This document shows, one piece after another, positions 1 through 64,000 of a stretch of DNA of 64,000 nucleotides. Source of the stretch: an uncultured Thermoplasmatales archaeon. Lineage in GTDB: Archaea > Thermoplasmatota > SW-10-69-26. Positions within the stretch are counted from its first letter, which is position 1. Each line of letters begins with the position of its first letter. The notes under the pieces are model-generated. The model was not told the origin of the DNA and ran no database searches. It saw only the letters and a list, made by a program, of their open reading frames with translations. The stretch spans positions 12,014 to 76,013 of the forward strand of contig CAYNEI010000001.1 in NCBI GenBank assembly GCA_964396185.1. The letters are read 5' to 3'. The translations under genes and the position numbers were made by a program.

Positions 1-18
1 CTCGGAGATCACGCGACC

Positions 19-828
19 GTGGAGTACGGGATCTCGACCCCCCAGTCCATGTTCCTCGGCGATGGCGTGGAGATCGTCGGCGATCTCGTGGCCGGCGAGG
101 ACATCCGCATCGACGTCTTCTCCACGATCCACGGACAGATCAAAGCCAGTGGCTCCGCCTTCCTCGGCGAGGGCGTTCGCGTCACCCAGCGCTTGAGCGT
201 GGACAAGGACCTGGACGTTGGCGACGAGGTGACCCTGGAGGCAGGCTTCGAAGCGCGCGGCTGGATCAACATCCGCAGCCCCATCCCCACCATCGTCTAC
301 CTCATGATCTTCCTCATGCAGATGATGCGCCAGGGCCGAAGCGAAGAGGTCCAGCGCGTGCTCGAGCAGCTCGAGGAAGCAGAGGAGACCTTCCAGGTCT
401 CCGACACCTTCCTCTTCGTGCCCGGCGGCTCACGCCTTGGCCTCCAGGAGAGCCTGGTCAAGGGCGGCATGCGAACGGGCACGGACTGCCGGGTGCTGGG
501 CAACTTCCAGGTCGAGGACGACACCGTGCTCGGCCGGGGCACAGAGCTCCATGGCTCCCTTCGAGTCCAAGGCGGCGTGCGCCTTCGACCCGGCGCGGTG
601 GTCCACGGCGACATCGAGGCCTGGGACGAGGTGAGCCTCGGCGAGGAGGCTGTCGTCCACGGCCAAGTCTCGGCCAAGAGCGTGGATATCCGCCCGGGAG
701 CCGAGGTGCGCGGCACGATCAAGGCGCCTGACGGGGTGCAGTTCCTCACCGAGGAGAGCCTCGAGATGGAGCGCAAGGTCCAGGACTTCAACGACGGCGT
801 GCAGAAGGTCGGCGAGCTGCTCGACTGA
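19..828 (+). CDS. bactofilin-like beta-helical (polymer-forming) protein with a central hydrophobic segment; frame is open back to position 1, so the true start may lie upstream of the window
   Basis: 269-aa ORF. Two blocks of short G/D-x-V/I repeats typical of bactofilin-type beta-helices (GDGVEIVGDLVAGEDIRIDV...; GTELHGSLRVQGGVRLRPGAVVHGDIEAWDEVSLGEEAVVHGQV...) flank the hydrophobic stretch PIPTIVYLMIFLMQMM. GC3-rich coding pattern. Confidence 0.5.
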   Translation: MEYGISTPQSMFLGDGVEIVGDLVAGEDIRIDVFSTIHGQIKASGSAFLGEGVRVTQRLSVDKDLDVGDEVTLEAGFEARGWINIRSPIPTIVYLMIFLMQMMRQGRSEEVQRVLEQLEEAEETFQVSDTFLFVPGGSRLGLQESLVKGGMRTGTDCRVLGNFQVEDDTVLGRGTELHGSLRVQGGVRLRPGAVVHGDIEAWDEVSLGEEAVVHGQVSAKSVDIRPGAEVRGTIKAPDGVQFLTEESLEMERKVQDFNDGVQKVGELLD

Positions 829-894
829 CCGGCTCCATCGCCAGCCTCCGCCGGCCGGCAACGCTTTTAGCCAGGGCCCCGCCTCCAGCGCGCC

Positions 895-2085
895 ATGGAG
901 CTCGGGCTGGTCGGCAAGCCGAACGTTGGGAAGAGCACCCTGTTCGCCTCGGCCACCATGGCCCCTGTCGAGGCTGCCAACTACCCCTTCACGACCATCG
1001 AGGCCAACCGAGGCATGGGCTACGTGCGCGCCGAGTGTCCGCACGTCGAGCTCGGGCTGGAGGCTTGCGAACCGAACAACGCCCCCTGCCGCTCGGGCAC
1101 GCGCTGGGTCCCGGTCGAGCTCACGGATGTGGCCGGCCTGGTCCCAGGGGCCCACGAGGGTCGCGGGCTCGGCAACAAGTTCCTCGACGACGTGCGCCAG
1201 GCCGCAGCCCTGGTCCACGTCATCGATGCCGCAGGGGCAACCAACGCCGAGGGTGAGCCGGTTGACCCGGGCACGCATGATGCTCGCGAGGACATCGCGT
1301 TCCTCACCGACGAGGTGGAGCGCTGGCTGGCAGGCGTGCTCTGGAGGGACTTCGAGCGGGCCGCGCGCCGGGTCAAGGCGGGCACGGCCAAGACCGAGGA
1401 CGTCATCCACGACCGGCTCTCTGGGTTGGGCGTGGCCCACCAGCACGTCGTACAGGCGCTTCGCGAGGTGGAGGTCGACGAGAGCGAGCCCACGGCCTGG
1501 AGCAAGGGGCACGTGCTCGAGATCGCGCGCGCCGTACGCCGGATCTCGCGTCCGGTCATCATCGCGGCCAACAAGGCCGATCTCGCCACGGACGAACAGC
1601 TCGAGGCGCTCAAGGCCACAGGCGAGACCGTGGTGCCCACCTCAGCCGAGGCCGAGCTCGCCTTGCGGCGTGCGGCAGAGAAGGGCTTGATCGCCTACGA
1701 GCCAGGAGATGCTAGCTTCGAGATCCTGGGCGAGCCAGAAGCCAAGCAGCGTAAAGGTCTCGAGCTGATCCAGGAGCGGGTGCTCGATCGCTTCGGGAGC
1801 ACAGGCGTCCAGGCGGTGCTGGAGAAGGGCGTCTACGAGGTGCTCGATCGCATCGTGGTCTTCCCGGTGGAGGATGATTCCCACTACACGGATGGCGAGG
1901 GCAACGTCCTGCCCGATGCCTTCCTGGTCCCCAGGGGCACGACGGCGCGAGCCATGGCCTACCACGTACACACGGATCTGGGCGAGAACTTCATCCGGGC
2001 GGTGGATGCGCGCACCCACCGAGCAGTGGCCGCCGACCACGAGCTCGAGCACCGTGATATCGTGCGCATCGTGGCCGACAACTGA
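895..2085 (+). CDS. Obg/YchF-DRG-type GTP-binding protein with C-terminal TGS-like domain
   Basis: 396-aa ORF. N-terminal P-loop GLVGKPNVGKSTLF, G2/G3 region YPFTTIEAN...DVAGLV, NKAD G4 motif, C-terminal ...HRDIVRIVADN. Confidence 0.85.
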   Translation: MELGLVGKPNVGKSTLFASATMAPVEAANYPFTTIEANRGMGYVRAECPHVELGLEACEPNNAPCRSGTRWVPVELTDVAGLVPGAHEGRGLGNKFLDDVRQAAALVHVIDAAGATNAEGEPVDPGTHDAREDIAFLTDEVERWLAGVLWRDFERAARRVKAGTAKTEDVIHDRLSGLGVAHQHVVQALREVEVDESEPTAWSKGHVLEIARAVRRISRPVIIAANKADLATDEQLEALKATGETVVPTSAEAELALRRAAEKGLIAYEPGDASFEILGEPEAKQRKGLELIQERVLDRFGSTGVQAVLEKGVYEVLDRIVVFPVEDDSHYTDGEGNVLPDAFLVPRGTTARAMAYHVHTDLGENFIRAVDARTHRAVAADHELEHRDIVRIVADN

Positions 2086-2117
2086 CCGGTACGGCGGTCT
2101 GCCACTTCCGCGGTCGG

Positions 2118-2705
2118 CTAGGCCTCGCCGATGTCCATCTCGAAGCTGAAACCCATGGCGTACGGCCGTGGGAGCATCCCCCAGCTGGAATCCCGGGTGA
2201 CGCCTGAGACGAGGGGGCCCTCATCCATGGTCACTGTGGCGTAGCGCGCCCCGACAGGCACCGAGCCCAGCTCGTCGCCGTGCTCGTCGTCGTGGACCTC
2301 GCCCACGGCCTGGTAGTCCTCGTCGAAGAACTGGACCGAGAGATCGTAGTCCTGGCCGCCCGTGTCCAGGCCCTTGGCCAGGAAGGCGTAGTTCTTGCTG
2401 TGCACGATGCACGAGAGCTCCACGACGTAGGCATCGATCCCGTTGGCGTACTTCATCCGGTGGTTCAGCTCCGTCTGCTCGCCGATGACGTGGACGAGCT
2501 CGCTTGCACGGAAGGTCTCGTCCAACGGCGTGGTGGCGGTGAAGTAGTCCTGTGTCTTCTGGCCAAGCACGCAGTCGTCGCTGGCCTCGCTGGCTGCCAG
2601 CGTGGTCCCCAGGGGGACCACAGCCAGCACCATGATGGCTGCGAGAAGGGCTATACGGGGTCGGGAACCGAGTAGTGGGATCATACCGTCTTCCTCCGGT
2701 TGCAC
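2118..2705 (-). CDS. secreted hypothetical protein
   Basis: 195-aa ORF with an N-terminal signal-like segment (RPRIALLAAIMVLAVVPLGTTLAASEA). Acidic mature part. An alternative Met start lies 7 codons in. No family recognised. Confidence 0.6.
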   Translation of the reverse strand: MQPEEDGMIPLLGSRPRIALLAAIMVLAVVPLGTTLAASEASDDCVLGQKTQDYFTATTPLDETFRASELVHVIGEQTELNHRMKYANGIDAYVVELSCIVHSKNYAFLAKGLDTGGQDYDLSVQFFDEDYQAVGEVHDDEHGDELGSVPVGARYATVTMDEGPLVSGVTRDSSWGMLPRPYAMGFSFEMDIGEA

Positions 2706-2805
2706 TCCGGTCCGGCGGGGGGTTCAAAAGTCTTTCCGGGAGAGTCTGTCTGTCTCCCCCTCTCGTGACAACAGCGCCCGGCAGGCCGCCCACCAGGGGC
2801 GGAAC

Positions 2806-2980
2806 CCAGGCGCTCTCCAGAGCGCGCGTTGATGGGCTGCGTTCTCCCGCGGCCGCAACCCAGGCGGTCGCCAGACCGCGCGTCAACTCAGTGGTTCCCC
2901 GCCCCCAGACCACGCGTCGACGCGATGGTCCCCCGGGCGCCAGAGCGCTCGTTGAAGCGGTTGAAGCGATGGTCCGTTGC
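2806..2980. repeat. degenerate tandem repeat, four units of CCAGAsCGCkCGTyrA-N(6-17)-(G)TGGTyCC
   Basis: Units start at 2817, 2871, 2905 and 2940. The first two are also preceded by AACCCAGGCG. The repeat lies in the intergenic space between the 3' end of dph5 and the start of the secreted-protein gene. Confidence 0.5.
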
Positions 2981-2996
2981 CTACCAGGCCACCCGG

Positions 2997-3779
2997 CTAG
3001 GCGATGGGTTCCGCCAGCGTCTCGATCGCCTCGCGTTCGAACGCGCTGAGCTCCCCGGGGACGATGAGCGAGTGCATGGGCTCTCCGGAATCCAGCTCGC
3101 TGATCGCTTCGAGCGTGCCGCGGTAGACGGCTGCGTCCTCTCGGCCCGCGCGCGCGATGGCCAGGACCTCCGTGGAGGCCTTGAGCACCTCATCCCCTCG
3201 CTTGTCGGCAAGCTCGAGGAGCACGCTGGCCCCTTCGGCTGCCGTCATGCACGTGCCGTCCTCCTGGATGTCCAGGAGCACGAGGGTGTGGAGGCCTGCC
3301 TTCAGGTTGGCCCGGATGGCGTCGTAGGGGCTCTCGGGGAAGTAGCCAGGCTGAGGCGTGACCAGCGTGGTGGTGCGCCCGAACTTGTAGTGGGACGTGC
3401 CAGCAAGCCCGGAGGCGGCAGTGAGGATGCTGGCTGCGAAGTGGATCTCCACAGCGATGCCCTCCTCTCGGGCTTGCATGCGCAGGGAGGTGTGGGTGGT
3501 GGCCGAGAGGGGATCGCCTGCCACCAGGAGGCAACAGCCTCCGTCCCGAGCGGCCTCGAGCAGGACATCGGCGTCCTCGACGGGCGCCCGGCCGAGCGGT
3601 TCGACGGAGCAGCCGAGGCGGTCTTCCAGCGCTTCGATGGGCTCGGGCGCGATGGCGGTGTAGGCCTCGAGGTAGACGTGGCTGGCGCGCTGGGCGGCCT
3701 CCAGGCCCGCGACAGGGATCCCGCCAGGGCCCAAGCCAAGCCCGACGAGGGCCAGCCAGGCGTCGCTCTCTTCCACCAT
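2997..3779 (-). CDS. dph5: diphthine synthase (diphthamide biosynthesis methyltransferase)
   Basis: 260-aa ORF. LVGLGLG...YLEAYT...VAGDPLSATTHTSL...GLAGTSHYKFGRTTTL are characteristic tetrapyrrole-methylase/Dph5 blocks. Confidence 0.9.
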   Translation of the reverse strand: MVEESDAWLALVGLGLGPGGIPVAGLEAAQRASHVYLEAYTAIAPEPIEALEDRLGCSVEPLGRAPVEDADVLLEAARDGGCCLLVAGDPLSATTHTSLRMQAREEGIAVEIHFAASILTAASGLAGTSHYKFGRTTTLVTPQPGYFPESPYDAIRANLKAGLHTLVLLDIQEDGTCMTAAEGASVLLELADKRGDEVLKASTEVLAIARAGREDAAVYRGTLEAISELDSGEPMHSLIVPGELSAFEREAIETLAEPIA

Positions 3780-3922
3780 GGCCGGGCCATACGGCTTCTG
3801 GGCCTAAACCCCGAGCCTGGCTCGAAGGGGCCTCAGGGGCTGGGGTGGGTCGTCAGGGGCGGGGGTTGATATGTGGAGCAGCGACCGCTGGGGTTATCCC
3901 GCCAGCCCCCTGACCTGTTCCC

Positions 3923-4321
3923 ATGGGCCACGAGGAGCTCGACCCGATCCGCAAGGGGTTGCTCGTGGCGTGCGGCATCCTGAGCGTCGGTGTGGCGTTC
4001 CTCGGGATCGTTCTCCCGCTGCTGCCCACCACACCGTTCGTGCTCCTGGCGGCCTGGTGCTTCGCGCGCAGCTCCAAGCGCCTGCACCGGTGGCTGCGCG
4101 AGCACCGGTGGTTCGGGGAGCCGCTTCGATCCTGGGAGGACCACCGCGCCGTCCCGCCCCGCACGAAGCGGTGGGCCATGGTGCTCGTGGCCGTCACGTT
4201 CCCGGTGGCGATCTACCTGGCCCCGCTGACCGAGGTGCAGATCGGGCTTGGCGTGCTAGCGCTGATCGCGCTCTTCAGCCTCTCCCGGCTCCCCACCCTG
4301 CCTCGCCCGGCGCCCGGTTAA
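3923..4321 (+). CDS. DUF454/YbaN-family small inner-membrane protein
   Basis: 132-aa ORF. LPLLPTTPFVLLAAWCFARSS.RLHRWL..H..FG motif plus further TM segments. Confidence 0.75.
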   Translation: MGHEELDPIRKGLLVACGILSVGVAFLGIVLPLLPTTPFVLLAAWCFARSSKRLHRWLREHRWFGEPLRSWEDHRAVPPRTKRWAMVLVAVTFPVAIYLAPLTEVQIGLGVLALIALFSLSRLPTLPRPAPG

Positions 4322-4353
4322 GCGGTCTGCTCCACCGTCGCTCAAGCACGAAG

Positions 4354-5232
4354 ATGATCGCGCCGAGAGCGCACGGTTCAAGGGGCAAGCCCTGCTTGCT
4401 GGCCGAGATGGCCGGCTCCTGGCGCGATGACGTGGACGCACCCGCCGCGGTGCGCGACCAACTCCCCCGCGGCTACGACTTGGTCGGCCACGTGGCCATC
4501 CTCCACCTCATCGACCCGCTCTCCAGCCTGGATCCCTCCCCCGGTTTCCAAGCCAGCGTGGCCGAAGCGCTCATCGAAGCCGTCCCTCCCGCGCGCACGG
4601 CCGCCATCGACCAGGGCGTGGAGGGCGAGCTCAGGACCCGGGCCATCCAGGTCATCGGCGGGGATCGCGAGCTCGTCACCGAGCACAAGGAGAACGGGTG
4701 CCGGCTCATCGTGGATCTGGAGACATGCTACTTCTCGCCCCGGCTGGCCGGCGAGCGGGCCCGCGTGGCCGAGCAGATCGAGCCAGGGGAGCGGGTGCTG
4801 GACATGTACTGCGGTGTGGGGCCGTATGCTGTGCTGGCGGCCAAGCAGGGGGCCAGCGTGGTCGCTGTGGATCTCAACCCCGCGGCTTCCAGGCTGGCCT
4901 GGCGCAACGCCAAGCGCAACAAGGTGGCCGACCGGGTGGACGTGGTCTGCGCGGACGGACAAGCCCTGGCCGATGGCAGCGGGCCCGTCTTCGACCACAT
5001 CATCATGAACCTCCCCCACGATGCGCCCGCCCACCTCGGTGCTGCGCGCCAAGCCCTCAAGCCCGGGGGACGCATCCACCTGGGTGCGATGATCGACAAG
5101 GACGAGCACGAGCAGGCAGCGGCTGGCCTGGCCGAAGAGCATGGGCTCGCGTTGGCTGGCATCGTGCACGTGCGCAACTACAACCCGGCTGTGGGGCACT
5201 ACTGCATCGAGCTGGACGGCCCAGCCGCGTGA
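4354..5232 (+). CDS. trm5: tRNA (guanine37-N1)-methyltransferase, Trm5/Tyw2 class I SAM methyltransferase
   Basis: C-terminal part of track ORF 3871..5232. ATG at 4354 (alternative 4408) follows the ybaN-like stop. Motifs: DLVGHVAILHL, VLDMYCGVGPYAV, VVAVDLNP, IIMNLPH. Confidence 0.8.
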   Translation: MIAPRAHGSRGKPCLLAEMAGSWRDDVDAPAAVRDQLPRGYDLVGHVAILHLIDPLSSLDPSPGFQASVAEALIEAVPPARTAAIDQGVEGELRTRAIQVIGGDRELVTEHKENGCRLIVDLETCYFSPRLAGERARVAEQIEPGERVLDMYCGVGPYAVLAAKQGASVVAVDLNPAASRLAWRNAKRNKVADRVDVVCADGQALADGSGPVFDHIIMNLPHDAPAHLGAARQALKPGGRIHLGAMIDKDEHEQAAAGLAEEHGLALAGIVHVRNYNPAVGHYCIELDGPAA

Positions 5233-5300
5233 CGGCCTCTTGCGCAGCCACCTGCTACAGAGAGGTCGGCTGTGGCATCCTAGACGGCGGGGAGCAACAC

Positions 5301-5308
5301 ATATTTAA
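5301..5308 (+). promoter_or_regulatory. TATA-box-like element (ATATTTAA) upstream of the ATPase gene
   Basis: The only AT-rich octamer in an otherwise GC-rich spacer, 50 nt upstream of the ATG at 5358. Confidence 0.45.
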
Positions 5309-5327
5309 GTCTGTGCGCAGTAGAACT

Positions 5328-5349
5328 CCCACAGAATCGATTCTGTGGG
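5328..5349. promoter_or_regulatory. perfect 22-nt palindrome CCCACAGAATCGATTCTGTGGG between TATA element and start codon (operator or 5' leader hairpin)
   Basis: Read directly. The two 11-nt halves are exact reverse complements. It ends 8 nt before the ATG at 5358. Confidence 0.6.
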
Positions 5350-5357
5350 TAGTGGAC

Positions 5358-6626
5358 ATGGCAAATATCCGGGGGATGCTGATCGACCTGAACCCGTGGT
5401 GGCGAGGGCCCTACGAGCTCGAGGGGTACAGCGAACGAGACCTGCGCACCGAGCTTGAGCCGTTCATGGAGCAGCCACAGATCGTCGCCATCACCGGGCT
5501 GCGCCGTGTTGGGAAGACCACGTTGTTGCACAAGTTGGCCGAAGGCGCCGTCGATGAGGGCCCGCCCACGAAGGTGGTCTACTTCTCCTTCGATGAGCAC
5601 CACCGGGGGACCATCCGCGAGGTGCTTGACACATACCAGGACATCACAGAGGAGGGATTGGGGGAGGGCGATACGCTGGTTCTTCTCGACGAAATCCAAA
5701 AGCTGGAGGGCTGGCCGGATCAGCTCAAAACGCTCTATGACATGCACAAGGGCAATGTGAAGTTCGTGGTTTCCGGCTCCGAATCCCTGTTCATCCGCGC
5801 CGGGTCCCGCGAGACCCTGGCAGGTCGCTTGTTCGACTTTCAACTACGACCGCTGTCGTTCCGCGAGTACCTGCGATTCAAAGAGGCCGACTACGAACCC
5901 ATCGGCGTCCATGAACGAGAGCTTGAGGCCCACTTCGATGCGTTCCTGCGTACGCAAGGCTTCCCTGAACTCGTCGATGTGGAAGATCGGGCGGTCGCTC
6001 GCAAGTACCTACGCGAAAGCCTGGTGGAGCGCATCGTCTTCCGGGATCTGCCGACCTTGACCGGGCTGCAGAACATCGAGGCACTAGAGAGCGTGCTGAA
6101 CATCCTGATGGAAGAGCCGGGCCAGATCGTCAAAGTCAACGACCTGGCCGGCCAGCTGGACGTCTCGCGGAAGACGTTGTCGAACTACCTCAACTACCTC
6201 GAGCAGGCGTTCCTGTTGCGCAAGCTGTACAACTATTCCAGGAGCAGGCGTAAGGTCGAACGCAAGCTCCGCAAGTTCTACCCATCGATCCTCTCCGTCG
6301 ACCTCGTCTACCGGGACGACCCCCTGGCCCGGTCCCGGACGTTCGAGGCGATGATCGTCCACCAACTGGATGCAGAGTTCTTCTGGCGAGACCCCTACCA
6401 GCACGAGGTCGATATCGTGCTCGGGAAGGATGAGCCGATCCCGGTCGAAGTCAAATGGAGCGCTGTGAACACGGACGGGGTGGAACGGTTCATGGAGAAG
6501 TTCGGCGTGGCCCGCGGGTTCGTGATCTCGCGGGATGTCGAGCAGACCCGCGAGGTCGAGGCGGGCACGATCGAGATCGTGCCAGCTTACAAGTTCCTCT
6601 TGGGCAGTTCCCAGCGGTTTCTCTAG
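5358..6626 (+). CDS. AAA+ ATPase with DUF4143-like C-terminal PD-(D/E)xK-type domain (COG1373-like)
   Basis: Homology starts at MANIRGMLIDLNPWW (ATG 5358) within track ORF 4698..6626. Walker A GLRRVGKTTLL, Walker B VLLDEIQ, C-terminal HEVDIVL...PVEVKW. Confidence 0.8.
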   Translation: MANIRGMLIDLNPWWRGPYELEGYSERDLRTELEPFMEQPQIVAITGLRRVGKTTLLHKLAEGAVDEGPPTKVVYFSFDEHHRGTIREVLDTYQDITEEGLGEGDTLVLLDEIQKLEGWPDQLKTLYDMHKGNVKFVVSGSESLFIRAGSRETLAGRLFDFQLRPLSFREYLRFKEADYEPIGVHERELEAHFDAFLRTQGFPELVDVEDRAVARKYLRESLVERIVFRDLPTLTGLQNIEALESVLNILMEEPGQIVKVNDLAGQLDVSRKTLSNYLNYLEQAFLLRKLYNYSRSRRKVERKLRKFYPSILSVDLVYRDDPLARSRTFEAMIVHQLDAEFFWRDPYQHEVDIVLGKDEPIPVEVKWSAVNTDGVERFMEKFGVARGFVISRDVEQTREVEAGTIEIVPAYKFLLGSSQRFL

Positions 6627-6649
6627 CGTCAACGACGACAGCGGAGAAG

Positions 6650-6723
6650 AGCCACCGGAGGGATTCGAACCCTCGGCCTGCTGTTTACAAGACAGCTGCT
6701 CTAGCCAACTGAGCTACGGTGGC
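6650..6723 (-). tRNA. tRNA-Thr (anticodon UGU)
   Basis: Reverse complement folds as GCCACCG-TA-GCTC-AGTTGGCTA-GAGC-A-GCTGT-CTTGTAA-ACAGC-AGGCC-GAGGG-TTCGAAT-CCCTC-CGGTGGC-T. All stems are perfect. 74 nt, no encoded CCA. Confidence 0.9.
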
Positions 6724-6836
6724 AGCACCCCTGCCAACCCCGCACTGCTCAAACCGTTTTCGCCTCCGGCACCCATGCACACCCTGGTCACCACAGCCGG
6801 ACAACACCCATACCGCAGACCGGTCTCCTCGGCCGC

Positions 6837-9326
6837 GTGCGCCTGGCTCTCCTGGTCACCCTGCTCACCCTGCTCGCGCTCGCTCCGGCACACGCACCCC
6901 CCTCGGCGGCCTCCTCTGTCGAGCCGGACCGGCCCACCTGGCTCACCGTGAACGCGACCCAACCAGGGGCGATCGCCGCCGGCGCTGAGCTCGTGCACCC
7001 GATCACGGTCGAGCTGAACGGCTCCACGGGGCGCGCCCCTGGCCTGGCAGGACCCGTGAACCTCACGGTCTTGGCCCCCGAGGATGCGAACTGCTCGTTC
7101 AGGTCTGACGAGGGTACCTACGAGGCAGACCTCCCGCCCGACGCCCTTCCCGATGAACCTGTCCCGCACGACCCGCTGCCACCCGGAACCATCCCGGACG
7201 AACCCCTTCCATCGCAGCCTGATCCACTCGGCCCCCTCCCCGAGCAACCCGTGCCACACGACCAGCTGCCATACGAGGCCATCCCGGACGGGCCCCTCCA
7301 GCCAGAGCCCCTCCCGAGTGAGCACATCCCCGAGCACCCCCTTCCCGAGCAACCCCCCGCACAGGGCCACGCCCCGGAGATGGTGCTACTCGACCCGGTC
7401 GCCGGGAACGCGACGGGCACGTTGACCTGTGGCCCCCTCCAGCCCGGCATGTTCGAGCTGGCCGTGGAGGCCCGTTCGCCACCCCATGCCCCCGGCGATT
7501 GGAACGCGACGGTGACCGTGACAACCGGAGATCCCAGCGGGGTGCCAGGCGAGCCCGGCCTGGCTCTCACAAGCGGCAGCGTCAACGACGACGGCAAGAA
7601 GAAGCACCCAGGCCAAGAGCTCATCACGCGGCTCACCGCCACCCAGGTCGACGTGGTGGACGTGGTGGTCTACCGGCGCGTGGGCGACGGGCTCGTGCCC
7701 ATCGATCAGAGAACCCTACACGTCCCATCGAGCGGCGAGGTGGAGCACCGGTTCAGCCACACCCCTCTGCCTGCCGGGCCCCTGGTCGTCGAGGCCACAG
7801 CAGGCCAGGCGCGCGCCGTGCGCACCGCCGTGATCCTGGACAGCGCGCCCAACCTCGGCGTGGAAGCCCCTGGCGAGCTCCTTGCCGATGGGCGAGAGCT
7901 GAGCCTGGAGATCGAGGTCCTGGACGCGAACTTCGGCTCCACGCCCATGGATCCAGGCCCCGTGTGGGGCTTGCCGGAGATCGCTTGGCGCATCTTCAGG
8001 GGGTCCGCGGAGGTCCAGGACTGGCAGAGCTTGCTGGCTGGCTTCCCGGGGGAAGGGAACGGCACGGCCGAGACGAACCTGATCACCTGGCCCAGCGGCG
8101 AGGGCGCGCTGGCGGTCACTCCAGGACGCGCGGTGCTCCCCATGACCATCGACCCACCTGAGAGCGTAGCGCCCGGCGACTACCGGGTCAGCCTCTACGA
8201 CGCCGATGGAGATCGCCTGGGAGGCGCGAGCTGGACGCTCACCCCACCGCCGGCCATCTCGCTGGACCCTGCCCCACCCATCCCGGGTGCCCCCTGGCGG
8301 GTCAACGCCACGGTGGACCATGCCAGCCAGGGCCTCGAGGTGCGCCTCGTGGCCACAGTCCGAGAGGGGGCCACTGAGACGGTGCTCATCCCTGAAGGGC
8401 AACCAGGGCTCCATGGATCCCTGGACCTCCCAGCCCAGCTCCCGGCCGGCGAGTCCATCCAGCTGGAGGCCTGGGCGAGCTGGCCCGGCCGGCCGAACAC
8501 GACCACCCCGGATGCCCGACTCGAGCTCGCCGTGCCCGAGCTCCCACCCGAGCTGGCACCCTCTGTGCTCGTGGATGGGCGGCCCGTGGCCTCACCAGTG
8601 GCCTTGCACCCAGCGACCGACCGTACCCTTGAGGTCTTCCCAGGTGCGAGTGATCCCAACGGCGATCCGGTGAGTGTGAGCGCGGTGGTGCTGGACCCGG
8701 AGGGCGCGCCAGTGGACTGGCCCGTGCAGACCGGTTCGCCGCTGGAGCTGGGGGTCCCAGTAAGCCTCCCGGCAGGTGGCTACCAGCTCCTGCTCACGGC
8801 CACGAGCACCGGTGGCACGAGCGAGGCAAGCGTCTGGCTCGAGCTCGCCTCGCACGGGTCCCCAGGCGACGGCCAGCTCCCAGCGGCCAGCGATCCCGAC
8901 GGGGTCCAGCCCAAGGTGCGATCCGAACCCGGGCCTCCCGCTGAGCCCGAGACGAGCACCGCACATACCAAGGGCGATCCCGAGGCCCCATCCTCCCCAA
9001 ACGCCACCGAGCAGGCATCCATGGACGCTAAGCAAGCCCCCTCGACGGCCGCACAAGGCAAGGATGGCCCAGCCGGGGACCGCACGCAAGGGTCCATGCG
9101 ACCGGCCGGGTGGCCCTCCCAGGCCTCAGAGACGCACACCTCGCCCTCGGCTTGGCGAGCCTGGATCACACCCGGGCTGGCTGGCCTGGCTGTGGCTCTC
9201 GGGTGGATGCTCAGCCGTCGCTTGGAGCCCGCCGATCCGCAGGTAAGCGAGAGCGCCGGGGGCTCGCGATCGACCCGGAGCCGATGGGAGGGCGTCCAGC
9301 CCGAGCGATGGTCGCGTCACCGGTGA
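6837..9326 (+). CDS. cell-surface protein with signal peptide, proline-rich repeat tract and C-terminal TM anchor
   Basis: 829-aa ORF. N-terminus MRLALLVTLLTLLALAPAHA. Tract DALPDEPVPHDPLPPGTIPDEPLPSQPDPLGPLPEQPVPHDQLPYEAIPDGPLQPEPLPSEHIPEHPLPEQPP. C-terminal ITPGLAGLAVALGWMLSRR. Confidence 0.7.
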   Translation: MRLALLVTLLTLLALAPAHAPPSAASSVEPDRPTWLTVNATQPGAIAAGAELVHPITVELNGSTGRAPGLAGPVNLTVLAPEDANCSFRSDEGTYEADLPPDALPDEPVPHDPLPPGTIPDEPLPSQPDPLGPLPEQPVPHDQLPYEAIPDGPLQPEPLPSEHIPEHPLPEQPPAQGHAPEMVLLDPVAGNATGTLTCGPLQPGMFELAVEARSPPHAPGDWNATVTVTTGDPSGVPGEPGLALTSGSVNDDGKKKHPGQELITRLTATQVDVVDVVVYRRVGDGLVPIDQRTLHVPSSGEVEHRFSHTPLPAGPLVVEATAGQARAVRTAVILDSAPNLGVEAPGELLADGRELSLEIEVLDANFGSTPMDPGPVWGLPEIAWRIFRGSAEVQDWQSLLAGFPGEGNGTAETNLITWPSGEGALAVTPGRAVLPMTIDPPESVAPGDYRVSLYDADGDRLGGASWTLTPPPAISLDPAPPIPGAPWRVNATVDHASQGLEVRLVATVREGATETVLIPEGQPGLHGSLDLPAQLPAGESIQLEAWASWPGRPNTTTPDARLELAVPELPPELAPSVLVDGRPVASPVALHPATDRTLEVFPGASDPNGDPVSVSAVVLDPEGAPVDWPVQTGSPLELGVPVSLPAGGYQLLLTATSTGGTSEASVWLELASHGSPGDGQLPAASDPDGVQPKVRSEPGPPAEPETSTAHTKGDPEAPSSPNATEQASMDAKQAPSTAAQGKDGPAGDRTQGSMRPAGWPSQASETHTSPSAWRAWITPGLAGLAVALGWMLSRRLEPADPQVSESAGGSRSTRSRWEGVQPERWSRHR

Positions 9327-9371
9327 GGTGCGCCTCGGTCATCGGTTCCTAAGGAAGGGCCCCCCCAACGG

Positions 9372-9379
9372 TTTTTATA
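9372..9379 (+). promoter_or_regulatory. TATA-box-like element (TTTTTATA) for the purS-purL-purQ-endA unit
   Basis: AT-rich octamer about 30 nt upstream of the ATG at 9408. This spacing fits a leaderless or near-leaderless transcript. Confidence 0.5.
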
Positions 9380-9407
9380 CTCAACCGGGATGGCTGGACC
9401 GATACCC

Positions 9408-9656
9408 ATGTTCCTTGCCGAGGTCCGGGTCGGGTTCAAGGAAGGGGTCGCTGACCCCGAGGGGGAGAACACCAAGAAGACGCTGCGCCTGCTCGGTTTC
9501 GAGGAGGTGGGTCGTGTCCGCGCGGCCAAGGCGTTCGAGATCGAGGTGGATGCCACCGACGAGACCGCCGCGCGTGATCGCGTCGAGCAGATGTGCGCCA
9601 AGCTGCTCGCCAACCCCGTGGTCAACGACTACACGATCGAGGTGACCGAGCGATGA
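9408..9656 (+). CDS. purS: phosphoribosylformylglycinamidine synthase subunit PurS
   Basis: MFLAEVRVGFKEGVADPEGENTKKTLRLLGF... is a typical PurS sequence. Track ORF starts at 9390, but the Met at 9408 fits PurS length and the TATA spacing. Confidence 0.85.
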   Translation: MFLAEVRVGFKEGVADPEGENTKKTLRLLGFEEVGRVRAAKAFEIEVDATDETAARDRVEQMCAKLLANPVVNDYTIEVTER

Positions 9657-11998
9657 GCGACGTGGACGGGATCTTCACCCCCGTCCGCACCTCCGCCTTC
9701 CCGGAAGGCGACGTCCTGGAGATCGACCTCCTCGGCGCGCCCCTGGAGAGCGTGGTCCAAGTCAGCGACGAGATCGGCTGGGGTCTCTCCACCACCGAGC
9801 TTGCCGCCATCAAGGACCACTTCCAGGGCTTGGAGCGCAACCCCACCGACATCGAGATCGAGGCGCTCGGCCAGGGCTGGAGCGAGCACTGCTGCTACAA
9901 GACCAGCAAGCCCGTGCTCCGCGAGCACGTCTTCGGCATCGCCGAGGACAAGGTGCTCGTGCGCGAGGACGCCGGCGTTGTCGACTTCGACGACGAGCAC
10001 GTCTACGCCGTGCGCATCGAGAGCCACAACCACCCCTCGGCCATCGAGCCCTACGGAGGCGCGGCCACCGGCGTAGGCGGCATCCTGCGCGACATCACGT
10101 GCATGGGTGCTCAGCCCATGGCCGTGGCAGACATGCTCTTCTTCGGCCCCCCCGACCTCCCAGACGACGAGCTCCCATCAGGCACGAACCACCCGACCTA
10201 TCTCACGCAAGGGGTCATCGCCGGCATCCGCGACTACGGCAACCGCGTGGGGATCCCGAACCTCACCGGCTCGATCCACTTCCACCCGGACTACACCACC
10301 AACTGCCTGGTCAACGTGGGCTGCCTGGGCGTGGGCAAGAAGGAGCACCTCACCCACTCACGCTCCGGGCCCCCGGGCTCGATCTGGGTGCTGGCCGGTG
10401 GTCGCACGGGCCGCGATGGCATCCACGGCGTCACGTTCGCCAGCAAGGAGCTCAGCGAGGAGTCAGCCGCTGATGTCCCGGCCGTCCAGCTCGGGGACCC
10501 CATCACCAAGGAGCCCCTCATCCATGCTTGTCTCGAGTGCATCGAGGCCGGCCTCGTGCGAGGCATGAAAGACCTCGGCGGCGGCGGGCTCTCGTGCGCC
10601 GTAGGCGAGATGTGCGAAGCCGGTGGCGTGGGCGCGGACATCGAGCTCAGCGAGGTCCACCTCAAGGCAGACGGCATGAAGCCCTGGGAGATCTGGGTCA
10701 GCGAGTCCCAGGAGCGCATGATGCTCAGTGTGGCCCCCGACGACCTCGACGACGTGCTGGCCATCTTCCAGCTCTGGGACGTGCCTGCTGTCGTGCTCGG
10801 CGAGGCCACCGAGAACACGAACATCAAGGCGCGCTGGCACGGCGAGGTCATCTTCGATCTGGATCCCATCTTCGTTTACGAGGGCCCCGAGGTCGACCGA
10901 CCCAGCCAGCCTCCCGCCCCCGCCCAGCCCGGGGCGGATCCAGGCCCTCCGCCGGCCTGGGACAAGGCTGTCCTCCAGGTCCTGGCCGATCCGAACGTCG
11001 CGTGTCGTGCGCCCATGCTGCGGGAGTACGATCACACCGTGCGCGCGTCCACCATCGTGCCCCCCTGGATCGGGGAGCTCAACAGCGATGGCCACAACGA
11101 CGCCTCGGTGATCAAGCCTCTGGAGGATTCATGGCGGGGTCTGACCCTGGCCACTGGGCTCAACCCGGCGCTCACCGCCGTGGACCCGTACTGGGGCTCG
11201 CTTAGCGCGCTCGACGAGCTCGTGCGCAACCTCGCCTGCGTCGGGGCTCGCATCGACACCATCGCGGACTGCCTCAACTTCCCCAACCCGGAGAAGCCCG
11301 AGGGCATGTGGCGCTTCAAGGAATCCTGCCGGGCACTTGGCACAGGGGCCCGCGCGCTGGATGTCCCGTTCGTCTCCGGCAACGTCTCCCTCTACAACGA
11401 GAGCCACGCCGGTGCCGTGCCCGCGACCCCCACCCTGCTCGGCGTAGGCGTGCTCGAGGACGTGCGCAAGAGCGTGACCTCGGATCTCAAGGGCGGCGAT
11501 CTCGTGCTCGTCGGCGAGACCGGCCCCGACTTCGGCGGCTCCGTGTACGCAAGCCTCAACGAGGCCGGCGGTTCCGTGGGCCAGGTTGACCTCGACCGGC
11601 TCCAGGCCAGCATGGAGGCCGTGGTCTCGGCCATCGAACAAGACCTGGTCACCGCGGCCCACGACCCCAGCGAGGGGGGCCTGGTGGCCTGCCTGGCCGA
11701 GATGGCCTTCGGCGGCCAGACCGGGTTCACCGTGGACCTCACCAGCGTCCACGACGAAGGCGAGGTGGCGTTGTTCGCTGAGAGCCCCACCCGCTGGGTG
11801 CTGGAAACCCAGGACGCCGACGCGCTCATCACGCATCTCGAGCAAGCCGGTGTACCCGCCACCCGGCTGGGCACCACGCAAGCCGATCGCCTCACGATCC
11901 AGCACAACGAGCGTACGCTGGTCGAGCTGGGCCTCAACACCGCCTACGACGCATGGCATGGTGGCCTCACCCGGTTCTTCGGGGGCGATGCGTCGTGA
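9653..11998 (+). CDS. purL: phosphoribosylformylglycinamidine synthase subunit PurL (FGAM synthase II)
   Basis: ATG at 9653 overlaps the purS stop (ATGA). 781 aa with PurL blocks EALGQGWSEHCCYK, ESHNHPSAIEPYGGAATGVGGILRD, KDLGGGGLSCAVGEM. Confidence 0.95.
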   Translation: MSDVDGIFTPVRTSAFPEGDVLEIDLLGAPLESVVQVSDEIGWGLSTTELAAIKDHFQGLERNPTDIEIEALGQGWSEHCCYKTSKPVLREHVFGIAEDKVLVREDAGVVDFDDEHVYAVRIESHNHPSAIEPYGGAATGVGGILRDITCMGAQPMAVADMLFFGPPDLPDDELPSGTNHPTYLTQGVIAGIRDYGNRVGIPNLTGSIHFHPDYTTNCLVNVGCLGVGKKEHLTHSRSGPPGSIWVLAGGRTGRDGIHGVTFASKELSEESAADVPAVQLGDPITKEPLIHACLECIEAGLVRGMKDLGGGGLSCAVGEMCEAGGVGADIELSEVHLKADGMKPWEIWVSESQERMMLSVAPDDLDDVLAIFQLWDVPAVVLGEATENTNIKARWHGEVIFDLDPIFVYEGPEVDRPSQPPAPAQPGADPGPPPAWDKAVLQVLADPNVACRAPMLREYDHTVRASTIVPPWIGELNSDGHNDASVIKPLEDSWRGLTLATGLNPALTAVDPYWGSLSALDELVRNLACVGARIDTIADCLNFPNPEKPEGMWRFKESCRALGTGARALDVPFVSGNVSLYNESHAGAVPATPTLLGVGVLEDVRKSVTSDLKGGDLVLVGETGPDFGGSVYASLNEAGGSVGQVDLDRLQASMEAVVSAIEQDLVTAAHDPSEGGLVACLAEMAFGGQTGFTVDLTSVHDEGEVALFAESPTRWVLETQDADALITHLEQAGVPATRLGTTQADRLTIQHNERTLVELGLNTAYDAWHGGLTRFFGGDAS

Positions 11999-12831
11999 CC
12001 GAGCCCACCGTGGCGGTGCTGCGCATGGAGGGCACGAACAACGAGCAGGACATGTTCCGGGCGTTCCAGGCAGCCGGTGCCGAGCCGAGCTACGTGCACC
12101 TCAACCAGCTCACCCCGGGCCGCGTGCCCAGCCGGTTGGCCGTGGACCTTGAGGACTTCGATATCCTGGCCATCCCTGGTGGCTTCTCGGCTGGCGACTA
12201 CGTGCGCGCAGGCGCGATCTTCGCTGCTCGGCTCAAGACCGCGTGCAGCGACGCGCTCGACCACTTCCACGAGGAGCGCAAGCCCATCATCGGCACGTGC
12301 AACGGGTTCCAAGTCCTGGTCGAGCTTGGCCTGCTCCCCGGCGTGGAGGCCCCACGCACGCCGACCCCGGAAGCCGTGCTCACCACGAACGAGTCCGACC
12401 GCTACGAGTGTCGTCCTTCGCTGTTGACCGTGGACGAGGGGTGCGTCTCCCCGTTCCTCTCCAACTACGCCAACGCAGAGACGCTCATGTTCCCCTCTGC
12501 CCACGCTGAAGGACGCTTCCTTACCCACCCAGGGTTGGATGTCGACGCGCTGGCGGATGCTGGGCAAGTCGCCTTCCGATACGCGGCACCCGACGGGCGC
12601 ACGCCTGGCTACCCGTGGAACCCCAACGGCTCGCCAGGGGACGTGGCCGGCATCACGGACCCCACGGGCACCGTGCTGGGCCTCATGCCCCATCCGGACC
12701 GGGTCATCCACGGCTGGCAGCACCCGGACTGGACGCGCAACGGGGACCCGGATGCCCAGGGCGATGGCCTGGCGTTCTTCCAAGGCATCGTCGAGTACGC
12801 GCGCAAGCCCAACGGCCAGGGGTCATCCTAG
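11995..12831 (+). CDS. purQ: phosphoribosylformylglycinamidine synthase glutaminase subunit PurQ
   Basis: GTG at 11995 overlaps the purL stop (GTGA). VAVLRMEGTNNEQDM, catalytic GTCNGFQVL, HAEGRF and C-terminal MPHPDR. Confidence 0.9.
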   Translation: MTEPTVAVLRMEGTNNEQDMFRAFQAAGAEPSYVHLNQLTPGRVPSRLAVDLEDFDILAIPGGFSAGDYVRAGAIFAARLKTACSDALDHFHEERKPIIGTCNGFQVLVELGLLPGVEAPRTPTPEAVLTTNESDRYECRPSLLTVDEGCVSPFLSNYANAETLMFPSAHAEGRFLTHPGLDVDALADAGQVAFRYAAPDGRTPGYPWNPNGSPGDVAGITDPTGTVLGLMPHPDRVIHGWQHPDWTRNGDPDAQGDGLAFFQGIVEYARKPNGQGSS

Positions 12832-12834
12832 CCT

Positions 12835-13878
12835 ATGGCGCATGCTACTGGCACGCTGGAAGGGACCGTCGTGCTCGTACGCGACGGTGGCCAGGTGGAC
12901 CGGCTCCAGGCCAAAGGCTCGTATGGCGTGCGCGTCAAAGAGGGCCTCGCACTGGATATCTACGAGGCTGCCCACCTGGTCGAGCAATCTCGCTTGGAGG
13001 TCCATCGGCCCGGCGAGACCACCGCGATCCCCATGGACCACCTGCTCGCACTCGGCGCCCAGGAGCTCGATCGCTTCGAGACCGAGCACCTCTCCTTCCG
13101 GGACCTGCGCTCCCGGGGCTACGTCGCCCGCCGCCGCGACGACCACGACCTGGACGCCTGGGAGCGCGGGACCGCGCCACCCCGGCAGAAGCCCAGCATG
13201 CTCGTGGCCGCCCGCGGCGAAGCCGAGCCCGCCACGCCTGCCACCCTGGACGACCTGATCACACGAGCCAGAGGGCTTGGACGCAAGCTCCTGCTCAGCG
13301 TGGTGGACGAGGAGAGCGATGTGACCTACTACGATGTCGACGAGGCCACGATCCTCGGACAGGTGCCTGACCCGGCCCCGGAGCTGGCCAGCCAGGCCCG
13401 CGTGGTGGTGCTCCGGGAGCGCGCGGTGCTCCTGGAGGCTCCGGACGGCCTGCAAGCGGCGGGCTACGGTCACGAGGCCGGCGACCAGATCTTCCTATCC
13501 CTGGCCGAGGCCCACCACCTCTGCGCCAACGGCATGACCGCCCAAGGCCTCGATGCCAACCCCCTCTCCCCTGACGACATCCGAGACCAGGTGCAAGCCA
13601 ACCAGCCCTGTGCTGAGCACGCGATCCAAGCCTACGCGTGGCTGCGGGAGCGCGAGCTCGTGCCCAAAACCGGGTTCAAGTTCGGGGTGCACTTCCGGGT
13701 CTACCAGTCCGAACCCAACGTCTCCCATGCACCCTTCCTCGTGCAAGCCCTCGATCCTGAGGCGCCGTGGACGTTCAGGGACCTGGCGCGCTTCGTGCGG
13801 CTCTCTCACAGCGTGAAGAAACAGCCGGTGCTGTGGAGCCAGGCTGGAGCGGTGATGGTCCAGTGGACACGGCCCTGA
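12835..13878 (+). CDS. endA: tRNA-splicing endonuclease (two-domain EndA)
   Basis: 347-aa ORF starting 4 nt after the purQ stop. C-terminal catalytic region LVPKTGFKFGVHFRVYQ...HAPFLV...RLSHSVKK. Confidence 0.85.
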   Translation: MAHATGTLEGTVVLVRDGGQVDRLQAKGSYGVRVKEGLALDIYEAAHLVEQSRLEVHRPGETTAIPMDHLLALGAQELDRFETEHLSFRDLRSRGYVARRRDDHDLDAWERGTAPPRQKPSMLVAARGEAEPATPATLDDLITRARGLGRKLLLSVVDEESDVTYYDVDEATILGQVPDPAPELASQARVVVLRERAVLLEAPDGLQAAGYGHEAGDQIFLSLAEAHHLCANGMTAQGLDANPLSPDDIRDQVQANQPCAEHAIQAYAWLRERELVPKTGFKFGVHFRVYQSEPNVSHAPFLVQALDPEAPWTFRDLARFVRLSHSVKKQPVLWSQAGAVMVQWTRP

Positions 13879-13912
13879 TGAGCCGAGCCCCGAGGCTAGT
13901 CCGCAGCACGGG

Positions 13913-14086
13913 TCAGGACGGTTGTTCGGGTTCCTGCTCGTGGTAGTCCTGGCCCTCGTAGGTCGTGGTCAGCTCACACTCCGGGCAGGTGTACTCATGC
14001 ATGCCCAGCACGGGCCGGCCGGCGAAGCCTACCGAGATCCCAGTGGGGAACTCGTGGTCGCAATCCTTGCAGCGCACGTACAACAT
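13913..14086 (-). CDS. small zinc-ribbon protein (57 aa; below the 60-aa cutoff of the ORF track)
   Basis: Hand translation of the minus strand: MLYVRCKDCDHEFPTGISVGFAGRPVLGMHEYTCPECELTTTYEGQDYHEQEPEQPS. It has CxxC...CxxC, GC3-rich codons and fills an otherwise empty gap. Confidence 0.5.
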   Translation of the reverse strand: MLYVRCKDCDHEFPTGISVGFAGRPVLGMHEYTCPECELTTTYEGQDYHEQEPEQPS

Positions 14087-14278
14087 GCCCAAGGTCTCGT
14101 CCCCGTGACCCCGTAGCGTGCTACAGGGTCAAGCGTTTTTCGCAAGGCATACAGGACTCAATGAACGTTGACTCATCATCGTTGCGGCAATCGGTCCGGC
14201 GTGTGATGCGGCAACGAACGCACCGTGAGCGTACCCCACCCATGAAAATCCATAAGTACGATTATGATAATCCTTCTT

Positions 14279-15673
14279 ATGGTGTTTCTCGATCGCGAGA
14301 ACGAGCTCGCCAGCCTGGAGGGGCTCTTCGACACACCGTCTGCCAAGCTGTGCAGGCTTTACGGTCGAAGAAGACTCGGGAAGACCGCGCTCCTCCTCGA
14401 GGCCAAGCAGGCGAAGGGCGGCCTCTTCCTCACCGTCCCAGAGCAGACGCCCAGCGGCATCCTCCACGCCCTGAACGTACAGCTCCAGCGCGAGACGGGC
14501 CGGCCGCTCAAGTACTCCAGCCTCCAGCAGCTCCTGGAGGATCTGCCCAACATCGCCCCCCGGCTCGTCGTTCTGGACGAGTTCCAACGCCTGCGCGAAC
14601 GCTACGATGATGTGGAGGGCACCCTCCAGACGGTTTGGGACCACGATCTACAGGACACCGATATCATCCTCGTTCTCTGCGGCTCGGTCATCGGGATGAT
14701 GGCGAAGCTCAACGCGGCCACCGCCCCGCTGCATGGCCGCTTCGCATGGGACCTGCATCTGCAACCCTTCACCTACGGCGCGGTCCGCCTCTTCTACCCA
14801 GAGGCTTCGGAGGAGGAGCGCATCCGGCGCTACGCGGTCTTCGGTGCAACGCCCCACTACCACAGGCTCTCCCACGAGCACCCGCTGGAGGATGCCATCC
14901 AGCGTCTCTTCCTGGCAGAGGGCGCGCCGCTCAAGGAGGAACCGCGGCTGCTGCTCGAGCTGGAGCTGCGCAAGCCGGACCGGTACCAGGAGATCCTGGA
15001 GGCTCTGGGCGCCGGTCGCAGGACCCTTGGGGAGGTCGCGAACCTCTACGGCGAGAAGCACTCGGCCTACACCCCCTACCTGGCCAAGCTGCGCGACGAG
15101 TTGGGCATCGTCCGGAGCGATGACCCCCTCCACGGCAAGAAGAGGCGGAAGCGGATCCACTTCAGCGATCCCTTCTTCCACTTCTACTACCGGTTCATCT
15201 ACCCCAACCTGGCCCGCCTCGACCTTGGCGACCTAGAGGGCGTGGTCGCCGACATCGAGCGTGATCTCCCAGCCCACGTCGGGCGGCCTGGGCTCGAGGA
15301 GGTCGGGCGCCAGACGCTTGCCGCCCTCAACGGGCGCCGGCACTCAGGGCAGCGATTCGCGTTCTCCGAGCTCGGGGCGTGGTGGGACGGGGAGGATGAG
15401 CTCGACGCGGTGGCGGTCGGCAGCGACCAAGCCTACGCGCTTGAGGCCAAGTTCACCGCCAGCCCGTTCAGCACGGGGGATTTGAAGGTGCTCCTGCGAC
15501 GGGCCGAGCTCTTCGGCCAGGCGTGTAATAGGCGCGAGGTGATCCCCATCGCGTTGAGCCGGAGCGGCTTTAGCCCTTCCGTGGAGGCTGAGATCGAAGA
15601 GGGGACGTTGGTCGCCTGGACGTTGGAGGATGTCGAGGCGATCCACGGCACCCCTGGAGCTAATGCACGCTAG
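14279..15673 (+). CDS. archaeal-type AAA+ ATPase with DUF234-like PD-(D/E)xK C-terminal domain
   Basis: MVFLDRENELASL..., Walker A GRRRLGKTALL, Walker B VVLDEFQ, C-terminal GAWWDGEDELDAVAV...LEAKF. Track ORF starts at 14264; the ATG at 14279 fits the family N-terminus. AT-rich promoter region at 14240-14275. Confidence 0.8.
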   Translation: MVFLDRENELASLEGLFDTPSAKLCRLYGRRRLGKTALLLEAKQAKGGLFLTVPEQTPSGILHALNVQLQRETGRPLKYSSLQQLLEDLPNIAPRLVVLDEFQRLRERYDDVEGTLQTVWDHDLQDTDIILVLCGSVIGMMAKLNAATAPLHGRFAWDLHLQPFTYGAVRLFYPEASEEERIRRYAVFGATPHYHRLSHEHPLEDAIQRLFLAEGAPLKEEPRLLLELELRKPDRYQEILEALGAGRRTLGEVANLYGEKHSAYTPYLAKLRDELGIVRSDDPLHGKKRRKRIHFSDPFFHFYYRFIYPNLARLDLGDLEGVVADIERDLPAHVGRPGLEEVGRQTLAALNGRRHSGQRFAFSELGAWWDGEDELDAVAVGSDQAYALEAKFTASPFSTGDLKVLLRRAELFGQACNRREVIPIALSRSGFSPSVEAEIEEGTLVAWTLEDVEAIHGTPGANAR

Positions 15674-17075
15674 CGACGCGGATCAGGTTCGTGGTGCCGG
15701 GAACACCGATCTCGCCTGCCGTGAGCACGATGGTATCACCAGGTTCCACGGCCCCGACAGCCTTGGCAGCATCCTCTGCCACCCAGATGATGTCGTCCAG
15801 GGTGCCTGCATCGGGCACCAGGAACGGGACCACGCCGCGCACCAGGGCAAGCCTGCGGTGTGTGGCCTGCTCGGGAGTCCCACCGATCACAGGGGCTCGC
15901 GGGCTGAACTTGGCCACACGGATGGCCGTGGAGCCGGAGGAGGTCATGGAGACGATGGCTTCGGCCTCCAGCTCGTCGGTGAGGAGCACGGCGGCATGCG
16001 CGATGGCATCGTCGCGGCTGCCGTCTGGCACGGCCTGGCCGCCTTGGCGGTCGAGCTCGCCGGCCGCGATGGCGCGCTCGGTCTCCTCTGCGATCCGCGC
16101 CATGGTTCCCACGGCCCGGGGGGGGTCGACGCCGATGGCGGTCTCTCCGGAGAGCATGACCACATGCGTGCCATCCAGGATGGCGTTGGCCACATCCGAT
16201 GTCTCAGCTCGCGTGGGGCGGAGGCTGTCGACCATGGATTCGAGCATCTGGGTGGCGGTGATGGAGACCACGCCGGCCCGCTGGCACTCGCGCAGGATGC
16301 GTTTCTGGGCCACGGGCACCTCCTCGGGAGGCAGCGCGATGCCAAGATCGCCTCGGGCGACCATGATGCCGTCAGCCACCCTTACGATCTCGGCGATGTT
16401 GTCCAGCGCCGCTCGGCGCTCGATCTTGGCCAGCACGGGCGTGGTCTCGCCCTTGGCGGCCAGGAACTCCTTGGCATCGGCCACATCAGCGGCCGAGGAG
16501 ACGAAGGAGGCGGCCACGTAGTCCACACCGATCTTGCGCCCCACGAGCAGATCTTCCTGGTCCTTGGCGGTCAGCCCACCAGGCAGCGCCAGCCCAGGCG
16601 CGGTGATGCCTGCGCCGCTGCGCACCGGCCCACCGACGCTGACCTGGGCCTCGGCCCGATCCGCCTGGGCGCTGGTCACCTCGAGCTGGACCTCGCCGTC
16701 GCCTAGGAACAAGCGCGCGCCGGCATCCAGGCGCTCAAGCAGCTGCGGGTTGTCCACGGTGAGCACGCGAGCCGTTCCCGTGGCTTCGTCGGCCGTGATC
16801 GAGAGCTCGGCTCCGGTCTCCAGGGTGATCTCGTCGTCCTCGACCTCGCGCACGCGGATCTTGGTGCCCTGGAGGTCTTGCACGAGGGCCACGGGTCGGC
16901 CTGCCGCTGAGGCTGCCGAGCGCACGGCTTCCGCGAAGGCCTCGTGGGACTCGGGGTCGCCGTGGCTGAAGTTCAGGCGGGCACCGTCCATGCCAGCCTC
17001 GACCATGGCCCGGATCGTCTCCGGATCCGAGCACGCGGGACCGAGGGTGGCCAGGATCTTGGTTCGGCGCGCCAT
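15660..17075 (-). CDS. pyk: pyruvate kinase
   Basis: 471-aa ORF. TKILATLGPA, ARLNFSHGD, MVARGDLG and SGETA motifs. Confidence 0.95.
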   Translation of the reverse strand: MARRTKILATLGPACSDPETIRAMVEAGMDGARLNFSHGDPESHEAFAEAVRSAASAAGRPVALVQDLQGTKIRVREVEDDEITLETGAELSITADEATGTARVLTVDNPQLLERLDAGARLFLGDGEVQLEVTSAQADRAEAQVSVGGPVRSGAGITAPGLALPGGLTAKDQEDLLVGRKIGVDYVAASFVSSAADVADAKEFLAAKGETTPVLAKIERRAALDNIAEIVRVADGIMVARGDLGIALPPEEVPVAQKRILRECQRAGVVSITATQMLESMVDSLRPTRAETSDVANAILDGTHVVMLSGETAIGVDPPRAVGTMARIAEETERAIAAGELDRQGGQAVPDGSRDDAIAHAAVLLTDELEAEAIVSMTSSGSTAIRVAKFSPRAPVIGGTPEQATHRRLALVRGVVPFLVPDAGTLDDIIWVAEDAAKAVGAVEPGDTIVLTAGEIGVPGTTNLIRVASVH

Positions 17076-17088
17076 GTATTGCTCGATC

Positions 17089-17802
17089 TCAGTTCAGCTT
17101 ACCTGAGCTCCCGCAGCCCGGGCACTGGGTTCGAAGCGGCCGCTCGCCCGTGTCCTCCACGTCGAACTGCGTGGCGCACTTGGGGCACTTGAGCGAGATC
17201 GCGGGCAGATCGCGTTCGGGCTGTTCGTCCGCCCATGGATCCTCTGCGTCGTCCCAGGCACCCGTCTCGGTCCCAGCGCCCCCGGCCGCGGCCTGTTCGG
17301 CGGTCTCGTGGGCGGCCGGTGCGGGCTCGCCTAGGTCCACGTGGCCCTCGGCCCCGCAGTGGGGGCAGACGGTGTGCAGCGGGCGCTCTCCAGTGTCGTG
17401 GACGCTGAAGAGGTCCTGGCACTCGGGGCACTGGAGGTCGATGTGGGCGTGCGGGTCGTGGGCTGCCTGCGCCTGACCGGCTGAGCTAGCTCCCGCCCCG
17501 CCGGCCGTGCCGGCGCCGCCGGTGGCCGTCGCGGCCTCGGCACCGGGCCCAGCCAGCCAGTCCGGGCCACCCTCCTCGCGGGCCAGCCCGGTGGCGACCA
17601 CGGCGATCTCGAAGAGCAGGGCGAGCACGAGCACGACGATGGCGGTCCAGAGGAACCAGCCGCTGCCTGTGTCGTTGAGCCCGAAGAAGAGCAAGCTGGC
17701 CACGAGGAAGAGCCCTGCCACGGCGAGCACGACCACCGAGGCCTCGCGCCGGAGCTTGGCGTCCCAGGTGCGCAGGTCAGCGGTGTTGCTCACTGACCCC
17801 AC
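17089..17802 (-). CDS. membrane protein with two MJ0042-type zinc-ribbon repeats
   Basis: 237-aa ORF. Two TM helices, a low-complexity Ala/Gly linker, then IDLQCPECQDLFSVHDTGERPLHTVCPHCGAEG and ISLKCPKCATQFDVEDTGERPLRTQCPGCGSSG. It overlaps the giant upstream gene by 13 nt. Confidence 0.7.
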   Translation of the reverse strand: MGSVSNTADLRTWDAKLRREASVVVLAVAGLFLVASLLFFGLNDTGSGWFLWTAIVVLVLALLFEIAVVATGLAREEGGPDWLAGPGAEAATATGGAGTAGGAGASSAGQAQAAHDPHAHIDLQCPECQDLFSVHDTGERPLHTVCPHCGAEGHVDLGEPAPAAHETAEQAAAGGAGTETGAWDDAEDPWADEQPERDLPAISLKCPKCATQFDVEDTGERPLRTQCPGCGSSGKLN

Positions 17803-20800
17803 CTCCCGAAGGCCGCGAAGGCGGCAAGCCCTGCTGTGGCCATGGCCAGCACCAGCACGGTCACGAACCGACCCACCGGTGCACCCAGGGCATCCCCGAT
17901 GCTCTGGATGGAGACGACATCGCTGGTTCGCTCGTCCGTGGTCTCACCGTCGGCATCGACGGCCTTGATATTCACCACGTAGGTGCCCTCCTCGGTCACA
18001 TCGAAGTTCGCACACCAGACGCCTGGTTCGCTCTCGGTAGCATCCGAGGTGGCCACGGCGTCGTTGTTCCGCATGAGCTGGAACTCGACGCGCGTCGTGT
18101 TCGCGGGGGCCTCGTAGTTGAAGCAGAGCTCAAGGTCCTCGCCAGGTTCCATGGTGGGCTCGCGGGGGTCGGGGTTGTTGTCGATCATGACGTTCACGGA
18201 GTCGCTGGCGGTCTCCTCTCCGTCGCTGACCTCCACGACGATCATCGCTCCGCCCTCCTCGAGTTCGCTGACGTCCACCTCGAGGGTCGTTTCACCTGTG
18301 GGGACATCGACACTGAGCGGGGAACCGCTCGTGGGGTTCACGCGCGTCGTGATGCTAAGCGTGTCGCCAAGATCTGGGTCCTCGACGTCGAACTCGACCG
18401 TGATGATCCCGCGCAGGCGGGCATCCGCGGTGGGCGAGATGATCGAGACGGTGGGGGCCTCGTTGGTCAGATCGAACCCGGAGAGATCGGCCAGCCGGGG
18501 GGTGCCTCGGTCGCCGAGGTTGCGCTTGTTGTTGACCGCGTCGGTGGCCTCGATGTAGTACTCGAGCTCCGTGGCATCGCTGGCCACGTCCACATCGGCG
18601 CTGAACACGTCCCCGTCGCCTGCCTCCATGGTCTTGGAGCTGAACGAGGCAGCACCGGGCGCGCGGTGGAAGAGCGTGACCGTGCCGATGCCGTTGGTGT
18701 CGGTGGCCTCGACGCTGACTCGCACGTTCCCGCCGGAAGGCTCCACGTTGGCCCGGTCCAATTCCGGGGGCGTGGCATCAACGGTGACGCTCGTGGTCTC
18801 GTTGGCCGCGTTGCCGGCCTCGTCACGGGCGCTGACCTCGATGGTCGCCGAGCCCTCGGTGTCGAGCCCGATGTCGCTGAGCGAGACCGTAGCAGTGGCC
18901 TGGCTCACGGTCGTCGAACCGCGCTCGGTGTCGTCGCGCAGGCCGCGCACGGTGATCGTGTCCACGTCGGTGCTGGGGGTGGCTGTCACATCCACGCTGG
19001 TCGCTGGGCCCACGATGGTCTGGCTGCCTTGGCCGACCTTGGGTTGGTTGATCGTGATGCTCACCGATGGCGGTGTGTCGTCCACGGTGACCGTGAAGGT
19101 CCTGGACGAGGTGTCGTCTGCCGCCACTTCAGCGATGATGCGGATCTCCAGGGTGTCCCCGTCGGAGAGGCCCGTGGGCGTGTAGGTCACATCGCAGGAG
19201 GACTGACCCGAGCAGTCGATGGATACCTGGCTGGCGGGCACGGGCTGGAAGGTGCCAGCCGTGCTCTCCTCCTCGACAAGCACGTCGAAGGTCGCCGCGG
19301 TGACATCGGTACGGTTGGTCTCCACGGTGAGCGTGTAGTCACCGGTCACGTTGAACTGCAGCGTGCCCGTGACCGAGCCGTCGGCCCCCTCCGCCATGAA
19401 GCTGCTCTCGTCAGCCCCGGTGAGGTTCACGTACACCTTGGCCGGCACGCTCTCGCCGGTCTCGTTGGTGATGGAGACGGAGAGCGACTTGTCGCCAGGC
19501 GTCGTGATGTTCTGCACGCCGGTGATGGAGACATTCTCTGCCGTGAGCGGGCCAGGCGTGGGCCCATCATCATCGCCGCTGCCCGTGTCCTTGAGCTCCA
19601 CGCTGATAGCACTGGCGGTGATGGAGCGGTCCGTCACGCTGGCCTCCATGCTCCCGCCTGGCCGGATGGCCCCGGTGTCGGTATCGGAGAGGCTGGGGCG
19701 CGTGATGGAGATGCGAGGTGGAGCGTTCTCGGAGATGTTGAGCACCTTATCCGCCACCGTGACCCCGCCGGCGGTATCCGTGGCCAGGATGCGCAGGGTG
19801 TGCGCACCCTCGGAGTCGGGCTCGATCGAGCCCGTGTAGAGCCCGCTCTTGAGGGAGAGCGTCACGGTCTCGACGGCCTCGCCACCTGCACGCAGCTCGG
19901 CGCGCACGTTGTCCACCGGGCCGCTGGCGCCCACTTGGATCGTGATGGGCACGCCGACCTCGGCGCCGTCGGGCAGGCGGCTGATGTCCAGCCCGATGAG
20001 CCCGGCGCCTTGGATGGTGGCCAGGGTGTTCTCATACGGGCCTCCGGTTTGTGGGTCGCCGATCAAGAACGCGTTCCCATCAGACAACACCGGGTTAAGC
20101 GTGAACTGACCACGATCCAAACGCAGGCCCGGGATCGCGCGCAGATCCACGATGTCGTTGGACCCGAGATCATCCTTCCCGAACAACCCCGGCGCGTTGC
20201 CCGTGGAGTCGTTCTCGATGCAAAGCGGCATGGGGATGCCGTTGCTCGAGGGCTCGCGCTGCGCATGCGTCGTCACATCCGCAAGCAAACGCGTGATACG
20301 ATCCCCATCCCCATCCCGAACCGTCACCTGGGTGCGCCAGGTGAACACGTCCGAGCCAGTGTCCGGGAAGGAGGTGACCGCCTTGAACAGCCCCTCGGTA
20401 TCCGCGTCCGGGGTGAGGCTGACGATCCGGTCGTTGCCTAGGCTTGAGCGGTCGCGAGCCTGGACGAAGAGGCTCGCGGTTCCGTCCGTGTAGGGTTGGA
20501 AGGTGTGCTCGTGGAACTCGTTGGCTGTGTCCTGGTCGCGCTCCCCGATGCTGTCGCCGCCGGTCTGCGGCTGGTCCTCTTCCTCGAGGAGGTAGGTCGC
20601 GTAGTCGTGGACGCCGAAGCCCGTGTGCAACGGCGCAGCAGGATCCATCGGCCCACCAAGGAAGCGCACGGAGGCATGCACGAACGTCCGATCATCCTCA
20701 CGCGGATCATCGCTCGGATCGAAATCGATCTCCGACTTACCCGCAGCCTGACCACTATCCTGGATCGCCGACGTGCCAGCCGTCCCGTTGAACTCAGGTT

Positions 20801-23800
20801 CGTCTGTGGCGGGCCCCCCGGGCTCGACGAGGCCGAGATCAGCAGCGCTCCAATACGCATCGCCATCAAGATCATCACCACCCGTGCTCCTCAGCCTGTC
20901 CGTGCCGACATGCAAGCTCCACGCCTCCACATCCAGATCGAAACGATCATCGACGGGATGATCGGCCAACGTGAAGCTGCTCGCACCCGCCCGCGTACCA
21001 GCCAGCGCATCGAGATCGGCGTCATCGAGCCCCTCCGGCAGGAACACATCCAACGCGTAGTACCCACCCGCCAAGCTGCGCAGCGGCAAGCTGTCGTCAT
21101 CCGTGCTCAACTTGAAACTATCTGTGATGGGCCCCGTGGTCGAGTTCGCACGCAACACGAAGTTCAAATCGACATCCAGATCGTCCTCATCCACCCCAGC
21201 GAGGTTACGAGCCGGATCACCGTCACGATCCTCGATGTAAAGCACCAACGGGTTCCAGCCCTCACGCCACTCCAGCGTGCTGCCATCGCCCCAGCCGACG
21301 ATGGTAACACTGCCCACCACGACAGCCCGATCCTGGTCACCGCTAGACGGACCCTCCTGGAGGATCAAGCCCGCGAAGTCCTGATCCGCATCCAACCGAT
21401 CCTCATCGTTGAGCACATCATCCGACAGCCCCGTGCTCGGCGAGACAACCGTGATCTTGCTCTCCGTCGACTCACCATGCCCGTCGAAGGTGCAGTCCGT
21501 GTAGGGCTCGAAGGCACTCTCACCCGTACGACGCGTGAGCACCATGCTGTCCAGGTTATCCGTGCTCGGCGGAGAGAACACCAACCGAGCGTACTGCGTA
21601 CCGTTGACCGGCATCTCAGGGTCGGGTTGGATCAGGAAATCGGTCATGCTGGTGGTCGGCGCATCATCCGCATCGTCCACCAAACGCAGGTGCGCGGGCT
21701 CACGCACGCGCAGGATGCTCCCCTCATCGTCCTCCACGACGAGACTGACCTGCGCGGTCCCCTCTTCACCAGAGGGCACAGTGACCACGAGCTGGTTACC
21801 CGACCACGTGCAATCGAAGCCACCCGTATCGAAGTTCACCGGAACCTGGAAACCAGCCGTCGTCTGCGTGCTCCGGAAACTCTCCGGACCACCGGTCTCA
21901 CAACTCTCGGTGCCGAACTCGACACTGAGCTGGCTAGCGACGTCCCCGGCCGCGCCGAAATCACGACCCGAGTTGAGCACAGCATCGAACGTGACCGTGC
22001 TCGAATCACTCGAACCCGTATCCACCACATGCCTCGTGATACTGTCTACCGTCACCTGACCCACATGGTCGAACGTGAGATCCACGGTCACGTTCCCACG
22101 GATCCCCTCGGTCTCATCCACCCACTCGATCTCGTAAACCGCATGATCCCCACGGACAGCCAAACTGTTGCCGTTGTTATCCGTCGGCGGCCGGAACTGC
22201 AACAGGACCCGGCACACCACGCGGTCTTCCCCGTCTTGCGGGCTATCCGCATCGACGCTAAGACACTCCCAGGACCCCTGCTCCGTGATGCCGGAGCCGC
22301 CACCCTGCCCGAACTTGCTAAGATGGTCCTTGATGCGAGCAACATCCTCCGCATCACTGTGCGTCAGCGTGAAGGCCTGCCGGGCAGTCGTGAACGGGAT
22401 GACGTTGCCCGTAGTCGCATCGACCCCAACCCACGACCCAGCCAGGTTCTTGTCGTCCTGAAGAGTGCGGATCGTTAGCTTGGGATCCAAGCTCACCGTG
22501 CCCACGTTCTCCAGGAACAACTCAACCGTATGCCCCGTCGAAGTCGGCGCCACCGTCTCAGCCAAGCGCGTGCCCGTGACATTGACCTCGTCTTGCCGCA
22601 GCTCAGTGAGCTCGATGATCTGGATGTTGCTCGCACCCGTGATGGTCAGATCCAACGCAGGCTCCTTGGGCACAAGCTCCGGGTTCGCACCCTCCTCGTT
22701 GATCACAGTGAAACTGCAACGGAACGGCGTACCCTGCGTACGCGGCACATCCCGACCCACATCCACGCGAAGCTGGATATCGGTTGGACCCGAGCCCGCG
22801 CTCACCGTGAGCGCATTCGACGCGGTGATCGTCGAGCCACTGGTGCGCTGGAACTGGATGTTCACCCTGTCCTCTTGAGACCCGGTCCCGATCCGGCAGA
22901 CGTTGTCACTGTTGGATGCGAGATCGAACCAATAACGAGCCTGCGTGTTGCCCGTGTTCTCGATGCTCGCAGGGATCGTGAAGATGTCATCCGGACTCGC
23001 ACTCTCGTCAGCGATGCGCTCGCCCTCCAAGAGCAAGCTGGCCTGATGGATCTCGAAGAGCTCCCCCTCCAAGAAGAGGCGCTGGAAGATGCTTGCACTA
23101 TCCGCCCGCAGGCTGCTGATCTCCAACTCAACCACCTTGAACTCACCACCCAAGGCCTGGTCGTCGGGCTGGATCTCCACTGTAACCGTCTCGCGCGCCG
23201 GATCGTTCCGAGCAACGTGCTCTGAGATCTCGAAGGTAAGGATCCCGTTCTCGTTGCTGGTCGCGCCACTGGGCCCACGAAGCGTGACTTCCCAGGCTTG
23301 CTCCCCGCCTTCATGGGTCGCACGGACGCGCACCTGGTCCTCAGCGTTCCCATGATTAAGGATCTCGATCGGGATCTCGATCGCCGGGAAATCAGGGTCC
23401 GGGGTGAGATCCAGCGTGCGGTTACACGGGTTGCTGGCACTGTTGTCGCCAGCGTCTTGGAAGCAGCCGTCGTTGTCCCGGAAGGTGGTCAGCTCGAAAT
23501 CAGGCACCGTAACCGGATCCATCTCAAGATCGTAGGTCGCGACCTTGAACCGCTGGACATCCGTCGGGCTACCACCCGTGCTGTCACGGTCCTCCACGAC
23601 CACGTTCCCGTAGACATCCCGCGTGATCACACGGAAGAAGAACTCATCCACGAAGCTCGTGCCTTCCGGCTCAAGATCCTCGGCCAGGGTGAACGTGTAC
23701 TCGTAGAACCGAGTCTCCGTCCCATCCCCGAACCCGCCAGACTCGACCGGGTCCTGGCGCACGGGATGGATGGCCAGACCGTTGGTGGGATCGCGCGCGC

Positions 23801-24896
23801 TCTCGTTGCCAGTCGGGAAGTTGATGTATTCGCAATCCACCGGGTTGTCGCCCTCCCAGAGATCCGTGGTTGGGAGGCTCCCGGTGAAGGCGTTGAAATG
23901 CTGGTACGGCTCCTCAACGTTGGAGGGCCGGTAAAGGCAAAGCCAGACATCCACGTCCCCGTCGTCGGTGTCATCGCTACCGTCGACGCGGTCGTGGCTG
24001 GTTTCCACGCCTGTTCGAAGCGTGAGGTTCAGGGTGACCGAGGTGCCCTGTTCGATGGTGGTCTCATCAGCCCCAGTCACGAAATCGTTGAACCGGACCT
24101 CGAAGTCGCTTGGGTCGAGGTCCAGCTCCACGGGGAAGACGGTGTGGGCCTCAAGCCCCCCCTCGCGGAACCGGTCGCTGCCCACACGGGCCTCGAGCAC
24201 GTAGGGCTCGTTCAGGTCCGCGCTGCCCTGATCGAAGGGAGAGGTTCCACTGAAGTGGTAGTGACCGGGTTCGGTGAGCTCGATGAGGAAGAAGCAAAGT
24301 TGGCCGTTGGTTCCCGCATGGAGGTCGTTCTCGTCGACGAACCCCGGCTCACCCTGGTCATTCCCGCAACCATCCTCGCCTGTGTTCAGAGGTGTCGTCG
24401 GATCGTCTTCGTAGTAGGTGATGTTGAAGGCCCGGTGGACCCGTTGGGCGTCTTCATCTTGGTCGAAATTGATGCGGTAGACGAAGTCGGTGTCCCCGTC
24501 TTGGGCGTCGACGCGGACCTCGTCGTCCTCATCCAGGGTCTGCTCCTCGATCCAGTCGAACCGGATGGTATCCGTGCTGACGCTGCTGTACTCAACAGAG
24601 ACGAGCACCAGCCCGCGGCCGGGGATGAGGTTGCTTTCCCGCTCGTTCTCATCGGTCCCATCAGGGATCTGGGTCCAAGCGGCCACAGGGTCGATGCGGT
24701 CCCCGTCACCATCGGTGGTGTCGGCAAGGGTCTCCGGGTCCCCAGGCGCGGACCACGTGTAACTCTGGACATCATCGATGGCAGCCTGGCCTTGATCAGC
24801 CATGGCCAGCACACCAGCAAGAAGTGCTAGTGTGGAGACAGCGATGATGAGCCAAGTGCGGGTTGTCGTGTGAGCAGTGCGCGGAACTGGGTCCAT
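17790..24896 (-). CDS. giant acidic cell-surface protein (2368 aa) with signal peptide, Ig-like repeat region and C-terminal TM anchor
   Basis: Track ORF 17790..25151. Start chosen at the Met at 24896 (MDPVPRTAHTTTRTWLIIAVSTLALLAGVLAMA), because the upstream extension overlaps an opposite-strand gene and its promoter. Extremely D/E/T-rich. C-terminal third carries adhesin-like units (VSARDEAGNAANETTSVTVDATPP, VEATDTNGIGTVTLFH). Ends in VTVLVLAMATAGLAAFAAFGRW. Confidence 0.8.
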   Translation of the reverse strand: MDPVPRTAHTTTRTWLIIAVSTLALLAGVLAMADQGQAAIDDVQSYTWSAPGDPETLADTTDGDGDRIDPVAAWTQIPDGTDENERESNLIPGRGLVLVSVEYSSVSTDTIRFDWIEEQTLDEDDEVRVDAQDGDTDFVYRINFDQDEDAQRVHRAFNITYYEDDPTTPLNTGEDGCGNDQGEPGFVDENDLHAGTNGQLCFFLIELTEPGHYHFSGTSPFDQGSADLNEPYVLEARVGSDRFREGGLEAHTVFPVELDLDPSDFEVRFNDFVTGADETTIEQGTSVTLNLTLRTGVETSHDRVDGSDDTDDGDVDVWLCLYRPSNVEEPYQHFNAFTGSLPTTDLWEGDNPVDCEYINFPTGNESARDPTNGLAIHPVRQDPVESGGFGDGTETRFYEYTFTLAEDLEPEGTSFVDEFFFRVITRDVYGNVVVEDRDSTGGSPTDVQRFKVATYDLEMDPVTVPDFELTTFRDNDGCFQDAGDNSASNPCNRTLDLTPDPDFPAIEIPIEILNHGNAEDQVRVRATHEGGEQAWEVTLRGPSGATSNENGILTFEISEHVARNDPARETVTVEIQPDDQALGGEFKVVELEISSLRADSASIFQRLFLEGELFEIHQASLLLEGERIADESASPDDIFTIPASIENTGNTQARYWFDLASNSDNVCRIGTGSQEDRVNIQFQRTSGSTITASNALTVSAGSGPTDIQLRVDVGRDVPRTQGTPFRCSFTVINEEGANPELVPKEPALDLTITGASNIQIIELTELRQDEVNVTGTRLAETVAPTSTGHTVELFLENVGTVSLDPKLTIRTLQDDKNLAGSWVGVDATTGNVIPFTTARQAFTLTHSDAEDVARIKDHLSKFGQGGGSGITEQGSWECLSVDADSPQDGEDRVVCRVLLQFRPPTDNNGNSLAVRGDHAVYEIEWVDETEGIRGNVTVDLTFDHVGQVTVDSITRHVVDTGSSDSSTVTFDAVLNSGRDFGAAGDVASQLSVEFGTESCETGGPESFRSTQTTAGFQVPVNFDTGGFDCTWSGNQLVVTVPSGEEGTAQVSLVVEDDEGSILRVREPAHLRLVDDADDAPTTSMTDFLIQPDPEMPVNGTQYARLVFSPPSTDNLDSMVLTRRTGESAFEPYTDCTFDGHGESTESKITVVSPSTGLSDDVLNDEDRLDADQDFAGLILQEGPSSGDQDRAVVVGSVTIVGWGDGSTLEWREGWNPLVLYIEDRDGDPARNLAGVDEDDLDVDLNFVLRANSTTGPITDSFKLSTDDDSLPLRSLAGGYYALDVFLPEGLDDADLDALAGTRAGASSFTLADHPVDDRFDLDVEAWSLHVGTDRLRSTGGDDLDGDAYWSAADLGLVEPGGPATDEPEFNGTAGTSAIQDSGQAAGKSEIDFDPSDDPREDDRTFVHASVRFLGGPMDPAAPLHTGFGVHDYATYLLEEEDQPQTGGDSIGERDQDTANEFHEHTFQPYTDGTASLFVQARDRSSLGNDRIVSLTPDADTEGLFKAVTSFPDTGSDVFTWRTQVTVRDGDGDRITRLLADVTTHAQREPSSNGIPMPLCIENDSTGNAPGLFGKDDLGSNDIVDLRAIPGLRLDRGQFTLNPVLSDGNAFLIGDPQTGGPYENTLATIQGAGLIGLDISRLPDGAEVGVPITIQVGASGPVDNVRAELRAGGEAVETVTLSLKSGLYTGSIEPDSEGAHTLRILATDTAGGVTVADKVLNISENAPPRISITRPSLSDTDTGAIRPGGSMEASVTDRSITASAISVELKDTGSGDDDGPTPGPLTAENVSITGVQNITTPGDKSLSVSITNETGESVPAKVYVNLTGADESSFMAEGADGSVTGTLQFNVTGDYTLTVETNRTDVTAATFDVLVEEESTAGTFQPVPASQVSIDCSGQSSCDVTYTPTGLSDGDTLEIRIIAEVAADDTSSRTFTVTVDDTPPSVSITINQPKVGQGSQTIVGPATSVDVTATPSTDVDTITVRGLRDDTERGSTTVSQATATVSLSDIGLDTEGSATIEVSARDEAGNAANETTSVTVDATPPELDRANVEPSGGNVRVSVEATDTNGIGTVTLFHRAPGAASFSSKTMEAGDGDVFSADVDVASDATELEYYIEATDAVNNKRNLGDRGTPRLADLSGFDLTNEAPTVSIISPTADARLRGIITVEFDVEDPDLGDTLSITTRVNPTSGSPLSVDVPTGETTLEVDVSELEEGGAMIVVEVSDGEETASDSVNVMIDNNPDPREPTMEPGEDLELCFNYEAPANTTRVEFQLMRNNDAVATSDATESEPGVWCANFDVTEEGTYVVNIKAVDADGETTDERTSDVVSIQSIGDALGAPVGRFVTVLVLAMATAGLAAFAAFGRWGQ

Positions 24897-25007
24897 GAGC
24901 GGGTCCAACCTACCCTTTGCAGGGCAAGCAGCCAGTAGCACAGGCCAGTGATAAGCTTTCCTTCCTAAGGTTATGCGAGACTCATAACGTGAATACATTG
25001 AATACCG

Positions 25008-25214
25008 ATGCCATCCTTCCAAGTTAACGTGCCTAGAACGACGATCCCGCTGACCATGGACACCCGGGACCGGCTCAAGGCCCTGGGCCGCAAAGGGGAG
25101 ACCTATGATGAACTCGTGAACCGGTTGATCGACCACTACCTGCGCGTCCAAGCGCGTGGTGGGCCGGTGAGCGGTGTGGATGAGATCGACTTCACACGGG
25201 TGGATCGGGAGTGA
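25008..25214 (+). CDS. small ribbon-helix-helix/CopG-like (predicted antitoxin-like, COG1753/DUF217-type) protein
   Basis: 68-aa ORF: MPSFQVNVPRTTIPLTMDTRDRLKALGRKGETYDELVNRLIDHYL. It sits behind a low-GC promoter region divergent from the giant gene. Confidence 0.5.
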   Translation: MPSFQVNVPRTTIPLTMDTRDRLKALGRKGETYDELVNRLIDHYLRVQARGGPVSGVDEIDFTRVDRE

Positions 25215-25341
25215 TCGGTGCCTAAAACACCAAGAACACGGAGTTCACAAAGGTTCGAACCGCCAAGCTGTGGGCCTTCGGCCAACTCGTGAACGGCTTG
25301 AGTCTTCGACCCTCATCGCGGGGCAGCACCGGGCTTGAGAG

Positions 25342-26733
25342 TCACAAGCCGGGCGTCTCGCAAGCGTCCACGAGGTCATCCAGCTCGAACAGGTGCACGT
25401 CGGAGCGGGCCGCCGCCTCGTCCACCAAGGCATCCTCGAAACCCCCCCGGCTGAACAAGGCGAAGCTCTCCTCGCGCGGTCCACCGCGCTCGGGCGACCA
25501 GCGGACGTGCTCTGCCTTCTGCTCGAGTCGATGGAGATCACGGGTCGAGACCGGAGCGTTCGAGAACTTGCACTCCCCCAGCACGATCTGGTCGCTGCTG
25601 GTCAGGCCCACCACGTCGATCTCGTGCTCCCCGTACCACCAGCGGCCGATGCGCTGGAACGGCACCGCGGCTAGCAGGCGGGGGAGGGCTTGCTGGCAGA
25701 CCCGCTCGAAGGGTTCGGCGGCGTGGTCGGCCATCGCTGGAGCGACGAGTTGCTCGGCGGCGTCGTCGCCCAGCAGGGCGATCTGGCTTCGGTGAGCATG
25801 CACGAAGCGGAACCAGAAGGCCAGAAAGGGGTCGGCGATGCGGTACTGGCCCTTCCGCGAGCGCGCGGGGTCCTCGGTCACCGGGACCTCACGCTCCAGG
25901 ACGCGTGTTCTACAAAGCTTGCGCAGATAGGTGCCCACCGAGGCCGCCTCCACGCCCGCCTTCTGCGCGATCTCGTTCGGCGTGCGCTTCCCCGCGGCCA
26001 CCGCCTGCACGATCGCGAGGTAGGTGGACGGCTGGGCGAACGCCTGTTGCAACAGGAACTCGCCTTCATCGTGCAACAGGGAGCCCGGAGAGAGGATCAG
26101 CGCCTGGACGTTCTCCAGGATCCCCTGGCTTGGATCCACGTGCTCGAGGCTGTGAGGCATGCCACCGAAGACGCTCCAAGCGAGCACCCGGTCCTCGGAG
26201 CTCCATCCCGGCAGGAACCCGCCGGCCTCCCAGAGGGTGAGAGGCGCGAGATCCAGGTTTCCGGTCCTCCGCCCGAACAGGGGGCTTTTGGCGGAAAGCA
26301 CCTCGTCCTCCATGATGCTGAGGCTCGAGCCGACGAGCACGAGGGTGCTGGCGGTCTCTTGGAGCGAGAGGTCCCAGGCCCGCTGGAACGTGGACGGTAC
26401 CGAGGGGTCAGCGGTCACGAGGTAGGGGAACTCGTCGATGATCACGATGCGGTCCTGCTCGCCCAGGCGGGCAAGGATGACCTCCCAATCAAGTCGAAGG
26501 TCGGCCACCTCCGGGACGTGTTCGGCAGCCACCTCCACGAAATCCTCCAGTTGGATCTGGGGGGTGGATTCCCTTGCTTGGTAGTACACAACATCGTCCC
26601 GGCCCCTGATCGATCTCCGGGCCAGCGCACTCTTCCCGACGCGGCGTCGGCCGTAGATCACGAGGAACTCAGCGCGATCGGAGTTGTAGCTCTCGTCGAG
26701 CCAGGCCAGCTCGTCGACCCGGTTGACGAACAT
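25342..26733 (-). CDS. archaeal-type AAA+ ATPase with DUF234-like PD-(D/E)xK C-terminal domain
   Basis: MFVNRVDELAWL..., Walker A GRRRVGKSAL, Walker B VIIDEFP, wHTH-like middle part, C-terminal GRWWYGEHEIDVVGL...LGECKF. Confidence 0.8.
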   Translation of the reverse strand: MFVNRVDELAWLDESYNSDRAEFLVIYGRRRVGKSALARRSIRGRDDVVYYQARESTPQIQLEDFVEVAAEHVPEVADLRLDWEVILARLGEQDRIVIIDEFPYLVTADPSVPSTFQRAWDLSLQETASTLVLVGSSLSIMEDEVLSAKSPLFGRRTGNLDLAPLTLWEAGGFLPGWSSEDRVLAWSVFGGMPHSLEHVDPSQGILENVQALILSPGSLLHDEGEFLLQQAFAQPSTYLAIVQAVAAGKRTPNEIAQKAGVEAASVGTYLRKLCRTRVLEREVPVTEDPARSRKGQYRIADPFLAFWFRFVHAHRSQIALLGDDAAEQLVAPAMADHAAEPFERVCQQALPRLLAAVPFQRIGRWWYGEHEIDVVGLTSSDQIVLGECKFSNAPVSTRDLHRLEQKAEHVRWSPERGGPREESFALFSRGGFEDALVDEAAARSDVHLFELDDLVDACETPGL

Positions 26734-26753
26734 ACTGGAGGATAGGTGAAAAC

Positions 26754-26760
26754 ATATTTA
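26754..26760 (-). promoter_or_regulatory. TATA-like element (TAAATAT on the minus strand) about 24 nt upstream of the ATPase ATG; implies a leaderless mRNA
   Basis: AT-rich block 26745-26795 in the divergent spacer between the ATPase and the SAMP-like gene. Confidence 0.4.
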
Positions 26761-26891
26761 GTGTTTTTCGATTCTCTAAATCCATTTTCAGATGTTGACG
26801 AGAGTGGGGCTTTGCTGCAGGAGGGCGCGCCTGGGGAGCGCCCTTCCATAGCGCGACCCGAAACGTCCTTGTCCCCCATCCCGCTGTCCTC

Positions 26892-27107
26892 GTGATGCCT
26901 CCCATCCAGCTCCGGTTCCACGGCTTATCCATGGACGAGGAGACGATCGAGCCCGCCGATGGGACCACGTTCGAGGATCTGCTCCGCGAGCGCGACATCC
27001 ACCCCGAGACCGTGCTCGTGTTCTGCAACGACCAGGTGGTCCCTCACGAGCAGACCGTGCCCGCCGGTGCCGAGGTGCGTGTCATGCGCATCATCAGCGG
27101 TGGGTAG
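26892..27107 (+). CDS. ubiquitin-fold small archaeal modifier / ThiS-MoaD family protein ending in Gly-Gly
   Basis: 71-aa ORF ...FCNDQVVPHEQTVPAGAEVRVMRIISGG followed directly by a stop. Length and pattern fit a beta-grasp sulfur carrier or SAMP. Confidence 0.7.
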   Translation: MMPPIQLRFHGLSMDEETIEPADGTTFEDLLRERDIHPETVLVFCNDQVVPHEQTVPAGAEVRVMRIISGG

Positions 27108-27236
27108 GACCAACAGATCCCCGTGCACCCGACGCGCCCGGTCGCCCGTCTTGCGCGGCCCAGCCGCGCACCTGAGCGGCCAAGGCTCCGGGCGGCGCCC
27201 GCACCCTTTTAATCACAGGCCCTCCTGGCCAGCCTA

Positions 27237-28193
27237 GTGTCCGAGCGACTCGTGCGAGCCCAGGCCGACACAGACAGCGCCCATGGCTGCGTGCCCTCCC
27301 AGCGGCCGGTGAGTGAGCTGGTGCGCACGGGCTGCATCGTGCTCGACAAGCCCAAGGGCCCCTCGAGCCACCAGGTGGCCACCTGGGTGCGCGACATCTT
27401 CGGCGTGGACAAAGCCGGGCACGCGGGCACACTGGACCCCAACGTGACCGGTGTTCTGCCTATGGGGCTCTCGGATGCCACCAAGGCGTTGGCGGCTCTC
27501 AAGGATGCCGACAAGGCCTACGTCGGCGTCATGGTGCTCCACGACGACGTGGAGGACAAGGCGCTCGAGGAGGCCTTCACCCGGTTCACCGGCGAGATCT
27601 ACCAGCGCCCACCCAAGCGCAGCGCCGTCAAGCGCGAGCTGCGCACCCGGCGCATCGAGTCGCTGGAGCTGCTCGAGGTGGACGAGCGCAGCGTGCTCTT
27701 CAAGGTGGACTGCCAGGGCGGCACCTACATCCGCAAGCTGGCCACGGACATGGGCACGTACCTGGGCGTGGGCGCGCACTTGGCCGAGCTTCGGCGCACG
27801 CGCGTGGGCCACGTCACCGAGGACCAGGTCGTCAACCTGCACGCCGTCCAGGACGGCTGGGACGAGTGGACCGACGAGAAGCGCGACGACTGGCTGCGCG
27901 AGACCGTGGTCCCCATGGAGAGCTTCCTCTCGGGGCTGCCCAAGATCATCGTGCGGGACAGCGCCGTGGATGCCGTCTGCCACGGTGCTCCGCTGGCGGT
28001 GCCTGGTGTGCTCGAGGTCACGCGCTCGCTGGAGGCCGGGCAGACCTGCGTGCTCGAGACGCTCAAGGGCGAGGCCATCGCGCTGGCCAGAAGCGAGCTC
28101 AACGCGCTGCAGATGATGATGGCCGAGAGCGGCGTGGTGGCCAAGGCCGAGCGGACGCTGATGGAGCCTGGTGTTTACCCACGTGGCTGGTAG
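27237..28193 (+). CDS. cbf5: tRNA/rRNA pseudouridine synthase Cbf5 (H/ACA RNP catalytic subunit, TruB family with PUA domain)
   Basis: 318-aa ORF. LDKPKGPSSHQV, GHAGTLDPNVTGVLP, YIRKL. C-terminal PUA-like region VRDSAVDAVCHGAPLAVPGV. Confidence 0.9.
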   Translation: MSERLVRAQADTDSAHGCVPSQRPVSELVRTGCIVLDKPKGPSSHQVATWVRDIFGVDKAGHAGTLDPNVTGVLPMGLSDATKALAALKDADKAYVGVMVLHDDVEDKALEEAFTRFTGEIYQRPPKRSAVKRELRTRRIESLELLEVDERSVLFKVDCQGGTYIRKLATDMGTYLGVGAHLAELRRTRVGHVTEDQVVNLHAVQDGWDEWTDEKRDDWLRETVVPMESFLSGLPKIIVRDSAVDAVCHGAPLAVPGVLEVTRSLEAGQTCVLETLKGEAIALARSELNALQMMMAESGVVAKAERTLMEPGVYPRGW

Positions 28194-28232
28194 AGACCGG
28201 CCGCGAGCCCAGCTCGCGGTGGCCCGGGCGCG

Positions 28233-29009
28233 TCACCGGCGCTGCTGGGGTTCCCGGTAGAGCAGCTCCTCGTCGCTGCGCTTCTCTTCCTGGTACTCCT
28301 TGATGAACTCGGCCGGCACGCCGCCGTAGGCCGTGTTGGCTGGGATCTCGGTGTTCTTGGTGACGAACGAGAGGGCACCGATGGACCCGTTGCGGCCCAC
28401 CTTGACGCCTGGCGAGACGATGCTCCCGGTGCCGATGGTGGCCCCCTGCTCGAAGACGACAGGCGCGGCTTTGACCTTGCCTCCTTCGACCAGGTGCGCG
28501 CTGAGCTGGGCCTTGCCACCGATGACCACATGGTCGCCCATGGTGAACAGGTTGATGTCGTAGATCGCAGCGGTGTTGATGTGGACGCCCTTGCCGATCT
28601 TGGCGCCCATGCCGCGCATGTACCAGCGCCAGATGGGCGTGGCTCGGAAGAGCTCGCCGCAGATGACTCTGACCACGTGGGCCACGACGTTGTACTTCAC
28701 CCAGCCGAGCACCTCGGGTCCCAGCTCCTCAAGCGAGTGCTCTCCTGAGGGGGTGCGCCAGCGGAGCAGGCGGCAGGCTGCCGCGGTGAGCGCCATGAGC
28801 GCGCAGCTGAAGATGATGTAGGCGGGGGCCACGCTGACAGCCAACATGGCGGTGCGCACGATCACCGGCGCGCCGATCTCCAAGCTGGCCACCCACTGCC
28901 AGAACGTGATGGCGGGCAGGGCGGCCAACCCGAACACGAGGCTCTCCACGGCGAGGATGGCCAGCACGGTCCACGTGACGCGCAGGCCCTTGACGAGCTT
29001 GGAGGCCAC
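28233..29009 (-). CDS. membrane-anchored hexapeptide-repeat (left-handed beta-helix) acyl/acetyltransferase
   Basis: 258-aa ORF. About 4 N-terminal TM segments, then hexapeptide repeats GAKIGKGVHINTAAIY...MGDHVVIGGKAQL...GATIGTGSIVSPGVKVGRNGSIGALSFV. Confidence 0.7.
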   Translation of the reverse strand: MASKLVKGLRVTWTVLAILAVESLVFGLAALPAITFWQWVASLEIGAPVIVRTAMLAVSVAPAYIIFSCALMALTAAACRLLRWRTPSGEHSLEELGPEVLGWVKYNVVAHVVRVICGELFRATPIWRWYMRGMGAKIGKGVHINTAAIYDINLFTMGDHVVIGGKAQLSAHLVEGGKVKAAPVVFEQGATIGTGSIVSPGVKVGRNGSIGALSFVTKNTEIPANTAYGGVPAEFIKEYQEEKRSDEELLYREPQQRR

Positions 29010-29011
29010 GA

Positions 29012-29731
29012 TCAGGCCTCCTCTTCCAGGGAGAGGGCGTGTTGGCGGGTGCGAGCGATCTCGAGCAGGCGGCCGATCTCGTCCATGATCTCATCGGTCA
29101 CCTTGCGACAACTCCCCCGGTCCGTGGCCAGCTCAGCCATGCCCTCGTAGGCCCGGGGCTTGCCGGTGGCCAGCACCAGCGGCTCGTCCAGATGAGGCAC
29201 GCGGGCGTGCTTGGGGAGCACGTGGTAGCTGGTCATGGCGATGGGGACCACCGGGGCGCCCGTGCGCATGGCCACCCGGGCCACGCCGGTGCGGCCTCGG
29301 CGCAGCGTGCCGTCCAGCGAGCGAGATCCCTCCGGGAAGATGCCGGCGACCCTTCCTTCGTTGACGCGGCGCACGGTGGCCTCCACGGCGGCCTGGTTCC
29401 CGCCGGAGACGCGGTCGACCTTGATGCCGCCGGCCTTGGAGAAGAAGAAGTCCGTGACGGGGTGGCGGAAGAGGTCGGCCTTGGCCATCCAGTGCACCGG
29501 CCGGTCGAACACGGAGCCGATGAACACCGGGTCGAAGTAGGAGGCGTGGTTGGCCGCCAGGATCACGCCGCCCTGCTGGGGCAGGCGGTCCTTGCCGAGG
29601 ACCTCGATGTTGAAGCCCTCGCGCACCCAGGGGCTGGCCAGGCGCTTGATGGTCCCCTGGATCGGGACCTCCTCCCACTCCTGGCTCTGCCCTCGGCCAA
29701 GAAGGCGGTCGAGCCACTGGAACCGACCCAT
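29012..29731 (-). CDS. 1-acyl-sn-glycerol-3-phosphate acyltransferase-like (PlsC/LPLAT family)
   Basis: Homology starts at the Met at 29731 (MGRFQWLDRL...) of track ORF 29012..30181. Motif I ANHASYFDP, FPEGSRS, and a GAPVVPIA block. Only 2 nt separate it from the downstream hexapeptide transferase gene. Confidence 0.75.
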   Translation of the reverse strand: MGRFQWLDRLLGRGQSQEWEEVPIQGTIKRLASPWVREGFNIEVLGKDRLPQQGGVILAANHASYFDPVFIGSVFDRPVHWMAKADLFRHPVTDFFFSKAGGIKVDRVSGGNQAAVEATVRRVNEGRVAGIFPEGSRSLDGTLRRGRTGVARVAMRTGAPVVPIAMTSYHVLPKHARVPHLDEPLVLATGKPRAYEGMAELATDRGSCRKVTDEIMDEIGRLLEIARTRQHALSLEEEA

Positions 29732-29769
29732 CGGGCCTGGATGCGAGACCCCGTTCAAGAAGGTTCGTT

Positions 29770-30426
29770 CTACCCAACAGCCGGATCCGGATCGCTTGGA
29801 AGATCCAAATCCCGCCCGAAGACATCGCCGATCTTCGCAGCCGCGGCCTGCCTGCGGGCTCCGTGGAACTCTGAGAGCAGGTCGATGACTTCTTGCCACG
29901 AGATGTCGTTGCCGAGGGCGCGCCGCAGCTCGTGGAGATCGCCTGCGTATTTGGCTGCCGCACCGACCTGCCCCTTCCCTGTGCAATCCCCGTACGCGAT
30001 GGCTTTCATCGCGAGGATGTGCTCCGCGATGGCCGTGGGGCCGATGGCCGTCTCGACGGCATGTTCCTGGATGCGTCTGGCAGCACCGGATGGGATCATC
30101 CCTTCGTCGGGTGTGATCACGTCGACTTCCCAAAGGATGTCCCCCACCTCGTCGAGGTTCACCAGCGCTACGGTCCCCCACCCCTTCTCTCGGATGTCGA
30201 GTCCCTCATCGGTCGCGATACGCTTGAGCATCACCCGGACCTCGTCGATGGTGAGGTCGTAGGCAGCCAGTGCATCCGCGTCCTTGGTCGACCGTTCGTA
30301 GAGCTCGAGCCCCACGACCGCTGTGCTTCCCACGAAGACCACCGGGAGGCCCTGCTCGGAGAACAGCTCGCGCATACGCACGGCGAGTTCCCGCTGTTCA
30401 GACCCGTCAAGCATGCGTCTCATCAT
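29770..30426 (-). CDS. minimal nucleotidyltransferase-fold protein (MNT/DUF6036-like)
   Basis: 218-aa ORF. G-S-x(n)-D-x-D pattern in VFVGSTAVVGLELYERSTKDADAL, followed by a helical C-terminal part. Confidence 0.55.
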   Translation of the reverse strand: MMRRMLDGSEQRELAVRMRELFSEQGLPVVFVGSTAVVGLELYERSTKDADALAAYDLTIDEVRVMLKRIATDEGLDIREKGWGTVALVNLDEVGDILWEVDVITPDEGMIPSGAARRIQEHAVETAIGPTAIAEHILAMKAIAYGDCTGKGQVGAAAKYAGDLHELRRALGNDISWQEVIDLLSEFHGARRQAAAAKIGDVFGRDLDLPSDPDPAVG

Positions 30427-31321
30427 CGTACCCTCCGGAGAGTCCCTCCGGGTCGCCTGGCGGCTGGTCCAGCACCGCCATGGAGTGCTGCCTGCTGGCC
30501 GTCTCCCAGAACCCCCGGAGCCACTCCGGGAAGACGACGGTGTTGGGATGGATCGCCTTGATCGGTGGGCTCTCCGGGTAGAGGCGCCTTGCTTGGCTCA
30601 GAACTTGGTCGTAAGCGATGGTGAGGGGAGCGCATGCCTGCTTGGATGCCTCGACGAACCGGGGGTCCAAGGTGGCAGTGAGGAGCGCGAGACCGATCTG
30701 TGGGTTGAGCGTTGGAACAGTGTCACGGCTCCCAGCTTGCGACGCGTCGGGTTCCCCTGAGGGCACCGGTTGCTCAGAGACTTCGTTGGTCGAGAGCCGG
30801 TACCACATCACCTCGGGGTAGGGTGGGTGAGATCGGTTCTTGAGTCGCTCGTCCGGTGTAAGCACGGGGATGGCTCGATTGATGGCTACGTTGAGGTTGC
30901 GCCGGATCGGTAGGCAAGCGAATGCCCAGTTTCGTTCGCCCCTCAGGGAGAGGATATCCTGGTAGAGGAGCAGGGATCTGCGATAGCTGCTGGGTTCGAC
31001 GAGCAGCTGGCCGAACGTGATCCGGCGCGGGATGGCGTAATCGTCGTAACCTGCATGCAGGACAAGCCCGTGATCGGTCAGTTCCCGCAGGTACCCCTTC
31101 ACGGTGGGCTTGGATCGGTCTGCAGCCTGGCAGAACGCCGCGAGAGAAACCCTGGGGTGTCCATAACCGGTGGCATCGATGAGGCCGAGGGCAGGGCGGG
31201 GGACCGAGAGCGCAGGTTGACCGAACGGGGCCATCAGCTCCACTGTTTGCACGCCACCGTATTTAAAACGTGCGCAAAGTATGGGCATATCCATCTTTTC
31301 CAGAAGTATGGAAAATCTCAC
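30407..31321 (-). CDS. hypothetical protein with N-terminal winged-helix DNA-binding region
   Basis: 304-aa ORF. VSLAAFCQAADRSKPTVKGYLRELTDHGLV resembles a wHTH recognition region. Its 5' end is low-GC. It overlaps the downstream NTase-fold gene by 20 nt. The start is uncertain (several Met codons in the first 30). Confidence 0.5.
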   Translation of the reverse strand: MRFSILLEKMDMPILCARFKYGGVQTVELMAPFGQPALSVPRPALGLIDATGYGHPRVSLAAFCQAADRSKPTVKGYLRELTDHGLVLHAGYDDYAIPRRITFGQLLVEPSSYRRSLLLYQDILSLRGERNWAFACLPIRRNLNVAINRAIPVLTPDERLKNRSHPPYPEVMWYRLSTNEVSEQPVPSGEPDASQAGSRDTVPTLNPQIGLALLTATLDPRFVEASKQACAPLTIAYDQVLSQARRLYPESPPIKAIHPNTVVFPEWLRGFWETASRQHSMAVLDQPPGDPEGLSGGYDDETHA

Positions 31322-31511
31322 CTTTCTACTGTCTCGGTAGGCAGCGCCATCTGATTCGGCTGCTTCCCGGAGGCAGTGGTCGTGCGCTCGTTGGGTTACG
31401 GTGCGCCGGTGGTTCCTTCATGGATCCAGCCGATCGCCTCGGTCGGTACATGCGTTGAGGCAGGGTGGATGGAAGTTCCGGTCGAGGTTCGCACAGGAGG
31501 TCTGATCCTGT

Positions 31512-32708
31512 TCATCCCTCTCCCGAGCTCCGCTCGGAGCGCCTATCCCCGTCCCCCGGCTCCCCACCTTCACCCTGGCTCTGGCCGGATGGAGCCTCCA
31601 TGCGCATGGAGGCGAGCTGGCTCAAGATCTCATCCACCTCGCGGGCGTGCTGGATCTCGAGCTCCTGGCGTTGCTCGAGGTAGATCCGGATGAACGTCAT
31701 GAGCATGGCCAGCACGAGCGGGCCCACGAGGAAGCCCATGAAGCCGAAGGCGATCAGGCCGCCGATCGCGCCCAGCAGGGCCAGGGTCGGGTGCATGCCG
31801 GAGCGCTCGGCCATGATCTTGGGCTTGATCACGTTGTCGATGGTGGAGACCAACACCGCACCCCAGAGCAGCACCCCGATGCCGCTGCCGGTCGATCCCG
31901 TGACGATGAGGATGATGCCTGCCGGGAGCCACACGATGGGCGCTCCGACCACCGGGAGCAGGGAGAGCACGGCGGTCACGAAGCCCCAGAGCACCGGTGC
32001 TGGGACGCCGAAGACCCAGAACCCGACACCCATGAGCGCCCCCTGGATGGCAGCAGTGGCGACTTGGCCGAACACCACCGCATCCAGCGAGTTGGCCATC
32101 TCGTCGATGATGCGTTGCTCGGTGGAGCGCTGGAGGGGAAGCAAGTCCTCGATGAAGTCGATGAACCGGTCCCCATCGCGCAGCGCGTAGTAGCCGATGA
32201 AGAGCACCACGGTCACACCGAGGCCGAACTGCGCGAGGAAGATGGGGGCGTTGGGCAACCAGCCGAGCACGGCCCCTCTCGCGCGCGGGACGACCTCCTC
32301 GATGACCGCGTCGGCCACCGTCTGGTTCTCGCTGACCTGGGGCCAGCCGAAGTACTCGCGTGTGAGGTTGCCAGCGCTCTCGGCCATGCCCTGGACCTCG
32401 TCCACCGTGACCTGTTGAGCAAGCCCCTGGGTCTGGAGCACGAGCTCGTAGCCGATGTAGCCCATGGGCACGATGACGGCCAGGATGAGGATGATGAGCG
32501 CGAGGCTGGCAGCCACGGCCCGGTGCGGGATATGCTTGTGCAGCCAGCGGAACACCGGGTAGCCCAGGTAGCCCACGAGCAGGCCCCCGAGGATGAAGGG
32601 CCAGAGGGGGGCCACGATGAAGAACGAGAGGACGGCCAGGACACCCAAGAGGATGTAGAGGCTCGGATGGATCCTCGACGTCGGGAGCTCGGCCATCCGC
32701 TTGGCCAA
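31512..32708 (-). CDS. AI-2E family transporter (PerM/UPF0118 permease)
   Basis: 398-aa polytopic membrane ORF with the family layout: N-terminal TM pair, long loop, a cluster of C-terminal TMs (GAPIVWLPAGIIL..., NVIKPKIM), and an acidic cytosolic tail. Confidence 0.75.
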   Translation of the reverse strand: MAKRMAELPTSRIHPSLYILLGVLAVLSFFIVAPLWPFILGGLLVGYLGYPVFRWLHKHIPHRAVAASLALIILILAVIVPMGYIGYELVLQTQGLAQQVTVDEVQGMAESAGNLTREYFGWPQVSENQTVADAVIEEVVPRARGAVLGWLPNAPIFLAQFGLGVTVVLFIGYYALRDGDRFIDFIEDLLPLQRSTEQRIIDEMANSLDAVVFGQVATAAIQGALMGVGFWVFGVPAPVLWGFVTAVLSLLPVVGAPIVWLPAGIILIVTGSTGSGIGVLLWGAVLVSTIDNVIKPKIMAERSGMHPTLALLGAIGGLIAFGFMGFLVGPLVLAMLMTFIRIYLEQRQELEIQHAREVDEILSQLASMRMEAPSGQSQGEGGEPGDGDRRSERSSGEG

Positions 32709-32819
32709 GGCGGGTTGTTGGTTATGAACCCTGCCGGTTCGCTACAGCGGGGGCAGCGTTGCCTGCGTTGCATGTCGTGACGCCACCCTTTATGACGGTG
32801 CGCCCCTACATCAGGCCCG

Positions 32820-33482
32820 ATGCCTGCTCCGTCGGCGCCAGGACGGCGCACCGGTCGGCTCGTCGTCCTCGATGGGATCGACGGCGCCGGCAAGACCACC
32901 GTGGCCGAGCGGATCGAGCGGGAGCTGGACGCCCAGGGGATCGAGCTCACGCGCACACGCGAGCCGACTCAGAGCCAGGCGGGCCAAGCGGTGCGAGCGA
33001 TCCTCTCGGACCCGGATCATGACCCGGTGAGCGAGGCGCTGCTCTTCGCGGCAGACCACGCCACCCACACGGCCTGGCTGCGCGAGCAGTTGTCCGAAGG
33101 CAAGCTCGTGCTCTCGGACCGCTACTCGACCTCGTGGCTGGTCTACCAGTCGTTGACGCTCGGATCCATCTGGCCCAAGCAGAGCACCATGAGCCCCCGG
33201 GAGTGGCTGGACCACGTGGTGGCCCCCTTCGAGCTCTCCCCGGATCTCGTGCTGTTGCTCGACCTCCCTGTGGAGGCGGCCATGGATCGCATGGGGGGAC
33301 GAGGCGAGCAGGCCGAGAAGTTCGAGGAGGCTGCCTTCCTCGAAGAGGTGCGTGAGGCCTACCTGGAGCTGGCCAGGGAGCGGGGCTTCGTGACCATCGA
33401 TGCCACCGGGTCCCCGGAGGCCACGGCACGAGCGTGCCTGGAGCCCATCCTCGAGCTCATCCAGGAGGGACGTGCACCGTGA
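32820..33482 (+). CDS. tmk: thymidylate kinase
   Basis: 220-aa ORF. LDGIDGAGKTT P-loop, TREP, DRY motif (SDRYSTS). Confidence 0.9.
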   Translation: MPAPSAPGRRTGRLVVLDGIDGAGKTTVAERIERELDAQGIELTRTREPTQSQAGQAVRAILSDPDHDPVSEALLFAADHATHTAWLREQLSEGKLVLSDRYSTSWLVYQSLTLGSIWPKQSTMSPREWLDHVVAPFELSPDLVLLLDLPVEAAMDRMGGRGEQAEKFEEAAFLEEVREAYLELARERGFVTIDATGSPEATARACLEPILELIQEGRAP

Positions 33483-33919
33483 AGCTGCCGGGCCCGCCCA
33501 AGCTCTGGCTCAACGTCGGCATCCTCATCGCCTTGGTCGGCGTCGTCGTGGGTGGGTACGCCTACACGGGCGATCGGGCCTACGAGATCGAGTTCGTGGC
33601 CGTGGCGTTCTTAGGCTTCCTGTTGCTCGTGCTCGGGAGCTGGATGGCCGGATGGGCACAGGCCCAGCGCCCGCGCCTGGGCGCTGCACGCGAACGCGAC
33701 GATGACGAGGACAACGAGGAGCGAGGCAAGCCCTCCCTGACCGAGCGCCTCAAGGCCGCGCTCCCAGGCCGCTCGGGCACCGGGACGGCGATGCAGGCCC
33801 AGGTTGCCTGTCCATCGTGTCGAGCGGTTTTCGAGACCGAGGGCTCGCCACCGTTCCAGGCCACATGCCCGGAGTGCGGGCACGAGGACCGCGTCGAGCG
33901 GCCCCAGCCCGCTGGCTAA
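33479..33919 (+). CDS. membrane protein with C-terminal MJ0042-type zinc ribbon
   Basis: GTG at 33479 overlaps the tmk stop (GTGA). Two TM helices, a charged linker, then VACPSCRAVFETEGSPPFQATCPECGHEDRV. Same architecture as 17089..17802. Confidence 0.6.
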   Translation: MKLPGPPKLWLNVGILIALVGVVVGGYAYTGDRAYEIEFVAVAFLGFLLLVLGSWMAGWAQAQRPRLGAARERDDDEDNEERGKPSLTERLKAALPGRSGTGTAMQAQVACPSCRAVFETEGSPPFQATCPECGHEDRVERPQPAG

Positions 33920-33998
33920 GGGAACGGGGATCGGAGAGGAGAGAAGGGGAGCGGAGACGCCCGGGGGGTGCCCGGGCGTGGATGGATCCGGATCGAGC

Positions 33999-34616
33999 TC
34001 AGCGTCGGCGAGCGAGCACGAACGCCGTCAGGCCAAGGGCTGTAAGGGCTGCGAGCAGGCCGAAGCCGGGCTGGCTGTTGGCCTCGCCCTCTCCATCGCC
34101 GTCGGCCCCGTCGCCACCATCCGCGCCGTCGTCCCCGTCGCTGGAGATGCTCCAGGACCCGAACATGCCGAGGCTCTCGTGCCCAGCCACATCGCACCAG
34201 AAGTAGAGCTCCCCCACGTCATCGGGGACCGTGAAGCTGATGGTCTCCTCCTCGCCAGGAGCCAGATCATCCGTGCTCGCCAAGGTATCCGATCCTGGAT
34301 CCGTGCCGCCCTGGGCCCCGCTGCCTTCCTTGATGAAGAAGTTGTGATTGGCCGAGTTGCTGCTCGGGTTGCGTACCGTGATCTCCACGGTGGCGCCGGC
34401 GTCGATGGCGTCGGTGTCGCCATCGAACTCCCAGCAGTAGGTCTCCCGGCAGCCGCTCTCCTTGGCCTCGGCGGTGAGCGTGATCGTGTGTCCCTCGTCC
34501 GCGACGGCTGCGGGCGCCATGATCGTGACCAGAGCAAGCGCTAGCAGGCCGAAGATGAACCGATGTGGGGCCATAGCCGGGCGACGCCACGTGCTCAAGA
34601 TAGGGTTTTCGGTCAA
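33999..34616 (-). CDS. halocyanin/plastocyanin-like type-1 copper protein with PGF-CTERM sorting signal
   Basis: Cupredoxin ligand pattern ANHNFFIK ... YFWCDVAGHESLGM. Asp/Gly-rich linker, then SQPGFGLLAALTALGLTAFVLARRR. An alternative start at 34574 gives MAPHRFIFGLLALALVTIMAPAAVA. Confidence 0.8.
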   Translation of the reverse strand: MTENPILSTWRRPAMAPHRFIFGLLALALVTIMAPAAVADEGHTITLTAEAKESGCRETYCWEFDGDTDAIDAGATVEITVRNPSSNSANHNFFIKEGSGAQGGTDPGSDTLASTDDLAPGEEETISFTVPDDVGELYFWCDVAGHESLGMFGSWSISSDGDDGADGGDGADGDGEGEANSQPGFGLLAALTALGLTAFVLARRR

Positions 34617-34662
34617 TGCTTCAAGCAGGGAAACGGGCTCGGCCGCTGGTCACGGGACCCGT

Positions 34663-36021
34663 TCATCCAAGCTCCGGGGTGAGATGGTCCCACGGTCGCT
34701 CTCCCCCGCCCTCGAACCCGTGGATCTGCACGCGGTGGGCGTCCTCCTTGATCCGGGCCACGCGCCAGGGATCGTCCACGCCGATCACGTAGAAATCATG
34801 GAGCTCAGCGCTCTTGGCGGCATCCTTGAGCGGACGCAACACGCGCCCTCTGCGCTGGATGTGCTGTCGCTGGCTGGTTGACGAAGCGGCGAGCACCGCC
34901 ACATCGGCGTCCGGTACGTCCAGGCCCTCGTCCAAGGCGCGCACCGCCACGAGCACGCCTCTCTCGATGGCGCGGAAGCGCTCAAGCGCGGCGTCGCGCT
35001 CGGCTTGGTCGAGCATGGAGTGGTAGACGAACGTCTCGAGCCCAGCCTTCTTGGCCGCGCGGGCCAGCTCCTCGGAGAAGGCGATCTCCTCGCTGAAGAC
35101 GATGACCTTCTTCCGGGTCATCTGCCCGACGAGCCGTTCGAAGATCTCCACCTTGCCTGCCGCGTTCTTGACCACGCGGGCCCGCTGGAAGAGGTTCTCC
35201 TGGATCTCCTCAGCCAGCTCCTCTTCGCCCTCGTTGCGCAACAGGGAGAGCAGCTCGCCCAGGTCCTCCATGGTCGGCGGGTCCTCGAACCTGGCCTCCA
35301 CCTCGGCCAGCAGCAGGTTGAGGGTCCGGCAGAACTCGTCGTACTGTTCCTGCTCGAAGGGGTTCAGGTAGGTGGAGTGGAGGTGGTAGGTGTAGCGCGC
35401 GAGGTGGCCGTCGGCCACGGCTTGGCCGAGATCGTAGGCATGAGCGACCCCTTCGAAGTAGTCGAGCACGCGGCGCGTACCGGTGGGGTCGAAGTCCCGC
35501 TCTGGCGTGGCCGAGAGGCCCAAGCGGAACGGGAAGGCGTCCACGAGCGTGCGGGAGAACTTGGGCGCGCCGGCGCGGTGGCACTCGTCCACGATGATGA
35601 GCGAGCGGTCCTGCTCGGTGACCATGGCCTCGAGCACGTCCGGGTTGCGCATGGCGGTCTGGATGGGGGTGAGCACCACCTGGGCATCCCCGACCCGCCG
35701 GAGCCGCCGCGAGCCTGCCACGCTTGCCACCTGCTCGGGTCGCAGCCCCCCGCGGTCGAGCAACTCGGCCTTCCACTGGTGGACCAGCGCCCGGGTGGGG
35801 ACGACGATGAGGGTGCGCTGCTTGCCCGCCTTGGCCCACAGCACGGCTCCGATGCCGATCAGCGTCTTGCCTGTGCCCGTGGCCAGATGCGCGATGCCCC
35901 GGCCTCCCCGGTCGACGAAGGAGCGCAAGGTCTCGCGCTGGTAGCCCCGCAGGCCAAGCTGGGTCTCGATCCGGGCCAAGCTGGAGGTGGGGGGATGGAT
36001 GGTCGATCGGCTCGCCGCCAC
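34663..36021 (-). CDS. SF2 DNA helicase (XPB/Rad25- or type III restriction Res-like)
   Basis: 452-aa ORF. Motif I LATGTGKT, motif II IIVDECH, motif III GLSATP, motif VI QRRGRVLR. Confidence 0.8.
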   Translation of the reverse strand: MAASRSTIHPPTSSLARIETQLGLRGYQRETLRSFVDRGGRGIAHLATGTGKTLIGIGAVLWAKAGKQRTLIVVPTRALVHQWKAELLDRGGLRPEQVASVAGSRRLRRVGDAQVVLTPIQTAMRNPDVLEAMVTEQDRSLIIVDECHRAGAPKFSRTLVDAFPFRLGLSATPERDFDPTGTRRVLDYFEGVAHAYDLGQAVADGHLARYTYHLHSTYLNPFEQEQYDEFCRTLNLLLAEVEARFEDPPTMEDLGELLSLLRNEGEEELAEEIQENLFQRARVVKNAAGKVEIFERLVGQMTRKKVIVFSEEIAFSEELARAAKKAGLETFVYHSMLDQAERDAALERFRAIERGVLVAVRALDEGLDVPDADVAVLAASSTSQRQHIQRRGRVLRPLKDAAKSAELHDFYVIGVDDPWRVARIKEDAHRVQIHGFEGGGERPWDHLTPELG

Positions 36022-36118
36022 ACCCGGGCAACGAGCAGGGGGGTTATCAGCCGTGGGGCCGGGTGGCCGAAACTTCTCGTGCGTGCCTGTTGATCTCCCC
36101 GATAAGAGAGGTGGCCAA

Positions 36119-36442
36119 CTACCGGGTCTGGCCTGGCAGCGGTCGGCGATGGACCCTGCCGCAGCGTAGGCACGTGGTGGAGACCTTGGCGCCGGTCACG
36201 CGGACGCGAGCGGTGCGCGAGGCGAGCAGGAAGGCCCGGCAGCCCCGGCACACCTGCGTGCGCAGCGCCGGGAGCATGGGCACGAGGTTGCGGGTTTTGA
36301 CACGCCAGGCCAGCTCGCTGTACCGGTGAGCATCGTCGAGGCGCCCCTCCAGGGCAGCCTGTTCGGCCAGGGAGAGCAAGCGCTCCACGCGCTCGATCCC
36401 GATCCGGCGACGCTCGGCCTTCGAGAGGCTCGCTCGACCCAC
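36119..36442 (-). CDS. rnp4: ribonuclease P protein component 4 (Rpp21/Rpr2 family)
   Basis: Helical N-terminus ERVERLLSLAEQAALEGRLDDAHRYSELAWRV, then zinc ribbon VCRGCRAFLLASRTARVRVTGAKVSTTCLRCGRVHRRP. GTG at 36442 chosen as start. The track ORF runs to 36562 and would overlap the upstream gene. Confidence 0.75.
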   Translation of the reverse strand: MGRASLSKAERRRIGIERVERLLSLAEQAALEGRLDDAHRYSELAWRVKTRNLVPMLPALRTQVCRGCRAFLLASRTARVRVTGAKVSTTCLRCGRVHRRPLPGQTR

Positions 36443-36536
36443 GAGCGTGGGACAGGAGGCTCGGGGATGAAGGTTTCGGCGATGGTGTGGTCGCGAATCT
36501 ACGGATGTTGAGGACGCAGGGGGTGACAACGTCGGG

Positions 36537-36812
36537 TCATGACGATGCAAGGACCCGGTCATCCTCGCTCAAGGCGATGTAGCTCTCGATGCCTCGCTTG
36601 TACCGTCGGATGATCCGCTCCATCCTCCGGTTACCCTCCCCTCGCGCCCGCCTCAGATCCCCGTCAACGAGCTCGAGGAGCTCCCTCGCCTCGTGGAGAC
36701 TGAGCGTGTCATGGTGAAACTTATTCAGGAGTTGCCTGAGACGCCGCTGGCGCTCCGAACTCGTGCCGTTAGCGGTCATCTTCGTTCTCTCCCGTATGCA
36801 GGCGGACTGCAC
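36537..36812 (-). CDS. small basic helical hypothetical protein
   Basis: 91-aa ORF in a lower-GC pocket. Arg-rich helices (SERQRRLRQLLNKFHHDTLSLHEARELLELVDGDLRRARGEG). No family recognised. Confidence 0.45.
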   Translation of the reverse strand: MQSACIRERTKMTANGTSSERQRRLRQLLNKFHHDTLSLHEARELLELVDGDLRRARGEGNRRMERIIRRYKRGIESYIALSEDDRVLASS

Positions 36813-36824
36813 ACTGTATACAGG

Positions 36825-37142
36825 TTAAGGGCCTTCATCCTCTTCAACTCCTTCGCCTTCATCATTCGGGGGGATCACCTCATCCTCGTCAACGTATGGG
36901 GCATACTCCTCTGCCTCAACGTTCATATCTTCTACCCCTAGGTTCCCTTGGGCCACATCGAGCCGCAGCTCGTGAAAAGAGCGCTCCAGCGGGTGCTGTT
37001 TCACCTCAACCGTCCTGAGACGCTCCCGGTGGCTCTTGACGCCTTCCCAGATGACGCCCGCCTGGAAGACGGTCCCCGTCCAGAACGACAGCGCGGCGAT
37101 GGCCACCGCAGCGATCGCCCACCCTAACTCAGTCGCGATCAT
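36825..37142 (-). CDS. membrane-anchored hypothetical protein with acidic tail
   Basis: 105-aa ORF. N-terminal TM GWAIAAVAIAALSFWTGTVF, C-terminal EEYAPYVDEDEVIPPNDEGEGVEEDEG. A TATA-like CCTATAAAAC lies about 30 nt upstream on the minus strand. Confidence 0.5.
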   Translation of the reverse strand: MIATELGWAIAAVAIAALSFWTGTVFQAGVIWEGVKSHRERLRTVEVKQHPLERSFHELRLDVAQGNLGVEDMNVEAEEYAPYVDEDEVIPPNDEGEGVEEDEGP

Positions 37143-37199
37143 CCGCTAGCAAGCAGCGTATGGGCCCTGCCGTTTTATAGGCGGATCTTGGAGTAGAGT

Positions 37200-37547
37200 G
37201 AAACAACCGGTTCCGGTCTGCCGGAACCTAAAAATCGTGGGTGTTGGACTGCGAGATCTTGATCCCTCCGGACACATTGCCGCAGTGGAGGTTGGGCGCG
37301 CTCCGCCCTTCGGGGGCCGGCCGGCCACGGCCGGAAGCAAGCGCCAATCAGGGCGCAACGCGATGGTTCCACCAACCCGCGAGAGCGCAGTGGAGGTTGG
37401 GCGCGCTCCGCCCTTCGGGGGTCACGCGCCCAACCTCCAGCTTCGCACCAACCAACGGCCTGGCTCGCGCTCCCGGGGCGGGCCGTTGGTTGGTGCTCGC
37501 TTCCGGAACGCGCCCTATGAGAAAGCGCCGAGGCGCGTTTCGGAAGC
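37200..37547 (+). ncRNA. candidate structured RNA or repeat element of unknown class (strand call tentative)
   Basis: A 36-nt exact direct repeat (37280-37315 and 37385-37420), each carrying a C(UUCG)G hairpin. Perfect stems: 37391-37404/37424-37437 (14 bp), 37444-37459/37480-37495 (16 bp), 37498-37513/37532-37547 (16 bp with one G.U that is valid only on the plus strand), 37208-37215/37220-37227 (8 bp). Track ORFs here look non-coding. Confidence 0.3.
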
Positions 37548-37616
37548 CGCCTCCGAGGATTGAACTCGGGACCTACTCCTTACCAAGGAGTCGCTCTACC
37601 ACTGAGCCAAGGCGGC
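37545..37616 (-). tRNA. tRNA-Thr (anticodon GGU)
   Basis: Reverse complement folds as GCCGCCT-TG-GCTC-AGTGGTA-GAGC-G-ACTCC-TTGGTAA-GGAGT-AGGTC-CCGAG-TTCAATC-CTCGG-AGGCGGC-T. 72 nt, all stems perfect. Confidence 0.9.
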
Positions 37617-37746
37617 CGGTAGGCCCGGCAATCCATCCCCCCTATTAGAGCCTTTTCCGCTGCCCGCGGGCGTGCTACGGCCTGCCTCGCTTGGTCCGTG
37701 AACCTTCATGTAGGGGGTTCCCCCTGGCCGACCGGGTGCGAGCGTT

Positions 37747-39027
37747 TTGGGCCCCGGCTTGAAGAACTTCCTCCTTCCCTCCCTGCCCTTCGCTGGGGTT
37801 CTCAGCTCGAGCCTCATGATCGCATGGGCCACCGAGGTGGCCAGCTTCTTCCTCTCCCGGGGCCTGGCCTTCGCGCTGCTGGCGCTGATCCAGGTGCTCC
37901 CGGAGTTCGCCGTGGAGGCCGTGATCACCCAGCAGGCCGCCGAGGGGACGATCCGGGCCATCGAGACGGGTGGGACCATCGCCATGGCGGAAGGGCTCGA
38001 TCTCGTCACGGCCAACTTCACCGGCGCCAACCGGCTGCTTGTCGGCCTCTTCCTTCCCATGGTCTACTTCGTGGCCGCTTGGGGGGCCCGGCCCGCCGGG
38101 ATCTCGAACCGCTCCATCGTGCTGCCGCCGGCGACCTCGCTGGAGGTCTTCGCGCTGCTGGTCCCGACGCTCTACTCGTTCTCGTTCGCCCTGCGGGGCT
38201 CGATCACCCTGATCGACGCCGGCGTGCTGACCCTGATGTACGTCGTCTACCTGGTGCTGGCCTACAAGATGCCCACCGAGGACCACGACGCCAGCGAGCT
38301 GCCCTTCGTGCCTCGTTGGATCTACAACCAGCCCGCCCGGCTGCGCACGACATTCATCGTGGCGCTCTTCGGGGGCGGTGGGGCGCTGTTGTTCCTGAGC
38401 GTGCACCCCTTCTACGAGAACACGATCCATCTGGCTGCAGCCCTGGGTCTGCCGGCCTACTTCCTGTTCCAGTGGATCGCGCCCCTGCTCTCGGAGTCCC
38501 CGGAGCTCATCACGGTCTCGTACTGGGCCAAGACCGGGCGCGCGCCCCTGGGCGTGACCAACGTGGTCTCGAGCAAGATCAACCAGTGGACCCTGCTCAT
38601 CGCCATGATCCCCGTCGTCTATGCCAGCGTGCTCTGGAAGGCTGGCTTCGGCCTATCCGCGCTCCCCCTGGGCAACGCCCAGCAGGTCGAGGTGCTCCTG
38701 ACCGCCGCCCAGGGCCTCTTCGCCGTGGCGTGTCTGATGACGCTGACCCTGGAGCGGTGGCAAGCATGGACCCTGCTGGTCCTCTGGGCCGTCCAGGCCG
38801 CTGATCCGCTCTTCGAACCCTTCCTGGTGGGCTGGCTGCCCAGCCCCTTCCCCGCCGGCCTGGCAAGCGGCTCGCTGGTGCGTGAGTGGTTCACGCTGCT
38901 CTACCTGGCCCTGACCGTGTTCGTGCTGGTCAAGGACCGCCGACGGCTGCGGGCCATCCCGAGCATCCAGCGCGTCTGGCGCGAGCACGTCCGCGGGTCC
39001 TCAAGCAGGGAGGAGCAAGGGGCGTGA
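37747..39027 (+). CDS. CaCA-like cation/proton antiporter-type membrane protein
   Basis: 426-aa polytopic ORF with two alpha-repeat-like motifs (VLPEFAVEAV and SESPELITV) in the N- and C-terminal halves. Confidence 0.5.
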   Translation: MGPGLKNFLLPSLPFAGVLSSSLMIAWATEVASFFLSRGLAFALLALIQVLPEFAVEAVITQQAAEGTIRAIETGGTIAMAEGLDLVTANFTGANRLLVGLFLPMVYFVAAWGARPAGISNRSIVLPPATSLEVFALLVPTLYSFSFALRGSITLIDAGVLTLMYVVYLVLAYKMPTEDHDASELPFVPRWIYNQPARLRTTFIVALFGGGGALLFLSVHPFYENTIHLAAALGLPAYFLFQWIAPLLSESPELITVSYWAKTGRAPLGVTNVVSSKINQWTLLIAMIPVVYASVLWKAGFGLSALPLGNAQQVEVLLTAAQGLFAVACLMTLTLERWQAWTLLVLWAVQAADPLFEPFLVGWLPSPFPAGLASGSLVREWFTLLYLALTVFVLVKDRRRLRAIPSIQRVWREHVRGSSSREEQGA

Positions 39028-39036
39028 TCCCAGGGC

Positions 39037-39537
39037 TCACGGGTCGGTGACGTGGTAGGCCACGCGAGCCAGGCCCGTGGTCCCCGCACCGGGCAAGCAG
39101 TCGATCTCGTCTGCGTTCTCCAGGGAGTTGACCACCAGGCGCAGCATGGTCGCGCCCTCAGGGATCTCCAGGGTCGCCTCGCCACAGAAGCTCCCGGAGA
39201 CCAGCGCCGATCCGGCGCCGCCGAAGAAGCTCTCGTCGAAGTGGTCGGGGTCGTGGAAGGAGTAGAACACGGAGACTGCGGAGCTGGCCTGGTCCTCGAT
39301 GGTGACCTCGAGCTCGTCGTAGACGTCCACTTGGCCATCGTCACGGAGGTCGAAGCGCATGGACCCGACGACGTAGATCGTCTCGCCACCGGCATCCACC
39401 GTCGTGATGGAGCTCGTGCCGCTGGCGCCGACGATGTAGACGCGCTCCTCGACCTTCTCGAGCTGCGCGGTCGCACTCCCGGGAACGAGCAGGCCAAGCA
39501 CCAGGCAAGCAGATAGCAGCAAGGGTGTCAAGCGCAT
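39037..39537 (-). CDS. secreted hypothetical protein
   Basis: 166-aa ORF. Signal peptide MRLTPLLLSACLVLGLLVPGSATA. Acidic beta-rich mature part with two Cys. Confidence 0.6.
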   Translation of the reverse strand: MRLTPLLLSACLVLGLLVPGSATAQLEKVEERVYIVGASGTSSITTVDAGGETIYVVGSMRFDLRDDGQVDVYDELEVTIEDQASSAVSVFYSFHDPDHFDESFFGGAGSALVSGSFCGEATLEIPEGATMLRLVVNSLENADEIDCLPGAGTTGLARVAYHVTDP

Positions 39538-39710
39538 AGGTCAGCCTCCAGGCCTGGGTAGCCCGTGGGCGCCGGATGAGCGGGTCTGTGTCCCTGGAGG
39601 GGGTGGAGACACGGCGTAGTTTCAGCGACCCCACGGAGGGGATCGCTCGTCGGGAGCAGTAGGACGGCCAGCACGGGAGGCTTCAAGCCTGGGGGCCCCA
39701 TGACCCATGG

Positions 39711-40484
39711 ATGGCGTCCTCTCAGGCCAGATCGTTCGAGGATGAGCTCGCGCTCGTGACCGGAGCCGCCTCAGGCATCGGGCGCGCCACCGCGCAGCTA
39801 CTCGCCCAGCGCGGCGCCCACGTGGTGCTCGCTGATCTCGACGAGCCCGGCCTCGAGGAGGCGGTCGAGGCCATCGAGCAGGCAGGGGGAAGCGCTGAGC
39901 TGGCGGTGCTGGACGTGCGCGAGACGCAAGCCCCTGGGCGGCTTGTCGATGGCATCGTGGATGCGCACGGCTCGCTCTCCCTGGCGGTCAACGCCGCCGG
40001 CGTGCTTGGCCCGCTCGCGCCCAGCCATCGTGTCACCGAGGAGGCCTGGGAGCACGTGGTCTCCACGGACCTCACCGGCCTCTGGCGGTGTCTCAAGGCC
40101 GAGCTCGATGCCATGGCCACCTTGGGGAGGGGCAGCGTGGTCAACGTGGCCAGCGTGGCGGGCCTTGTCGCCTTCCAGGGCGCCCCGGCTTATGCGGCCA
40201 GCAAGCATGGCGTGGTGGGGCTGACCAAGACGGCCGCCGTGGAGCTCGCCCCGAGCGGGGTGCGCGTCAACGCGGTATGCCCCGGTGTCGTGGACACGCC
40301 CATGCTCGAGGCCTCCCTGGCCGAGGCGCCGTTCACCGAGGATGAGCTGGCCCAGGACCACCCTCTCGGCCGCATCGCCGCACCGGACGAGGTGGCCACG
40401 GTCATCGCGTTCCTGCTCTCGGACGAGGCCTCGTTCATCACGGGTGCTGCCGTCCCAGTGGATGGGGGCCTCACGGCGCGTTGA
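39711..40484 (+). CDS. short-chain dehydrogenase/reductase (FabG-like 3-oxoacyl reductase family)
   Basis: 257-aa ORF. TGAASGIGRA cofactor motif, NAAG, catalytic S...YAASK, PGVVDTPM. Confidence 0.85.
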   Translation: MASSQARSFEDELALVTGAASGIGRATAQLLAQRGAHVVLADLDEPGLEEAVEAIEQAGGSAELAVLDVRETQAPGRLVDGIVDAHGSLSLAVNAAGVLGPLAPSHRVTEEAWEHVVSTDLTGLWRCLKAELDAMATLGRGSVVNVASVAGLVAFQGAPAYAASKHGVVGLTKTAAVELAPSGVRVNAVCPGVVDTPMLEASLAEAPFTEDELAQDHPLGRIAAPDEVATVIAFLLSDEASFITGAAVPVDGGLTAR

Positions 40485-40579
40485 GCGGATCTGGGCCCTC
40501 TTGAGCTGATCTTGGCCCTCTTGGACCCCTGGGGCGTTCACCGAGGGCTACACCCCGATGATTTAACCGTCGGGCCTCC

Positions 40580-41869
40580 ATGACCGGCTCAACCATGCCA
40601 TCCCAACGACCCGCTTTGATCCTCGCGATCGTCTCCACCCTCCTGCTGGCTGGCTGTGCAGCCCCCGGCGCAGACGAGGGTGAGGGCGAGCTCGCCTCGA
40701 CGCTCAACATGGCGCCGGGCACCAGCGCGACAGCCCCCCTCGTCTTCGACGGCGTCGAGGAGGCGTCCGAGAGCCTCCAGGCCACGGTCACCGATGCCAA
40801 CGGCTTGGATGTCCGCGAGGTCACGGGCCTGCAGGCTGGAGAGAACGACACCGTGACCGGTTGGTTGCCCGTCACGGTCCCAGCGGATGCACAGGCCGGC
40901 GAGCACCAGGTCGTGGTCTCGCTCTCGACCCCGGATGGCGAGCAGCGCCGACACGTCACGGTGAACGTCTCCGAGCCCGAGGAGACCCTCTCGGAGGGCC
41001 AGTTCGCCATCGTGCACATCACGGCGCGCACGGAAGACGGGCGTCTGGCGCTCACCACGGATGCCAACGTGAGCGACGCGCCGTTCCCCACCACGCCCTC
41101 CTTCCAACCGCCCCAACAGGGCGGTCCCACCCAGATCCCCCTCCAGGCCCAAGCCCAGCTCCCAGAGGGCCTGCTTGACGGCCTGGTGGGCACCGGCATC
41201 GGCCACGACGTCTCCGTGGAGGTCGTGGAGGCCTTCGGTGCTGAGACCGTCGACCAGCCCCAGCCCCGCGAGGAGACCATCGAGCGCCAGGTCCAACAGC
41301 AGCACGTCTCCGAGCTGCCCCGCGACCAAGCCGAAGCCCAGGGCTTCGTGGATGAGAGCACCGAAGAAGGCGACCCGGTCGAGGTCCCGGGCACCGCGCT
41401 CCCCTACGTCGTGGACGCGATCAACGAGACCAACGTGGGCGTGCGCCTGGACGTCGAGGAGAACGAGACCTACACGCTCTTCGAGGCCTGGCCCGATGCC
41501 GCAGAGGTCCAGGAGCTCGCCAACAACACGGTGACCTTCTTCATCACCCCCGACCAGGAGGCCGGCGAGATGTTCACGTGGCGCGAGGAGTGGCCGCAGG
41601 CCACCGAGATCGTCGAGGTGACCGAGGCGGTCATCGTGCTGCGCCACAGCCCTGAGGTCGGGACGACCTACCAGCAGCCCGGACCCCAGGGCCAGCCCAC
41701 CCAGCTTACAGTCAGCGAGCTCACGGACGAGGAGATCATCGTGAGCCAGGACAACCCGCACCCGCTGGCGGGTCTGACCCTGACCTTCGACATGCACGTG
41801 GTCGACCAGCAGGAGCCCCCGGAACAGCAGCCTGGTATGGGTGGCCAGCCAGCACCGGGTGGGCGTTGA
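40580..41869 (+). CDS. lipobox-bearing secreted FKBP/SlyD-like peptidyl-prolyl isomerase
   Basis: 429-aa ORF. ILAIVSTLLLAGC lipobox signal. GQFAIVHITARTEDGRLALTT FKBP-like strand. C-terminal VSQDNPHPLAGLTLTFDMHVVD matches the NHPLAGK-L-F signature of SlyD-type FKBPs. Confidence 0.55.
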   Translation: MTGSTMPSQRPALILAIVSTLLLAGCAAPGADEGEGELASTLNMAPGTSATAPLVFDGVEEASESLQATVTDANGLDVREVTGLQAGENDTVTGWLPVTVPADAQAGEHQVVVSLSTPDGEQRRHVTVNVSEPEETLSEGQFAIVHITARTEDGRLALTTDANVSDAPFPTTPSFQPPQQGGPTQIPLQAQAQLPEGLLDGLVGTGIGHDVSVEVVEAFGAETVDQPQPREETIERQVQQQHVSELPRDQAEAQGFVDESTEEGDPVEVPGTALPYVVDAINETNVGVRLDVEENETYTLFEAWPDAAEVQELANNTVTFFITPDQEAGEMFTWREEWPQATEIVEVTEAVIVLRHSPEVGTTYQQPGPQGQPTQLTVSELTDEEIIVSQDNPHPLAGLTLTFDMHVVDQQEPPEQQPGMGGQPAPGGR

Positions 41870-42131
41870 AGGTCCAGGCCCGATCTCTCGGAGTGTGACG
41901 GGCTCCAAGGTCCCCACCTTCGAGCAGCCCCGAAACGGGCTTGGAAAGCCCCTAGCCCGACGGTTGACCGGGAGGCCCGTGCAGTCCCAGCCTACCAGGA
42001 CGGGTTCGAGGGCGGGTTGTGCCGGAGCGCGCACCGTTTGAGTACCCGGTCCGGGGGGTCAGGGGTTCTTGCGAGCGTGTCGAGCCCGATCCACCCGAGG
42101 GGCTGCTTGCCGGTCAGGCTGAGTGCGAGCG

Positions 42132-42917
42132 TCACGGTTCAAGGAACGTGAGCTTCGCACGCAACTCCTCGATCACGGGTCGGAACGGAGGGAGGCCGGG
42201 AGTGAGGCGGGCTAGGGCGGTTTCCCAGTGGCGTTCTGCTTCGCTGAGTCTCTGCCGATCGAAGATCGCATCGGGTTGGTACTCGATCTCTGTGCGTTCG
42301 CACTTCCTGACCAGCTGTTCCTCGGTCTTTGTGGCATCGAAGTCCCTGGTGGTGATCAGGCGCCAGGTGTCGTAGTAGTCTCGGGCGTAGCCACGTTGCA
42401 TGATGCTGCGGAGCTTCTCGATCAGGATCTCGTTGAGGGTGTAGACGAGGATGGTGAATGGCGGGATGTTGTACTCGGGTTCGACCTCGACCGTCGTGGG
42501 GTCGTCGATCAGTTTCTCGGTGAGAGAGATGTCGAGCTTGATCGTGTTCTTGTAGCCGAGGGGTCCGAGGAACTGGGCGCGTGCCTGGATGTAGTATGCT
42601 TGGGTGTGGATCTGGCTGAATTGGAAGCTGAGGCCACTTTGTTCGCTGAGTTGGGCGAAGCTGTCCTCGAAGCCTTGGCTCACCGCATCTGGCTGGATGT
42701 CTTGGAGGATGGTGAAGTCGAGGTCCTCTGAGAGCCGCCATTCGGGCGCGTAGACTTTGCGCAGAGCAGTGCCGCCCTTGAAGACCAGCACGTCGCGGAG
42801 GGATGAGGTCTCCGAGTAGATGCCGTGGAGGAGCCAGGTGAGGGCGTAGTCCTTCTCCAGGGTGGCGACATCGAAGGGGGTGTCCGCTGCCAGACGTCGG
42901 AGATCGTCAGCATCCAT
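42132..42917 (-). CDS. nucleotidyltransferase AbiEii/AbiGii toxin family (type IV TA toxin, DUF1814)
   Basis: 261-aa ORF. EKDYALTWLL, LVFKGGTALRKVY, RLSEDLDF are hallmark blocks. Lower GC than the flanks. Confidence 0.85.
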   Translation of the reverse strand: MDADDLRRLAADTPFDVATLEKDYALTWLLHGIYSETSSLRDVLVFKGGTALRKVYAPEWRLSEDLDFTILQDIQPDAVSQGFEDSFAQLSEQSGLSFQFSQIHTQAYYIQARAQFLGPLGYKNTIKLDISLTEKLIDDPTTVEVEPEYNIPPFTILVYTLNEILIEKLRSIMQRGYARDYYDTWRLITTRDFDATKTEEQLVRKCERTEIEYQPDAIFDRQRLSEAERHWETALARLTPGLPPFRPVIEELRAKLTFLEP

Positions 42918-42918
42918 C

Positions 42919-43749
42919 CTAGCTCCCTCTCCAAGCGAGCAGCTCGTCTTCGGTGCGGTTGAGGGTGAGGCCGTATGCTTTAGAGTAGCCTACCCGGTCC
43001 TTCGGCCCGGTGGGGTCGAGCCACATGTACCCCCTGAGTTCCTTGGCTTCGATCTCATCACGAGTGCTCTCTGCCAGGTCGAGCAGGTCGAGGAGGTAAC
43101 CGAGCCTGCGGACCAGGACGTTGACGGCGTAGCGTTCAGCGTACCGGAGAAGCTTGTCGAAGTCGAGGTCGTCGCGTCCTTCCCAGATCGCTTTCACGAC
43201 TTCGCTGTAGCCGCCGGCGTAGTCCGGAATGTCGAGGCAGTCGATGAGGGTCTTCTCCCTGTCGCTGATCTGGAAGGTGCTCCCTGCCATCTGCTGTTCG
43301 GTGTAGCCGAAGAACTTGCGTTCCGCGAGGGTCACGAACTGGAAGGTGGTGGGTCCGAAGGCGACGTCGCGCTTGCGCTTGGTGGTGGCTACGAAGACGG
43401 TCCGGGGGTTTTGTTCGGTGAGGTTCCAGTGGTTGAGCGCGGTCCAGTAGCCGATGTAGTACTCCTCGATGAGGTGGGGTACGACGAGGAAGGGTAGCTC
43501 GGACCAGTGTCCCTCAAGGCCAGCGCGCGCAGGTACAAGCAGGTACGTGCCTTTCTCGATCTCTTTGACGCGGCCTTTCTTCTTGAGGCGGTAGATGACG
43601 TTCCAAGCCGCGGGCTCGGTGGAGCCCAGGATCGCGCGTGCGTGGCTGAACTCGAATACTGCTTTCCCCTCCTTCTCAAGGGTGAAGAGGAGCTTCACCT
43701 CTTCCGGACCCAGACGTATCTCTTGTTCGCTCATCCTCTTTTCTAACAA
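42919..43749 (-). CDS. AbiEi-like antitoxin / wHTH transcriptional regulator (COG5340-type)
   Basis: 276-aa ORF ending 1 nt before the AbiEii start. N-terminal wHTH (AAWNVIYRLKKKGRVKEIEKGTYLLVP) and the C-terminal domain typical of AbiEi. Confidence 0.75.
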   Translation of the reverse strand: MLEKRMSEQEIRLGPEEVKLLFTLEKEGKAVFEFSHARAILGSTEPAAWNVIYRLKKKGRVKEIEKGTYLLVPARAGLEGHWSELPFLVVPHLIEEYYIGYWTALNHWNLTEQNPRTVFVATTKRKRDVAFGPTTFQFVTLAERKFFGYTEQQMAGSTFQISDREKTLIDCLDIPDYAGGYSEVVKAIWEGRDDLDFDKLLRYAERYAVNVLVRRLGYLLDLLDLAESTRDEIEAKELRGYMWLDPTGPKDRVGYSKAYGLTLNRTEDELLAWRGS

Positions 43750-43885
43750 GAGGTTCGTGACATAAGTATTAAGACGTTCGCTCCCGCCCTCTCAAGCCCC
43801 GCTTGCCCGAGTGAACCCCTCAATGGTGAGATGGGCCTCTACGGAACGTTTATCGAGCGAGGACTCACCTTCAGGAGCGTTTGCT

Positions 43886-44146
43886 GTGGTATCGATCCGT
43901 CTCGACATCCCTGAGGATGTCCTCGCGTCACTGAATCTCCCCCCTGGTGAGGTCGAGGGTGAGCTCCGCAAGGAGCTAGCGGTCGCATTCTATGCTCGTG
44001 GTGTCCTCTCTGTTGGGAAAGCTGCTGAGTTCTCGGGGATGACGCGCTGGACGTTCGAGGAGCTGTTGGGAAAGCGTCGCGTTCCTCGGCACTACGGTCC
44101 CGACGAACTCGAGGAGGACCTGGGGTATGCCCTCGGCGATCGCTGA
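43886..44146 (+). CDS. UPF0175-family HTH antitoxin
   Basis: GTG at 43886, 8 nt after AGGAG. VSIRLDIPEDVLASLNLPPGEVEGELRKELAVAFYARGVLSVGKAAEFSGMTRWTFEELLGKRRVP is a typical UPF0175 sequence. Track ORF starts at 43811. Confidence 0.7.
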   Translation: MVSIRLDIPEDVLASLNLPPGEVEGELRKELAVAFYARGVLSVGKAAEFSGMTRWTFEELLGKRRVPRHYGPDELEEDLGYALGDR

Positions 44147-44204
44147 TGCCTCGGTCGTGATCCACCTTGCTGCCCGGCCTGTAGCACAGCGTGCTGCGGC
44201 GTGA
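44127..44204 (+). pseudogene. 25-codon remnant of the PIN-like (DUF3368-type) toxin normally partnered with UPF0175
   Basis: An ATG overlapping the antitoxin 3' end gives MPSAIADASVVIHLAARPVAQRAAA then a stop. The xxDASVxIxLA start resembles the PIN motif-1 region, and the rest of the gene is missing. Confidence 0.3.
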
Positions 44205-44210
44205 GTCCGG

Positions 44211-44555
44211 CTACGATCTTCTCTCGTGTTCCGAGTGTTCAAGGATCAAGGCGGTCGCCGCGGCGTCGAACTGGGCCGCACTGCACCGCGTGCAGTGGGC
44301 GCCCGGGAGGCGGGTGATCACGGTCAGCCCATGCGGGGTGGAGATGCTCTTCTGAAGGTTGTTCGTGGTCACCATCTCACCCCCGCAGATCGCGCACTGG
44401 GTGAGCTCGCCCTCGGGGAGCAAGGGCTCTCGCGTGGTCACTCGGATACGAGCTTGCAGATCACGGATCTGCCCGCCGGTGATCCCTGGGACGTCGGCTG
44501 GGTCTGGAGTGTCGTTCTCGTCGCGATGGTTCTCACAGTCCGACATCGTTCTCAC
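44211..44555 (-). CDS. YgiT/MqsA-type zinc-finger domain protein
   Basis: 114-aa ORF. CAICGGEMVTTNNLQKSISTPHGLTVITRLPGAHCTRCSAAQFD matches the CxxC-(beta-hairpin)-CxxC YgiT pattern. Confidence 0.5.
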   Translation of the reverse strand: MRTMSDCENHRDENDTPDPADVPGITGGQIRDLQARIRVTTREPLLPEGELTQCAICGGEMVTTNNLQKSISTPHGLTVITRLPGAHCTRCSAAQFDAAATALILEHSEHERRS

Positions 44556-44608
44556 TCCGGGAAGGTGGTGATGGAGCGACCGGTCCTCGCGCTAGGCCGT
44601 TGGACGCA

Positions 44609-44683
<75 letters not shown>

Positions 44684-44847
44684 GGTAGGCCACGCAAGGA
44701 CGCGTCGGATTTGAACACTTCGGTCGGCGAGTACGGTGGTGCCGTTGGCCTGCCGTACTCGCCGACCAGCTTGCGCCTGCGGCGCAACGGGCGCGCCGTT
44801 CGGCCACCCCCTCGTGCGGCGGAGCCGCACGCCCCTGCCGGTGTCCA

Positions 44848-45519
44848 TCATCGCCCAGTGCCGCCGAGCCCGTAGCGCTCGGACACCTGGTCGAGGTCGA
44901 CCTCGCCAGCCCAGGCCTCCACGACGAGGCGGGCCTCGGCCTCCGCTGTGGTCGGCGCCATGCCCATGTCGCACTCGTTGACGTCCGGTGCCACATCCGG
45001 GGCGCACGTGGTGATGCCGTACGCGATGCGGGTCCGGCTCTCGCTGGCCCCCTCGTCGTCGCTGCGGACGTGCTCGCCCACGGTGAGCACCGTGATCGAG
45101 AACCCCTCCCCCTCCAAGCCCGGAGCGACGTAGACGAACTCGTAGTCCGTGCCGAGCAGGGCGTTGGGGGTGCAGGTCGTCGTGGGTGGGCAGCCCTCGA
45201 CGGGGTCCCAGGTGAGCACGACGGCCAGCTGGGTGGCGTTGGGTGGGATCGGCTCCTCGAGGGTGGGCGGTTGCTCGGGGCCGAACCAGCCGGTCTGCAC
45301 GATGGTGCGCTGCTGGTCGTGGAGGATCTGCGGGGGGGCAAGCTCGACAGGTGGTGGGCTCGTGTCGGGCTGGGCTGCCCGCTCGCCCGCCTCGGCACCC
45401 CCGACGGGCTCGTCCCCAGCAGAGTCAGCATCGCCGATGCATCCTGTCAGCGCGGGTGCAGCGAGCAGGGCGGTCACGAGGGCAAGCACATGGATCGATC
45501 GCGTCGGCGTGTGTGCCAT
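44848..45519 (-). CDS. lipobox-bearing secreted hypothetical protein
   Basis: Start at the Met at 45519: MAHTPTRSIHVLALVTALLAAPALTGC. Acidic mature part with Cys pairs. Track ORF extends to 45543. Confidence 0.6.
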   Translation of the reverse strand: MAHTPTRSIHVLALVTALLAAPALTGCIGDADSAGDEPVGGAEAGERAAQPDTSPPPVELAPPQILHDQQRTIVQTGWFGPEQPPTLEEPIPPNATQLAVVLTWDPVEGCPPTTTCTPNALLGTDYEFVYVAPGLEGEGFSITVLTVGEHVRSDDEGASESRTRIAYGITTCAPDVAPDVNECDMGMAPTTAEAEARLVVEAWAGEVDLDQVSERYGLGGTGR

Positions 45520-45594
45520 GGGGGGCCGACGACCTGAGGGCACAAGCCGTGCGCGAACCTCTGCATCGCAGAGGGCTCTGCGTCACAGAGCGGG

Positions 45595-46146
45595 TCAAGC
45601 GCCCCGGGAGCGGCCCTCCACCAAGGCGGTGGCCACCAGGTGCGCGATGCGCAGCGGCTCGGGGGTGCGCCCGCGCACGGTCTGGATGCGCAGCAGCTCC
45701 TCGATCGTGTCCAGCTCGCCGCCGGCGCGGCGGACATGGACACAGCCGGTGCCCAGCTCGATGGGCTCGATGGGCTGGTTGGTGAGCAGCCGGTAGCGCT
45801 CAGCGGCGTCGTCGAAGTGCTCGAGGAGTGCCGCGCGCACGGCGGCATCGTCGGGTGGATCGCGGATGACCGCGATGACCGGGAGGCCAAGCGCGTCGTG
45901 GATGGCGTCGAGGTCGAGGACGTTGAAGCCGCCGAGCGCGCCGCCGTCGAAGGCGATGGCGTGCACGGTCTCGAGCATCGGTCGCCCGTCGAGCAGCTCC
46001 AGGATGGTCTCGGTGGCATCCCGGCCGTCCACGGTGACTTTGTCGGTGAGCACGGCCTCGACGTAGCCGCCGCCCCTCGTCATCACGCCAGCGATGGGCG
46101 TGGTGGCCTGCTCGAAGGTGAAGGGCCCATCGTCGAAGCCGAGCAT
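45595..46146 (-). CDS. UPF0215/DUF99 family protein
   Basis: 183-aa ORF. MLGFDDGPF..., VTVDGRDATE, AFDGGALGGFNVLDLD, GLPVIAV match the DUF99 layout. Confidence 0.7.
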   Translation of the reverse strand: MLGFDDGPFTFEQATTPIAGVMTRGGGYVEAVLTDKVTVDGRDATETILELLDGRPMLETVHAIAFDGGALGGFNVLDLDAIHDALGLPVIAVIRDPPDDAAVRAALLEHFDDAAERYRLLTNQPIEPIELGTGCVHVRRAGGELDTIEELLRIQTVRGRTPEPLRIAHLVATALVEGRSRGA

Positions 46147-46168
46147 GCGCGCCTCTGGCTTCGTGGGC

Positions 46169-46930
46169 TCACCCCGGGGCCAGCTCGATCTCGCCCAGCC
46201 AGGCTCTCAACTGCTCGCCAGCCGCTTGCACGTCCTCGGCTTGGCCGGTCAAGCGCACGATCACGCGTTTCTCCCCGTGCTGGGGATACGAGCCGATCTC
46301 GACCTCGGGGAAGGCCTCGGCGAGCTCTTCGAGGGTCGAAGAGACGGGTGCTTCGAAGGTGGCCAGGTGGATCTCCTCCACGCTCCGGGCTTGACCCACG
46401 GGGATGAGCTCGCCCTCGAGCAGGTGGGCGAAGACGCTTTGCAGCTCGGTGGGTGGCCCGGGGAGCACGTAAAGGGTGTCGGCTGGGCCCGGGTCGGGCA
46501 CCGTGTGCACCGAGCCAGGTGCAGCACCCTCCGCGTTGGGGATCACGATGCCGCCTTTCGGGATCCTGGCCATGCGCCAGGCGCCGTCGTCCACCTCGTC
46601 GGTGTCCAGGTAGCCTGCCTGCTTGCCGTAGCGGTAGATGCGGCGGATCTGGTCGCGGGCCTTCTGGGGCGTCTCGAGTGGCCGGTGCAGGAAGCTGGCC
46701 ACGGCCTCGATGGTAAGATCGTCCTGGGTGGGGCCCAGCCCGCCGCACACGAAGAGCAGCTCGGCGCGCTCACCTGCCTCCTGGAGGCCAGCCACGATCT
46801 CCTCGATGGTGTCGGGCACGATGGTGATGCGCACCACGCGGTGGCCCAACTCGCGGAGCTGGCCGGCCAGGAACGGGCCGTTGGCATCCTGGGTGTAGCC
46901 GGAGAGCAGCTCGTTGCCGACGACGACCAT
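46169..46930 (-). CDS. CinA-like molybdopterin-binding (MoCF_BD) domain protein
   Basis: MVVVGNELLSGYTQDANGPFLAGQL...LLFVCGGLGPTQDDLT. ATG at 46930; the track gives an alternative GTG at 46942. Confidence 0.8.
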   Translation of the reverse strand: MVVVGNELLSGYTQDANGPFLAGQLRELGHRVVRITIVPDTIEEIVAGLQEAGERAELLFVCGGLGPTQDDLTIEAVASFLHRPLETPQKARDQIRRIYRYGKQAGYLDTDEVDDGAWRMARIPKGGIVIPNAEGAAPGSVHTVPDPGPADTLYVLPGPPTELQSVFAHLLEGELIPVGQARSVEEIHLATFEAPVSSTLEELAEAFPEVEIGSYPQHGEKRVIVRLTGQAEDVQAAGEQLRAWLGEIELAPG

Positions 46931-47032
46931 GGCCGCGCGCACGGGTGGTGCAGGGGCGGGGGGGGACCTATGCTCTTCGCCTGCGTAGCTTTATCAACCC
47001 ACAACCTGCTTGGACGCTCCCTGGGTGGTCCT

Positions 47033-48859
47033 GTGGCGAAACACTCCCTCGTCGATCTCTTCCAAGACTCTGCGCGAGCTCACGGCCAGACGCCCGCCAT
47101 GCGCTACAAGCGCCAGGGCACCTGGCACACCGTGACCTACGACGGCATGAAGCGGTTCGTCGAGGATCTGGCCGGCGGGTTGATCAGCCTCGGGCTAGAA
47201 CCCGGAGAGCGCGTGGGCATCTACTCGGCCAACACCCCGGAGTGGATCATCACCGACTACGCCGCGCTGCACTGCGCTGCCGTCACAGCCCCGGTCTACG
47301 ACACCCTCACGGTGGACCAGGCCGCCTACATCCTCAACGACGCCGAGGCCAAGGTCGTGTTCGTTGAGAACGAGGAGAAGCTCGAGGGCGTGCTCTCCAA
47401 GGCCAGCGAGCTCGAGCACCTGGAGCACATCGTCGTCATGGGCCCCGTGCCCGAGGGTTACGAGGCCAAGGACAACATCCTGGGCATGGATGCCCTCTAC
47501 ACCCGGGGACGCACCTACCTCGAGGAGCTCCCGGATCTGCTCCAAGACCGCGTCGATTCCATCGGCCCGAACGATCTGGCTTCGCTGGTCTACACGAGCG
47601 GCACCACCGGCAACCCCAAGGGTGTCATGCTCACCCACAAGAACTTCGCCTCCAACGTCGAGGCGACCCTGCAGGGCCTGCCTATCGCCGAGGAGACCCA
47701 CTTGGCCTTCCTGCCGCTTTGCCACTCGTTCGCGCGCACCGGAGACCAGTTCGTACCCTACTCCTCAGGCTCCACAGTCTGCTTCGCCGAGGGCCTGGAT
47801 GACCTGGCCAAGAACATGCAAGAGGTCCACCCCACCGTGATGCTCTCGGTCCCTCGCCTCTACGAGAAGATGTACGCCAAGATCAAGCAGAGCGTGGACG
47901 AGGGCAGCGCGCTCAAGCAGAAGATCTTCAACTGGTCCATCGAGGTGGGCCGCGAGGTGGCCCACAAGAAGGCCGACGGCGAGGACATCGGTGCTGGGCT
48001 CAGCTTCAAGCACAAGCTTGCCAGCAAGCTCGTGTTCGACAAGCTCAAGGAGACCACCGGCGGCAAGCTCAAGTTCTTCGTCAGCGGCGGGGCCGCGCTG
48101 AGCCCCGAGATCATGGAGTTCTTCGCGTCTGCTGATCTGTGGATCATGCAGGGCTACGGGCTCACCGAGACCAGCCCCGTGCTCACCGCCAACAACCCAG
48201 ACGACTACCGGTTCGGCTCCGTGGGCAAGGCGATCCCTGGTGTCGAGATCCGCATCGACGAGGAGGTCTGGGATGGAAGCGAGGGCGAGGGCGAGATCCA
48301 AGCCCGAGGCCCGAACATCACGCAAGGCTACTACAAATTGCCCGAAGAGACCGAGGCGCTGTTCACCGAGGACGGCTGGCTGCGCACGGGGGATGTGGGC
48401 CGGCTGGACGAGGATGGCTTCCTGTTCATCACGGACCGGCTCAAGCAGATCTTCAAAACCGCCTACGGCAAGTACATCGTGCCCAACAAGCTCGAAACCC
48501 TGCTCACCGACCAGCCCCACATCGCCCAAGCCGTCATCATCGGCGAGGACCGCAAGTACGTGGGCGCGCTCGTCGTGCCGGACTTCGAGCGCCTGGAACC
48601 CTGGGCCACCGAACAGGGCCTCAGCTTCGAGACGCGCGAGGATCTCGTGGCACTCGACGACGTTCACGAGCTCATCTGGGGCGAGGTGGAGAGGGTCAAC
48701 GAGGAGTTGGCGCGCTACGAGCAGATCAAGCGCATCGAGCTGCTCCACCGGGAGCTCGACCAGGAGAACGACGAGCTCACGCCCACCCTCAAGGTCAAGA
48801 TGCGCGTGGTCGAGGACAACTGGGCCGACGAGATCGAGGCGCTCTACCCTGATGCTTGA
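47033..48859 (+). CDS. long-chain-fatty-acid--CoA ligase (AMP-dependent synthetase, FadD-like)
   Basis: Homology begins near VAKHSLVDLFQDSARAHG (GTG 47033; alternative ATG 46970) in track ORF 46094..48859. AMP motif YTSGTTGNPKGVMLTHKN, then GYGLTETS, TGDVG, and a C-terminal ...LTPTLKVKMR block. A TATA-like TTTATCAA lies at 46990. Confidence 0.85.
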   Translation: MAKHSLVDLFQDSARAHGQTPAMRYKRQGTWHTVTYDGMKRFVEDLAGGLISLGLEPGERVGIYSANTPEWIITDYAALHCAAVTAPVYDTLTVDQAAYILNDAEAKVVFVENEEKLEGVLSKASELEHLEHIVVMGPVPEGYEAKDNILGMDALYTRGRTYLEELPDLLQDRVDSIGPNDLASLVYTSGTTGNPKGVMLTHKNFASNVEATLQGLPIAEETHLAFLPLCHSFARTGDQFVPYSSGSTVCFAEGLDDLAKNMQEVHPTVMLSVPRLYEKMYAKIKQSVDEGSALKQKIFNWSIEVGREVAHKKADGEDIGAGLSFKHKLASKLVFDKLKETTGGKLKFFVSGGAALSPEIMEFFASADLWIMQGYGLTETSPVLTANNPDDYRFGSVGKAIPGVEIRIDEEVWDGSEGEGEIQARGPNITQGYYKLPEETEALFTEDGWLRTGDVGRLDEDGFLFITDRLKQIFKTAYGKYIVPNKLETLLTDQPHIAQAVIIGEDRKYVGALVVPDFERLEPWATEQGLSFETREDLVALDDVHELIWGEVERVNEELARYEQIKRIELLHRELDQENDELTPTLKVKMRVVEDNWADEIEALYPDA

Positions 48860-49324
48860 GCGAGGCTGAGCGAGCTCAAGCTCGCCTCTGGGCAGGCGCG
48901 CAAATCCGATGATAGGCCATAGTCTGCAGGCGCTTCGCTACTCCGTGTGGGCAACCATCCTCGCGCCATCCTGGGAGATGCCCTCAACCCATGTGGTTGC
49001 GTCCGAACCTCCTAACCCAGACCAAGGTCTTCGAGGCGGCCGAGAGTCCGCGGAATCCCTGGTTCATCGACCGTGTGGAACCGCGCACCGAGCGACGGAG
49101 CCTAAGCATCTGGGTGCGCTGCAGGTTAGTACGTCCTTACCTAACGGGTGTGCACTGACAGACATAAGCCCTTGACCGAGAACCCTTCCACCGAGCTCAA
49201 CTGAGCGACGTTCCCTCCTGGTAGGCAACCCTCACTTCCACTGGTAGTAGTAGTTTTCAGTCAAGACCACATGAGACCAAAGGGAGCCGATAGGCTTAAC
49301 CCTCGACAACCTATTCGGGATTCC

Positions 49325-50020
49325 ATGGGAGAAGGGGCCCCTCAAGGTCGTCAGTTTTCGATTATGCTCGTGTTTGGACTCATCTCAGGATTCTTGGTCG
49401 CCGCAGCTCCGACTTCCGCTGAGGTCGTGGAGGAGTGCGACGAACAAATTGGGCTCATCATTACACCCATATCCGATGACTGCGCCGTGGCCGCATGCCA
49501 GGATCGACCCGGGATCGCGACACCGACAGCGACCGATGCCTGTTATATAGGAGTATGTAACGACCCCATCGGAGTGTTCACCCCCGGAAATTGTATGACG
49601 ACACAGTGTGAGCATGGAGGATTGGGCTACAGCGTACAACAGCATGATGGGTCCGATGATGGCCTCGATGTATGTGTGGCCACTCGCTGTTCCGACGGCT
49701 GGACCGGCATCGTCCTCGTAAGCGAGGTGCAAAGATACGACGCACTCTGCTTCTTCGTCTACACCTGCGATTGGGGAGAGACTGTTGACAGCTTCGCTGT
49801 TAAATATCGTTATGAAGCCACCAACCCACCCGGCACTTCCGAAGGTGAAACTCCCTGCACTCCACCCCCAGAGAACAAGGAACCCATCGACGAAGCACTC
49901 GAATTCATCAACGAGGGCGGCTGCTACGATCCACCGGTACTTGGGACATACTGCTCTGACACGGGAGTCCCCGTGTTTTGGCTCATCGAGACAGTGAAAG
50001 AATGGGCTGGGCAATCGTGA
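49325..50020 (+). CDS. Cys-rich secreted protein (14 Cys in the mature part), low-GC gene, no recognised family
   Basis: Signal MGEGAPQGRQFSIMLVFGLISGFLVAAAPTSA. Three C-x-D/E-x-x-G-x-x-x-TP repeats (CDEQIGLIITP, CQDRPGIATP, CNDPIGVFTP). Composition is clearly less GC-rich than neighbouring genes. The track ORF starts at 49271. Confidence 0.6.
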   Translation: MGEGAPQGRQFSIMLVFGLISGFLVAAAPTSAEVVEECDEQIGLIITPISDDCAVAACQDRPGIATPTATDACYIGVCNDPIGVFTPGNCMTTQCEHGGLGYSVQQHDGSDDGLDVCVATRCSDGWTGIVLVSEVQRYDALCFFVYTCDWGETVDSFAVKYRYEATNPPGTSEGETPCTPPPENKEPIDEALEFINEGGCYDPPVLGTYCSDTGVPVFWLIETVKEWAGQS

Positions 50021-50123
50021 GCCATCTAGCTTCGCCCGTACACCATCCTGGGGGCAAGAGAGCTGGAGGTCCCGGTCGCTCGGTGAACAGGGGCCCTGCC
50101 TCACGAGAGTCAGCGGGATCCTG

Positions 50124-51542
50124 ACACCCAGGCGGCGGCGCCTTCGAGGACAACTCCGGCAAGGACTGCAACCTGATCACGCCTGAGGCCCTCAAGGCCC
50201 ACACGACGCTCAGCGCCACCTACACCGACTCAGAGGTGAACGCAGCTTCGGCTACCTGGTCGAGGCCCACGACGTGGACATCTACACGGTCCCCCTCGCG
50301 GACACCCAGCAAGGGGTCACCGGGATCATCGGCGATCTGATCCCTGACGACCTGCCCGAGCCCATCGCCGGCCTGATCGAGGCAGCCCAAGAGGCCCTCG
50401 AGGACGGCGCCAGCGATGTCGAGGAGCTCACCGACCCGCTCGTCGAGGAAGCAGACAAGGCCAGCTCGCGCGCTGGACCGACCAAGGCGGCCACCCCAGA
50501 GCCCAACGCGGCCGACGACAACAGCCTCACCATGTCGGCGCTCACGGATGGAACCCGTTGCGACGAGGTGCTGGGTCTGACCCCACCTGGCGGCGAGTCC
50601 AAGAGCTACTACAACCTCATGGACGTCCGCATCGTGCAAGACCCCACGTTCCGCCAAGCCAACTTCGACGGCGTGACGGTCAACGCCCTCAAGGACCCCA
50701 CCGCGCTGGACGGCGACGGCCTGCCGGCCGAGAGCGACGAGCAGAGCCACAACCCATGGCACCCCGGCGCGTACAAGTTCGACGGGCTGCTCAACGTCTT
50801 CCTGGACGGCAACAGCAACGGCCAGTTCGACGCCTGCCCGGTCGACCAGGGCGACGGCCCGAGCCCGGACCTCTGCGTGGCTGATCTCGACTACGACATG
50901 TACGAGGCCAGCGGCGCGATCGGTGACAGCGCCCGCGACAAGAACATGGACGACCCCACGGGGCTCTACTTCGTGCTCAAGGTCACCGGCCCCGTGGCGA
51001 CCTACGACGTCGAGCGCTCAGGGGACCCCGATGAGACCCTGGCGGCTTCCGCGGACCGCACCGTCGTCATGAACGGCGATGGGCTCAACTGCATCGTGGG
51101 CACCACCACGGGGCTGCTCGACCTTGCCCCCGGCGATCTCTTCCGGGAGCTCAACAGCTTGAGCCCCAGTGCAACCGACGAGGACGTCGCCGCCGATCTG
51201 TGCGGCGAGGACGCCGACGACGTGGCCCTGATCAAGGACGCGTTCGCGACCCAGAGCCAGGCCGGCGGCACCCTCAACGACGCCAAGAGCGGCAAGCTGG
51301 CCTCTGCAGTCGGCTTCGTGAAGACCGGCTCCAACGCGGCTGCGCTCAACAACGGCCCGGGCGACGGGCTCACCGTCACCGCGGTGCTCAGCATCCAGGA
51401 CGGCGAGGTGCACTCGGACACGAGCGGGAACATCAACCTCGGCGACAACCCCGCCACGCTCGAGACGACCCTGTCCAACGGTGCTGACGTCTACGTCTGG
51501 ACCGACCACGAGCCCTTCGTGAGCACGGTCAGCGGGTCCTAA
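50124..51542 (+). pseudogene. decayed first member of the paralog array (N-terminal third lost, frameshifts, internal deletion); C-terminal 422 codons still open
   Basis: Frame 0 at 50124-50162 reads HPGGGAFEDNSGK. Frame +1 at 50164-50202 reads DCNLITPEALKAH (compare FGGAFEDGSNKPCNLIHPSDLADH in the last copy). Frame 0 resumes at 50247 with FGYLVEAHDVDIYT, a block that lies ~140 aa further downstream in intact copies. No signal peptide or SD. Confidence 0.65.
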
Positions 51543-51569
51543 GAAACGTGACGCGACTCGCAACCTCCT

Positions 51570-51610
51570 GGCCCGCGCGCCTCGCGCGCGGGCCAAGCTT
51601 CTTTTCTTAT
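51570..51610 (+). terminator. GC hairpin plus T-rich tail
   Basis: GGCCCGCGCGC-ctc-GCGCGCGGGCC (11-bp arms) followed by AAGCTTCTTTTCTTAT, 28 nt after the stop. Confidence 0.55.
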
Positions 51611-51838
51611 CCTGAGGACCAGGCAGCGGTAGCGCTGGCGAGTCAACCTCCGGCGCGCCGCACGCGCGCTGATTGCAGCGAAGCCGCGACCCGTCCCGGG
51701 TGCGCGCGCCACCGAGGTACCACCGCACCCGGTGTACCCGAAGCCTGGAACCCAACAACCACTAAATACCTCTTGCTCAATGTTTGTTTAACAGGCTGTT
51801 GTGGCTGTTCCAGCCGGCAGCGTGTGGAGGTTTGAAGC

Positions 51839-54286
51839 TTGAAGCGAGCACTCGTGATCCTTCTTGGAGCAACGATGGTGTTGGGGGTTCTTCCCTCGGC
51901 CATCGCTGAGCACAACGCCATCGGCGCGAAGGTAACTGCCGGGAACCCAGACCCTGTTCCCAGCGAGGAACCAGACATCCCCGACGCCATGCGGCCGATC
52001 TACCACGGCGGGGGCGCCCCTGCGCCGACGGTCGTGGACCCGGTCGCCTACCACGGAACCTACCCGCGCGTCTCACCCGAAGACCAGAGCGGTCTCGGGA
52101 TGGGCGAGTGGGTCGGGTACATCAACGGTGTCATCGAGTACGGCCCCAATCCCTTCGTCGCGGGAGCCTTCGACCAGGACAACGACCCGCTTTACCGCGT
52201 GTTCCCAGGGGACGACGCGTACTGCCAGAGCGTCGACGGCAAAGCCGACACCGGCGCTGACCCCGCGGACCCGAGCGACGACCCGTGCGCAGGGACCGGA
52301 CACGGTGTGAGCGTGGATCTCCCGACGAACCACCACCTCCAACAGCACCACATCGACGTGGTTCACCCAGATCGAGAGGGGAGTGGATTCATCTACCCAG
52401 GGTTGTACGATTTCTATGTCTACATCTTCGGGGAGGGCTCCAGCGACGTTCGCCCGGGCAGCGGTGCGTTCGACTACCTCGACGAGAGCCTGTGCGAGGA
52501 CCATCTCGCCAGCCTCAACATCGAGAACAACTTGGGTGACTGCACCCTCATCACCCCCACGGATCTCCAGAACCACGTCAGCAGCACCCTGACGGATGCC
52601 AACGGCGCGACCCAGGAGGCCGCATTCTGCGTGTTCGCACCCCGGTTCTACCAGGTCGGAGGCAGCGACGAGCCGCCGACGTGCCAGAACCGGATGGAGG
52701 ATTACGTCGAGCACACCGGGGCACCGACGTACCTCTCGAACAAGCCGGGCTGGTACGGTGGGAACTTCTTCATCGACCACATCGGCTCGACCGTTGCTGC
52801 CGAGGAAGTGGTTCTGAAGGGCGGTAGCCGCTCGGACATCTCGGCCGGCGGCATGTTCCATTACTACGTGAACCCCGTCCGACCGGTTGCTGAGCTTCGC
52901 TGTGCCTCACCACCTATCTCCACCACCGCCCCCGATAGCCTGGACACCGGGATCACCTTCGATGAAGCCAGCGGCACGTGGGCTGGAGACGGGGCCTTCG
53001 ATTACCTCGTCGAAGCCCACGACGTCGATGTCTACACGGCCATCGACTCCAACGCGGAGCGCCAATTCGTGGTCGACACTGTGAACGAGGTTCTCGATCA
53101 GGTTCCTGGCCTACCCCCCGAGGTCGGCCAACTCATCGATGACGCCATCGATGCAGCCGAGGCCCTGCTTGAGACCACGGACCCCATCGCAGACGCCGCC
53201 GACGAGCTCAGCGGACGGGCCTTCCCGTACACCCTGAACCGCGGGGAGCCCAACAGCGCCGATGACAGCTCGCACCTCTACACCCGGGATGCGACGGTCG
53301 ACATCGGTGTATGCGACGGCGGGCTCAACGACCCGGACAAGGTCGACGGTCTCTCGACCGTGTACTCGAACTACATCCAGGCCGACTACACCACGGGCCA
53401 GATCTTCAACGGCCTCGTGCTCCACGACTACACGGAGCTCGACGGGGAGGGCCTGCCCCGGGACTCCAACGAGCAAGGTTGGAACCCCTGGAACCCCAAC
53501 ACGTACACCTTCGACGGTGAGATCCTCGGCTTCCTGGACCACAACCCCAACGGCCAGCTCGACGCCTGCCCGTCTGGTGGCAACCAGATCGGCGCTGGCC
53601 AGGACCTCTGCGTGGCCCAGATCCGCTGGGACGTGAACAACCCCGACAGCGAGATCCAGGAGGCCAAAACGGAGACGTGGGCCCCCGCGAACGGGTTCGA
53701 CGACTTCACCGGGCTCTACTTCACCCTGAAGCTCACCGGCCCGGTGGCCACCTACGACCTGGAGAACACCCCAGACCAGAACGCCCAGGTCTTCTTCGAC
53801 CGGACCCGACTACTCGCCAGCGAGGGCCAGAACTGCATCGTGGGCATCAGCAAGGGCCTGCTCGACGACCCGGCCAACGACGCGCGGTTCCGCGAGCTCA
53901 TCGGTGCTGCGAGCGGTGAACAGACAGCCACCGACGGCCCCATCACGGACAAGCTGTGTGAGGGCGCTGACGGGGACGTCGCCTTCATCCGCGACGCGTT
54001 CGCCGACCAGGACAGCGCGGGGGACTTCGACGCCGCCTTCGAGTGGGTGAAGCTCTCCGCCACCCCCGAGGCCACCCACCCAGACACGGGCGATGGCCTC
54101 ACCTTCAACGCGGTGATCACCGTGGCCGAGACCGGCGACACGCTCACGGCCGGCAACCTTGAGCTAAGCGCGGCCACAGATGGCACCCCGACCCTGGAGA
54201 AGATCTGGACCGACGAAGATGGCGACAAGACGTTCGTGTGGACCGACCACGACGCCTTCGAGTCCACCCCAGACAACGCTGAGTGA
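51839..54286 (+). CDS. array paralog 2: ~800-aa acidic secreted protein, unknown family (EHN subtype)
   Basis: 815-aa ORF. TTG start 8 nt after GGAGG. Signal MKRALVILLGATMVLGVLPSAIA|EHN. Family blocks YPRVSPEDQSGLGMGEW, NKPGWYGG, FDYLVEAHDVDVYT, DHNPNGQLDACP, FTGLYFTLKLTGPVATYD, QNCIVGISKGLLDD, FVWTDHDAF. Confidence 0.85.
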   Translation: MKRALVILLGATMVLGVLPSAIAEHNAIGAKVTAGNPDPVPSEEPDIPDAMRPIYHGGGAPAPTVVDPVAYHGTYPRVSPEDQSGLGMGEWVGYINGVIEYGPNPFVAGAFDQDNDPLYRVFPGDDAYCQSVDGKADTGADPADPSDDPCAGTGHGVSVDLPTNHHLQQHHIDVVHPDREGSGFIYPGLYDFYVYIFGEGSSDVRPGSGAFDYLDESLCEDHLASLNIENNLGDCTLITPTDLQNHVSSTLTDANGATQEAAFCVFAPRFYQVGGSDEPPTCQNRMEDYVEHTGAPTYLSNKPGWYGGNFFIDHIGSTVAAEEVVLKGGSRSDISAGGMFHYYVNPVRPVAELRCASPPISTTAPDSLDTGITFDEASGTWAGDGAFDYLVEAHDVDVYTAIDSNAERQFVVDTVNEVLDQVPGLPPEVGQLIDDAIDAAEALLETTDPIADAADELSGRAFPYTLNRGEPNSADDSSHLYTRDATVDIGVCDGGLNDPDKVDGLSTVYSNYIQADYTTGQIFNGLVLHDYTELDGEGLPRDSNEQGWNPWNPNTYTFDGEILGFLDHNPNGQLDACPSGGNQIGAGQDLCVAQIRWDVNNPDSEIQEAKTETWAPANGFDDFTGLYFTLKLTGPVATYDLENTPDQNAQVFFDRTRLLASEGQNCIVGISKGLLDDPANDARFRELIGAASGEQTATDGPITDKLCEGADGDVAFIRDAFADQDSAGDFDAAFEWVKLSATPEATHPDTGDGLTFNAVITVAETGDTLTAGNLELSAATDGTPTLEKIWTDEDGDKTFVWTDHDAFESTPDNAE

Positions 54287-54315
54287 ACGCAGCGTCCGGC
54301 GTCCAACACCCACGT

Positions 54316-54360
54316 ACCCGCCCCGGGCCCCTCGGGCGCCCCGGGGCGGGTCTTCTTCTC
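54316..54360 (+). terminator. GC hairpin plus pyrimidine/T-rich tail
   Basis: ACCCGCCCCGGG / CCCGGGGCGGGT 12-bp arms (54316-54327 / 54340-54351), then CTTCTTCTCC. Confidence 0.55.
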
Positions 54361-54503
54361 CTCTCTCCGACGATCCGTTCACGTCCAGCTTTGGAGGGTG
54401 GAACCGAGGCTCAGGTCGCGGAAATGGCTAAGTAGCTGCAACTTAGTGACTCCTTAACACGGTCCCTTGGGTCCACCCACGGGGGCGTGAGGAGGTTGTC
54501 CAA

Positions 54504-56972
54504 ATGCGACGAGGCATCGCGCTCATCCTATGCTTGACGATGGTGCTGTGGGTCTTCCCCACAGCGCTTGCAGAGCACAACAACGCAGGGTACCGGATGA
54601 CGGTCGGTAACCCCGACCCGACCCCGACCGACGAGCCGGACATCCCGGACTCCGATCGGCCCGTTTTCCACGCAGGCGGCGATCCTGCTCCAGTTCTGGC
54701 GCGCGTGATCGCGTTCGAGGGAAGCTACCCGCGACTTTCGCCGGCCGACCAATCCGGCCTGGGGATGGGCGAGTGGATCGGCTACTTCAACGGGGTCGTC
54801 GAGTACATGGCCCCGCAGTTCGGGAGCCTTACCGGGGACGACCCGCTCTACCGGGTCAACTCCGGGGATGACGGGAATTGCCAGACACCCATGCAGAAAC
54901 TCGATACGGGCGCTGACCCGACGAACCCCAACGACGACCCGTGCTCGGGCGCGGGCCATGAATGGCAGTTCGACTTCCAGACGGCGAACTTCGTCCAACA
55001 ACACCACGCCGATCCGGTTAGCCCCGTCATCAGCGGAGGGGATCCCCTCAGTGGGTTCCTCCTCCCGGCGATGTACGACTTCTACGTCTACTTCTTCGGT
55101 GAGGGCTCCAGCGAGACCCGGCCCGGTGTTGGGACCCTGGACTACCTCGATGAGGACCTCTGCGACAAGCACCTTGCGAAGCTCGGGATCACCAACAACC
55201 TGGCTGACTGCACCCTGATCACGCCGGATGACCTCAACGGCCACCTTGGCCTCACGGATGCCAACGGTCAGGCCCAGGACGCGGCCATCTGCCAGTTCGC
55301 GCCCCGCTTCTTCCAGGTGGGCGGCGGCGACGAGCCCCCAACCTGCCAGAACTTCGTGGATAACTTCTACGACGAGTCCGGCCAAACGGGGTACATCACG
55401 AACAAGCCCGGTTGGTACGGCGGCCTCTGGTTCATCGACTACATGGGCTCGACGATCACCGCCGAGAACGTGGTCGTCAAGGAGGGTGTCCGCCAGGACA
55501 TCTCGGGCACGGGTCACTTCCACTTCTACGTGAACCCGGTCCGTCCTGATGCCGCGCTGCGCTGCGCCTCGCCCCCCATCTCCACCGACGCGCCTGACAG
55601 CCTGGATACCGGGACGGTGTTCGACGAGGAGACCGGGAGGTGGAGCGATGCCACGTTCGACTACCTCGTCGAGGCCCACGACGTCGATATGTACACGGGC
55701 GTGAAGGACCTGGGCGGGACCATCAACGACGCCGTGGATGAGGCCAACCGCGTCATCGGTGAGGTGCTCGACGAGATCCCCAACCTCCCCCCAGAGGTCG
55801 GCCAACTGATCGACGACACCATCGATGACGCCCAGAGTGCTGTGGACACTCTCCTAGAGACCACGGACCCCATCGCCGATGCGGCCAACGAGTTCAGCGG
55901 GCGGGCGTTCCCCTACACGCTCAACCGGGCCGAGCCCAACCACAACCTGGACGACTCGTACGCCTACTCGACGAGCGCCTCGGTCCAACTCGGCGTGTGC
56001 GACGGTGGCCTCCACGACCCCGCCGAGGTCGACGGCGTGGACACGAACTACTTCAACTACGTCCAGGCCGACTACACCACGGGCCAGGTCTTCAATGGCC
56101 TCGTCCTCCACGACTACACAGAGCTCGATGGAGAGGGCCTGCCCCGGGACTCCAACGAGCAAGGTTGGAACCCCTGGAACCCCAACACGTACACCTTCGA
56201 CGGTGAGATCCTCGGCTTCCTGGACCACAACCCCAACGGCCAGCTCGACGCCTGCCCGTCTGGTGGCAACCAGATCGGCGCTGGCCAGGACCTCTGCGTG
56301 GCCCAGATCCGCTGGGACGTGAACAACCCCGACAGCGAGATCCAGGAGGCCAAAACGGAGACGTGGGCCCCCGCGAACGGGTTCGACGACTTCACCGGGC
56401 TCTACTTCACCCTGAAGCTCACCGGCCCGGTAGCCACCTATGACCTGGAGAACACGCCCGACGAGGATCAGGCCACCTTCCTCGACCGGACCCGGGTGCT
56501 CTCCAGCGACGGCCAGAACTGCATCGTGGGCATCAGCAAGGGCCTGCTCGACGACCCGGCCACCGACGCCCGCTTCCGCACGCTGATCGGCGCTGGGAGC
56601 GGTGCACAGGGCCCGAACGCGGGCCCCATCACCGACGTTCTTTGCGAGGGTGCGGACGGGGACGTCGCGTTCATCAGCGACGCGTTCTTCGACCAGGGCA
56701 GTGCAGGCGACTTCGATGCTGCCTTCGAGTGGGTCAAGCTCTCCGCGACCCCTGAGGCCACCCACCCCGACATCGGGGATGGCCTCACGTTCAACGCGGT
56801 GATCACCGTTGCCGAGACCGGCGACACGCTCACGGCCGGCAACCTCGACTTGAGCAACGCCGAGCCCGGCGCGCCCACCCTCGAGAAGATCTGGTCTGAG
56901 GAGGACGGCGACATGACGTTCGTCTGGACCGACCACGACGCCTTCGAGTCCACCCCAGACAACGCTGAGTGA
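54504..56972 (+). CDS. array paralog 3: ~800-aa acidic secreted protein, unknown family (EHN subtype)
   Basis: 822-aa ORF. ATG 9 nt after GGAGG. Signal MRRGIALILCLTMVLWVFPTALA|EHN. Collinear with paralog 2 throughout. Confidence 0.85.
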   Translation: MRRGIALILCLTMVLWVFPTALAEHNNAGYRMTVGNPDPTPTDEPDIPDSDRPVFHAGGDPAPVLARVIAFEGSYPRLSPADQSGLGMGEWIGYFNGVVEYMAPQFGSLTGDDPLYRVNSGDDGNCQTPMQKLDTGADPTNPNDDPCSGAGHEWQFDFQTANFVQQHHADPVSPVISGGDPLSGFLLPAMYDFYVYFFGEGSSETRPGVGTLDYLDEDLCDKHLAKLGITNNLADCTLITPDDLNGHLGLTDANGQAQDAAICQFAPRFFQVGGGDEPPTCQNFVDNFYDESGQTGYITNKPGWYGGLWFIDYMGSTITAENVVVKEGVRQDISGTGHFHFYVNPVRPDAALRCASPPISTDAPDSLDTGTVFDEETGRWSDATFDYLVEAHDVDMYTGVKDLGGTINDAVDEANRVIGEVLDEIPNLPPEVGQLIDDTIDDAQSAVDTLLETTDPIADAANEFSGRAFPYTLNRAEPNHNLDDSYAYSTSASVQLGVCDGGLHDPAEVDGVDTNYFNYVQADYTTGQVFNGLVLHDYTELDGEGLPRDSNEQGWNPWNPNTYTFDGEILGFLDHNPNGQLDACPSGGNQIGAGQDLCVAQIRWDVNNPDSEIQEAKTETWAPANGFDDFTGLYFTLKLTGPVATYDLENTPDEDQATFLDRTRVLSSDGQNCIVGISKGLLDDPATDARFRTLIGAGSGAQGPNAGPITDVLCEGADGDVAFISDAFFDQGSAGDFDAAFEWVKLSATPEATHPDIGDGLTFNAVITVAETGDTLTAGNLDLSNAEPGAPTLEKIWSEEDGDMTFVWTDHDAFESTPDNAE

Positions 56973-57001
56973 ACGCAGCGTGCGGCGTCCAACAACCACG
57001 T

Positions 57002-57046
57002 ACCCGCCCCGGGCCCCTCGGGCGCCCCGGGGCGGGTCTTCCTCTT
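57002..57046 (+). terminator. GC hairpin plus pyrimidine/T-rich tail (same hairpin as 54316-54351)
   Basis: ACCCGCCCCGGG / CCCGGGGCGGGT arms at 57002-57013 / 57026-57037, then CTTCCTCTTCTCC. Confidence 0.55.
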
Positions 57047-57246
57047 CTCCATCCTTGCTTCCCTCTCTGCTCTAGGCGTGGGCCTCGTCCAGCCAACCGG
57101 TGGCGCGCCGCAGGCACGAACCGCTGGCGATCCCTGGGGAGTTAACCGGTGTCACTCAGATCGCTGCAGAGCCAACGGTTAAGCCATGAGGCCCCCATCG
57201 TGGGCCCGAGAGGCTGGCCACGCGCGTGGCCATGGGAGGCCCAAAG

Positions 57247-59577
57247 ATGCGAACCGGGATCGTGTTGCTCATCGGCTTGGTGACCCTGCTCAGTGGGCTC
57301 AGCCCAGCGCTTGCCCACCACAACGACGTGGGCGCGCGCTTCGCGGTTGGCAACCCGGACCCGGGGGTCTCGGACGAGCCGAACACGCGCGACGGGCTCC
57401 GGCCGGTCTACCACGCCGGAGGATCCCCGCCGACCCTGGCCTTCGTTGGCGACTACCCACGCCTCTCGCCGGCCGACCAGAGCGGGCTGGGCATGGGCGA
57501 CTGGATCGGCGTCATCGACGGCGTGGTCGAGACCTTCAGCGACGGGTTCGGCCAATGCGTGTTCAACCCGAGCTTCTTGGGCTGCAACCGCGACACGGAC
57601 CCCCTTTACCGCGCCAACCCCGCCAGCGACCACGGGGCCTGCCAGGGGGCCACCGAGCGTCTAGCGTCCGAGTGCGATGGGAGCGGGCACCCCTGGAAGC
57701 TGGATATCTGGCCAGGCGCGCGCGTGCAAGCCCAGCACTACGATGTTGTCGGCGGTGACGGGGCCGGGTTCCAGTTCCCAGGCAGCTACAGCTTCTATTT
57801 GTACCTCTTCGGCGACGGGAGCGGGGTGGCCGCCGGCCAGGGCACCTTCGACTACCTCGACCCTGACGAGCTTTGCGGCGAGACAACAGGCGCGGACACC
57901 TGCGCGCTGATCACTCCTGAGGATCTCAGCGACCACCTGCCCCCTGGCGCGGTGCCGGCGGTCTGCTTCTTCGCGCCCCAGTTCTTCCCGCTCACCCAGG
58001 CGTCCGATCTCGGCGAGTGCGCCCGGCAGAGCCGCTTCGACCAGTACATGGCGGACTCGGACTCCACCTTGTACCTAGCCAACAAGCCGGGCTGGTACGC
58101 CACGGCAGCCCTCGACGACCCCTTCGCGTCCACCCTCTCCTGGGCCAGCGTGCTCACCAAGGAGGGGGACCAGGACCACGTGTCCAACGTCTTCCACTTC
58201 TACGTCAACCCGGAGCCCCTGCCGTCCGAGAAATGGTGCGGGGCCCTGCCCGTGGCTACCTTGGCCACAGACAAGCTCGACACCGGTGTCCAGCCGGGGA
58301 TCGATGGGGGCTGGGTGGAGGGTGATCCCATCGCCTGGAACCTCCAGGGCCACGACCTGGACGTCTACACCAGCCCCACGAGCGATGCCAACGGGGCCCT
58401 CCAGCAAGCCGTCCAGGGCCTGCTCGACGAGCTGCCCACCCTGCCGCCTGGCCTCCAGGGGGTGGTGGACCAGGTTGGGGAGACGACCGTGGACACCCTG
58501 GACGAGGTGGGTCGCACCACCGACCCCTTCGTGGAGGCAACCCTCACGGCCGGCCAGCGCTTCGTAGCGATCAAGAGCGACGATGCCGGCCCCAACCACC
58601 CGCTGGACAACAGCCTCACGCTCTCGGCTCCCTCAGAGGGTCAGCAGTGCAGCTCGCTGGCGGGACTGGCTCGGGATGCCACCGGTCGCACCCACTTCTA
58701 CAACTACGTCGAGGCCGACATCCAGGGCATCACGCTCAAGGATCCCACGCACCTCGACGAGGACGGCCTTCCGGCCAAGGCCGACGAGCAGGGCTACAAC
58801 CCCTGGCACCCCCAGCAGTACACCTTCGGCGGCGAGCTCATCGTCTTCGACGACCGCAACGGCAACGTCCAGCGCGACGCCTGCCCCCAGGGCAACGATG
58901 CCCCAGACGAGTTCAGCCCGGACATCTGCGCGGCCCGGCTGCCGTGGGACCTCTCCAACCCAGAGGCCACCGCTGGCCAGGGCGCCAGCCTGGCCACCTT
59001 CGCGCGCGACAGGGGCTTCACCGACCCCACCGGCCTCTACTTCGTGCTCAACCTCACCGGCCGCCACCTCATCACCGACACCGAGCCCCCCACCGGCACC
59101 AGTGAGCTCGACCGCACCCAGCAGCGCAGCCGAGTGCTCATCACCGGCGGCCAACACTGCATCGTGGGCACCAGCAAGGGCCTGCTCGACGGGATCAGCG
59201 GCTCACGGTTGGCCACCACCCTAGGTCTGCCCAACCTCTCCGAGGCCGCGCTGCTGGACCACCTGTGCAGCGACGCCACGGGCGAGCGCATCCTGCTCGA
59301 GGACGGCTTCGAGGATCAGAGCCAGCTCGGCGAGATCGACGCCGGCATCGCCTGGACCAAGCTCTCGGCCACCCCAGATGTCTCCCTGAGCACCGACGAC
59401 GGGCTCACGCTCCATGCCCTTGTCACGGTGGAGGCCGACGGGGATGAGCTCACCCGGGGCAACCTGGAGCTGGGCACGGGCACCACGGCCACCCAGATCG
59501 CCACGTGGCAGGATGGCAGTGCCGTGAGCTACCGGTGGACGGACGTGGAGCTGTTCAGCTCGGAGCCGGCTGAGTAA
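57247..59577 (+). CDS. array paralog 4: acidic secreted protein, unknown family (HHN/THN subtype)
   Basis: ATG at 57247, 7 nt after GGGAGG (track ORF starts at 57226). Signal MRTGIVLLIGLVTLLSGLSPALA|HHN. 776 aa. It shares the family blocks but has subtype-specific WPGARVQAQHYD and YLYLFGDG. Confidence 0.8.
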   Translation: MRTGIVLLIGLVTLLSGLSPALAHHNDVGARFAVGNPDPGVSDEPNTRDGLRPVYHAGGSPPTLAFVGDYPRLSPADQSGLGMGDWIGVIDGVVETFSDGFGQCVFNPSFLGCNRDTDPLYRANPASDHGACQGATERLASECDGSGHPWKLDIWPGARVQAQHYDVVGGDGAGFQFPGSYSFYLYLFGDGSGVAAGQGTFDYLDPDELCGETTGADTCALITPEDLSDHLPPGAVPAVCFFAPQFFPLTQASDLGECARQSRFDQYMADSDSTLYLANKPGWYATAALDDPFASTLSWASVLTKEGDQDHVSNVFHFYVNPEPLPSEKWCGALPVATLATDKLDTGVQPGIDGGWVEGDPIAWNLQGHDLDVYTSPTSDANGALQQAVQGLLDELPTLPPGLQGVVDQVGETTVDTLDEVGRTTDPFVEATLTAGQRFVAIKSDDAGPNHPLDNSLTLSAPSEGQQCSSLAGLARDATGRTHFYNYVEADIQGITLKDPTHLDEDGLPAKADEQGYNPWHPQQYTFGGELIVFDDRNGNVQRDACPQGNDAPDEFSPDICAARLPWDLSNPEATAGQGASLATFARDRGFTDPTGLYFVLNLTGRHLITDTEPPTGTSELDRTQQRSRVLITGGQHCIVGTSKGLLDGISGSRLATTLGLPNLSEAALLDHLCSDATGERILLEDGFEDQSQLGEIDAGIAWTKLSATPDVSLSTDDGLTLHALVTVEADGDELTRGNLELGTGTTATQIATWQDGSAVSYRWTDVELFSSEPAE

Positions 59578-59661
59578 AGCGGGGAGCGTGGTTCGGTCAC
59601 AGCCACACCGCTTTGCGCTCCGAAAGACCTCGACGAGACCCTCGATAAAGGTCTTTAACCC

Positions 59662-59898
59662 ATGAGTCGTCTAAAGACCGATATGGCAGCTGGCGATCCA
59701 CTCCGGGAGGAGCTGATCGAGGATCTGGCGGCGCTTCCGGAGCACCACGTTCGAGAGGTCCACGATTTCATCCGGTTCCTCCGGTCGAAACAAGCTGAAC
59801 GGGATGACCCGGTTCTGGATGTTGCCGGCGTCTTCGACATGGAACCGTTGGACTCACGAGAGATCTATGAGACCCTCTACGGGGAGGACGCCGCCTGA
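59662..59898 (+). CDS. DUF2281/VapB-like antitoxin
   Basis: 78-aa ORF. LIEDLAALPEHHVREVHDFIRFLRSKQ matches the DUF2281 pattern (LP....v.dFv.FL). A PIN relic follows directly. Confidence 0.6.
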   Translation: MSRLKTDMAAGDPLREELIEDLAALPEHHVREVHDFIRFLRSKQAERDDPVLDVAGVFDMEPLDSREIYETLYGEDAA

Positions 59899-60346
59899 CA
59901 CCCGGATCGATTTCCGTGGACACGTAGGGCTGGCCCGCCCTCGGGAACAAGCGGGATGGCGACCACGAGCAAGTGGAAGCATTGTTCGGGCAACTTCACG
60001 ATGAAGGCGTCCCCCGACACACCTCTGACTACGTCCTCGATGAGCTGCTCTCCTTGCTGTTCCGACGCGTAGACCACGAGGGAGCCACCCGCTTCGTGGA
60101 GGGGATCCTGGAATCCGCGCACCGCGGCCACCTCAAGATCCATCGGGTGACTGCGGAGCGCTTCCGTGAAGCATGGGTCCTCCGGAAGCGCTACCAAGAC
60201 AAACCCTTGATCAGCTTCACCGATTTAACAAGCTTCGTACTCATTATCAGGAGCTCAAGCTTCCCCGGGTTCTCACGGATGATGGCCATTTCGAGCACGT
60301 CGATCTGGATGTCGAGCTCGTTCCTGGCGCGGCCTCACGCCGGTGA
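59895..60346 (+). pseudogene. decayed VapC (PIN-domain) toxin gene
   Basis: The frame overlapping the antitoxin stop reads ..GSISVDT, then TAG at 59925-59927, then GWPALGNKRDGDHEQVEALFGQL...DYVLDELLSLL...YQDKPLISFTDLTSFVLI. The conserved C-terminal LKLPRVLTDDGHFEHV is reached only after a frame shift near 60240. There is no ATG at the expected ATGA junction. Confidence 0.6.
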
Positions 60347-60491
60347 CGGCCCGCGCTTCTCTGTTGGCGAATCGGGCGCCAGGTAGGCGCCGAGTAACCG
60401 AAGCCCCCGTCACGGAAAGCATTAAACGTACATTGACCACTCCAAGCATGGGCTACGAGGCCGTAAGGCTAGGTCCAGTGGAGGTAGAGGC

Positions 60492-62921
60492 ATGAAGAAG
60501 ACGTTCATCATCTTGATCGGGCTGACGATGGTACTCACCACCGTCCCCGCCAGTTTCGCAGAGCACAACACCATCGGGTACGGCACCACCGCCGGCAGCC
60601 CGGATCCTGTCCCAAGCGACGAGCCGGATGTCCGAGATGGGGGTCTCCCCGTCTACCACGCCGGCGCGACCCCGCCGACTGGCAGCCCGACCGCCGCGTT
60701 CGAAGGGACCTACCCGCGCATCTCGCCGCCCGACCAGAGCGGTCTGGGCATGGGCGAGTGGATCGGGTTCATCGACGGTGTCGTCGAGTACCCGGGCCAG
60801 CTCGCCATCACGCCGACCAACCCCAACGACCCGCTCTACCGGGTCAGCCCCGGCGACGATGAGAACTGCGAGACCAATGAGCAGAAGCTGGATACGGGGG
60901 AGAACCCCGCCGACCCGAGCGACGATCCGTGCGCTGGAACCGACCACCGGACCGCGGTTCGCGTCCACTACGGTCACCTCTACCAGCAGCACAACATGGA
61001 TCATGTGAGCCCCGTTCTGAGCGATGACCCGCTCAGCGGGTTCCTGTTCCCTGGCTTGTACAACATGTACGTCTACCTGTTCGGGGATGGCACCAGCGAC
61101 CACCGCGCTGGCGAGGGTGCGTTCGACTACCTCCCAGCGAGCCTCTGCGACGACCACCTGGCCAAGCTCGGGATCACGAACAACCTGCCAGTTGAGGGCG
61201 ACCACGGCAAGTGCAGGCTCATCACTGCAGACGACCTGGAGAACCCGCTCGGGCTCGACGAGACCGACGCGCTGGGTACGCCGCAGAAGCCGAAGGTGTG
61301 CTCGTTCGCCCCCTGGTTCTTCGAGACCGGCAGCGACCCCAACCCCCCGGTCTGCCAGTTCGAGATCCCGGACTTCGTTGACAGCGAGGGAACGTTCTAC
61401 ATCTCGAACAAGCCCGGCTGGTACGACCCGATCCCGTACATCGACCAGTTCGGCAGCTTCGTCAACCACCCGGAAGGGATGACCGCCGACGGGATCCGCA
61501 GCGATCTGACCTACGGTCACTTCTCGTTCTACGTGAACCCGGTGCGACCCGCCGGTGCGCTGCGCTGCGCGGCCCCGCCGATCTCCACGTTCGCCGACGA
61601 CGCGCTGGACAGCGGCGTGAGCTTCGACGAGGAGACCGGGAAGTGGACCACCTCGGACGCTCCAGAGTTCGAGTACATCGTCGAGGCCTACGACATCGAC
61701 CTGTACACCGCCATCGATTCCACCCCGGCCCAGGAGCTTGTCCAACAAGTCCAGGACCTGATCCCCGATCTGCCCGAGCCGATCGAACAGCTCATCGAGG
61801 CAGTCGAGGACGAGGCGGACACGGTGCTCGATCCAGCCTCCGAGGCGAGTGGCCGGCTCTTCCCGTACACCCTGAACCGCGCAGAGCCGAACAGCGATGA
61901 GGACAACTCATTCACGCTCGAGCGCGCATCGGATGTGCCGCTGGGTGTCTGCCTTGACGGGCTCAACGACCCCGCCGAGGTCGATGGCGAATCGCCCAAC
62001 TTCCTGAACTACATCCAGGCCACCTACACCACAGGCCAGACTTTCAACGGCCTCGTGCTCCACGACTACACGGAGCTCGACGAGAGCGGCCTGCCCCGGG
62101 ATGCCGACGAGCAAGGCTACAACCCGTGGAACCCCAACACGTACTCGTTCAACGGCGACGTCATGGGTTTCCTGGACCGCAACCCCGATGGCGAGTTCAA
62201 CGGGTGCCCGACCTCGGGCAACCAGCCCACGCCGAGCCAGGACATCTGTGAGGCTTTGATCGTGTGGGACGTCAACAACGAGAACAGCGAGATCCAATCC
62301 GTCGAAACACCAACCTGGGCAGCCCAGAACGGCTGGGACTCCTTCACCGGGCTCTACTTCACCCTGAAGGTCACCGGCCCGGTGGCCACCTACGACGCCG
62401 AGAATACCCCGAACGAGAACCAGGCCGTGTTCGAGGATCGGACCCAGGTGCTCGAGAGCCCGGGCCAGAATTGCATCGTGGGTACCAGCAAGGGCCTACT
62501 CGACGACGCGACCACGGCCACGCGGTTCATGGAGATCATCGGCGCCGAGGGCCAGACCGCCAGCGAAGCGAACATCCTCGCGACCCTCTGCGGCGGCGCT
62601 GACGGGGACACCGCGTTGATCCGTGACGCGTTCTTCGACCAGAACGACGAGGGCGACTTCGCGGCCGCCTTCGAGTGGGTCAAGCTCGCCCCCACCCCCG
62701 AGGGCACCCACCCAGATACCGGCGACGGGCTCACGCTCAACGCCGTGCTCACGGTGGTCGCCGACGGGGACACCCTGACCGGGGACAACCTGGACCTGGC
62801 CTCGTTCGAGGAGCCCACGCCGACCCTCAAGAGCGTTTGGGAGGACGACGGGGACAAGACGTTCGTGTGGACCGACCACGACGCCTTCGACTCGGATCCC
62901 TACCAGCCCGACGAGGAGTGA
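60492..62921 (+). CDS. array paralog 5: ~800-aa acidic secreted protein, unknown family (EHN subtype)
   Basis: 809-aa ORF. ATG 9 nt after GGAGG. Signal MKKTFIILIGLTMVLTTVPASFA|EHN. All family blocks present. Confidence 0.85.
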   Translation: MKKTFIILIGLTMVLTTVPASFAEHNTIGYGTTAGSPDPVPSDEPDVRDGGLPVYHAGATPPTGSPTAAFEGTYPRISPPDQSGLGMGEWIGFIDGVVEYPGQLAITPTNPNDPLYRVSPGDDENCETNEQKLDTGENPADPSDDPCAGTDHRTAVRVHYGHLYQQHNMDHVSPVLSDDPLSGFLFPGLYNMYVYLFGDGTSDHRAGEGAFDYLPASLCDDHLAKLGITNNLPVEGDHGKCRLITADDLENPLGLDETDALGTPQKPKVCSFAPWFFETGSDPNPPVCQFEIPDFVDSEGTFYISNKPGWYDPIPYIDQFGSFVNHPEGMTADGIRSDLTYGHFSFYVNPVRPAGALRCAAPPISTFADDALDSGVSFDEETGKWTTSDAPEFEYIVEAYDIDLYTAIDSTPAQELVQQVQDLIPDLPEPIEQLIEAVEDEADTVLDPASEASGRLFPYTLNRAEPNSDEDNSFTLERASDVPLGVCLDGLNDPAEVDGESPNFLNYIQATYTTGQTFNGLVLHDYTELDESGLPRDADEQGYNPWNPNTYSFNGDVMGFLDRNPDGEFNGCPTSGNQPTPSQDICEALIVWDVNNENSEIQSVETPTWAAQNGWDSFTGLYFTLKVTGPVATYDAENTPNENQAVFEDRTQVLESPGQNCIVGTSKGLLDDATTATRFMEIIGAEGQTASEANILATLCGGADGDTALIRDAFFDQNDEGDFAAAFEWVKLAPTPEGTHPDTGDGLTLNAVLTVVADGDTLTGDNLDLASFEEPTPTLKSVWEDDGDKTFVWTDHDAFDSDPYQPDEE

Positions 62922-62940
62922 GGTTCCTCGCCACCTCTTC

Positions 62941-62985
62941 GGCCCGCGCCCGGTGCGCGGGCCGATCCCTTTTCTTCTTCTCTCG
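62941..62985 (+). terminator. GC hairpin plus T-rich tail
   Basis: GGCCCGCGC-ccggt-GCGCGGGCC (9-bp arms) followed by GATCCCTTTTCTTCTTCTC, 20 nt after the stop. Confidence 0.55.
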
Positions 62986-63205
62986 ATGCCGTGCCAGCGG
63001 TCGCTCTCATCACCGCGCCGGCAGGCGCGCCCCAGCGCGGCCACGGGCCGCGAACCCTCGGCGGGGATGCTCGTCATCCCCGAAACAGCAGTCCTCGCCG
63101 TGATACACCGCCCGGTTCACGAGAAAAGTTATAAACACTCAATGAGTCCCTCCTTTGTAGGCCCCGATATGGGAGTCGGAGCCACCCTACCATGGAGGTA
63201 TGGAT

Positions 63206-64000
63206 ATGAGGCAAGCAATCGTCGTTCTCGTAGGACTAGCCATGGTCCTCGGAACCGCGGGACTCGCGGCGGCCACGCACAACAACGTTGGTGCGCGGTT
63301 CATCGTCGGGACCCCGGATCCGATGCCCACGGTCGAGCCAGATACGTCAGATGACCTTCTTCCGATCTACCACTCAGCGGACCCATCCAACACGGATGTG
63401 TCCCAGGATCCGCCGTTCTTCGGAACGTACGAGCGGATCTCGCCTGCCGACCAGACCGGTCTCGGCCTGGGCGACTGGGTTGGGTACATCAACGGCGTCG
63501 TCGAGGCGCCAGGACCAGGGTTCCCGCACTGCGCGGCATTCAACCCTGACTTCGCCTGCAACCACGTCAACGACCCGCTCTACCGTGTCAACCCATCCGC
63601 CAGCGATGAGAACACGGAGTGCGAGAGCATCGAGGACAACCAGAAGCTCGGCGAAGATGAAACCGACCCGAACGACGATCCATGCGCAGGCGAGGGCCAC
63701 TTCATGCAGGTGGACATCTGGCCGGGCGTGCGCGTCCAGCCCCAGCACTTCGACGAGACCGGAGGCGCTACTGGATCACCGGACAACAGCGGCACCATCC
63801 TGCCGGGCCTGTACGGCTTCTACCTCTACCTGTTCGGCGACGGCATCGGCGTTGCCGCTGGCCAAGGGAGCTTCGACTACCTGCCGACCAACCTCTGTGA
63901 GGTGGGCGCCGGCTTCGGCGGTGCGTTCGAAGACGGTTCGAACAAGCCATGCAACCTGATCCACCCCTCAGACTTGGCTGACCACGATGATCGAACGCAT
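63206..64000 (+). CDS. array paralog 6 (5' partial; runs off the window): acidic secreted protein, HHN/THN subtype
   Basis: Not in the ORF track because the frame stays open to the window end. ATG at 63206, 8 nt after GGAGG. Hand translation: MRQAIVVLVGLAMVLGTAGLAAA|THNNVGARFIVGTPDPMP...YERISPADQTGLGLGDWVGYINGVVE...DPLYRVNP...WPGVRVQPQHFD...YLYLFGDG...FDYLPTNLC. A TATA-like TTATAAA lies at 63129. Confidence 0.8.
   Translation, partial: MRQAIVVLVGLAMVLGTAGLAAATHNNVGARFIVGTPDPMPTVEPDTSDDLLPIYHSADPSNTDVSQDPPFFGTYERISPADQTGLGLGDWVGYINGVVEAPGPGFPHCAAFNPDFACNHVNDPLYRVNPSASDENTECESIEDNQKLGEDETDPNDDPCAGEGHFMQVDIWPGVRVQPQHFDETGGATGSPDNSGTILPGLYGFYLYLFGDGIGVAAGQGSFDYLPTNLCEVGAGFGGAFEDGSNKPCNLIHPSDLADHDDRTH

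Follow-up and report, generated by a model that had tools for sequence, protein, structure and literature searches.

The structured stretch beside tRNA-Thr(GGU) in a Thermoplasmatales archaeon is a copy of a repeat family within a mosaic of hairpin modules

The window, a stretch of 64,000 nt from an uncultured Thermoplasmatales archaeon, comes from an assembly of 3.17 Mb with roughly 67% GC that is 89.5% complete, and it carries neighbours of archaeal type, namely an Rpr2/Rpp21 RNase P subunit (36119-36562), an XPB-like helicase and a PGF-CTERM cupredoxin. When the minus strand is read, tRNA-Thr is followed by a structured stretch, a T5 run, a TATA-like box, two small orphan ORFs of lower GC, Rpr2 and XPB. 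On the plus strand the order is R1 (the half-H3), modA, a linker, H3, H2, H1 and finally the tRNA's 3' end. The features are listed here by their positions in the window.

37172-37180, minus strand: TATA-like box CCTATAAAA, about 35 nt upstream of the ATG (37142) of ORF105, a putative promoter read from the sequence; it falls outside the repeat family described below
37208-37228: 8-bp hairpin GGTTCCGG-TCTG-CCGGAACC (arms 37208-37215 and 37221-37228), not a member of the repeat family
37230-37234, minus strand (that of the tRNA): T5 run, +307 nt from tRNA-Thr and just past the module array, a candidate terminator
37281-37316 and 37386-37421: direct repeat CGCAGTGGAGGTTGGGCGCGCTCCGCCCTTCGGGGG, identical at 36 of 36 positions with a period of 105 nt, extending to 47 nt at 89%
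37281-37316, plus strand: R1 or half-H3, which is copy 1 of the 36-nt repeat and consists of the 5' arm of H3 and the inner C(UUCG)G hairpin; it runs straight into modA
37314-37371, plus strand: modA, a two-hairpin module of 53-58 nt with P1 CCGGCC/GGCCGG, P2 GCGCC/GGCGC and the conserved linkers GGAAGCAAG and GAUGGUUCC
37372-37385, plus strand: linker from modA to H3, ACCAACCCGCGAGA, whose counterpart in other copies is YCCGATYCG..GC
37386-37441, plus strand: H3, which is R2 (copy 2 of the 36-nt repeat) and its sole complement, with an inner UUCG hairpin
37445-37496, plus strand: H2, a 17-bp hairpin, CACCAACCAACGGCCUG / CGGGCCGUUGGUUGGUG
37499-37547, plus strand: H1, a 16-bp hairpin made of the tRNA trailer and its inverted copy (arms 37499-37514 and 37532-37547, one G.U)
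37545-37616 by Rfam RF00005 (69.1 bits) or 37542-37617 by ARAGORN, minus strand: tRNA-Thr(GGU), CCA not encoded

Every feature that the first-pass annotation had listed from the letters was found again. The exact 36-nt repeat and its 105-nt period are as described, the two copies starting at 37281 and 37386 and not, by one nucleotide, at 37280 and 37385. The long helices are also present: the outer stem of H3 (37391-37405/37425-37439) is a perfect 15 bp, the 23-nt arms of H2 (37445-37467/37474-37496) match at 87% and have 17 uninterrupted pairs, one of them G.U, as their core, the stem of H1 is 16 bp, and the 8-bp hairpin at 37208-37228 has only weak best matches elsewhere in the genome (E 0.002-0.12). 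Each copy of the repeat contains GCCC-UUCG-GGGG, the C(UUCG)G hairpin that had been noticed, and GGAGGTTGGGCGCG has, as claimed, a single complement, at 37425-37439. The reported overlap of 3 nt between the last helix and the tRNA holds on the Rfam bounds, where the 3' arm of H1 covers the last 3 nt of tRNA-Thr.

When the region was folded, the plus strand gave -204 kcal/mol compared to -165 +/- 5.7 kcal/mol for shuffled sequences (z -6.8), none of the 100 shuffles being as good, and to this extent the description of the region as hyper-structured is borne out, yet the minus strand is nearly as good (-194.9 kcal/mol, z -5.9). The further argument, that only the plus strand gives a sensible fold, is weak, as the family-wide counts of G.U pairs differ little between the strands: they were 31 v 31 for modA, 17 v 14 for H2, 11 v 4 for H3 and 10 v 5 for H1, and the slight excess for H3 and H1 is on the strand opposite the tRNA. 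On that strand the folding energy is also better for H3, H1 and modA but not for H2. An assignment of the strand from G.U v A.C was tried and gave only a weak excess opposite the tRNA. A search against Rfam had also been suggested, and with the covariance models of Rfam 15 only the tRNA was detected in 35000-40000 at E<=10 and only tRNA in 10 paralogous loci at E<=1, so that no known family could be assigned.

A BLAST search of 37150-37547 against its own genome gave dozens of partial matches. By iterated nhmmer searches on 37305-37380, which converged at 46 copies of a 53-nt unit, modA was defined, and the count rose to 51 with a covariance model for which 30 of them were used; with this model the modA of the window scores 77.2 bits (E 5e-19). 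The consensus is CCGGNCC-RSCA-GGNCCGG, AAGCAAG, GCGCNC-NYCA-GNGCGC and AAGNCGGUGGUUCC, that is, two hairpins with conserved single-stranded joiners. P1 is paired in 96.7% of cases with two-sided changes in 6 of its 7 pairs, P2 has 3 pairs with two-sided changes, and the one-sided changes amount to 14 cells as against 81 for the two-sided ones; in covariation all the shuffled and slid controls scored far lower. By a crude ORF call none of the 46 copies lies inside an ORF, and the gene calls behind the context statistics are likewise crude ORF and codon-position-GC calls. Eleven copies follow a tRNA 3' end at a distance of no more than 260 nt, all in the same convergent orientation, and overall the contexts of modA are many and unrelated, including the inside of other hairpin cassettes. 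The stretch CCAGGNCCGGAAGSAAGC of modA resembles helix 8 of SRP RNA, and an SRP-derived element was considered; modA was compared by eye with the real SRP RNA of this genome, at C18:34850-35164, and the idea was rejected because the covarying P1 hairpin is incompatible with the fold of helix 8.

The remaining module families were found by folding the 330 nt behind every tRNA gene followed by profile searches. Their distances from the tRNA 3' end and their characteristic sequences are as follows.

H1, 1-6 nt from the tRNA 3' end: overlaps the end of the tRNA, loop often GCGCUAUCGGAGA
H2, 48-58 nt from the tRNA 3' end: CGAACG...NGAUC...CGUUCG
H3, 104-111 nt from the tRNA 3' end: 16-bp outer stem around CCUCCGCCC-UAUC-GGGGGUCGG

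H1, H2 and H3 occur in a single orientation, always convergent with the tRNA. The block of H3 and H2, which in the window scores 96.3 bits (E 1e-16) with its covariance model, is present in 17 copies in the genome, of which 13 are linked to a tRNA if the truncated tRNA at the contig end of C181 is counted. In an alignment of 12 sequences of this block 95.7% of the cells are paired, two-sided changes occur in 25 of the 37 pairs, and there are 88 cells with two-sided changes as against 6 with one-sided changes; the stems are variable and the loops are conserved. At C5:33665 the apex of H3 is inverted inside its own stem and the flanks keep their orientation, which is a flip at the DNA level. The 5' flank of H3 reads GCAG(T/G)GG in 4 of the 12 aligned copies and the other 8 flanks are unrelated; GTAG is found in this flank only in the C5:33665 copy, which was left out of the alignment, and H2 carries no tag. 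Tandem units are common among the arrays. The block behind tRNA-Gly(UCC) on C16 is a homologue of the block in the window over 205 aligned nt at 72%. Since the array sits behind about a third of the tRNA genes of the genome, the region in the window is a copy of a repeat family in a mosaic of modules and not a dedicated RNA gene. Many dispersed copies had been set beforehand as the outcome that counts against a dedicated ncRNA, and the copies are indeed many, about 51 for modA and 17 for H3-H2.

What distinguishes H1 from the other modules is the origin of its arms. Hairpins of the H1 type were found at about 19 of the 41 real tRNA genes, each with an inverted copy of the tRNA tail and trailer that is exact over 9-21 nt and located 16-33 nt downstream, an arrangement expected by chance in less than 1% of cases. 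The same H1 is common to isoacceptors, namely to three tRNA-Leu genes and to two adjacent tRNA-Arg genes. In the gene resembling a cytochrome oxidase subunit at C5:77844-78608 the 5' arm of H1 falls within the reading frame, 20 nt ahead of the stop codon, whereas the 3' arm comes after the stop and is followed by H2, H3 and a partial modA; loci in relatives show the same arrangement. As the 5' arm is inside a coding sequence, it must be the distal arm that is the copy. Among protein genes H1-type hairpins were found at 17 of 2137 gene ends (0.8%) compared to 2 of 1730 intragenic controls, and a general terminator architecture was rejected because at this frequency the hairpin is not a genome-wide feature. 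An origin of H1 from a PBS-like or retro-element structure was also rejected, as by inspection the junctions after the discriminator are CTC, CTT or TCC and not CCA. ARAGORN also predicts a second tRNA-Thr(GGU), at C1:256843, which could have pointed to a duplication, but this call is false and falls in unrelated sequence.

The exact 36-nt repeat results from two occurrences of R, the 5' half of H3, one of them fused to modA and the other closing as H3. The same layout of R and modA is also present behind tRNA-Gly on C16, and the junction of half-H3 and modA, ...CCGCCC-TTCG-GGGG|CCGG..., is conserved in another genus, in genome G003, where by eye one modA seems to be enclosed in a hairpin like H3, with the inner UUCG hairpin on one side of it and the 3' arm on the other. 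The simplest reading, as we infer it, is that the unit in the window is an H3 carrying modA followed by a plain H3, with the R copies kept or made identical by recombination. The direct repeat brackets modA and the linker; a target-site duplication would be far shorter, and the paralogue on C16 has the repeat in diverged form. Two mutually exclusive pairings had been proposed as a feature of the region, as both copies of R could pair with the one complement. At the tRNA-Gly locus the upstream half-H3 reads GGAGGTTGGGCGCC, unlike the arms of the complete H3 (GGACATCGAGCGCC), and has no complement nearby, and therefore competition in pairing is not a conserved feature. At the borders of the units no shared terminal inverted repeats were seen, the inverted repeats that were found being hairpin arms or pairs of a size expected by chance; of the identities offered in the first-pass annotation a palindromic repeat is, by the copy numbers, the closest, without, as far as was seen, the terminal inverted repeats that go with a MITE.

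The distribution of the modules in relatives is narrow. The H3-H2 model detected copies in 4 of the 6 genomes of one Thermoplasmatota family, which come from three genera and have 17, 5, 11 and 13 of them, and a sample of 195 further genomes of the phylum gave none; 19 first-look candidates were scored per genome, so that weak copies could be missed and the absence elsewhere is not strict. In the relatives the geometry is kept, and the H3-H2 copies are behind tRNA-Gly, tRNA-Glu, tRNA-Val or protein genes and are often in tandem with a spacing of 137-182 nt, and in the three other genomes two-sided changes occur in 32 of the 37 pairs, in an alignment that was fitted to the model. Across the class, modA has 51 copies in this genome, three true ones in G003 and none in the remaining 19 genomes. 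A pattern scan for modA gave no matches in viral contigs and 53 in metagenome contigs, all of which scored at most 25 bits with the model and are at the level of chance. The orthologous tRNA-Thr(GGU) is followed by no hairpins in G001, by H1 and H2 in G002 and, in G003, by these two together with a hairpin like H3; the stem sequences differ and the 3-nt anchor in the tRNA is the same. A search for PF01797 (RAYT/Y1) found none in the 6 genomes of the family, and the positive controls were detected in 6 known genomes. The genes flanking the copies appear, as read by eye, to be ordinary housekeeping genes.

The explanation to which we lean, with somewhat more belief than doubt, is that 37281-37547 is a lineage-restricted 'gene-end mosaic' of the REP/BIME kind, combining hairpins at the DNA level, template switching, copy-paste spread without a transposase and use as terminators or insulators. 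The modules would be stacked on a gene's 3' end, mostly that of a tRNA gene, in one orientation and in the order H1, H2, H3 and optionally modA going away from it. They probably act at the DNA level, where they would work as hairpins or cruciforms, or else they may work as hairpins in read-through transcripts. The complementarity of the arms would be held by intrastrand template switching and not by stepwise compensatory mutation, and the units would spread by copy-paste with no transposase of their own. The few one-sided changes, the similar G.U counts on the two strands and the flipped apex of H3 fit template-switched arms at least as well as selection on RNA. Covariation, which had been hoped for as a sign of RNA, is indeed present among the paralogous copies, but one-sided G.U intermediates are almost absent, and DNA palindromes account for this pattern, too, no less well than RNA does. 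Pure template switching leaves unexplained why unpaired stretches are conserved, namely GGAAGCAAG and GGUGGUUCC of modA and the CUAUCGG of the hairpin apexes; conserved loops and linkers that are not palindromic are an argument that a protein recognises them specifically or that they take part in an RNA tertiary structure.

The use of such a mosaic to the cell may be that its hairpins serve as terminators or insulators at the ends of tRNA genes in a genome of 67% GC. Of the 42 predicted tRNAs only 4 carry a run of at least four T directly at the 3' end, and for most of them there is no such run within 400 nt; downstream of tRNA-Thr the first one is the T5 run immediately past the array. It has been shown by Term-seq in the GC-rich Haloferax volcanii that hairpins can terminate transcription, one tested hairpin ending 59% of transcripts in a reporter (PMC7237163). 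The scarcity of T runs here, together with termination by hairpins in Haloferax, makes it plausible that H1 to H3 are putative hairpin terminators or insulators at tRNA ends. A co-transcribed hairpin that pairs with the acceptor 3' strand of the tRNA could, on the other hand, hinder the folding of the tRNA.

An alternative that we take seriously, unlikely as we consider it, is that the modules are functional RNA domains, modA being a structured RNA motif and H1 to H3 being parts of a 3' trailer of the tRNA or of an antisense RNA acting on tRNA 3' ends. This would account for the strong covariation and the highly conserved unpaired linkers, and the slight G.U excess opposite the tRNA for H3 and H1, on the strand where H3, H1 and modA have the better energy, hints at RNA on that strand and keeps a role for RNA open. 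Transcription could come from either side, as the TATA-like box at 37172-37180 could also fire toward the array, and the tRNA strand has no run of at least four T before +307, so that one transcript could cover both tRNA-Thr and the array. There is a precedent in a two-hairpin RNA associated with REP arrays (bioRxiv 10.64898/2026.09.22.753630). Yet no consistent promoter was found upstream of the modA copies, a pseudoknot between the P1 loop of modA and its 3' tail shows zero compensatory change in either of two registers, and the near absence of one-sided G.U intermediates counts against selection on an RNA fold. Moreover, the inverted apex of H3 is tolerated and the unit was not lost, modA is found in many unrelated contexts including other hairpin cassettes, and its numbers (51 here, 3 in the sister genus and 0 elsewhere) are the behaviour of a repeat.

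It is also conceivable, in our view doubtfully so, that an undescribed process of cassette-building takes place at gene ends in this one Thermoplasmatota family, carried out by an unrecognised enzyme or giving rise to antisense RNAs. An inverted copy of the final 13-21 nt of a tRNA, or now and then of a protein gene, would make an anchoring hairpin, to which H2, H3 and modA would be added in fixed order. The cassettes would then be more than junk. If an enzyme were responsible, it would be a dedicated one that reads the CUAUCGG apexes and modA; if RNA were the product, it would be antisense to tRNA 3' ends and would have a regulatory or defensive role.

Less probable again is that the modules are passengers, with no integrase of their own, of site-specific recombination targeted to tRNA genes, in the manner of the tRNA-linked repeats of E. 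coli, with the integrase encoded elsewhere and H1 in the att core. The strong tie to tRNA 3' ends and the common tandem units would agree with this, as would other arrays of this genome in which the tRNA tail recurs in direct orientation where units meet, over 23 nt twice for Pro-UGG, 22 nt for Met, 28 nt for Ser and 19 nt twice for Lys. The unit in the window has no such copy: when the last 24 nt of tRNA-Thr were compared to the 745 nt downstream, the best direct match was 6 nt and the best inverted match 7 nt, compared to a shuffle mean of 7.9. The neighbouring ORFs (Rpr2, the XPB-like helicase and the two orphans) gave no match to integrase families in three libraries, and with neither a tail copy beyond chance nor an integrase beside it the region does not have the marks of the relic attachment region that had been suggested. 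Modules are also found behind protein genes, where the coding ends are copied inverted and not direct. The arms of H1 are 13-21 bp and its loops 13-22 nt, dimensions that do not look like those of known core sites and speak against these recombination passengers.

That the stretch is a single dedicated and novel ncRNA gene on the plus strand with riboswitch-like alternative pairing, which the first-pass annotation favoured and for which the exceptional fold (z -6.8), the two identical 5' arms competing for one 3' arm and the lack of a match in Rfam could be cited, is very improbable and largely refuted by copy number, as all segments from 37281 to 37547 belong to multi-copy families, and the partnerless arm in the C16 paralogue and the almost equal fold of the minus strand also stand against it. 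Readings as an integron attC site or as an omega-RNA of the IS200/IS605 type were set aside, there being no R'/R'' core and no Y1 transposase, and the neighbours looking by eye like ordinary housekeeping genes.

Repeat families such as this one are a common source of false 'novel ncRNA' calls, and the present case shows how the two can be separated. The unusual traits of the mosaic are its tie to tRNA ends, a first hairpin derived from the inverted terminus of the gene, concerted stems, fixed loops and the lack of an accompanying transposase, and in the literature searched on repeats behind tRNA genes, on REPs in archaea and on archaeal termination no account of such tRNA-linked mosaics was found. 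If the hairpins terminate tRNA genes in a genome that is nearly free of T runs, this bears on how transcription ends in GC-rich archaea, and if the arrays were made by an enzyme, this would be a new kind of site-directed copying of DNA.

Among known systems the terminators of Haloferax volcanii (PMC7237163) are alike in being hairpins at gene ends in a GC-rich archaeon with scarce T runs; the Haloferax hairpins, in contrast, are neither a repeat family nor specific to tRNA genes, and for H1 to H3 the role is that of candidates only. The nearest counterpart of modA is the TwoAYGGAY RNA (RF01731) of Pseudomonas, a multi-copy two-hairpin motif with a fixed position by REP arrays (bioRxiv 10.64898/2026.09.22.753630). 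In both, one hairpin is followed by another with a similar loop, and dozens of copies can be present in a genome, whereas the loops of modA are NNCA (RSCA and NYCA) closed by C-G and not AYGGAY, and modA is archaeal, has no basal stem and has no match in Rfam.

The tRNA-linked repeats (TLRs) of E. coli, which include the tyrT RtT (RF00391) and rrA/rrB/rrF, are defined by a direct copy of 18-19 bp of the tRNA 3' end (PMC8144298). Like the present modules they are non-coding, directly behind tRNA genes and often in tandem, and other arrays of this genome end in direct copies of the tRNA tail of 19-28 nt. They differ in that the unit in the window lacks the tail copy in direct orientation, the mosaic has the gene end copied inverted so that it forms a hairpin, and modules are behind protein genes too; the sequence and fold are also unrelated to RtT, there being no match to RF00391 at E<=10 in 35000-40000.

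The gene-end mosaic works most like the REP/BIME mosaics of Enterobacteria and Pseudomonas, where REPINs are accompanied by RAYT transposases (PMC3116915, PMC3733652); REP-like palindromes have also been counted in archaea by RepRanger (PMC12306157). It stands apart from them in that a RAYT/Y1 transposase is absent from all 6 genomes of the family and neither GTAG nor CGTC is a conserved tag. Its stems, unlike those of REPs, are longer (15-17 bp) with paired changes and conserved loops, and it strongly prefers tRNA genes, with a proximal hairpin that is an inverted copy of the end of the neighbouring gene. What the two have in common is that they consist of GC-rich extragenic palindromic units in tens of copies, arranged as mosaics in a stereotyped order, sited at gene 3' ends and between convergent genes and restricted to a lineage, and that the roles proposed for both, termination and protection of transcripts, are similar.

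The 53-nt two-hairpin unit modA is an insert common to several hairpin elements that are otherwise unrelated, since long hairpin cassettes elsewhere in this genome carry it immediately inside their left arm, and the arms of these cassettes are octamer-like repeats of the CACGGAG and CACGAAGG types. The cassettes that carry it are the following:

contig C19, 24992-25280: long hairpin cassette with modA
contig C24, 23050-23340: long hairpin cassette with modA
contig C20, 22066-22356: long hairpin cassette with modA
contig C32, 18172-18463: long hairpin cassette with modA

A very large palindrome at C22:32647-33393 is composed of two inverted units of about 250 nt, each with modA, and has divergent genes on either side. 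Within the window itself, other traces of the modules were found with the covariance models of modA (R1) and of the hairpin block H3-H2 (R2):

window 2783-2899: two tandem degenerate modA-like units of a variant type (AACCCAGGCGSNC...), R1 scores of 31.5 and 17.6 bits
window 6518-6656: weak R2 match, 14.5 bits

The second of these lies beside tRNA-Thr(UGU) and contains a small hairpin that has its end in the 3' end of that tRNA, and the folding there was not significant (z of -1.6). No counterpart of this hairpin or of the R2 match was found at tRNA-Glu(UUC) (window 44609). At C17:17600-18053, three units of 134 nt, of a different hairpin type, stand in tandem downstream of tRNA-Thr(CGU). The inverted trailer GACCGGCAAGAAAG recurs in each of them, and an H3-H2 block is placed after the third.

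The tRNA genes of the whole genome are almost without T-run terminators downstream. At least four T at the 3' end were found in only 4 of the 42 predicted tRNAs, and the majority had no such run in the 400 nt downstream. The second tRNA-Thr(GGU) called by ARAGORN at C1:256843-256917 is a false positive, since it shows no alignment to the genuine gene and is embedded in unrelated sequence.

Two small minus-strand ORFs (window 36537-37142) are located between the hairpin array and the RNase P subunit gene Rpr2, and their GC content is about 59% versus 67%. The first encodes 105 aa with a hydrophobic N-terminal helix and an acidic tail and the second a basic product of about 79-91 aa; searches of Pfam, PHROG, and NCBIfam gave nothing except one weak match under the cut-off. 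Both ORFs are missing at the orthologous locus of G003, a relative from another genus of the same family, where Rpr2 directly adjoins the tRNA. The orientation of tRNA-Thr(GGU) and its hairpin trailer relative to Rpr2 and the XPB-like helicase gene is opposite in the two genomes (window 36119-37617 versus 5545-7447 of the G003 stretch L021), such that the side of the tRNA toward Rpr2 is 3' in the window whereas it is 5' in G003.

Follow-up and report, generated by a model that had tools for sequence, protein, structure and literature searches.

A tandem array of predicted secreted proteins without a recognisable family in an uncultured Thermoplasmatales archaeon

Near one end of a stretch of DNA from an uncultured Thermoplasmatales archaeon, a gene for a protein of about 800 residues is repeated head to tail in diverged copies. 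In the present work, we ask what kind of proteins these are, and what an archaeon might do with so many versions of one protein. The whole stretch that was analysed, 64,000 nucleotides long, is called the window below.

Positions 50134-64000 of the window hold, on the plus strand, one decayed copy, four intact paralogues and the start of a sixth, as seen from the open reading frames, the six-frame translation and tblastn. The original prediction had described consecutive homologous genes on the same strand, four of them complete with 815, 822, 776 and 809 aa, one decayed and one cut by the edge. This layout was confirmed, with tblastn E-values from 1e-45 to 0 and identities of 37-72%, and the motif blocks listed at the time were recovered in the paralogue alignments A1 and A2. 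No additional family copy was found by tblastn in positions 1-50000.

The first copy, c1, consists of two pieces in different frames. The upstream piece (50134..50208, +), which reads GAFEDNSGKDCNLITPEAL, spans what would be approximately residues 226-248 in a complete copy; in tblastn it is 65% identical to protein P0004 over 23 aa. The downstream piece (50235..51542, +) holds the C-terminal ca 430 codons, from about residue 383 to the end, and matches this part of all paralogues with tblastn E-values of 1e-58 to 1e-79; the ORF at 50274-51542 within it is the called protein P0009 of 422 aa. Absent from c1 are the signal peptide, the first ca 200 codons and ca 135 internal codons, and it is because of the missing signal peptide and N-terminal lobe that we consider this copy decayed.

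The intact copies, all on the plus strand, belong to two clades, A and B. Copy c2 (51839..54286, 815 aa, clade A) has a TTG start and a 23-aa signal peptide (51839-51907) that ends in SAIA before EHN. It is followed by c3 (54504..56972, 822 aa, clade A; signal peptide 54504-54572), whose product P0001 was taken for the structure model, by c4 (57247..59577, 776 aa, clade B, product P0003), where the signal peptide (57247-57315) ends in PALA before HHN, and by c5 (60492..62921, 809 aa, clade A; signal peptide 60492-60560). Of c6 (63206..64000, +, clade B), the first 265 codons lie inside the window edge, including a signal peptide (63206-63274) with LAAA before THN; the complete protein is P0004, which was called with 831 aa from an internal start. 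The family does continue past position 64000, as had been suspected, since the same 291,347-bp contig carries four further copies, P0005 (838 aa), P0006 (839 aa), P0007 (817 aa) and P0008 (708 aa), which may adjoin c6. Part of the array is confirmed by an independent assembly, in which Logan contig L001 matches window positions 57012-62072 at 100%. At least 14 kb are given to the array, and probably more than 25 kb in all.

The spacers between the copies measure 217-296 nt, except for that between c4 and c5, which is 915 nt long because a non-family pair of genes is inserted there (59662..60386, +). This insert, whose two genes are also called on L001, comprises a 78-aa DUF2281-like ORF (59662-59898; E=2.4e-5, slightly under the Pfam cut-off) and a 137-aa ORF (59973-60386) with zero Pfam matches, and it looks like a small pair of the toxin-antitoxin type. 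Judging from pattern matches to promoters and terminators, each family copy looks like a transcription unit of its own. GGAGG is found at -12/-13 of the starts (13 nt upstream in c2), and an A/T-rich box lies 50-76 nt upstream of each gene. Terminator-like GC-rich hairpins followed by a T-rich run stand 3′ of c1 (51569..51595, +, 12 pairs) and of c5 (62939..62965, +, 11 pairs), and c2 and c3 are also trailed by similar hairpins and T/C-rich tracts in the intergenic sequences. It should be pointed out that the terminator scan as a whole gave no more sites than shuffled sequences did. A search with Rfam returned only three tRNAs across the window, none of them in the array.

How did the array arise? 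The residues after the signal peptide, EHN as opposed to HHN/THN, had been read as marks of two alternating subtypes, and the array as an old duplication of a two-gene unit. Neither idea could be upheld. P0005 and P0006 start with EHN and yet group with c4 and c6, that is, with the WPPVR-Q-H type, and the copies in the window run A-A-B-A-B, so the alternation is not strict. Furthermore, c4 and c6 are 44% identical to each other and 45-48% identical to P0006 and P0007, and are hence not mutual closest relatives. With the order not alternating and these two not nearest relatives, duplication of a two-gene unit is not shown. What can be seen is a tract of gene conversion or recent duplication shared by c2 and c3, placed approximately at 53440..54356 (+) on the c2 side by identity in 100-nt blocks. 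It spans the 3′ ~850 nt of the gene and ~70 nt beyond the stop codon; block identities are 79-100% within it as compared to 48-76% across the 5′ 1.6 kb, and the c2-c3 and c3-c4 spacers have 2 differences in their first 69 nt. The family grows and shrinks as its genes duplicate in tandem, undergo conversion (c2/c3) and decay (c1). We have also considered a variable N-terminal domain coupled to a conserved C-terminal one and rejected it, as the mean pairwise identities are 45% for the N-lobe and 43% for the C-lobe and the 3′ conversion tract is found only in c2/c3.

We now turn to the products. A signal peptide followed by X-His-Asn is present in 39 of the 40 aligned members, with a K/R-containing start, a hydrophobic core of 12-15 residues and A-x-A (rarely G or S) in front of X-H-N. 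In the copies of the array it is 23 aa long, of Sec type and A-x-A-ended, and the X-His-Asn that follows is nearly invariant; no twin-arginine motif was detected in the signal peptides of the family. These features agree with the secretion proposed in the original prediction, with the putative cleavage site placed by the A-x-A rule, and from them we infer Sec export and cleavage by signal peptidase I. Outside residues 1-25 there is no hydrophobic window with a KD value above 1.6, and the C-termini are acidic tails. The absence of a C-terminal transmembrane (TM) segment, PGF-CTERM or conserved lipobox, noted from the start, is thereby corroborated, and it is consistent with products that may be released or held non-covalently. 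Twelve cysteines are invariant across the 40 sequences and the mature proteins have an even number of them in 39/39 members (range 12-22), which bears out the conserved Cys pairs and from which disulfide bonds are predicted; the products are apparently disulfide-bonded.

The proteins had also been described as very acidic. Their pI values of 4.05-4.18 support the wording, but not its use as a family hallmark: the acidity is a trait of the proteome, because the cytoplasmic PurL (4.45), pyruvate kinase (4.67) and acyl-CoA synthetase (4.65) are acid-shifted too. A more distinctive feature is the scarcity of sites for N-glycosylation. The sequon N-x-S/T occurs 6 times in the ten copies of this genome, compared to 40.5 expected from shuffles (a ~7-fold depletion) and to 31 occurrences of the mirror motif in the same copies, and there is none in c2, c3, c5, c6, P0007 and P0008. 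In the distant clade the numbers are 88 and 132, so the strong depletion is limited to the clade of this genome. The organism itself appears to use N-glycosylation, because the exported 829-aa protein encoded at 6837-9326 has 10 sequons versus 1.9 expected. A 2453-aa protein (17790-25151) has 19 versus 15.7, and both of these neighbours have C-terminal hydrophobic segments. The family proteins, on the other hand, are apparently without N-glycans.

To which family, then, do the proteins belong? For the four intact copies in the window, Pfam, NCBIfam, PADLOC and PHROGs gave nothing at or near the curated cut-offs. A Pfam scan of 40 family members, with the other libraries run on a subset, gave no match either, the best Pfam E-values (0.013-0.04) being far below the gathering scores, and phmmer and profile hmmsearch against the PDB returned 0 matches at E<=10. 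An AlphaFold model of c3 based on the 40-sequence alignment reached a pLDDT of 75.8 and a pTM of 0.72, while the use of 7 close paralogues only led to an unusable model (pLDDT 32.7). The predicted architecture consists of two beta-rich lobes with a helical segment between them; residues 16-37, His25 included, are modelled at pLDDT below 50. An internal duplication relating the N- and C-lobes was rejected on the basis of an hhalign probability of 0.1%. Foldseek searches of the pTM 0.72 model against the PDB and BFVD gave nothing at E<=0.001, the best E-values being 0.28 (PDB) and 0.09 (BFVD), with TM-scores of ~0.05-0.15. The claim that no family can be recognised has accordingly stood up to the library searches, the sequence and profile searches of the PDB and the Foldseek searches of both structure collections, and the family looks new, matching neither a known sequence family nor a PDB or BFVD fold. 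Orphan secreted families are common in metagenome-assembled genomes (MAGs) of novel lineages.

Relatives are few. When 1.84 billion representative proteins were scanned exhaustively with HMMER, only 44 representatives were retrieved, which derive from the contig of the window, a single MAG labelled 'Thermoplasmatales archaeon' and a handful of SRA contigs. That MAG is the sole relative in a genome collection, in line with the homologues anticipated in Thermoplasmatota. With the close-clade profile, no match was obtained in the GTDB genomes, nor was there any among 241 million JGI metagenome records, which were scanned twice so as to cover both clades; an MGII or marine origin is doubtful in view of the latter. 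A word-indexed protein search with the 40-sequence profile gave only the same six proteins, the index being seemingly swamped by composition. The copies from other sources are 25-27% identical to those of the window in an all-versus-all comparison, and they too are arrayed, as had been thought possible, in tandem arrays of at least 5, 2, at least 3 and at least 3 copies, besides one solo gene.

The surroundings of the array are partly conserved. Upstream of it in the window lie a cinA-like gene (46169-46942, -) and a long-chain acyl-CoA synthetase gene (ACS, about 47096-48859, +), both assigned by Pfam, which serve as syntenic anchors. The ACS gene adjoins the array in two other sources, L003 and L007, and the cinA-like and ACS pair flanks the L003 array; tblastn identities are 56% for cinA to L003, and 36% and 74% for ACS to L003 and L007, respectively. 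The position beside ACS is hence shared by at least three genomes, with the orientation of array relative to ACS in L003 and L007 inverted compared with the window. Directly upstream of the array is a non-family gene (49271..50020, +) for an exported 249-aa protein that contains 14 Cys and matches no family; this gene had been suggested as a partner of the array; no homologue of it adjoins the arrays in five other loci, and the suggestion was dropped. Taken together, the genes form a lineage-restricted multigene family, found in an uncultured archaeon of Thermoplasmatota type whose proteome is acid-shifted.

Our best guess, a tentative one, is that the array encodes a diversified repertoire of proteins that serve in binding or catalysis outside the cell. 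According to this proposal, the proteins would cross the Sec translocon unfolded and be cleaved by signal peptidase I, and would then be oxidised outside the cell to about six disulfides. Selection against N-x-S/T sequons would keep them free of N-glycans, and they would do their work extracellularly, either released or loosely attached. The conserved N-terminal lobe may carry a His/Asp-based, possibly metal-dependent site, for which H25-N26, H56, D82-Q83, D113, H152, N344 and D393/D395 are candidate residues, and the external substrate, ligand or target would differ from one paralogue to the next. In the 40-sequence alignment, many polar residues, His, Asp and Ser among them, are retained even between clades that share no more than 25% identity. 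Such His and Asp could also be structural instead of catalytic, for example in cation binding in a halophilic protein.

The alternative that survives best, although we regard it as unlikely, is a variable cell-surface coat, held non-covalently, in which the paralogues would be alternative surface types that evade viruses or other surface-recognising agents. It would fit many putatively individually transcribed paralogues at one locus with birth-and-death evolution and gene conversion, a family divergence of 25-27% identity versus 74% for the neighbouring ACS, and a region with genes of toxin-antitoxin or abortive-infection type, namely AbiEii/AbiEi (42132-43749, assigned by Pfam) and the DUF2281-like pair inside the array. 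Bacterial variable-surface-protein loci share with the array the head-to-tail paralogues with individual expression signals, the lineage-specific clades, a conversion tract (here c2/c3) and a pseudogene remnant (here c1). In contrast to these loci, however, the archaeal array has no visible switching machinery such as invertible promoters, repeats or silent cassettes, and the family is conserved evenly over both lobes, with many polar residues invariant, rather than varying in one exposed domain. That polar residues are kept across 25%-identical clades fits a site better than a coat, there is no anchor, PGF-CTERM, lipobox or conserved partner gene, and the 25% identity may stem from old paralogy and not from fast evolution.

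A narrower form of the repertoire proposal, which we judge quite improbable, would have the proteins be extracellular enzymes that degrade proteins or lipids and feed the catabolism of peptides and fatty acids. In the related MAG one two-copy array sits among three Peptidase_S15 (X-Pro dipeptidyl-peptidase) genes, the main array abuts the long-chain acyl-CoA synthetase in three genomes, and the conserved His, Asp and Ser would suit a hydrolase. The neighbours, however, vary by locus and are not co-oriented, the array is inverted relative to ACS in L003 and L007 compared with the window, no likeness to any hydrolase family or fold was found, and it is rare for metabolic exo-enzymes to require nine paralogues or more.

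Another option considered was an S-layer or main envelope structural family, of which one or several paralogues would self-assemble into an outer lattice. Archaeal S-layer proteins and surface glycoproteins, such as those of Haloferax, SlaA of Sulfolobus and the DUF1608 proteins of Methanosarcina, are likewise large, exported, acidic and beta-rich, and some archaea have several paralogues. The size of ~800 aa, the beta-rich two-lobe model, the predicted export, the acidity and the large gene dosage would agree with this, and even the avoidance of sequons could be explained by a need for glycan-free lattice contacts. Archaeal S-layer proteins are, however, usually N-glycosylated and anchored by a C-terminal TM segment, a PGF-CTERM lipid or a partner protein. 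The present family is ~7-fold depleted in sequons, lacks an anchor or conserved partner and has no sequence similarity to S-layer families, and its model has no fold match to solved S-layer proteins. At least nine tandem paralogues at 35-72% identity would be unusual for a lattice protein, and the 829-aa and 2453-aa proteins of the window are better surface-glycoprotein candidates, which leaves the S-layer reading very unlikely.

Equally hard to favour are secreted antagonistic effectors, i.e. large toxins or archaeocin-like agents diversified in an arms race with competitors: the predicted exported, disulfide-rich, unglycosylated, fast-diverging, lineage-specific and tandem nature of the proteins would suit them, and Vip3 and pore-forming toxins are among the weak top Foldseek rows, but these rows are at noise level (non-significant E of 0.3-1.8, TM-scores of ~0.05), no known toxin or delivery domain was found, and there are no small immunity-type genes between the copies, the spacers of 217-296 nt containing nothing but expression signals and the c4-c5 DUF2281-like pair being the sole inserted genes.

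Returning to the repertoire of extracellular binding or catalytic proteins, the candidate site allows a more specific version, which as a whole we consider a long shot. The proteins would constitute a class of extracellular metalloproteins with a new fold, in which the free amino terminus and His2, laid bare together with the rest of X-His-Asn when the signal peptide is cleaved off, form a Cu or Ni centre with H56 and H152, and would be a tandemly expanded set of unglycosylated, disulfide-locked enzymes acting oxidatively or hydrolytically on different external polymers, functionally analogous to LPMOs and unrelated to them in origin. Metal binding by a mature N-terminus together with His is known from the 'histidine brace' of LPMOs, the Ni-SOD hook and the ATCUN and Xaa-His copper motifs. 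The likeness lies in the nearly invariant His just after the predicted signal peptidase site and in the conserved H56 and H152 of the N-terminal lobe. LPMOs are characterised by His as mature residue 1, a second His, an axial Tyr/Phe and an Ig-like beta-sandwich, whereas canonical A-x-A cleavage would place the His of the family at mature position 2, and Foldseek matched the model to no LPMO or other copper protein fold in the PDB.

Should these appearances hold, the family represents a large, conserved and structurally unclassified type of extracellular protein, of which one rare lineage of archaea has built up at least nine copies and retained them at the same locus from genome to genome. 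It would then be central to the dealings of these organisms with their surroundings, be it nutrients, viruses or competitors. The N-terminal X-His-Asn, the strict pairing of the cysteines and the strong avoidance of sequons provide testable handles. The contrast in sequons between the family and the neighbouring surface proteins, in turn, would offer a way to separate glycosylated from unglycosylated exoproteins of uncultured archaea on the basis of sequence only.

The predicted tandem series of homologous same-strand genes is borne out by the ORF listing, six-frame translation and tblastn, which place the genes head-to-tail on the + strand from about 50134 to the end of the window. The series consists of a decayed remnant, c1 (50134-50208 and 50235-51542), the full copies c2 (51839-54286, 815 aa), c3 (54504-56972, 822 aa), c4 (57247-59577, 776 aa) and c5 (60492-62921, 809 aa), and c6, which starts at 63206 and runs off the window at 64000. 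The two pieces of c1 are out of frame with each other and match residues ~226-248 and ~383 to the end of the full copies, which means that the signal peptide, the first ~200 codons and ~135 internal codons have been lost. In alignments and tblastn the copies are pairwise 37-72% identical, with E-values as low as 0, and no further copy was found by tblastn elsewhere in the window. A Logan contig, assembled independently from an SRA run (L001), is 100% identical to window 57012-62072, and this part of the array is thus not an assembly artefact.

Among 5.8 billion proteins, a word-indexed search picked out just six, all from one 291,347-bp NCBI contig, while an exhaustive HMMER search with the paralogue profile gave 44 family representatives among 1.84 billion cluster representatives. 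The nine closest all come from that same contig, namely c1-c4, c6 (full product P0004) and the further copies P0005-P0008 (838, 839, 817 and 708 aa). The HMMER library keeps a single sequence for each 50%-identity cluster; c5, which is 56-58% identical to c2 and c3, is not listed separately. Counting c5, the source genome thus carries at least nine full copies besides the remnant. The suggested continuation past 64000 holds for the family, with P0005-P0008 on the same contig as the window and possibly adjoining c6.

The remaining ~35 representatives, at 850-1030 aa, are longer and have just 21-29% identity to c3. In a GTDB scan with one genome per species, such relatives occurred in a single MAG, 'uncultured Thermoplasmatales archaeon binchicken_co207_141', as at least five tandem copies (L003), two tandem copies (L004) and one solo copy (L005). 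Two SRA-derived contigs each carry a partial copy in tandem with two others, of 871 and 868 aa (L006) and of 907 and 908 aa (L007). Scanning 241 million JGI metagenome records twice yielded no relatives. With one GTDB MAG, a few SRA contigs and zero JGI matches, the family is rare, and the tandem sets indicate that arraying is its normal state.

We now turn to the proteins themselves. In 39 of the 40 aligned members the N-terminus is built alike: K or R in the start segment, a hydrophobic core, then A-x-A, a single variable position (E, H, T, S, G, M or N) and an invariant His-Asn-(Ser)-x-Gly. The signal peptide anticipated earlier is present, measuring exactly 23 residues in the window copies, and sequence rules point to Sec export with cleavage after A-x-A. 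Hydropathy and N-terminal alignment revealed no twin-arginine motif, second hydrophobic segment or conserved lipobox in the family. Twelve cysteines are invariant in all 40 sequences, and the mature part contains 12, 14, 16, 18, 20 or 22, an even count in 39 of 39 members, which looks like the pattern of fully disulfide-bonded extracellular proteins.

This genome's ten copies contain 6 N-x-S/T sequons, compared to 40.5 expected from composition-preserving shuffles and 31 occurrences of the mirror motif S/T-x-N; c2, c3, c5, c6, P0007 and P0008 have none. In the distant clade the depletion is only mild and uneven (88 vs 132). The organism itself appears to use N-glycosylation, since sequons are borne by an exported 829-aa protein (6837-9326, + strand; 10 vs 1.9 expected) and by a giant 2453-aa acidic surface protein (17790-25151, - strand; 19 vs 15.7). 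The former has a proline-rich repeat region (PDEPVPHDPLPPG...) and, close to the C-terminus, a hydrophobic segment with a short basic tail behind it. It lacks a Pfam match and is likely an anchored surface glycoprotein, in contrast to the sequon-free array proteins, which appear to be kept free of N-glycosylation. The latter carries a hydrophobic anchor at its C-terminus and matches Filamin / Ig-like families only faintly, and its gene lies between two paralogous genes for archaeal ATPases with PF01637 + DUF234 (14264-15673, +; 25342-26733, -). The array proteins are very acidic, as predicted (pI 4.05-4.18), but this is not specific to them: cytoplasmic PurL, pyruvate kinase and long-chain acyl-CoA synthetase (ACS) have values of 4.45-4.67. 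Acidity is therefore spread across the proteome, which would suit a salt-in halophile.

With seven paralogues as input, AlphaFold2 reached a pLDDT of 32.7, and with a 40-sequence alignment 75.8 (pTM 0.72). The c3 model falls into three parts: a beta-rich N-lobe spanning about residues 40-400, a helical segment modelled with low confidence (404-468), and a C-lobe, again beta-rich, at about 470-820, where confidence is high and many blocks exceed 90. By hhalign, the two lobes show no sign of an internal duplication. At E<=0.001, Foldseek gave zero matches in PDB (best 0.28) or BFVD (best 0.09), with TM-scores at noise level, and sequence and profile searches of Pfam, NCBIfam, PADLOC, PHROGs and PDB were all empty, in line with the predicted lack of a known family. 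Judged against PDB and BFVD, the model would provisionally represent a new fold. None of the defining traits of known families that were checked is present, and by elimination the family and its fold lie outside known kinds.

Polar residues conserved across both the window clade and the distant one include H25, N26, H56, R77, D82, Q83, D113, H152, N344, D393 and D395 in the N-lobe and D537, D574, D596, D605, N608, S678 and D726 in the C-lobe. All members also share L-D-x-(D/E)-G-L-P-x-x-x-(D/E)-(E/T) followed by N-P-W (c3 residues about 540-560), a stretch that we take to resemble acidic calcium-binding loops (thrombospondin type 3-like); Pfam detects no such loop there. The solo member P0038 (L005 10001-13099, 1032 aa) has a ~150-residue insertion between the lobes relative to other members, and two neighbouring ORFs, of 653 and 684 aa, match nothing in Pfam.

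Within the source genome there are two clades, A (c2, c3, c5) and B (c4, c6, P0005-P0008), in the window order A-A-B-A-B. They are not defined by the residue after cleavage, contrary to the proposed EHN and HHN/THN subtypes, and the suggested old duplication of a two-gene unit is shown neither by this order nor by the identities (c4-c6 44%, c4-P0006 45%, c6-P0006 48%). Every intact copy is preceded by GGAGG at 12-13 nt and by an A/T-rich box at 50-76 nt from its start, and GC-rich hairpins with T/C-rich runs lie downstream of c1, c2, c3 and c5; these pattern matches would fit separate transcription units. Over the first 1.6 kb, 100-nt blocks of c2 and c3 share 48-76% identity; this rises to 79-100% across the final ~0.9 kb and on into the 3' spacer for ~70 nt, including 300 nt almost without differences. 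This stretch is a conversion tract or recent partial duplication. The long c4-c5 spacer holds two small inserted ORFs (59662-60386, + strand), a DUF2281-like one of 78 aa and one of 137 aa without a Pfam match, which look like a small toxin-antitoxin-type pair.

Upstream of the array, the window has cinA (-) and ACS (+). On L003, ACS (-) and cinA (+) come after the array, 36% and 56% identical to those of the window, and on L007 a convergent ACS does (74%); the array is thus inverted relative to its anchor genes. All copies of the window genome are only 25-27% identical to all copies elsewhere, so that either the array changes far more quickly than the genes beside it, or old paralogous clades were retained in some genomes and lost in others. 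The mechanical 921-aa ORF at 46094-48859 (+) is over-extended: the AMP-binding (acyl-CoA synthetase) protein starts near 47096, and the part upstream overlaps the cinA-like gene (46169-46942) on the opposite strand. Directly 5' of the array, in a lower-GC stretch (0.597), lies a 249-aa exported protein with 14 cysteines and no family match (49271-50020, +). It has no homologue beside the arrays of L003-L007, and the idea that arrays always follow a Cys-rich gene is not upheld. An AbiEii toxin / AbiEi antitoxin pair (42132-43749, -) occupies a lower-GC stretch (0.60 vs ~0.67), with a tRNA-Glu gene (44609-44683, -) about 0.9 kb away; this region may mark the margin of a variable island to which the array belongs. 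On L004, three Peptidase_S15 (X-Pro dipeptidyl-peptidase) genes (2938-5742, 13006-14991 and 15108-16781) surround the two-copy array, one with a ~400-aa N-terminal extension.

The array thus represents a family that is rare, confined to its lineage and amplified in tandem at a syntenic locus. Its members are exported, have paired cysteines and few sequons, and match no known sequence family or fold. The proteins would be exported by Sec, cleaved and disulfide-bonded, would escape glycosylation, and would work outside the cell without a covalent anchor. With modest confidence, we suggest that they form a diversified repertoire for binding or catalysis outside the cell, with a His/Asp site conserved in the N-lobe, on the grounds that many polar residues are fixed across clades only 25% identical, that conservation is not limited to one domain, that anchor and partner gene are absent, and that glycans are avoided. 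Specifically degradative enzymes are a narrower rival, in favour of which are the S15 peptidase genes around the L004 array and the ACS adjoining the main one. Other possible explanations are secreted toxins, a variable surface coat and an S-layer protein.

In MAGs of novel lineages, secreted families without known relatives are a common sight, and this tempers the significance of the present one. What raises it above a routine hypothetical-protein cluster is the conserved array with its synteny, the invariant N-terminal X-His-Asn, the strict cysteine pairing and the avoidance of sequons.

Follow-up and report, generated by a model that had tools for sequence, protein, structure and literature searches.

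In Neisseria (pilE/pilS) and Borrelia (vlsE), cassette-based antigenic variation proceeds by segmental gene conversion, and tufA/tufB of Salmonella and the chaperonin subunits of euryarchaea are cases of gene conversion or concerted evolution. Gene conversion between paralogs has been documented in both archaea and bacteria (PMC4632066, PMC6053082, PMC11276520). The tandem mtrA copies of methanogens are subject to gene conversion and concerted evolution (PMC4632066), and concerted evolution has been found to recur in 26 prokaryotic genes (PMC6053082). In Haloferax volcanii, a polyploid haloarchaeon, intermolecular gene conversion equalizes the copies of the chromosome (PMC11276520).

Here we describe two neighboring genes, copies 2 and 3 (p2 and p3) of a tandem array in an uncultured, salt-loving archaeon, that carry a long tract of exact identity within otherwise diverged sequence. 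These genes resemble the prokaryotic paralogs that evolve in concert, in that divergence has been erased between diverged flanks, at synonymous sites as well, and in that the tract is centered on the best-conserved portion of the gene and can be detected by tests of the GENECONV type. However, the prokaryotic cases concern housekeeping genes, whereas p2 and p3 belong to an 11-copy tandem array that encodes an orphan family of secreted proteins. Moreover, only the 299-nt tract, or ~12% of the gene, has been homogenized, and most of the sequence has been left to diverge (dS about 1).

The case resembles that of H. volcanii in its setting, an archaeal lineage whose proteins are very acidic, and its enzymatic basis would be efficient homologous recombination and conversion. 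Unlike the allelic copies that are equalized between different chromosomes of H. volcanii, p2 and p3 would have exchanged sequence ectopically, as paralogs, and their host is a Thermoplasmatota archaeon rather than a haloarchaeon. Like pilE/pilS and vlsE, the locus is an array of diverged paralogous segments that code for a surface or secreted protein, and its short tracts are anchored in conserved sequence. Those systems differ, however, in having a single expression site with silent cassettes. With the exception of p1, the copies described here are full-length, and p2 through p5 and the copies past the end of the analyzed DNA all have a start codon, a signal peptide, and a 3′ hairpin of their own. 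Programmed variation of the cassette type was rejected on these grounds. Furthermore, the tract shared by p2 and p3 homogenizes a conserved module and imports no variation. As a gene conversion, the reading favored below, the tract adds a clean example of a known process, set in an unusual family of genes, and reveals no new mechanism.

An array of genes for secreted orphan proteins

The window analyzed here is a stretch of 64,000 nucleotides (positions 12014-76013 of contig C1) from a genome of 3.17 Mb that is distributed over 181 contigs and is 89.5% complete. The PurL protein of this genome shares 71% identity with its counterpart in ‘Thermoplasmatales archaeon SW_10_69_26’, and the remaining best matches are to Thermoplasmatota metagenome-assembled genomes (MAGs). 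The DNA has a GC content of ~66%, and the encoded proteins are very acidic.

Twelve homologous genes were found in the genome, 11 of which form the array (C1:62251-92508) and one of which lies apart at C1:148644. The array members are arranged in tandem on the same strand, from 50.2 kb in the window to its end and for ~16.5 kb beyond (Table 1). Each full copy encodes a signal peptide followed by x-H-N, ~800 residues, and conserved cysteines. Overall, p2 and p3 are 76% identical in nucleotide sequence and 72% identical in amino acid sequence.

The family of secreted proteins remains an orphan. No family was assigned to p2 or p3 by searches of Pfam (E≤0.01) and NCBIfam (E≤0.1), and when 1.84 billion representatives were searched with a profile built from seven copies, only 42 proteins matched at E≤0.001. 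AlphaFold prediction with seven sequences gave a pLDDT of 31, and the use of 40 family members yielded a fair model (pLDDT 75, pTM 0.72) in which the region of the tract, residues 540-640, is confidently predicted (pLDDT about 71-95). A Foldseek search of the PDB with this model returned no match (best E 0.58, TM 0.12 or lower).

The product of the 299-nt tract is the best-conserved module of the family. It comprises EQGWNPW, the DHNPNGQLDACP loop (53537-53572 in p2), two family-invariant cysteines, and TGLYFTLKLTGP. A previous reading of the sequence alone (hereafter, the sequence-only reading) had referred to a Ca-loop region. Given the database and structure searches above, which found no Pfam, NCBIfam, or PDB match, we regard DHNPNGQLDACP as no more than a motif resemblance to a calcium loop of the thrombospondin type-3 or EF-hand-like kind. 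It is in a module of this type that one would expect diverged repeats to share enough homology for recombination.

Table 1. Positions of the array copies, of the segments compared between p2 and p3, and of other perfect tracts in the genome. Positions refer to the window unless a contig (C) is given.
Feature	Position	Strand	Description
p1	50274-51542		Only the C-terminal half survives; sole truncated copy
p2	51839-54286	+	815 aa, translation from TTG; a secreted, acidic orphan protein with a signal peptide followed by AEHN
p3	54504-56972	+	822 aa
p4	57226-59577		Array copy within the window
p5	60492-62921	+	Closest third copy to p2 and p3; used as yardstick
p6	63200 onward		Array copy within the window
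5′ part, p2-p3	First 1.5 kb		Nucleotide identity 60-75%, third-position identity 43-70%, dS 0.96
Upstream shell	53369-53446	+	91% identity to p3, 7 mismatches, dS 0.37; the 5 mismatches nearest the tract are synonymous
299-nt exact tract, p2	53447-53745	+	Codons 537-636; nucleotide and third-position identity to p3 100%, dS 0
299-nt exact tract, p3	56133-56431	+	Codons 544-643
Diverged inter-tract segment	53746-54238	+	493 nt, 82% identity, dS 0.54, 89 mismatches, of which the first four are synonymous
Second, near-identical tract, p2	54239-54355	+	117 nt, 2 mismatches versus p3 (54296, 54309)
Second, near-identical tract, p3	56925-57041	+	3′ end of p3
GC-rich hairpin	54316-54351	+	Followed by a pyrimidine run (54352-54370); same sequence at 57002-57037
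773-nt perfect tract	C11:46641, offset 1457		Adjacent 465/466-aa lipobox proteins, elsewhere about 50-60% identical or less
461-nt perfect tract	C2:75811, offset 2245		Adjacent secreted ‘AHSN’ proteins
285-nt perfect tract	C68:10296, offset 1063
352-nt perfect tract	C1:2634, offset 627		Repeats within one 1609-aa subtilase-like ORF

The mosaic of identical and diverged segments

The tracts of p2 and p3 are identical at every base in the one assembly of this locus, a short-read MAG, over 299 nt at a constant offset of 2686. This result, obtained by recomputation, reproduces the exact identity claimed in the sequence-only reading. Mismatches at 53446 and 53746 delimit the tract, which is by far the longest of the exact runs that p2 and p3 share at this offset; the next longest measure 57, 52, and 46 nt. 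The 54 nt that precede it (53393-53446) contain exactly six mismatches, in agreement with the earlier count, at 53402, 53410, 53419, 53434, 53443, and 53446. All five of the mismatches between 53410 and 53446 are synonymous, as are all four of those between 53746 and 53773 on the downstream side. Thus, the two proteins are identical for ~125 residues (53403-53776), 100 of which are encoded by the exact tract. Antisense shadow ORFs had also been put forward as identical in the two genes. Their coordinates do match, but the ORFs include the mismatched positions 53434, 53443, and 53446 and are not fully identical.

The identity profile along p2 and p3, computed from a codon alignment that includes all copies, is far from uniform, and dS is zero in the tract versus 0.37-0.96 elsewhere. 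The same tract compared with p5 gives 66-81% identity, with 65-70% identity at third positions, a dS of 0.51-0.54, and a dN of 0.26. Overall, p5 differs from the tract at about 30% of sites, and p4 is more distant still. Because these copies have diverged in the same columns, constraint at the level of the protein or of the nucleotide sequence does not explain the identity of the 299 nt.

The probability of finding no mismatch among 299 sites by chance is ~1e-26, and that of finding two or fewer among 117 is ~3e-8, both calculated per window with the 18% mismatch rate of the inter-tract segment. In a GENECONV-style permutation test, in which polymorphic columns are shuffled, the set of p2, p3, and p5 showed 75 concordant polymorphic sites in succession versus a permuted maximum of 17. 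With the set of 11 copies, the p2/p3 tract was again significant, with a concordant run of 245 versus a permuted maximum of 49 and a global P≤0.0003. The next longest exact run over all 66 paralog pairs was 44 nt. In trees built by segment, the patristic distance between p2 and p3 was 0.52 for the 5′ segment, 0.00 for the tract, and 0.22 for the 3′ segment, with comparable distances to p5. The ((p2,p3),p5) topology was unchanged in all segments, and therefore the evidence consists of a discontinuity in distance rather than a topological conflict.

A second tract with two differences had been noted over the 3′ end of the coding sequence, the stop codon, and the hairpin, and this too was confirmed. 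It takes in the final 15 codons (45 nt of coding sequence), the stop codon, the 3′ UTR, and the hairpin, and extends 69 nt past the stop. From 54356 onward, the similarity of p2 and p3 at offset 2686 is 30%. In the noncoding part of this tract p5 is not alignable, and p1 and p5 also have analogous 3′ hairpins of different sequence.

On the upstream side, p2 is nearer to p5 than to p3 in the shell that borders the exact tract (dS 0.13 versus 0.37), and an exact run of 40 nt shared by p2 and p5 stops just short of the tract. This shell is likely a residue of an older exchange among p2, p3, and p5.

Recombination, assembly, and other explanations

A patch of zero dS within diverged flanks, at ~30% divergence from the next paralog, is what recent gene conversion characteristically leaves behind. 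The elevated identity of the tract is bordered on either side by diverged homologous sequence, and homogenization reaches synonymous and noncoding sites. The sequence-only reading had taken this mosaic as the mark of gene conversion, and the profile and permutation results support that view. We consider it likely that recent non-reciprocal recombination between copies 2 and 3 produced the tract, and this is the best reading of the data. The two genes would have exchanged sequence by non-reciprocal homologous recombination between direct repeats 2.7 kb apart, such that a 299-nt segment of one copy was overwritten by that of the other and all differences, synonymous ones included, were erased. 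The enzymology was presumably recombination of the RadA type, either within a chromosome or between chromosome copies.

The mechanism, the number of events, and the recency of the exchange are features that we infer from this pattern. A shell of raised p2-p3 similarity of ~1 kb (about 53370-54355) encloses both the 299-nt tract and the second tract. Because a second near-identical tract lies inside this shell, the exchanges were probably multiple and separate in time. The history appears layered, with an older homogenization of approximately 53370-54355 that may have involved p5 near 53370-53446, and a very recent patch on top. Neither the resemblance of the p2 flanks to p5 nor the A/T content at third positions pointed decisively to one of the two copies as the donor of the last transfer.

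The main alternative, which we regard as unlikely, is that the assembly has inflated the identity. In this case p2 and p3 would truly be very similar as the result of an older conversion, and the masking of bulges in the assembly graph would have rendered the 299-nt run falsely perfect. The terminal 55-mer of 122 contig ends is common to another contig end, and no such sharing occurs at k values of 21, 31, 77, 99, 127, or 141. In addition, nearly all of the 58 N-runs in the genome are exactly 100 long. The assembly thus appears to consist of short-read scaffolds made by SPAdes or metaSPAdes with a maximal k of 55. It has been reported that metaSPAdes masks bulges ‘more aggressively’ than SPAdes and ‘collapses larger bulges’ (PMC5411777). 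Furthermore, in all five of the long intra-contig repeat pairs examined, the main run measures at least 285 nt and the other runs on the same diagonal at most 57 nt, with none between, and this gap is the outcome to be expected if enclosed differences are masked. An isolated mismatch between two runs of at least 55 nt was found nowhere in the genome, and therefore the assembly provides no proof that such differences are kept. Accordingly, the inner ~189 nt of the tract, which lie at least 55 nt from its ends, may conceal a small number of true differences. The earlier description of the segments as perfectly identical thus holds for the assembly, but the k=55 signature and the masking of bulges mean that it is not guaranteed for the DNA itself.

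However, masking requires exact anchors of at least 55 nt on both sides, so that the outer 55 nt at each end of the tract must truly be identical. The probability of even one such anchor is ~2e-5 per start at the local mismatch rate of 18%. Because two anchors remain even in the worst case, the region is anomalously similar regardless of how its interior was assembled. The flanks of the tract already encode identical protein, with differences that are only synonymous, and the perfect 773-nt tract found elsewhere in the genome cannot be a single masked bulge. An assembly artefact could lower the apparent age of the conversion but could not have produced the conversion itself.

A related matter is how the segments were assigned to the two genes. 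Two runs of at least 55 nt are common to p2 and p3 (299 and 57 nt), one in each of the tracts on either side of the segment 53746-54238, and therefore an assembler working at k=55 had only read pairs by which to place this segment in p2 rather than p3. The order in which the segments follow one another is secure, because a two-copy direct repeat of the form A-R-B-R-C has only one complete traversal. More generally, exact repeats longer than k in metaSPAdes MAGs call for confirmation at the level of reads.

Other forms of recombination could also be considered. Sister chromosomes or copies of the chromosome could have misaligned and undergone a reciprocal double crossover, or the pattern could be left over from unequal crossing-over and subsequent re-duplication. 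The tandem copies, as direct repeats at a distance of 2.7 kb, can serve as substrates for unequal exchange, and the histories of these genes are mosaic. Over the first 750 nt, informative sites in the trio of p2, p3, and p5 show a star-like pattern (98:94:100), and past this point they favor the pairing of p2 with p3 by ~2:1:1, reaching 75 of 75 within the tract. Yet a single unequal crossover would leave one hybrid junction and a change in copy number rather than an internal patch with diverged sides, and a reciprocal double exchange would swap two different sequences rather than make them identical. We therefore judge these routes to be very improbable.

Finally, it is barely credible that an RNA element, an overlapping antisense gene, or extreme codon selection keeps the 299 nt constant: the tract does encode the most conserved protein motifs of the family, and antisense ORFs are present, as they are everywhere in this 66% GC DNA, but third positions in the homologous segments of p5, p4, and other copies differ at 30-35% or more, the identity stops abruptly at synonymous mismatches on either side, and no Rfam match was found in the region of the tract. 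Selection was rejected as the cause of the identity, given that p5 and p4 have accumulated differences at the very positions that p2 and p3 share.

Homogenization across the array and the genome

The visible effect of the gene conversion proposed for p2 and p3 is homogenization. The sequence-only reading had suggested that conversion could homogenize the region or shuffle variants, and had described the process as ongoing between members of the array. Shuffling of variants is not visible, because around the tract the two proteins already agree over ~125 residues. The term ‘ongoing’ is an overstatement, because only the p2/p3 pair is highly significant and the arrays of a sister genus lack long identical tracts. 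Within the present array, a strong tract occurs in p2 and p3 only, and the signals of p2-p5 and p7-p9 are of borderline significance (global P about 0.015). Because members of the array do not evolve independently, family trees and divergence dates need to be built by segment.

A broader idea is that the array functions as a standing recombination system, in which the conserved central 299-nt module, carried by every copy, serves as a homology anchor through which neighbors repeatedly swap their variable N- and C-terminal parts. We consider this improbable. If it were true, a population would hold a repertoire of mosaic secreted or surface proteins, akin to antigenic variation and directed, for example, against viruses or competitors, and the perfect tracts in other tandem pairs of secreted-protein genes in this genome would reflect the same strategy.

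Among 40 relatives, the family was found in one, the sister-genus genome, at ~30% identity, and it is the arrays of this genome in which no long identical tracts were detected. Look-ups of the exact p2 and p3 proteins in other assemblies or strains gave no match, and a word-indexed protein search with the family returned only the copies of the present genome. Scans of genome contigs and metagenome contigs with the family alignment recovered no relatives, and a degenerate DNA pattern for the FLDHNPNGQLDACP peptide had no match in metagenome contigs.

Elsewhere in the genome, four more pairs of exact intra-contig direct repeats of at least 285 nt were found, always at short offsets (Table 1). 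Three of these join adjacent diverged genes, and one lies inside a single gene. No exact repeat between contigs is longer than 181 nt. Local homogenization of tandem repeats therefore looks like a property of the organism, or of the assembly. The occurrence of several tandem paralog pairs with freshly homogenized tracts hints at efficient homologous recombination in this uncultured Thermoplasmatota lineage.

Probable exchange among members of the array

The 299-nt identical tract shared by p2 and p3, two neighboring genes of the tandem array of secreted-protein genes, is closely preceded by a match to a third copy. A 40-nt exact run between p2 (window 53405-53444) and p5 (approximately 62043-62082) stops just before the tract, and on both flanks of the tract p2 agrees with p5 at sites where p3 differs. 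These flanking matches hint at an earlier exchange in which p5 may have taken part. Over the first 750 nt (window 51839-52588 and the p3 and p5 counterparts), the three genes are equidistant, with informative sites divided 98:94:100, and in the remainder of the gene p2 groups with p3 while p5 stands apart. The N-terminal parts are either saturated or have a separate history.

Beyond the window, the closest relative of p7 is p9 and that of p9 is p7 (77% identity), even though the two are separated by p8. Their longest exact run, of 44 nt, is located in the conserved module that also holds the p2-p3 tract.

Array features and perfect direct repeats in the source genome (GCA_964396185.1)
Feature	Location	Remark
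p7	C1:78095-80614	
p9	C1:83658-86186	
Strong GC-rich hairpin 3' of p1	window 51569-51595	
Strong GC-rich hairpin 3' of p2	window 54316-54351	
Strong GC-rich hairpin 3' of p3	window 57002-57037	
Strong GC-rich hairpin 3' of p5	window 62939-62965	
773-nt repeat	C11:46641-47413 and 48098-48870	outside window
461-nt repeat	C2:75811-76271 and 78056-78516	outside window
352-nt repeat	C1:2634 (second copy at +627 nt)	minus-strand ORF, just upstream of window
285-nt repeat	C68:10296 (second copy at +1063 nt)	

Perfect repeats elsewhere and the assembly

The 773-nt repeat is shared by two adjacent genes that encode lipobox (LAGC) proteins of 465 and 466 aa, and it spans 18 nt of upstream sequence plus the first ~250 codons of each. 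Same-offset identity falls to ~50-65% immediately beyond the tract and to 20-30% farther away. This pair is a stronger mosaic than p2 and p3. The 461-nt tract is likewise common to two neighboring genes, here for secreted proteins of ~350 aa, whereas the 352-nt repeat lies between internal repeats within one subtilase-like ORF of 1609 aa. The mature N-terminus of both proteins sharing the 461-nt tract begins AHSN, which recalls how the array proteins, a different family, start with x-H-N.

Across the whole genome, 122 contig ends share overlaps of exactly 55 nt, and nearly all of the 58 N-runs are exactly 100 long. Because of these two features, the assembly appears to consist of SPAdes or metaSPAdes scaffolds with a kmax of 55. 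No exact repeat longer than 181 nt is present between different contigs anywhere in the genome.

The orphan family and its 3' hairpins

Searches of Pfam and NCBIfam with the array proteins gave no match, and the family (e.g., p3, window 54504-56972) has just 42 matches among 1.84 billion representative proteins. The array proteins thus constitute an orphan family. An AlphaFold model of an array protein, made with 40 sequences, reached a fair pLDDT of 75, and Foldseek found no fold match for it in the PDB.

At p1, p2, p3, and p5, a pyrimidine- or T-rich run follows the hairpin, an arrangement that looks like a bacterial terminator, here in an archaeon. The hairpin sequence is the same only for p2 and p3, and otherwise differs among the four genes.
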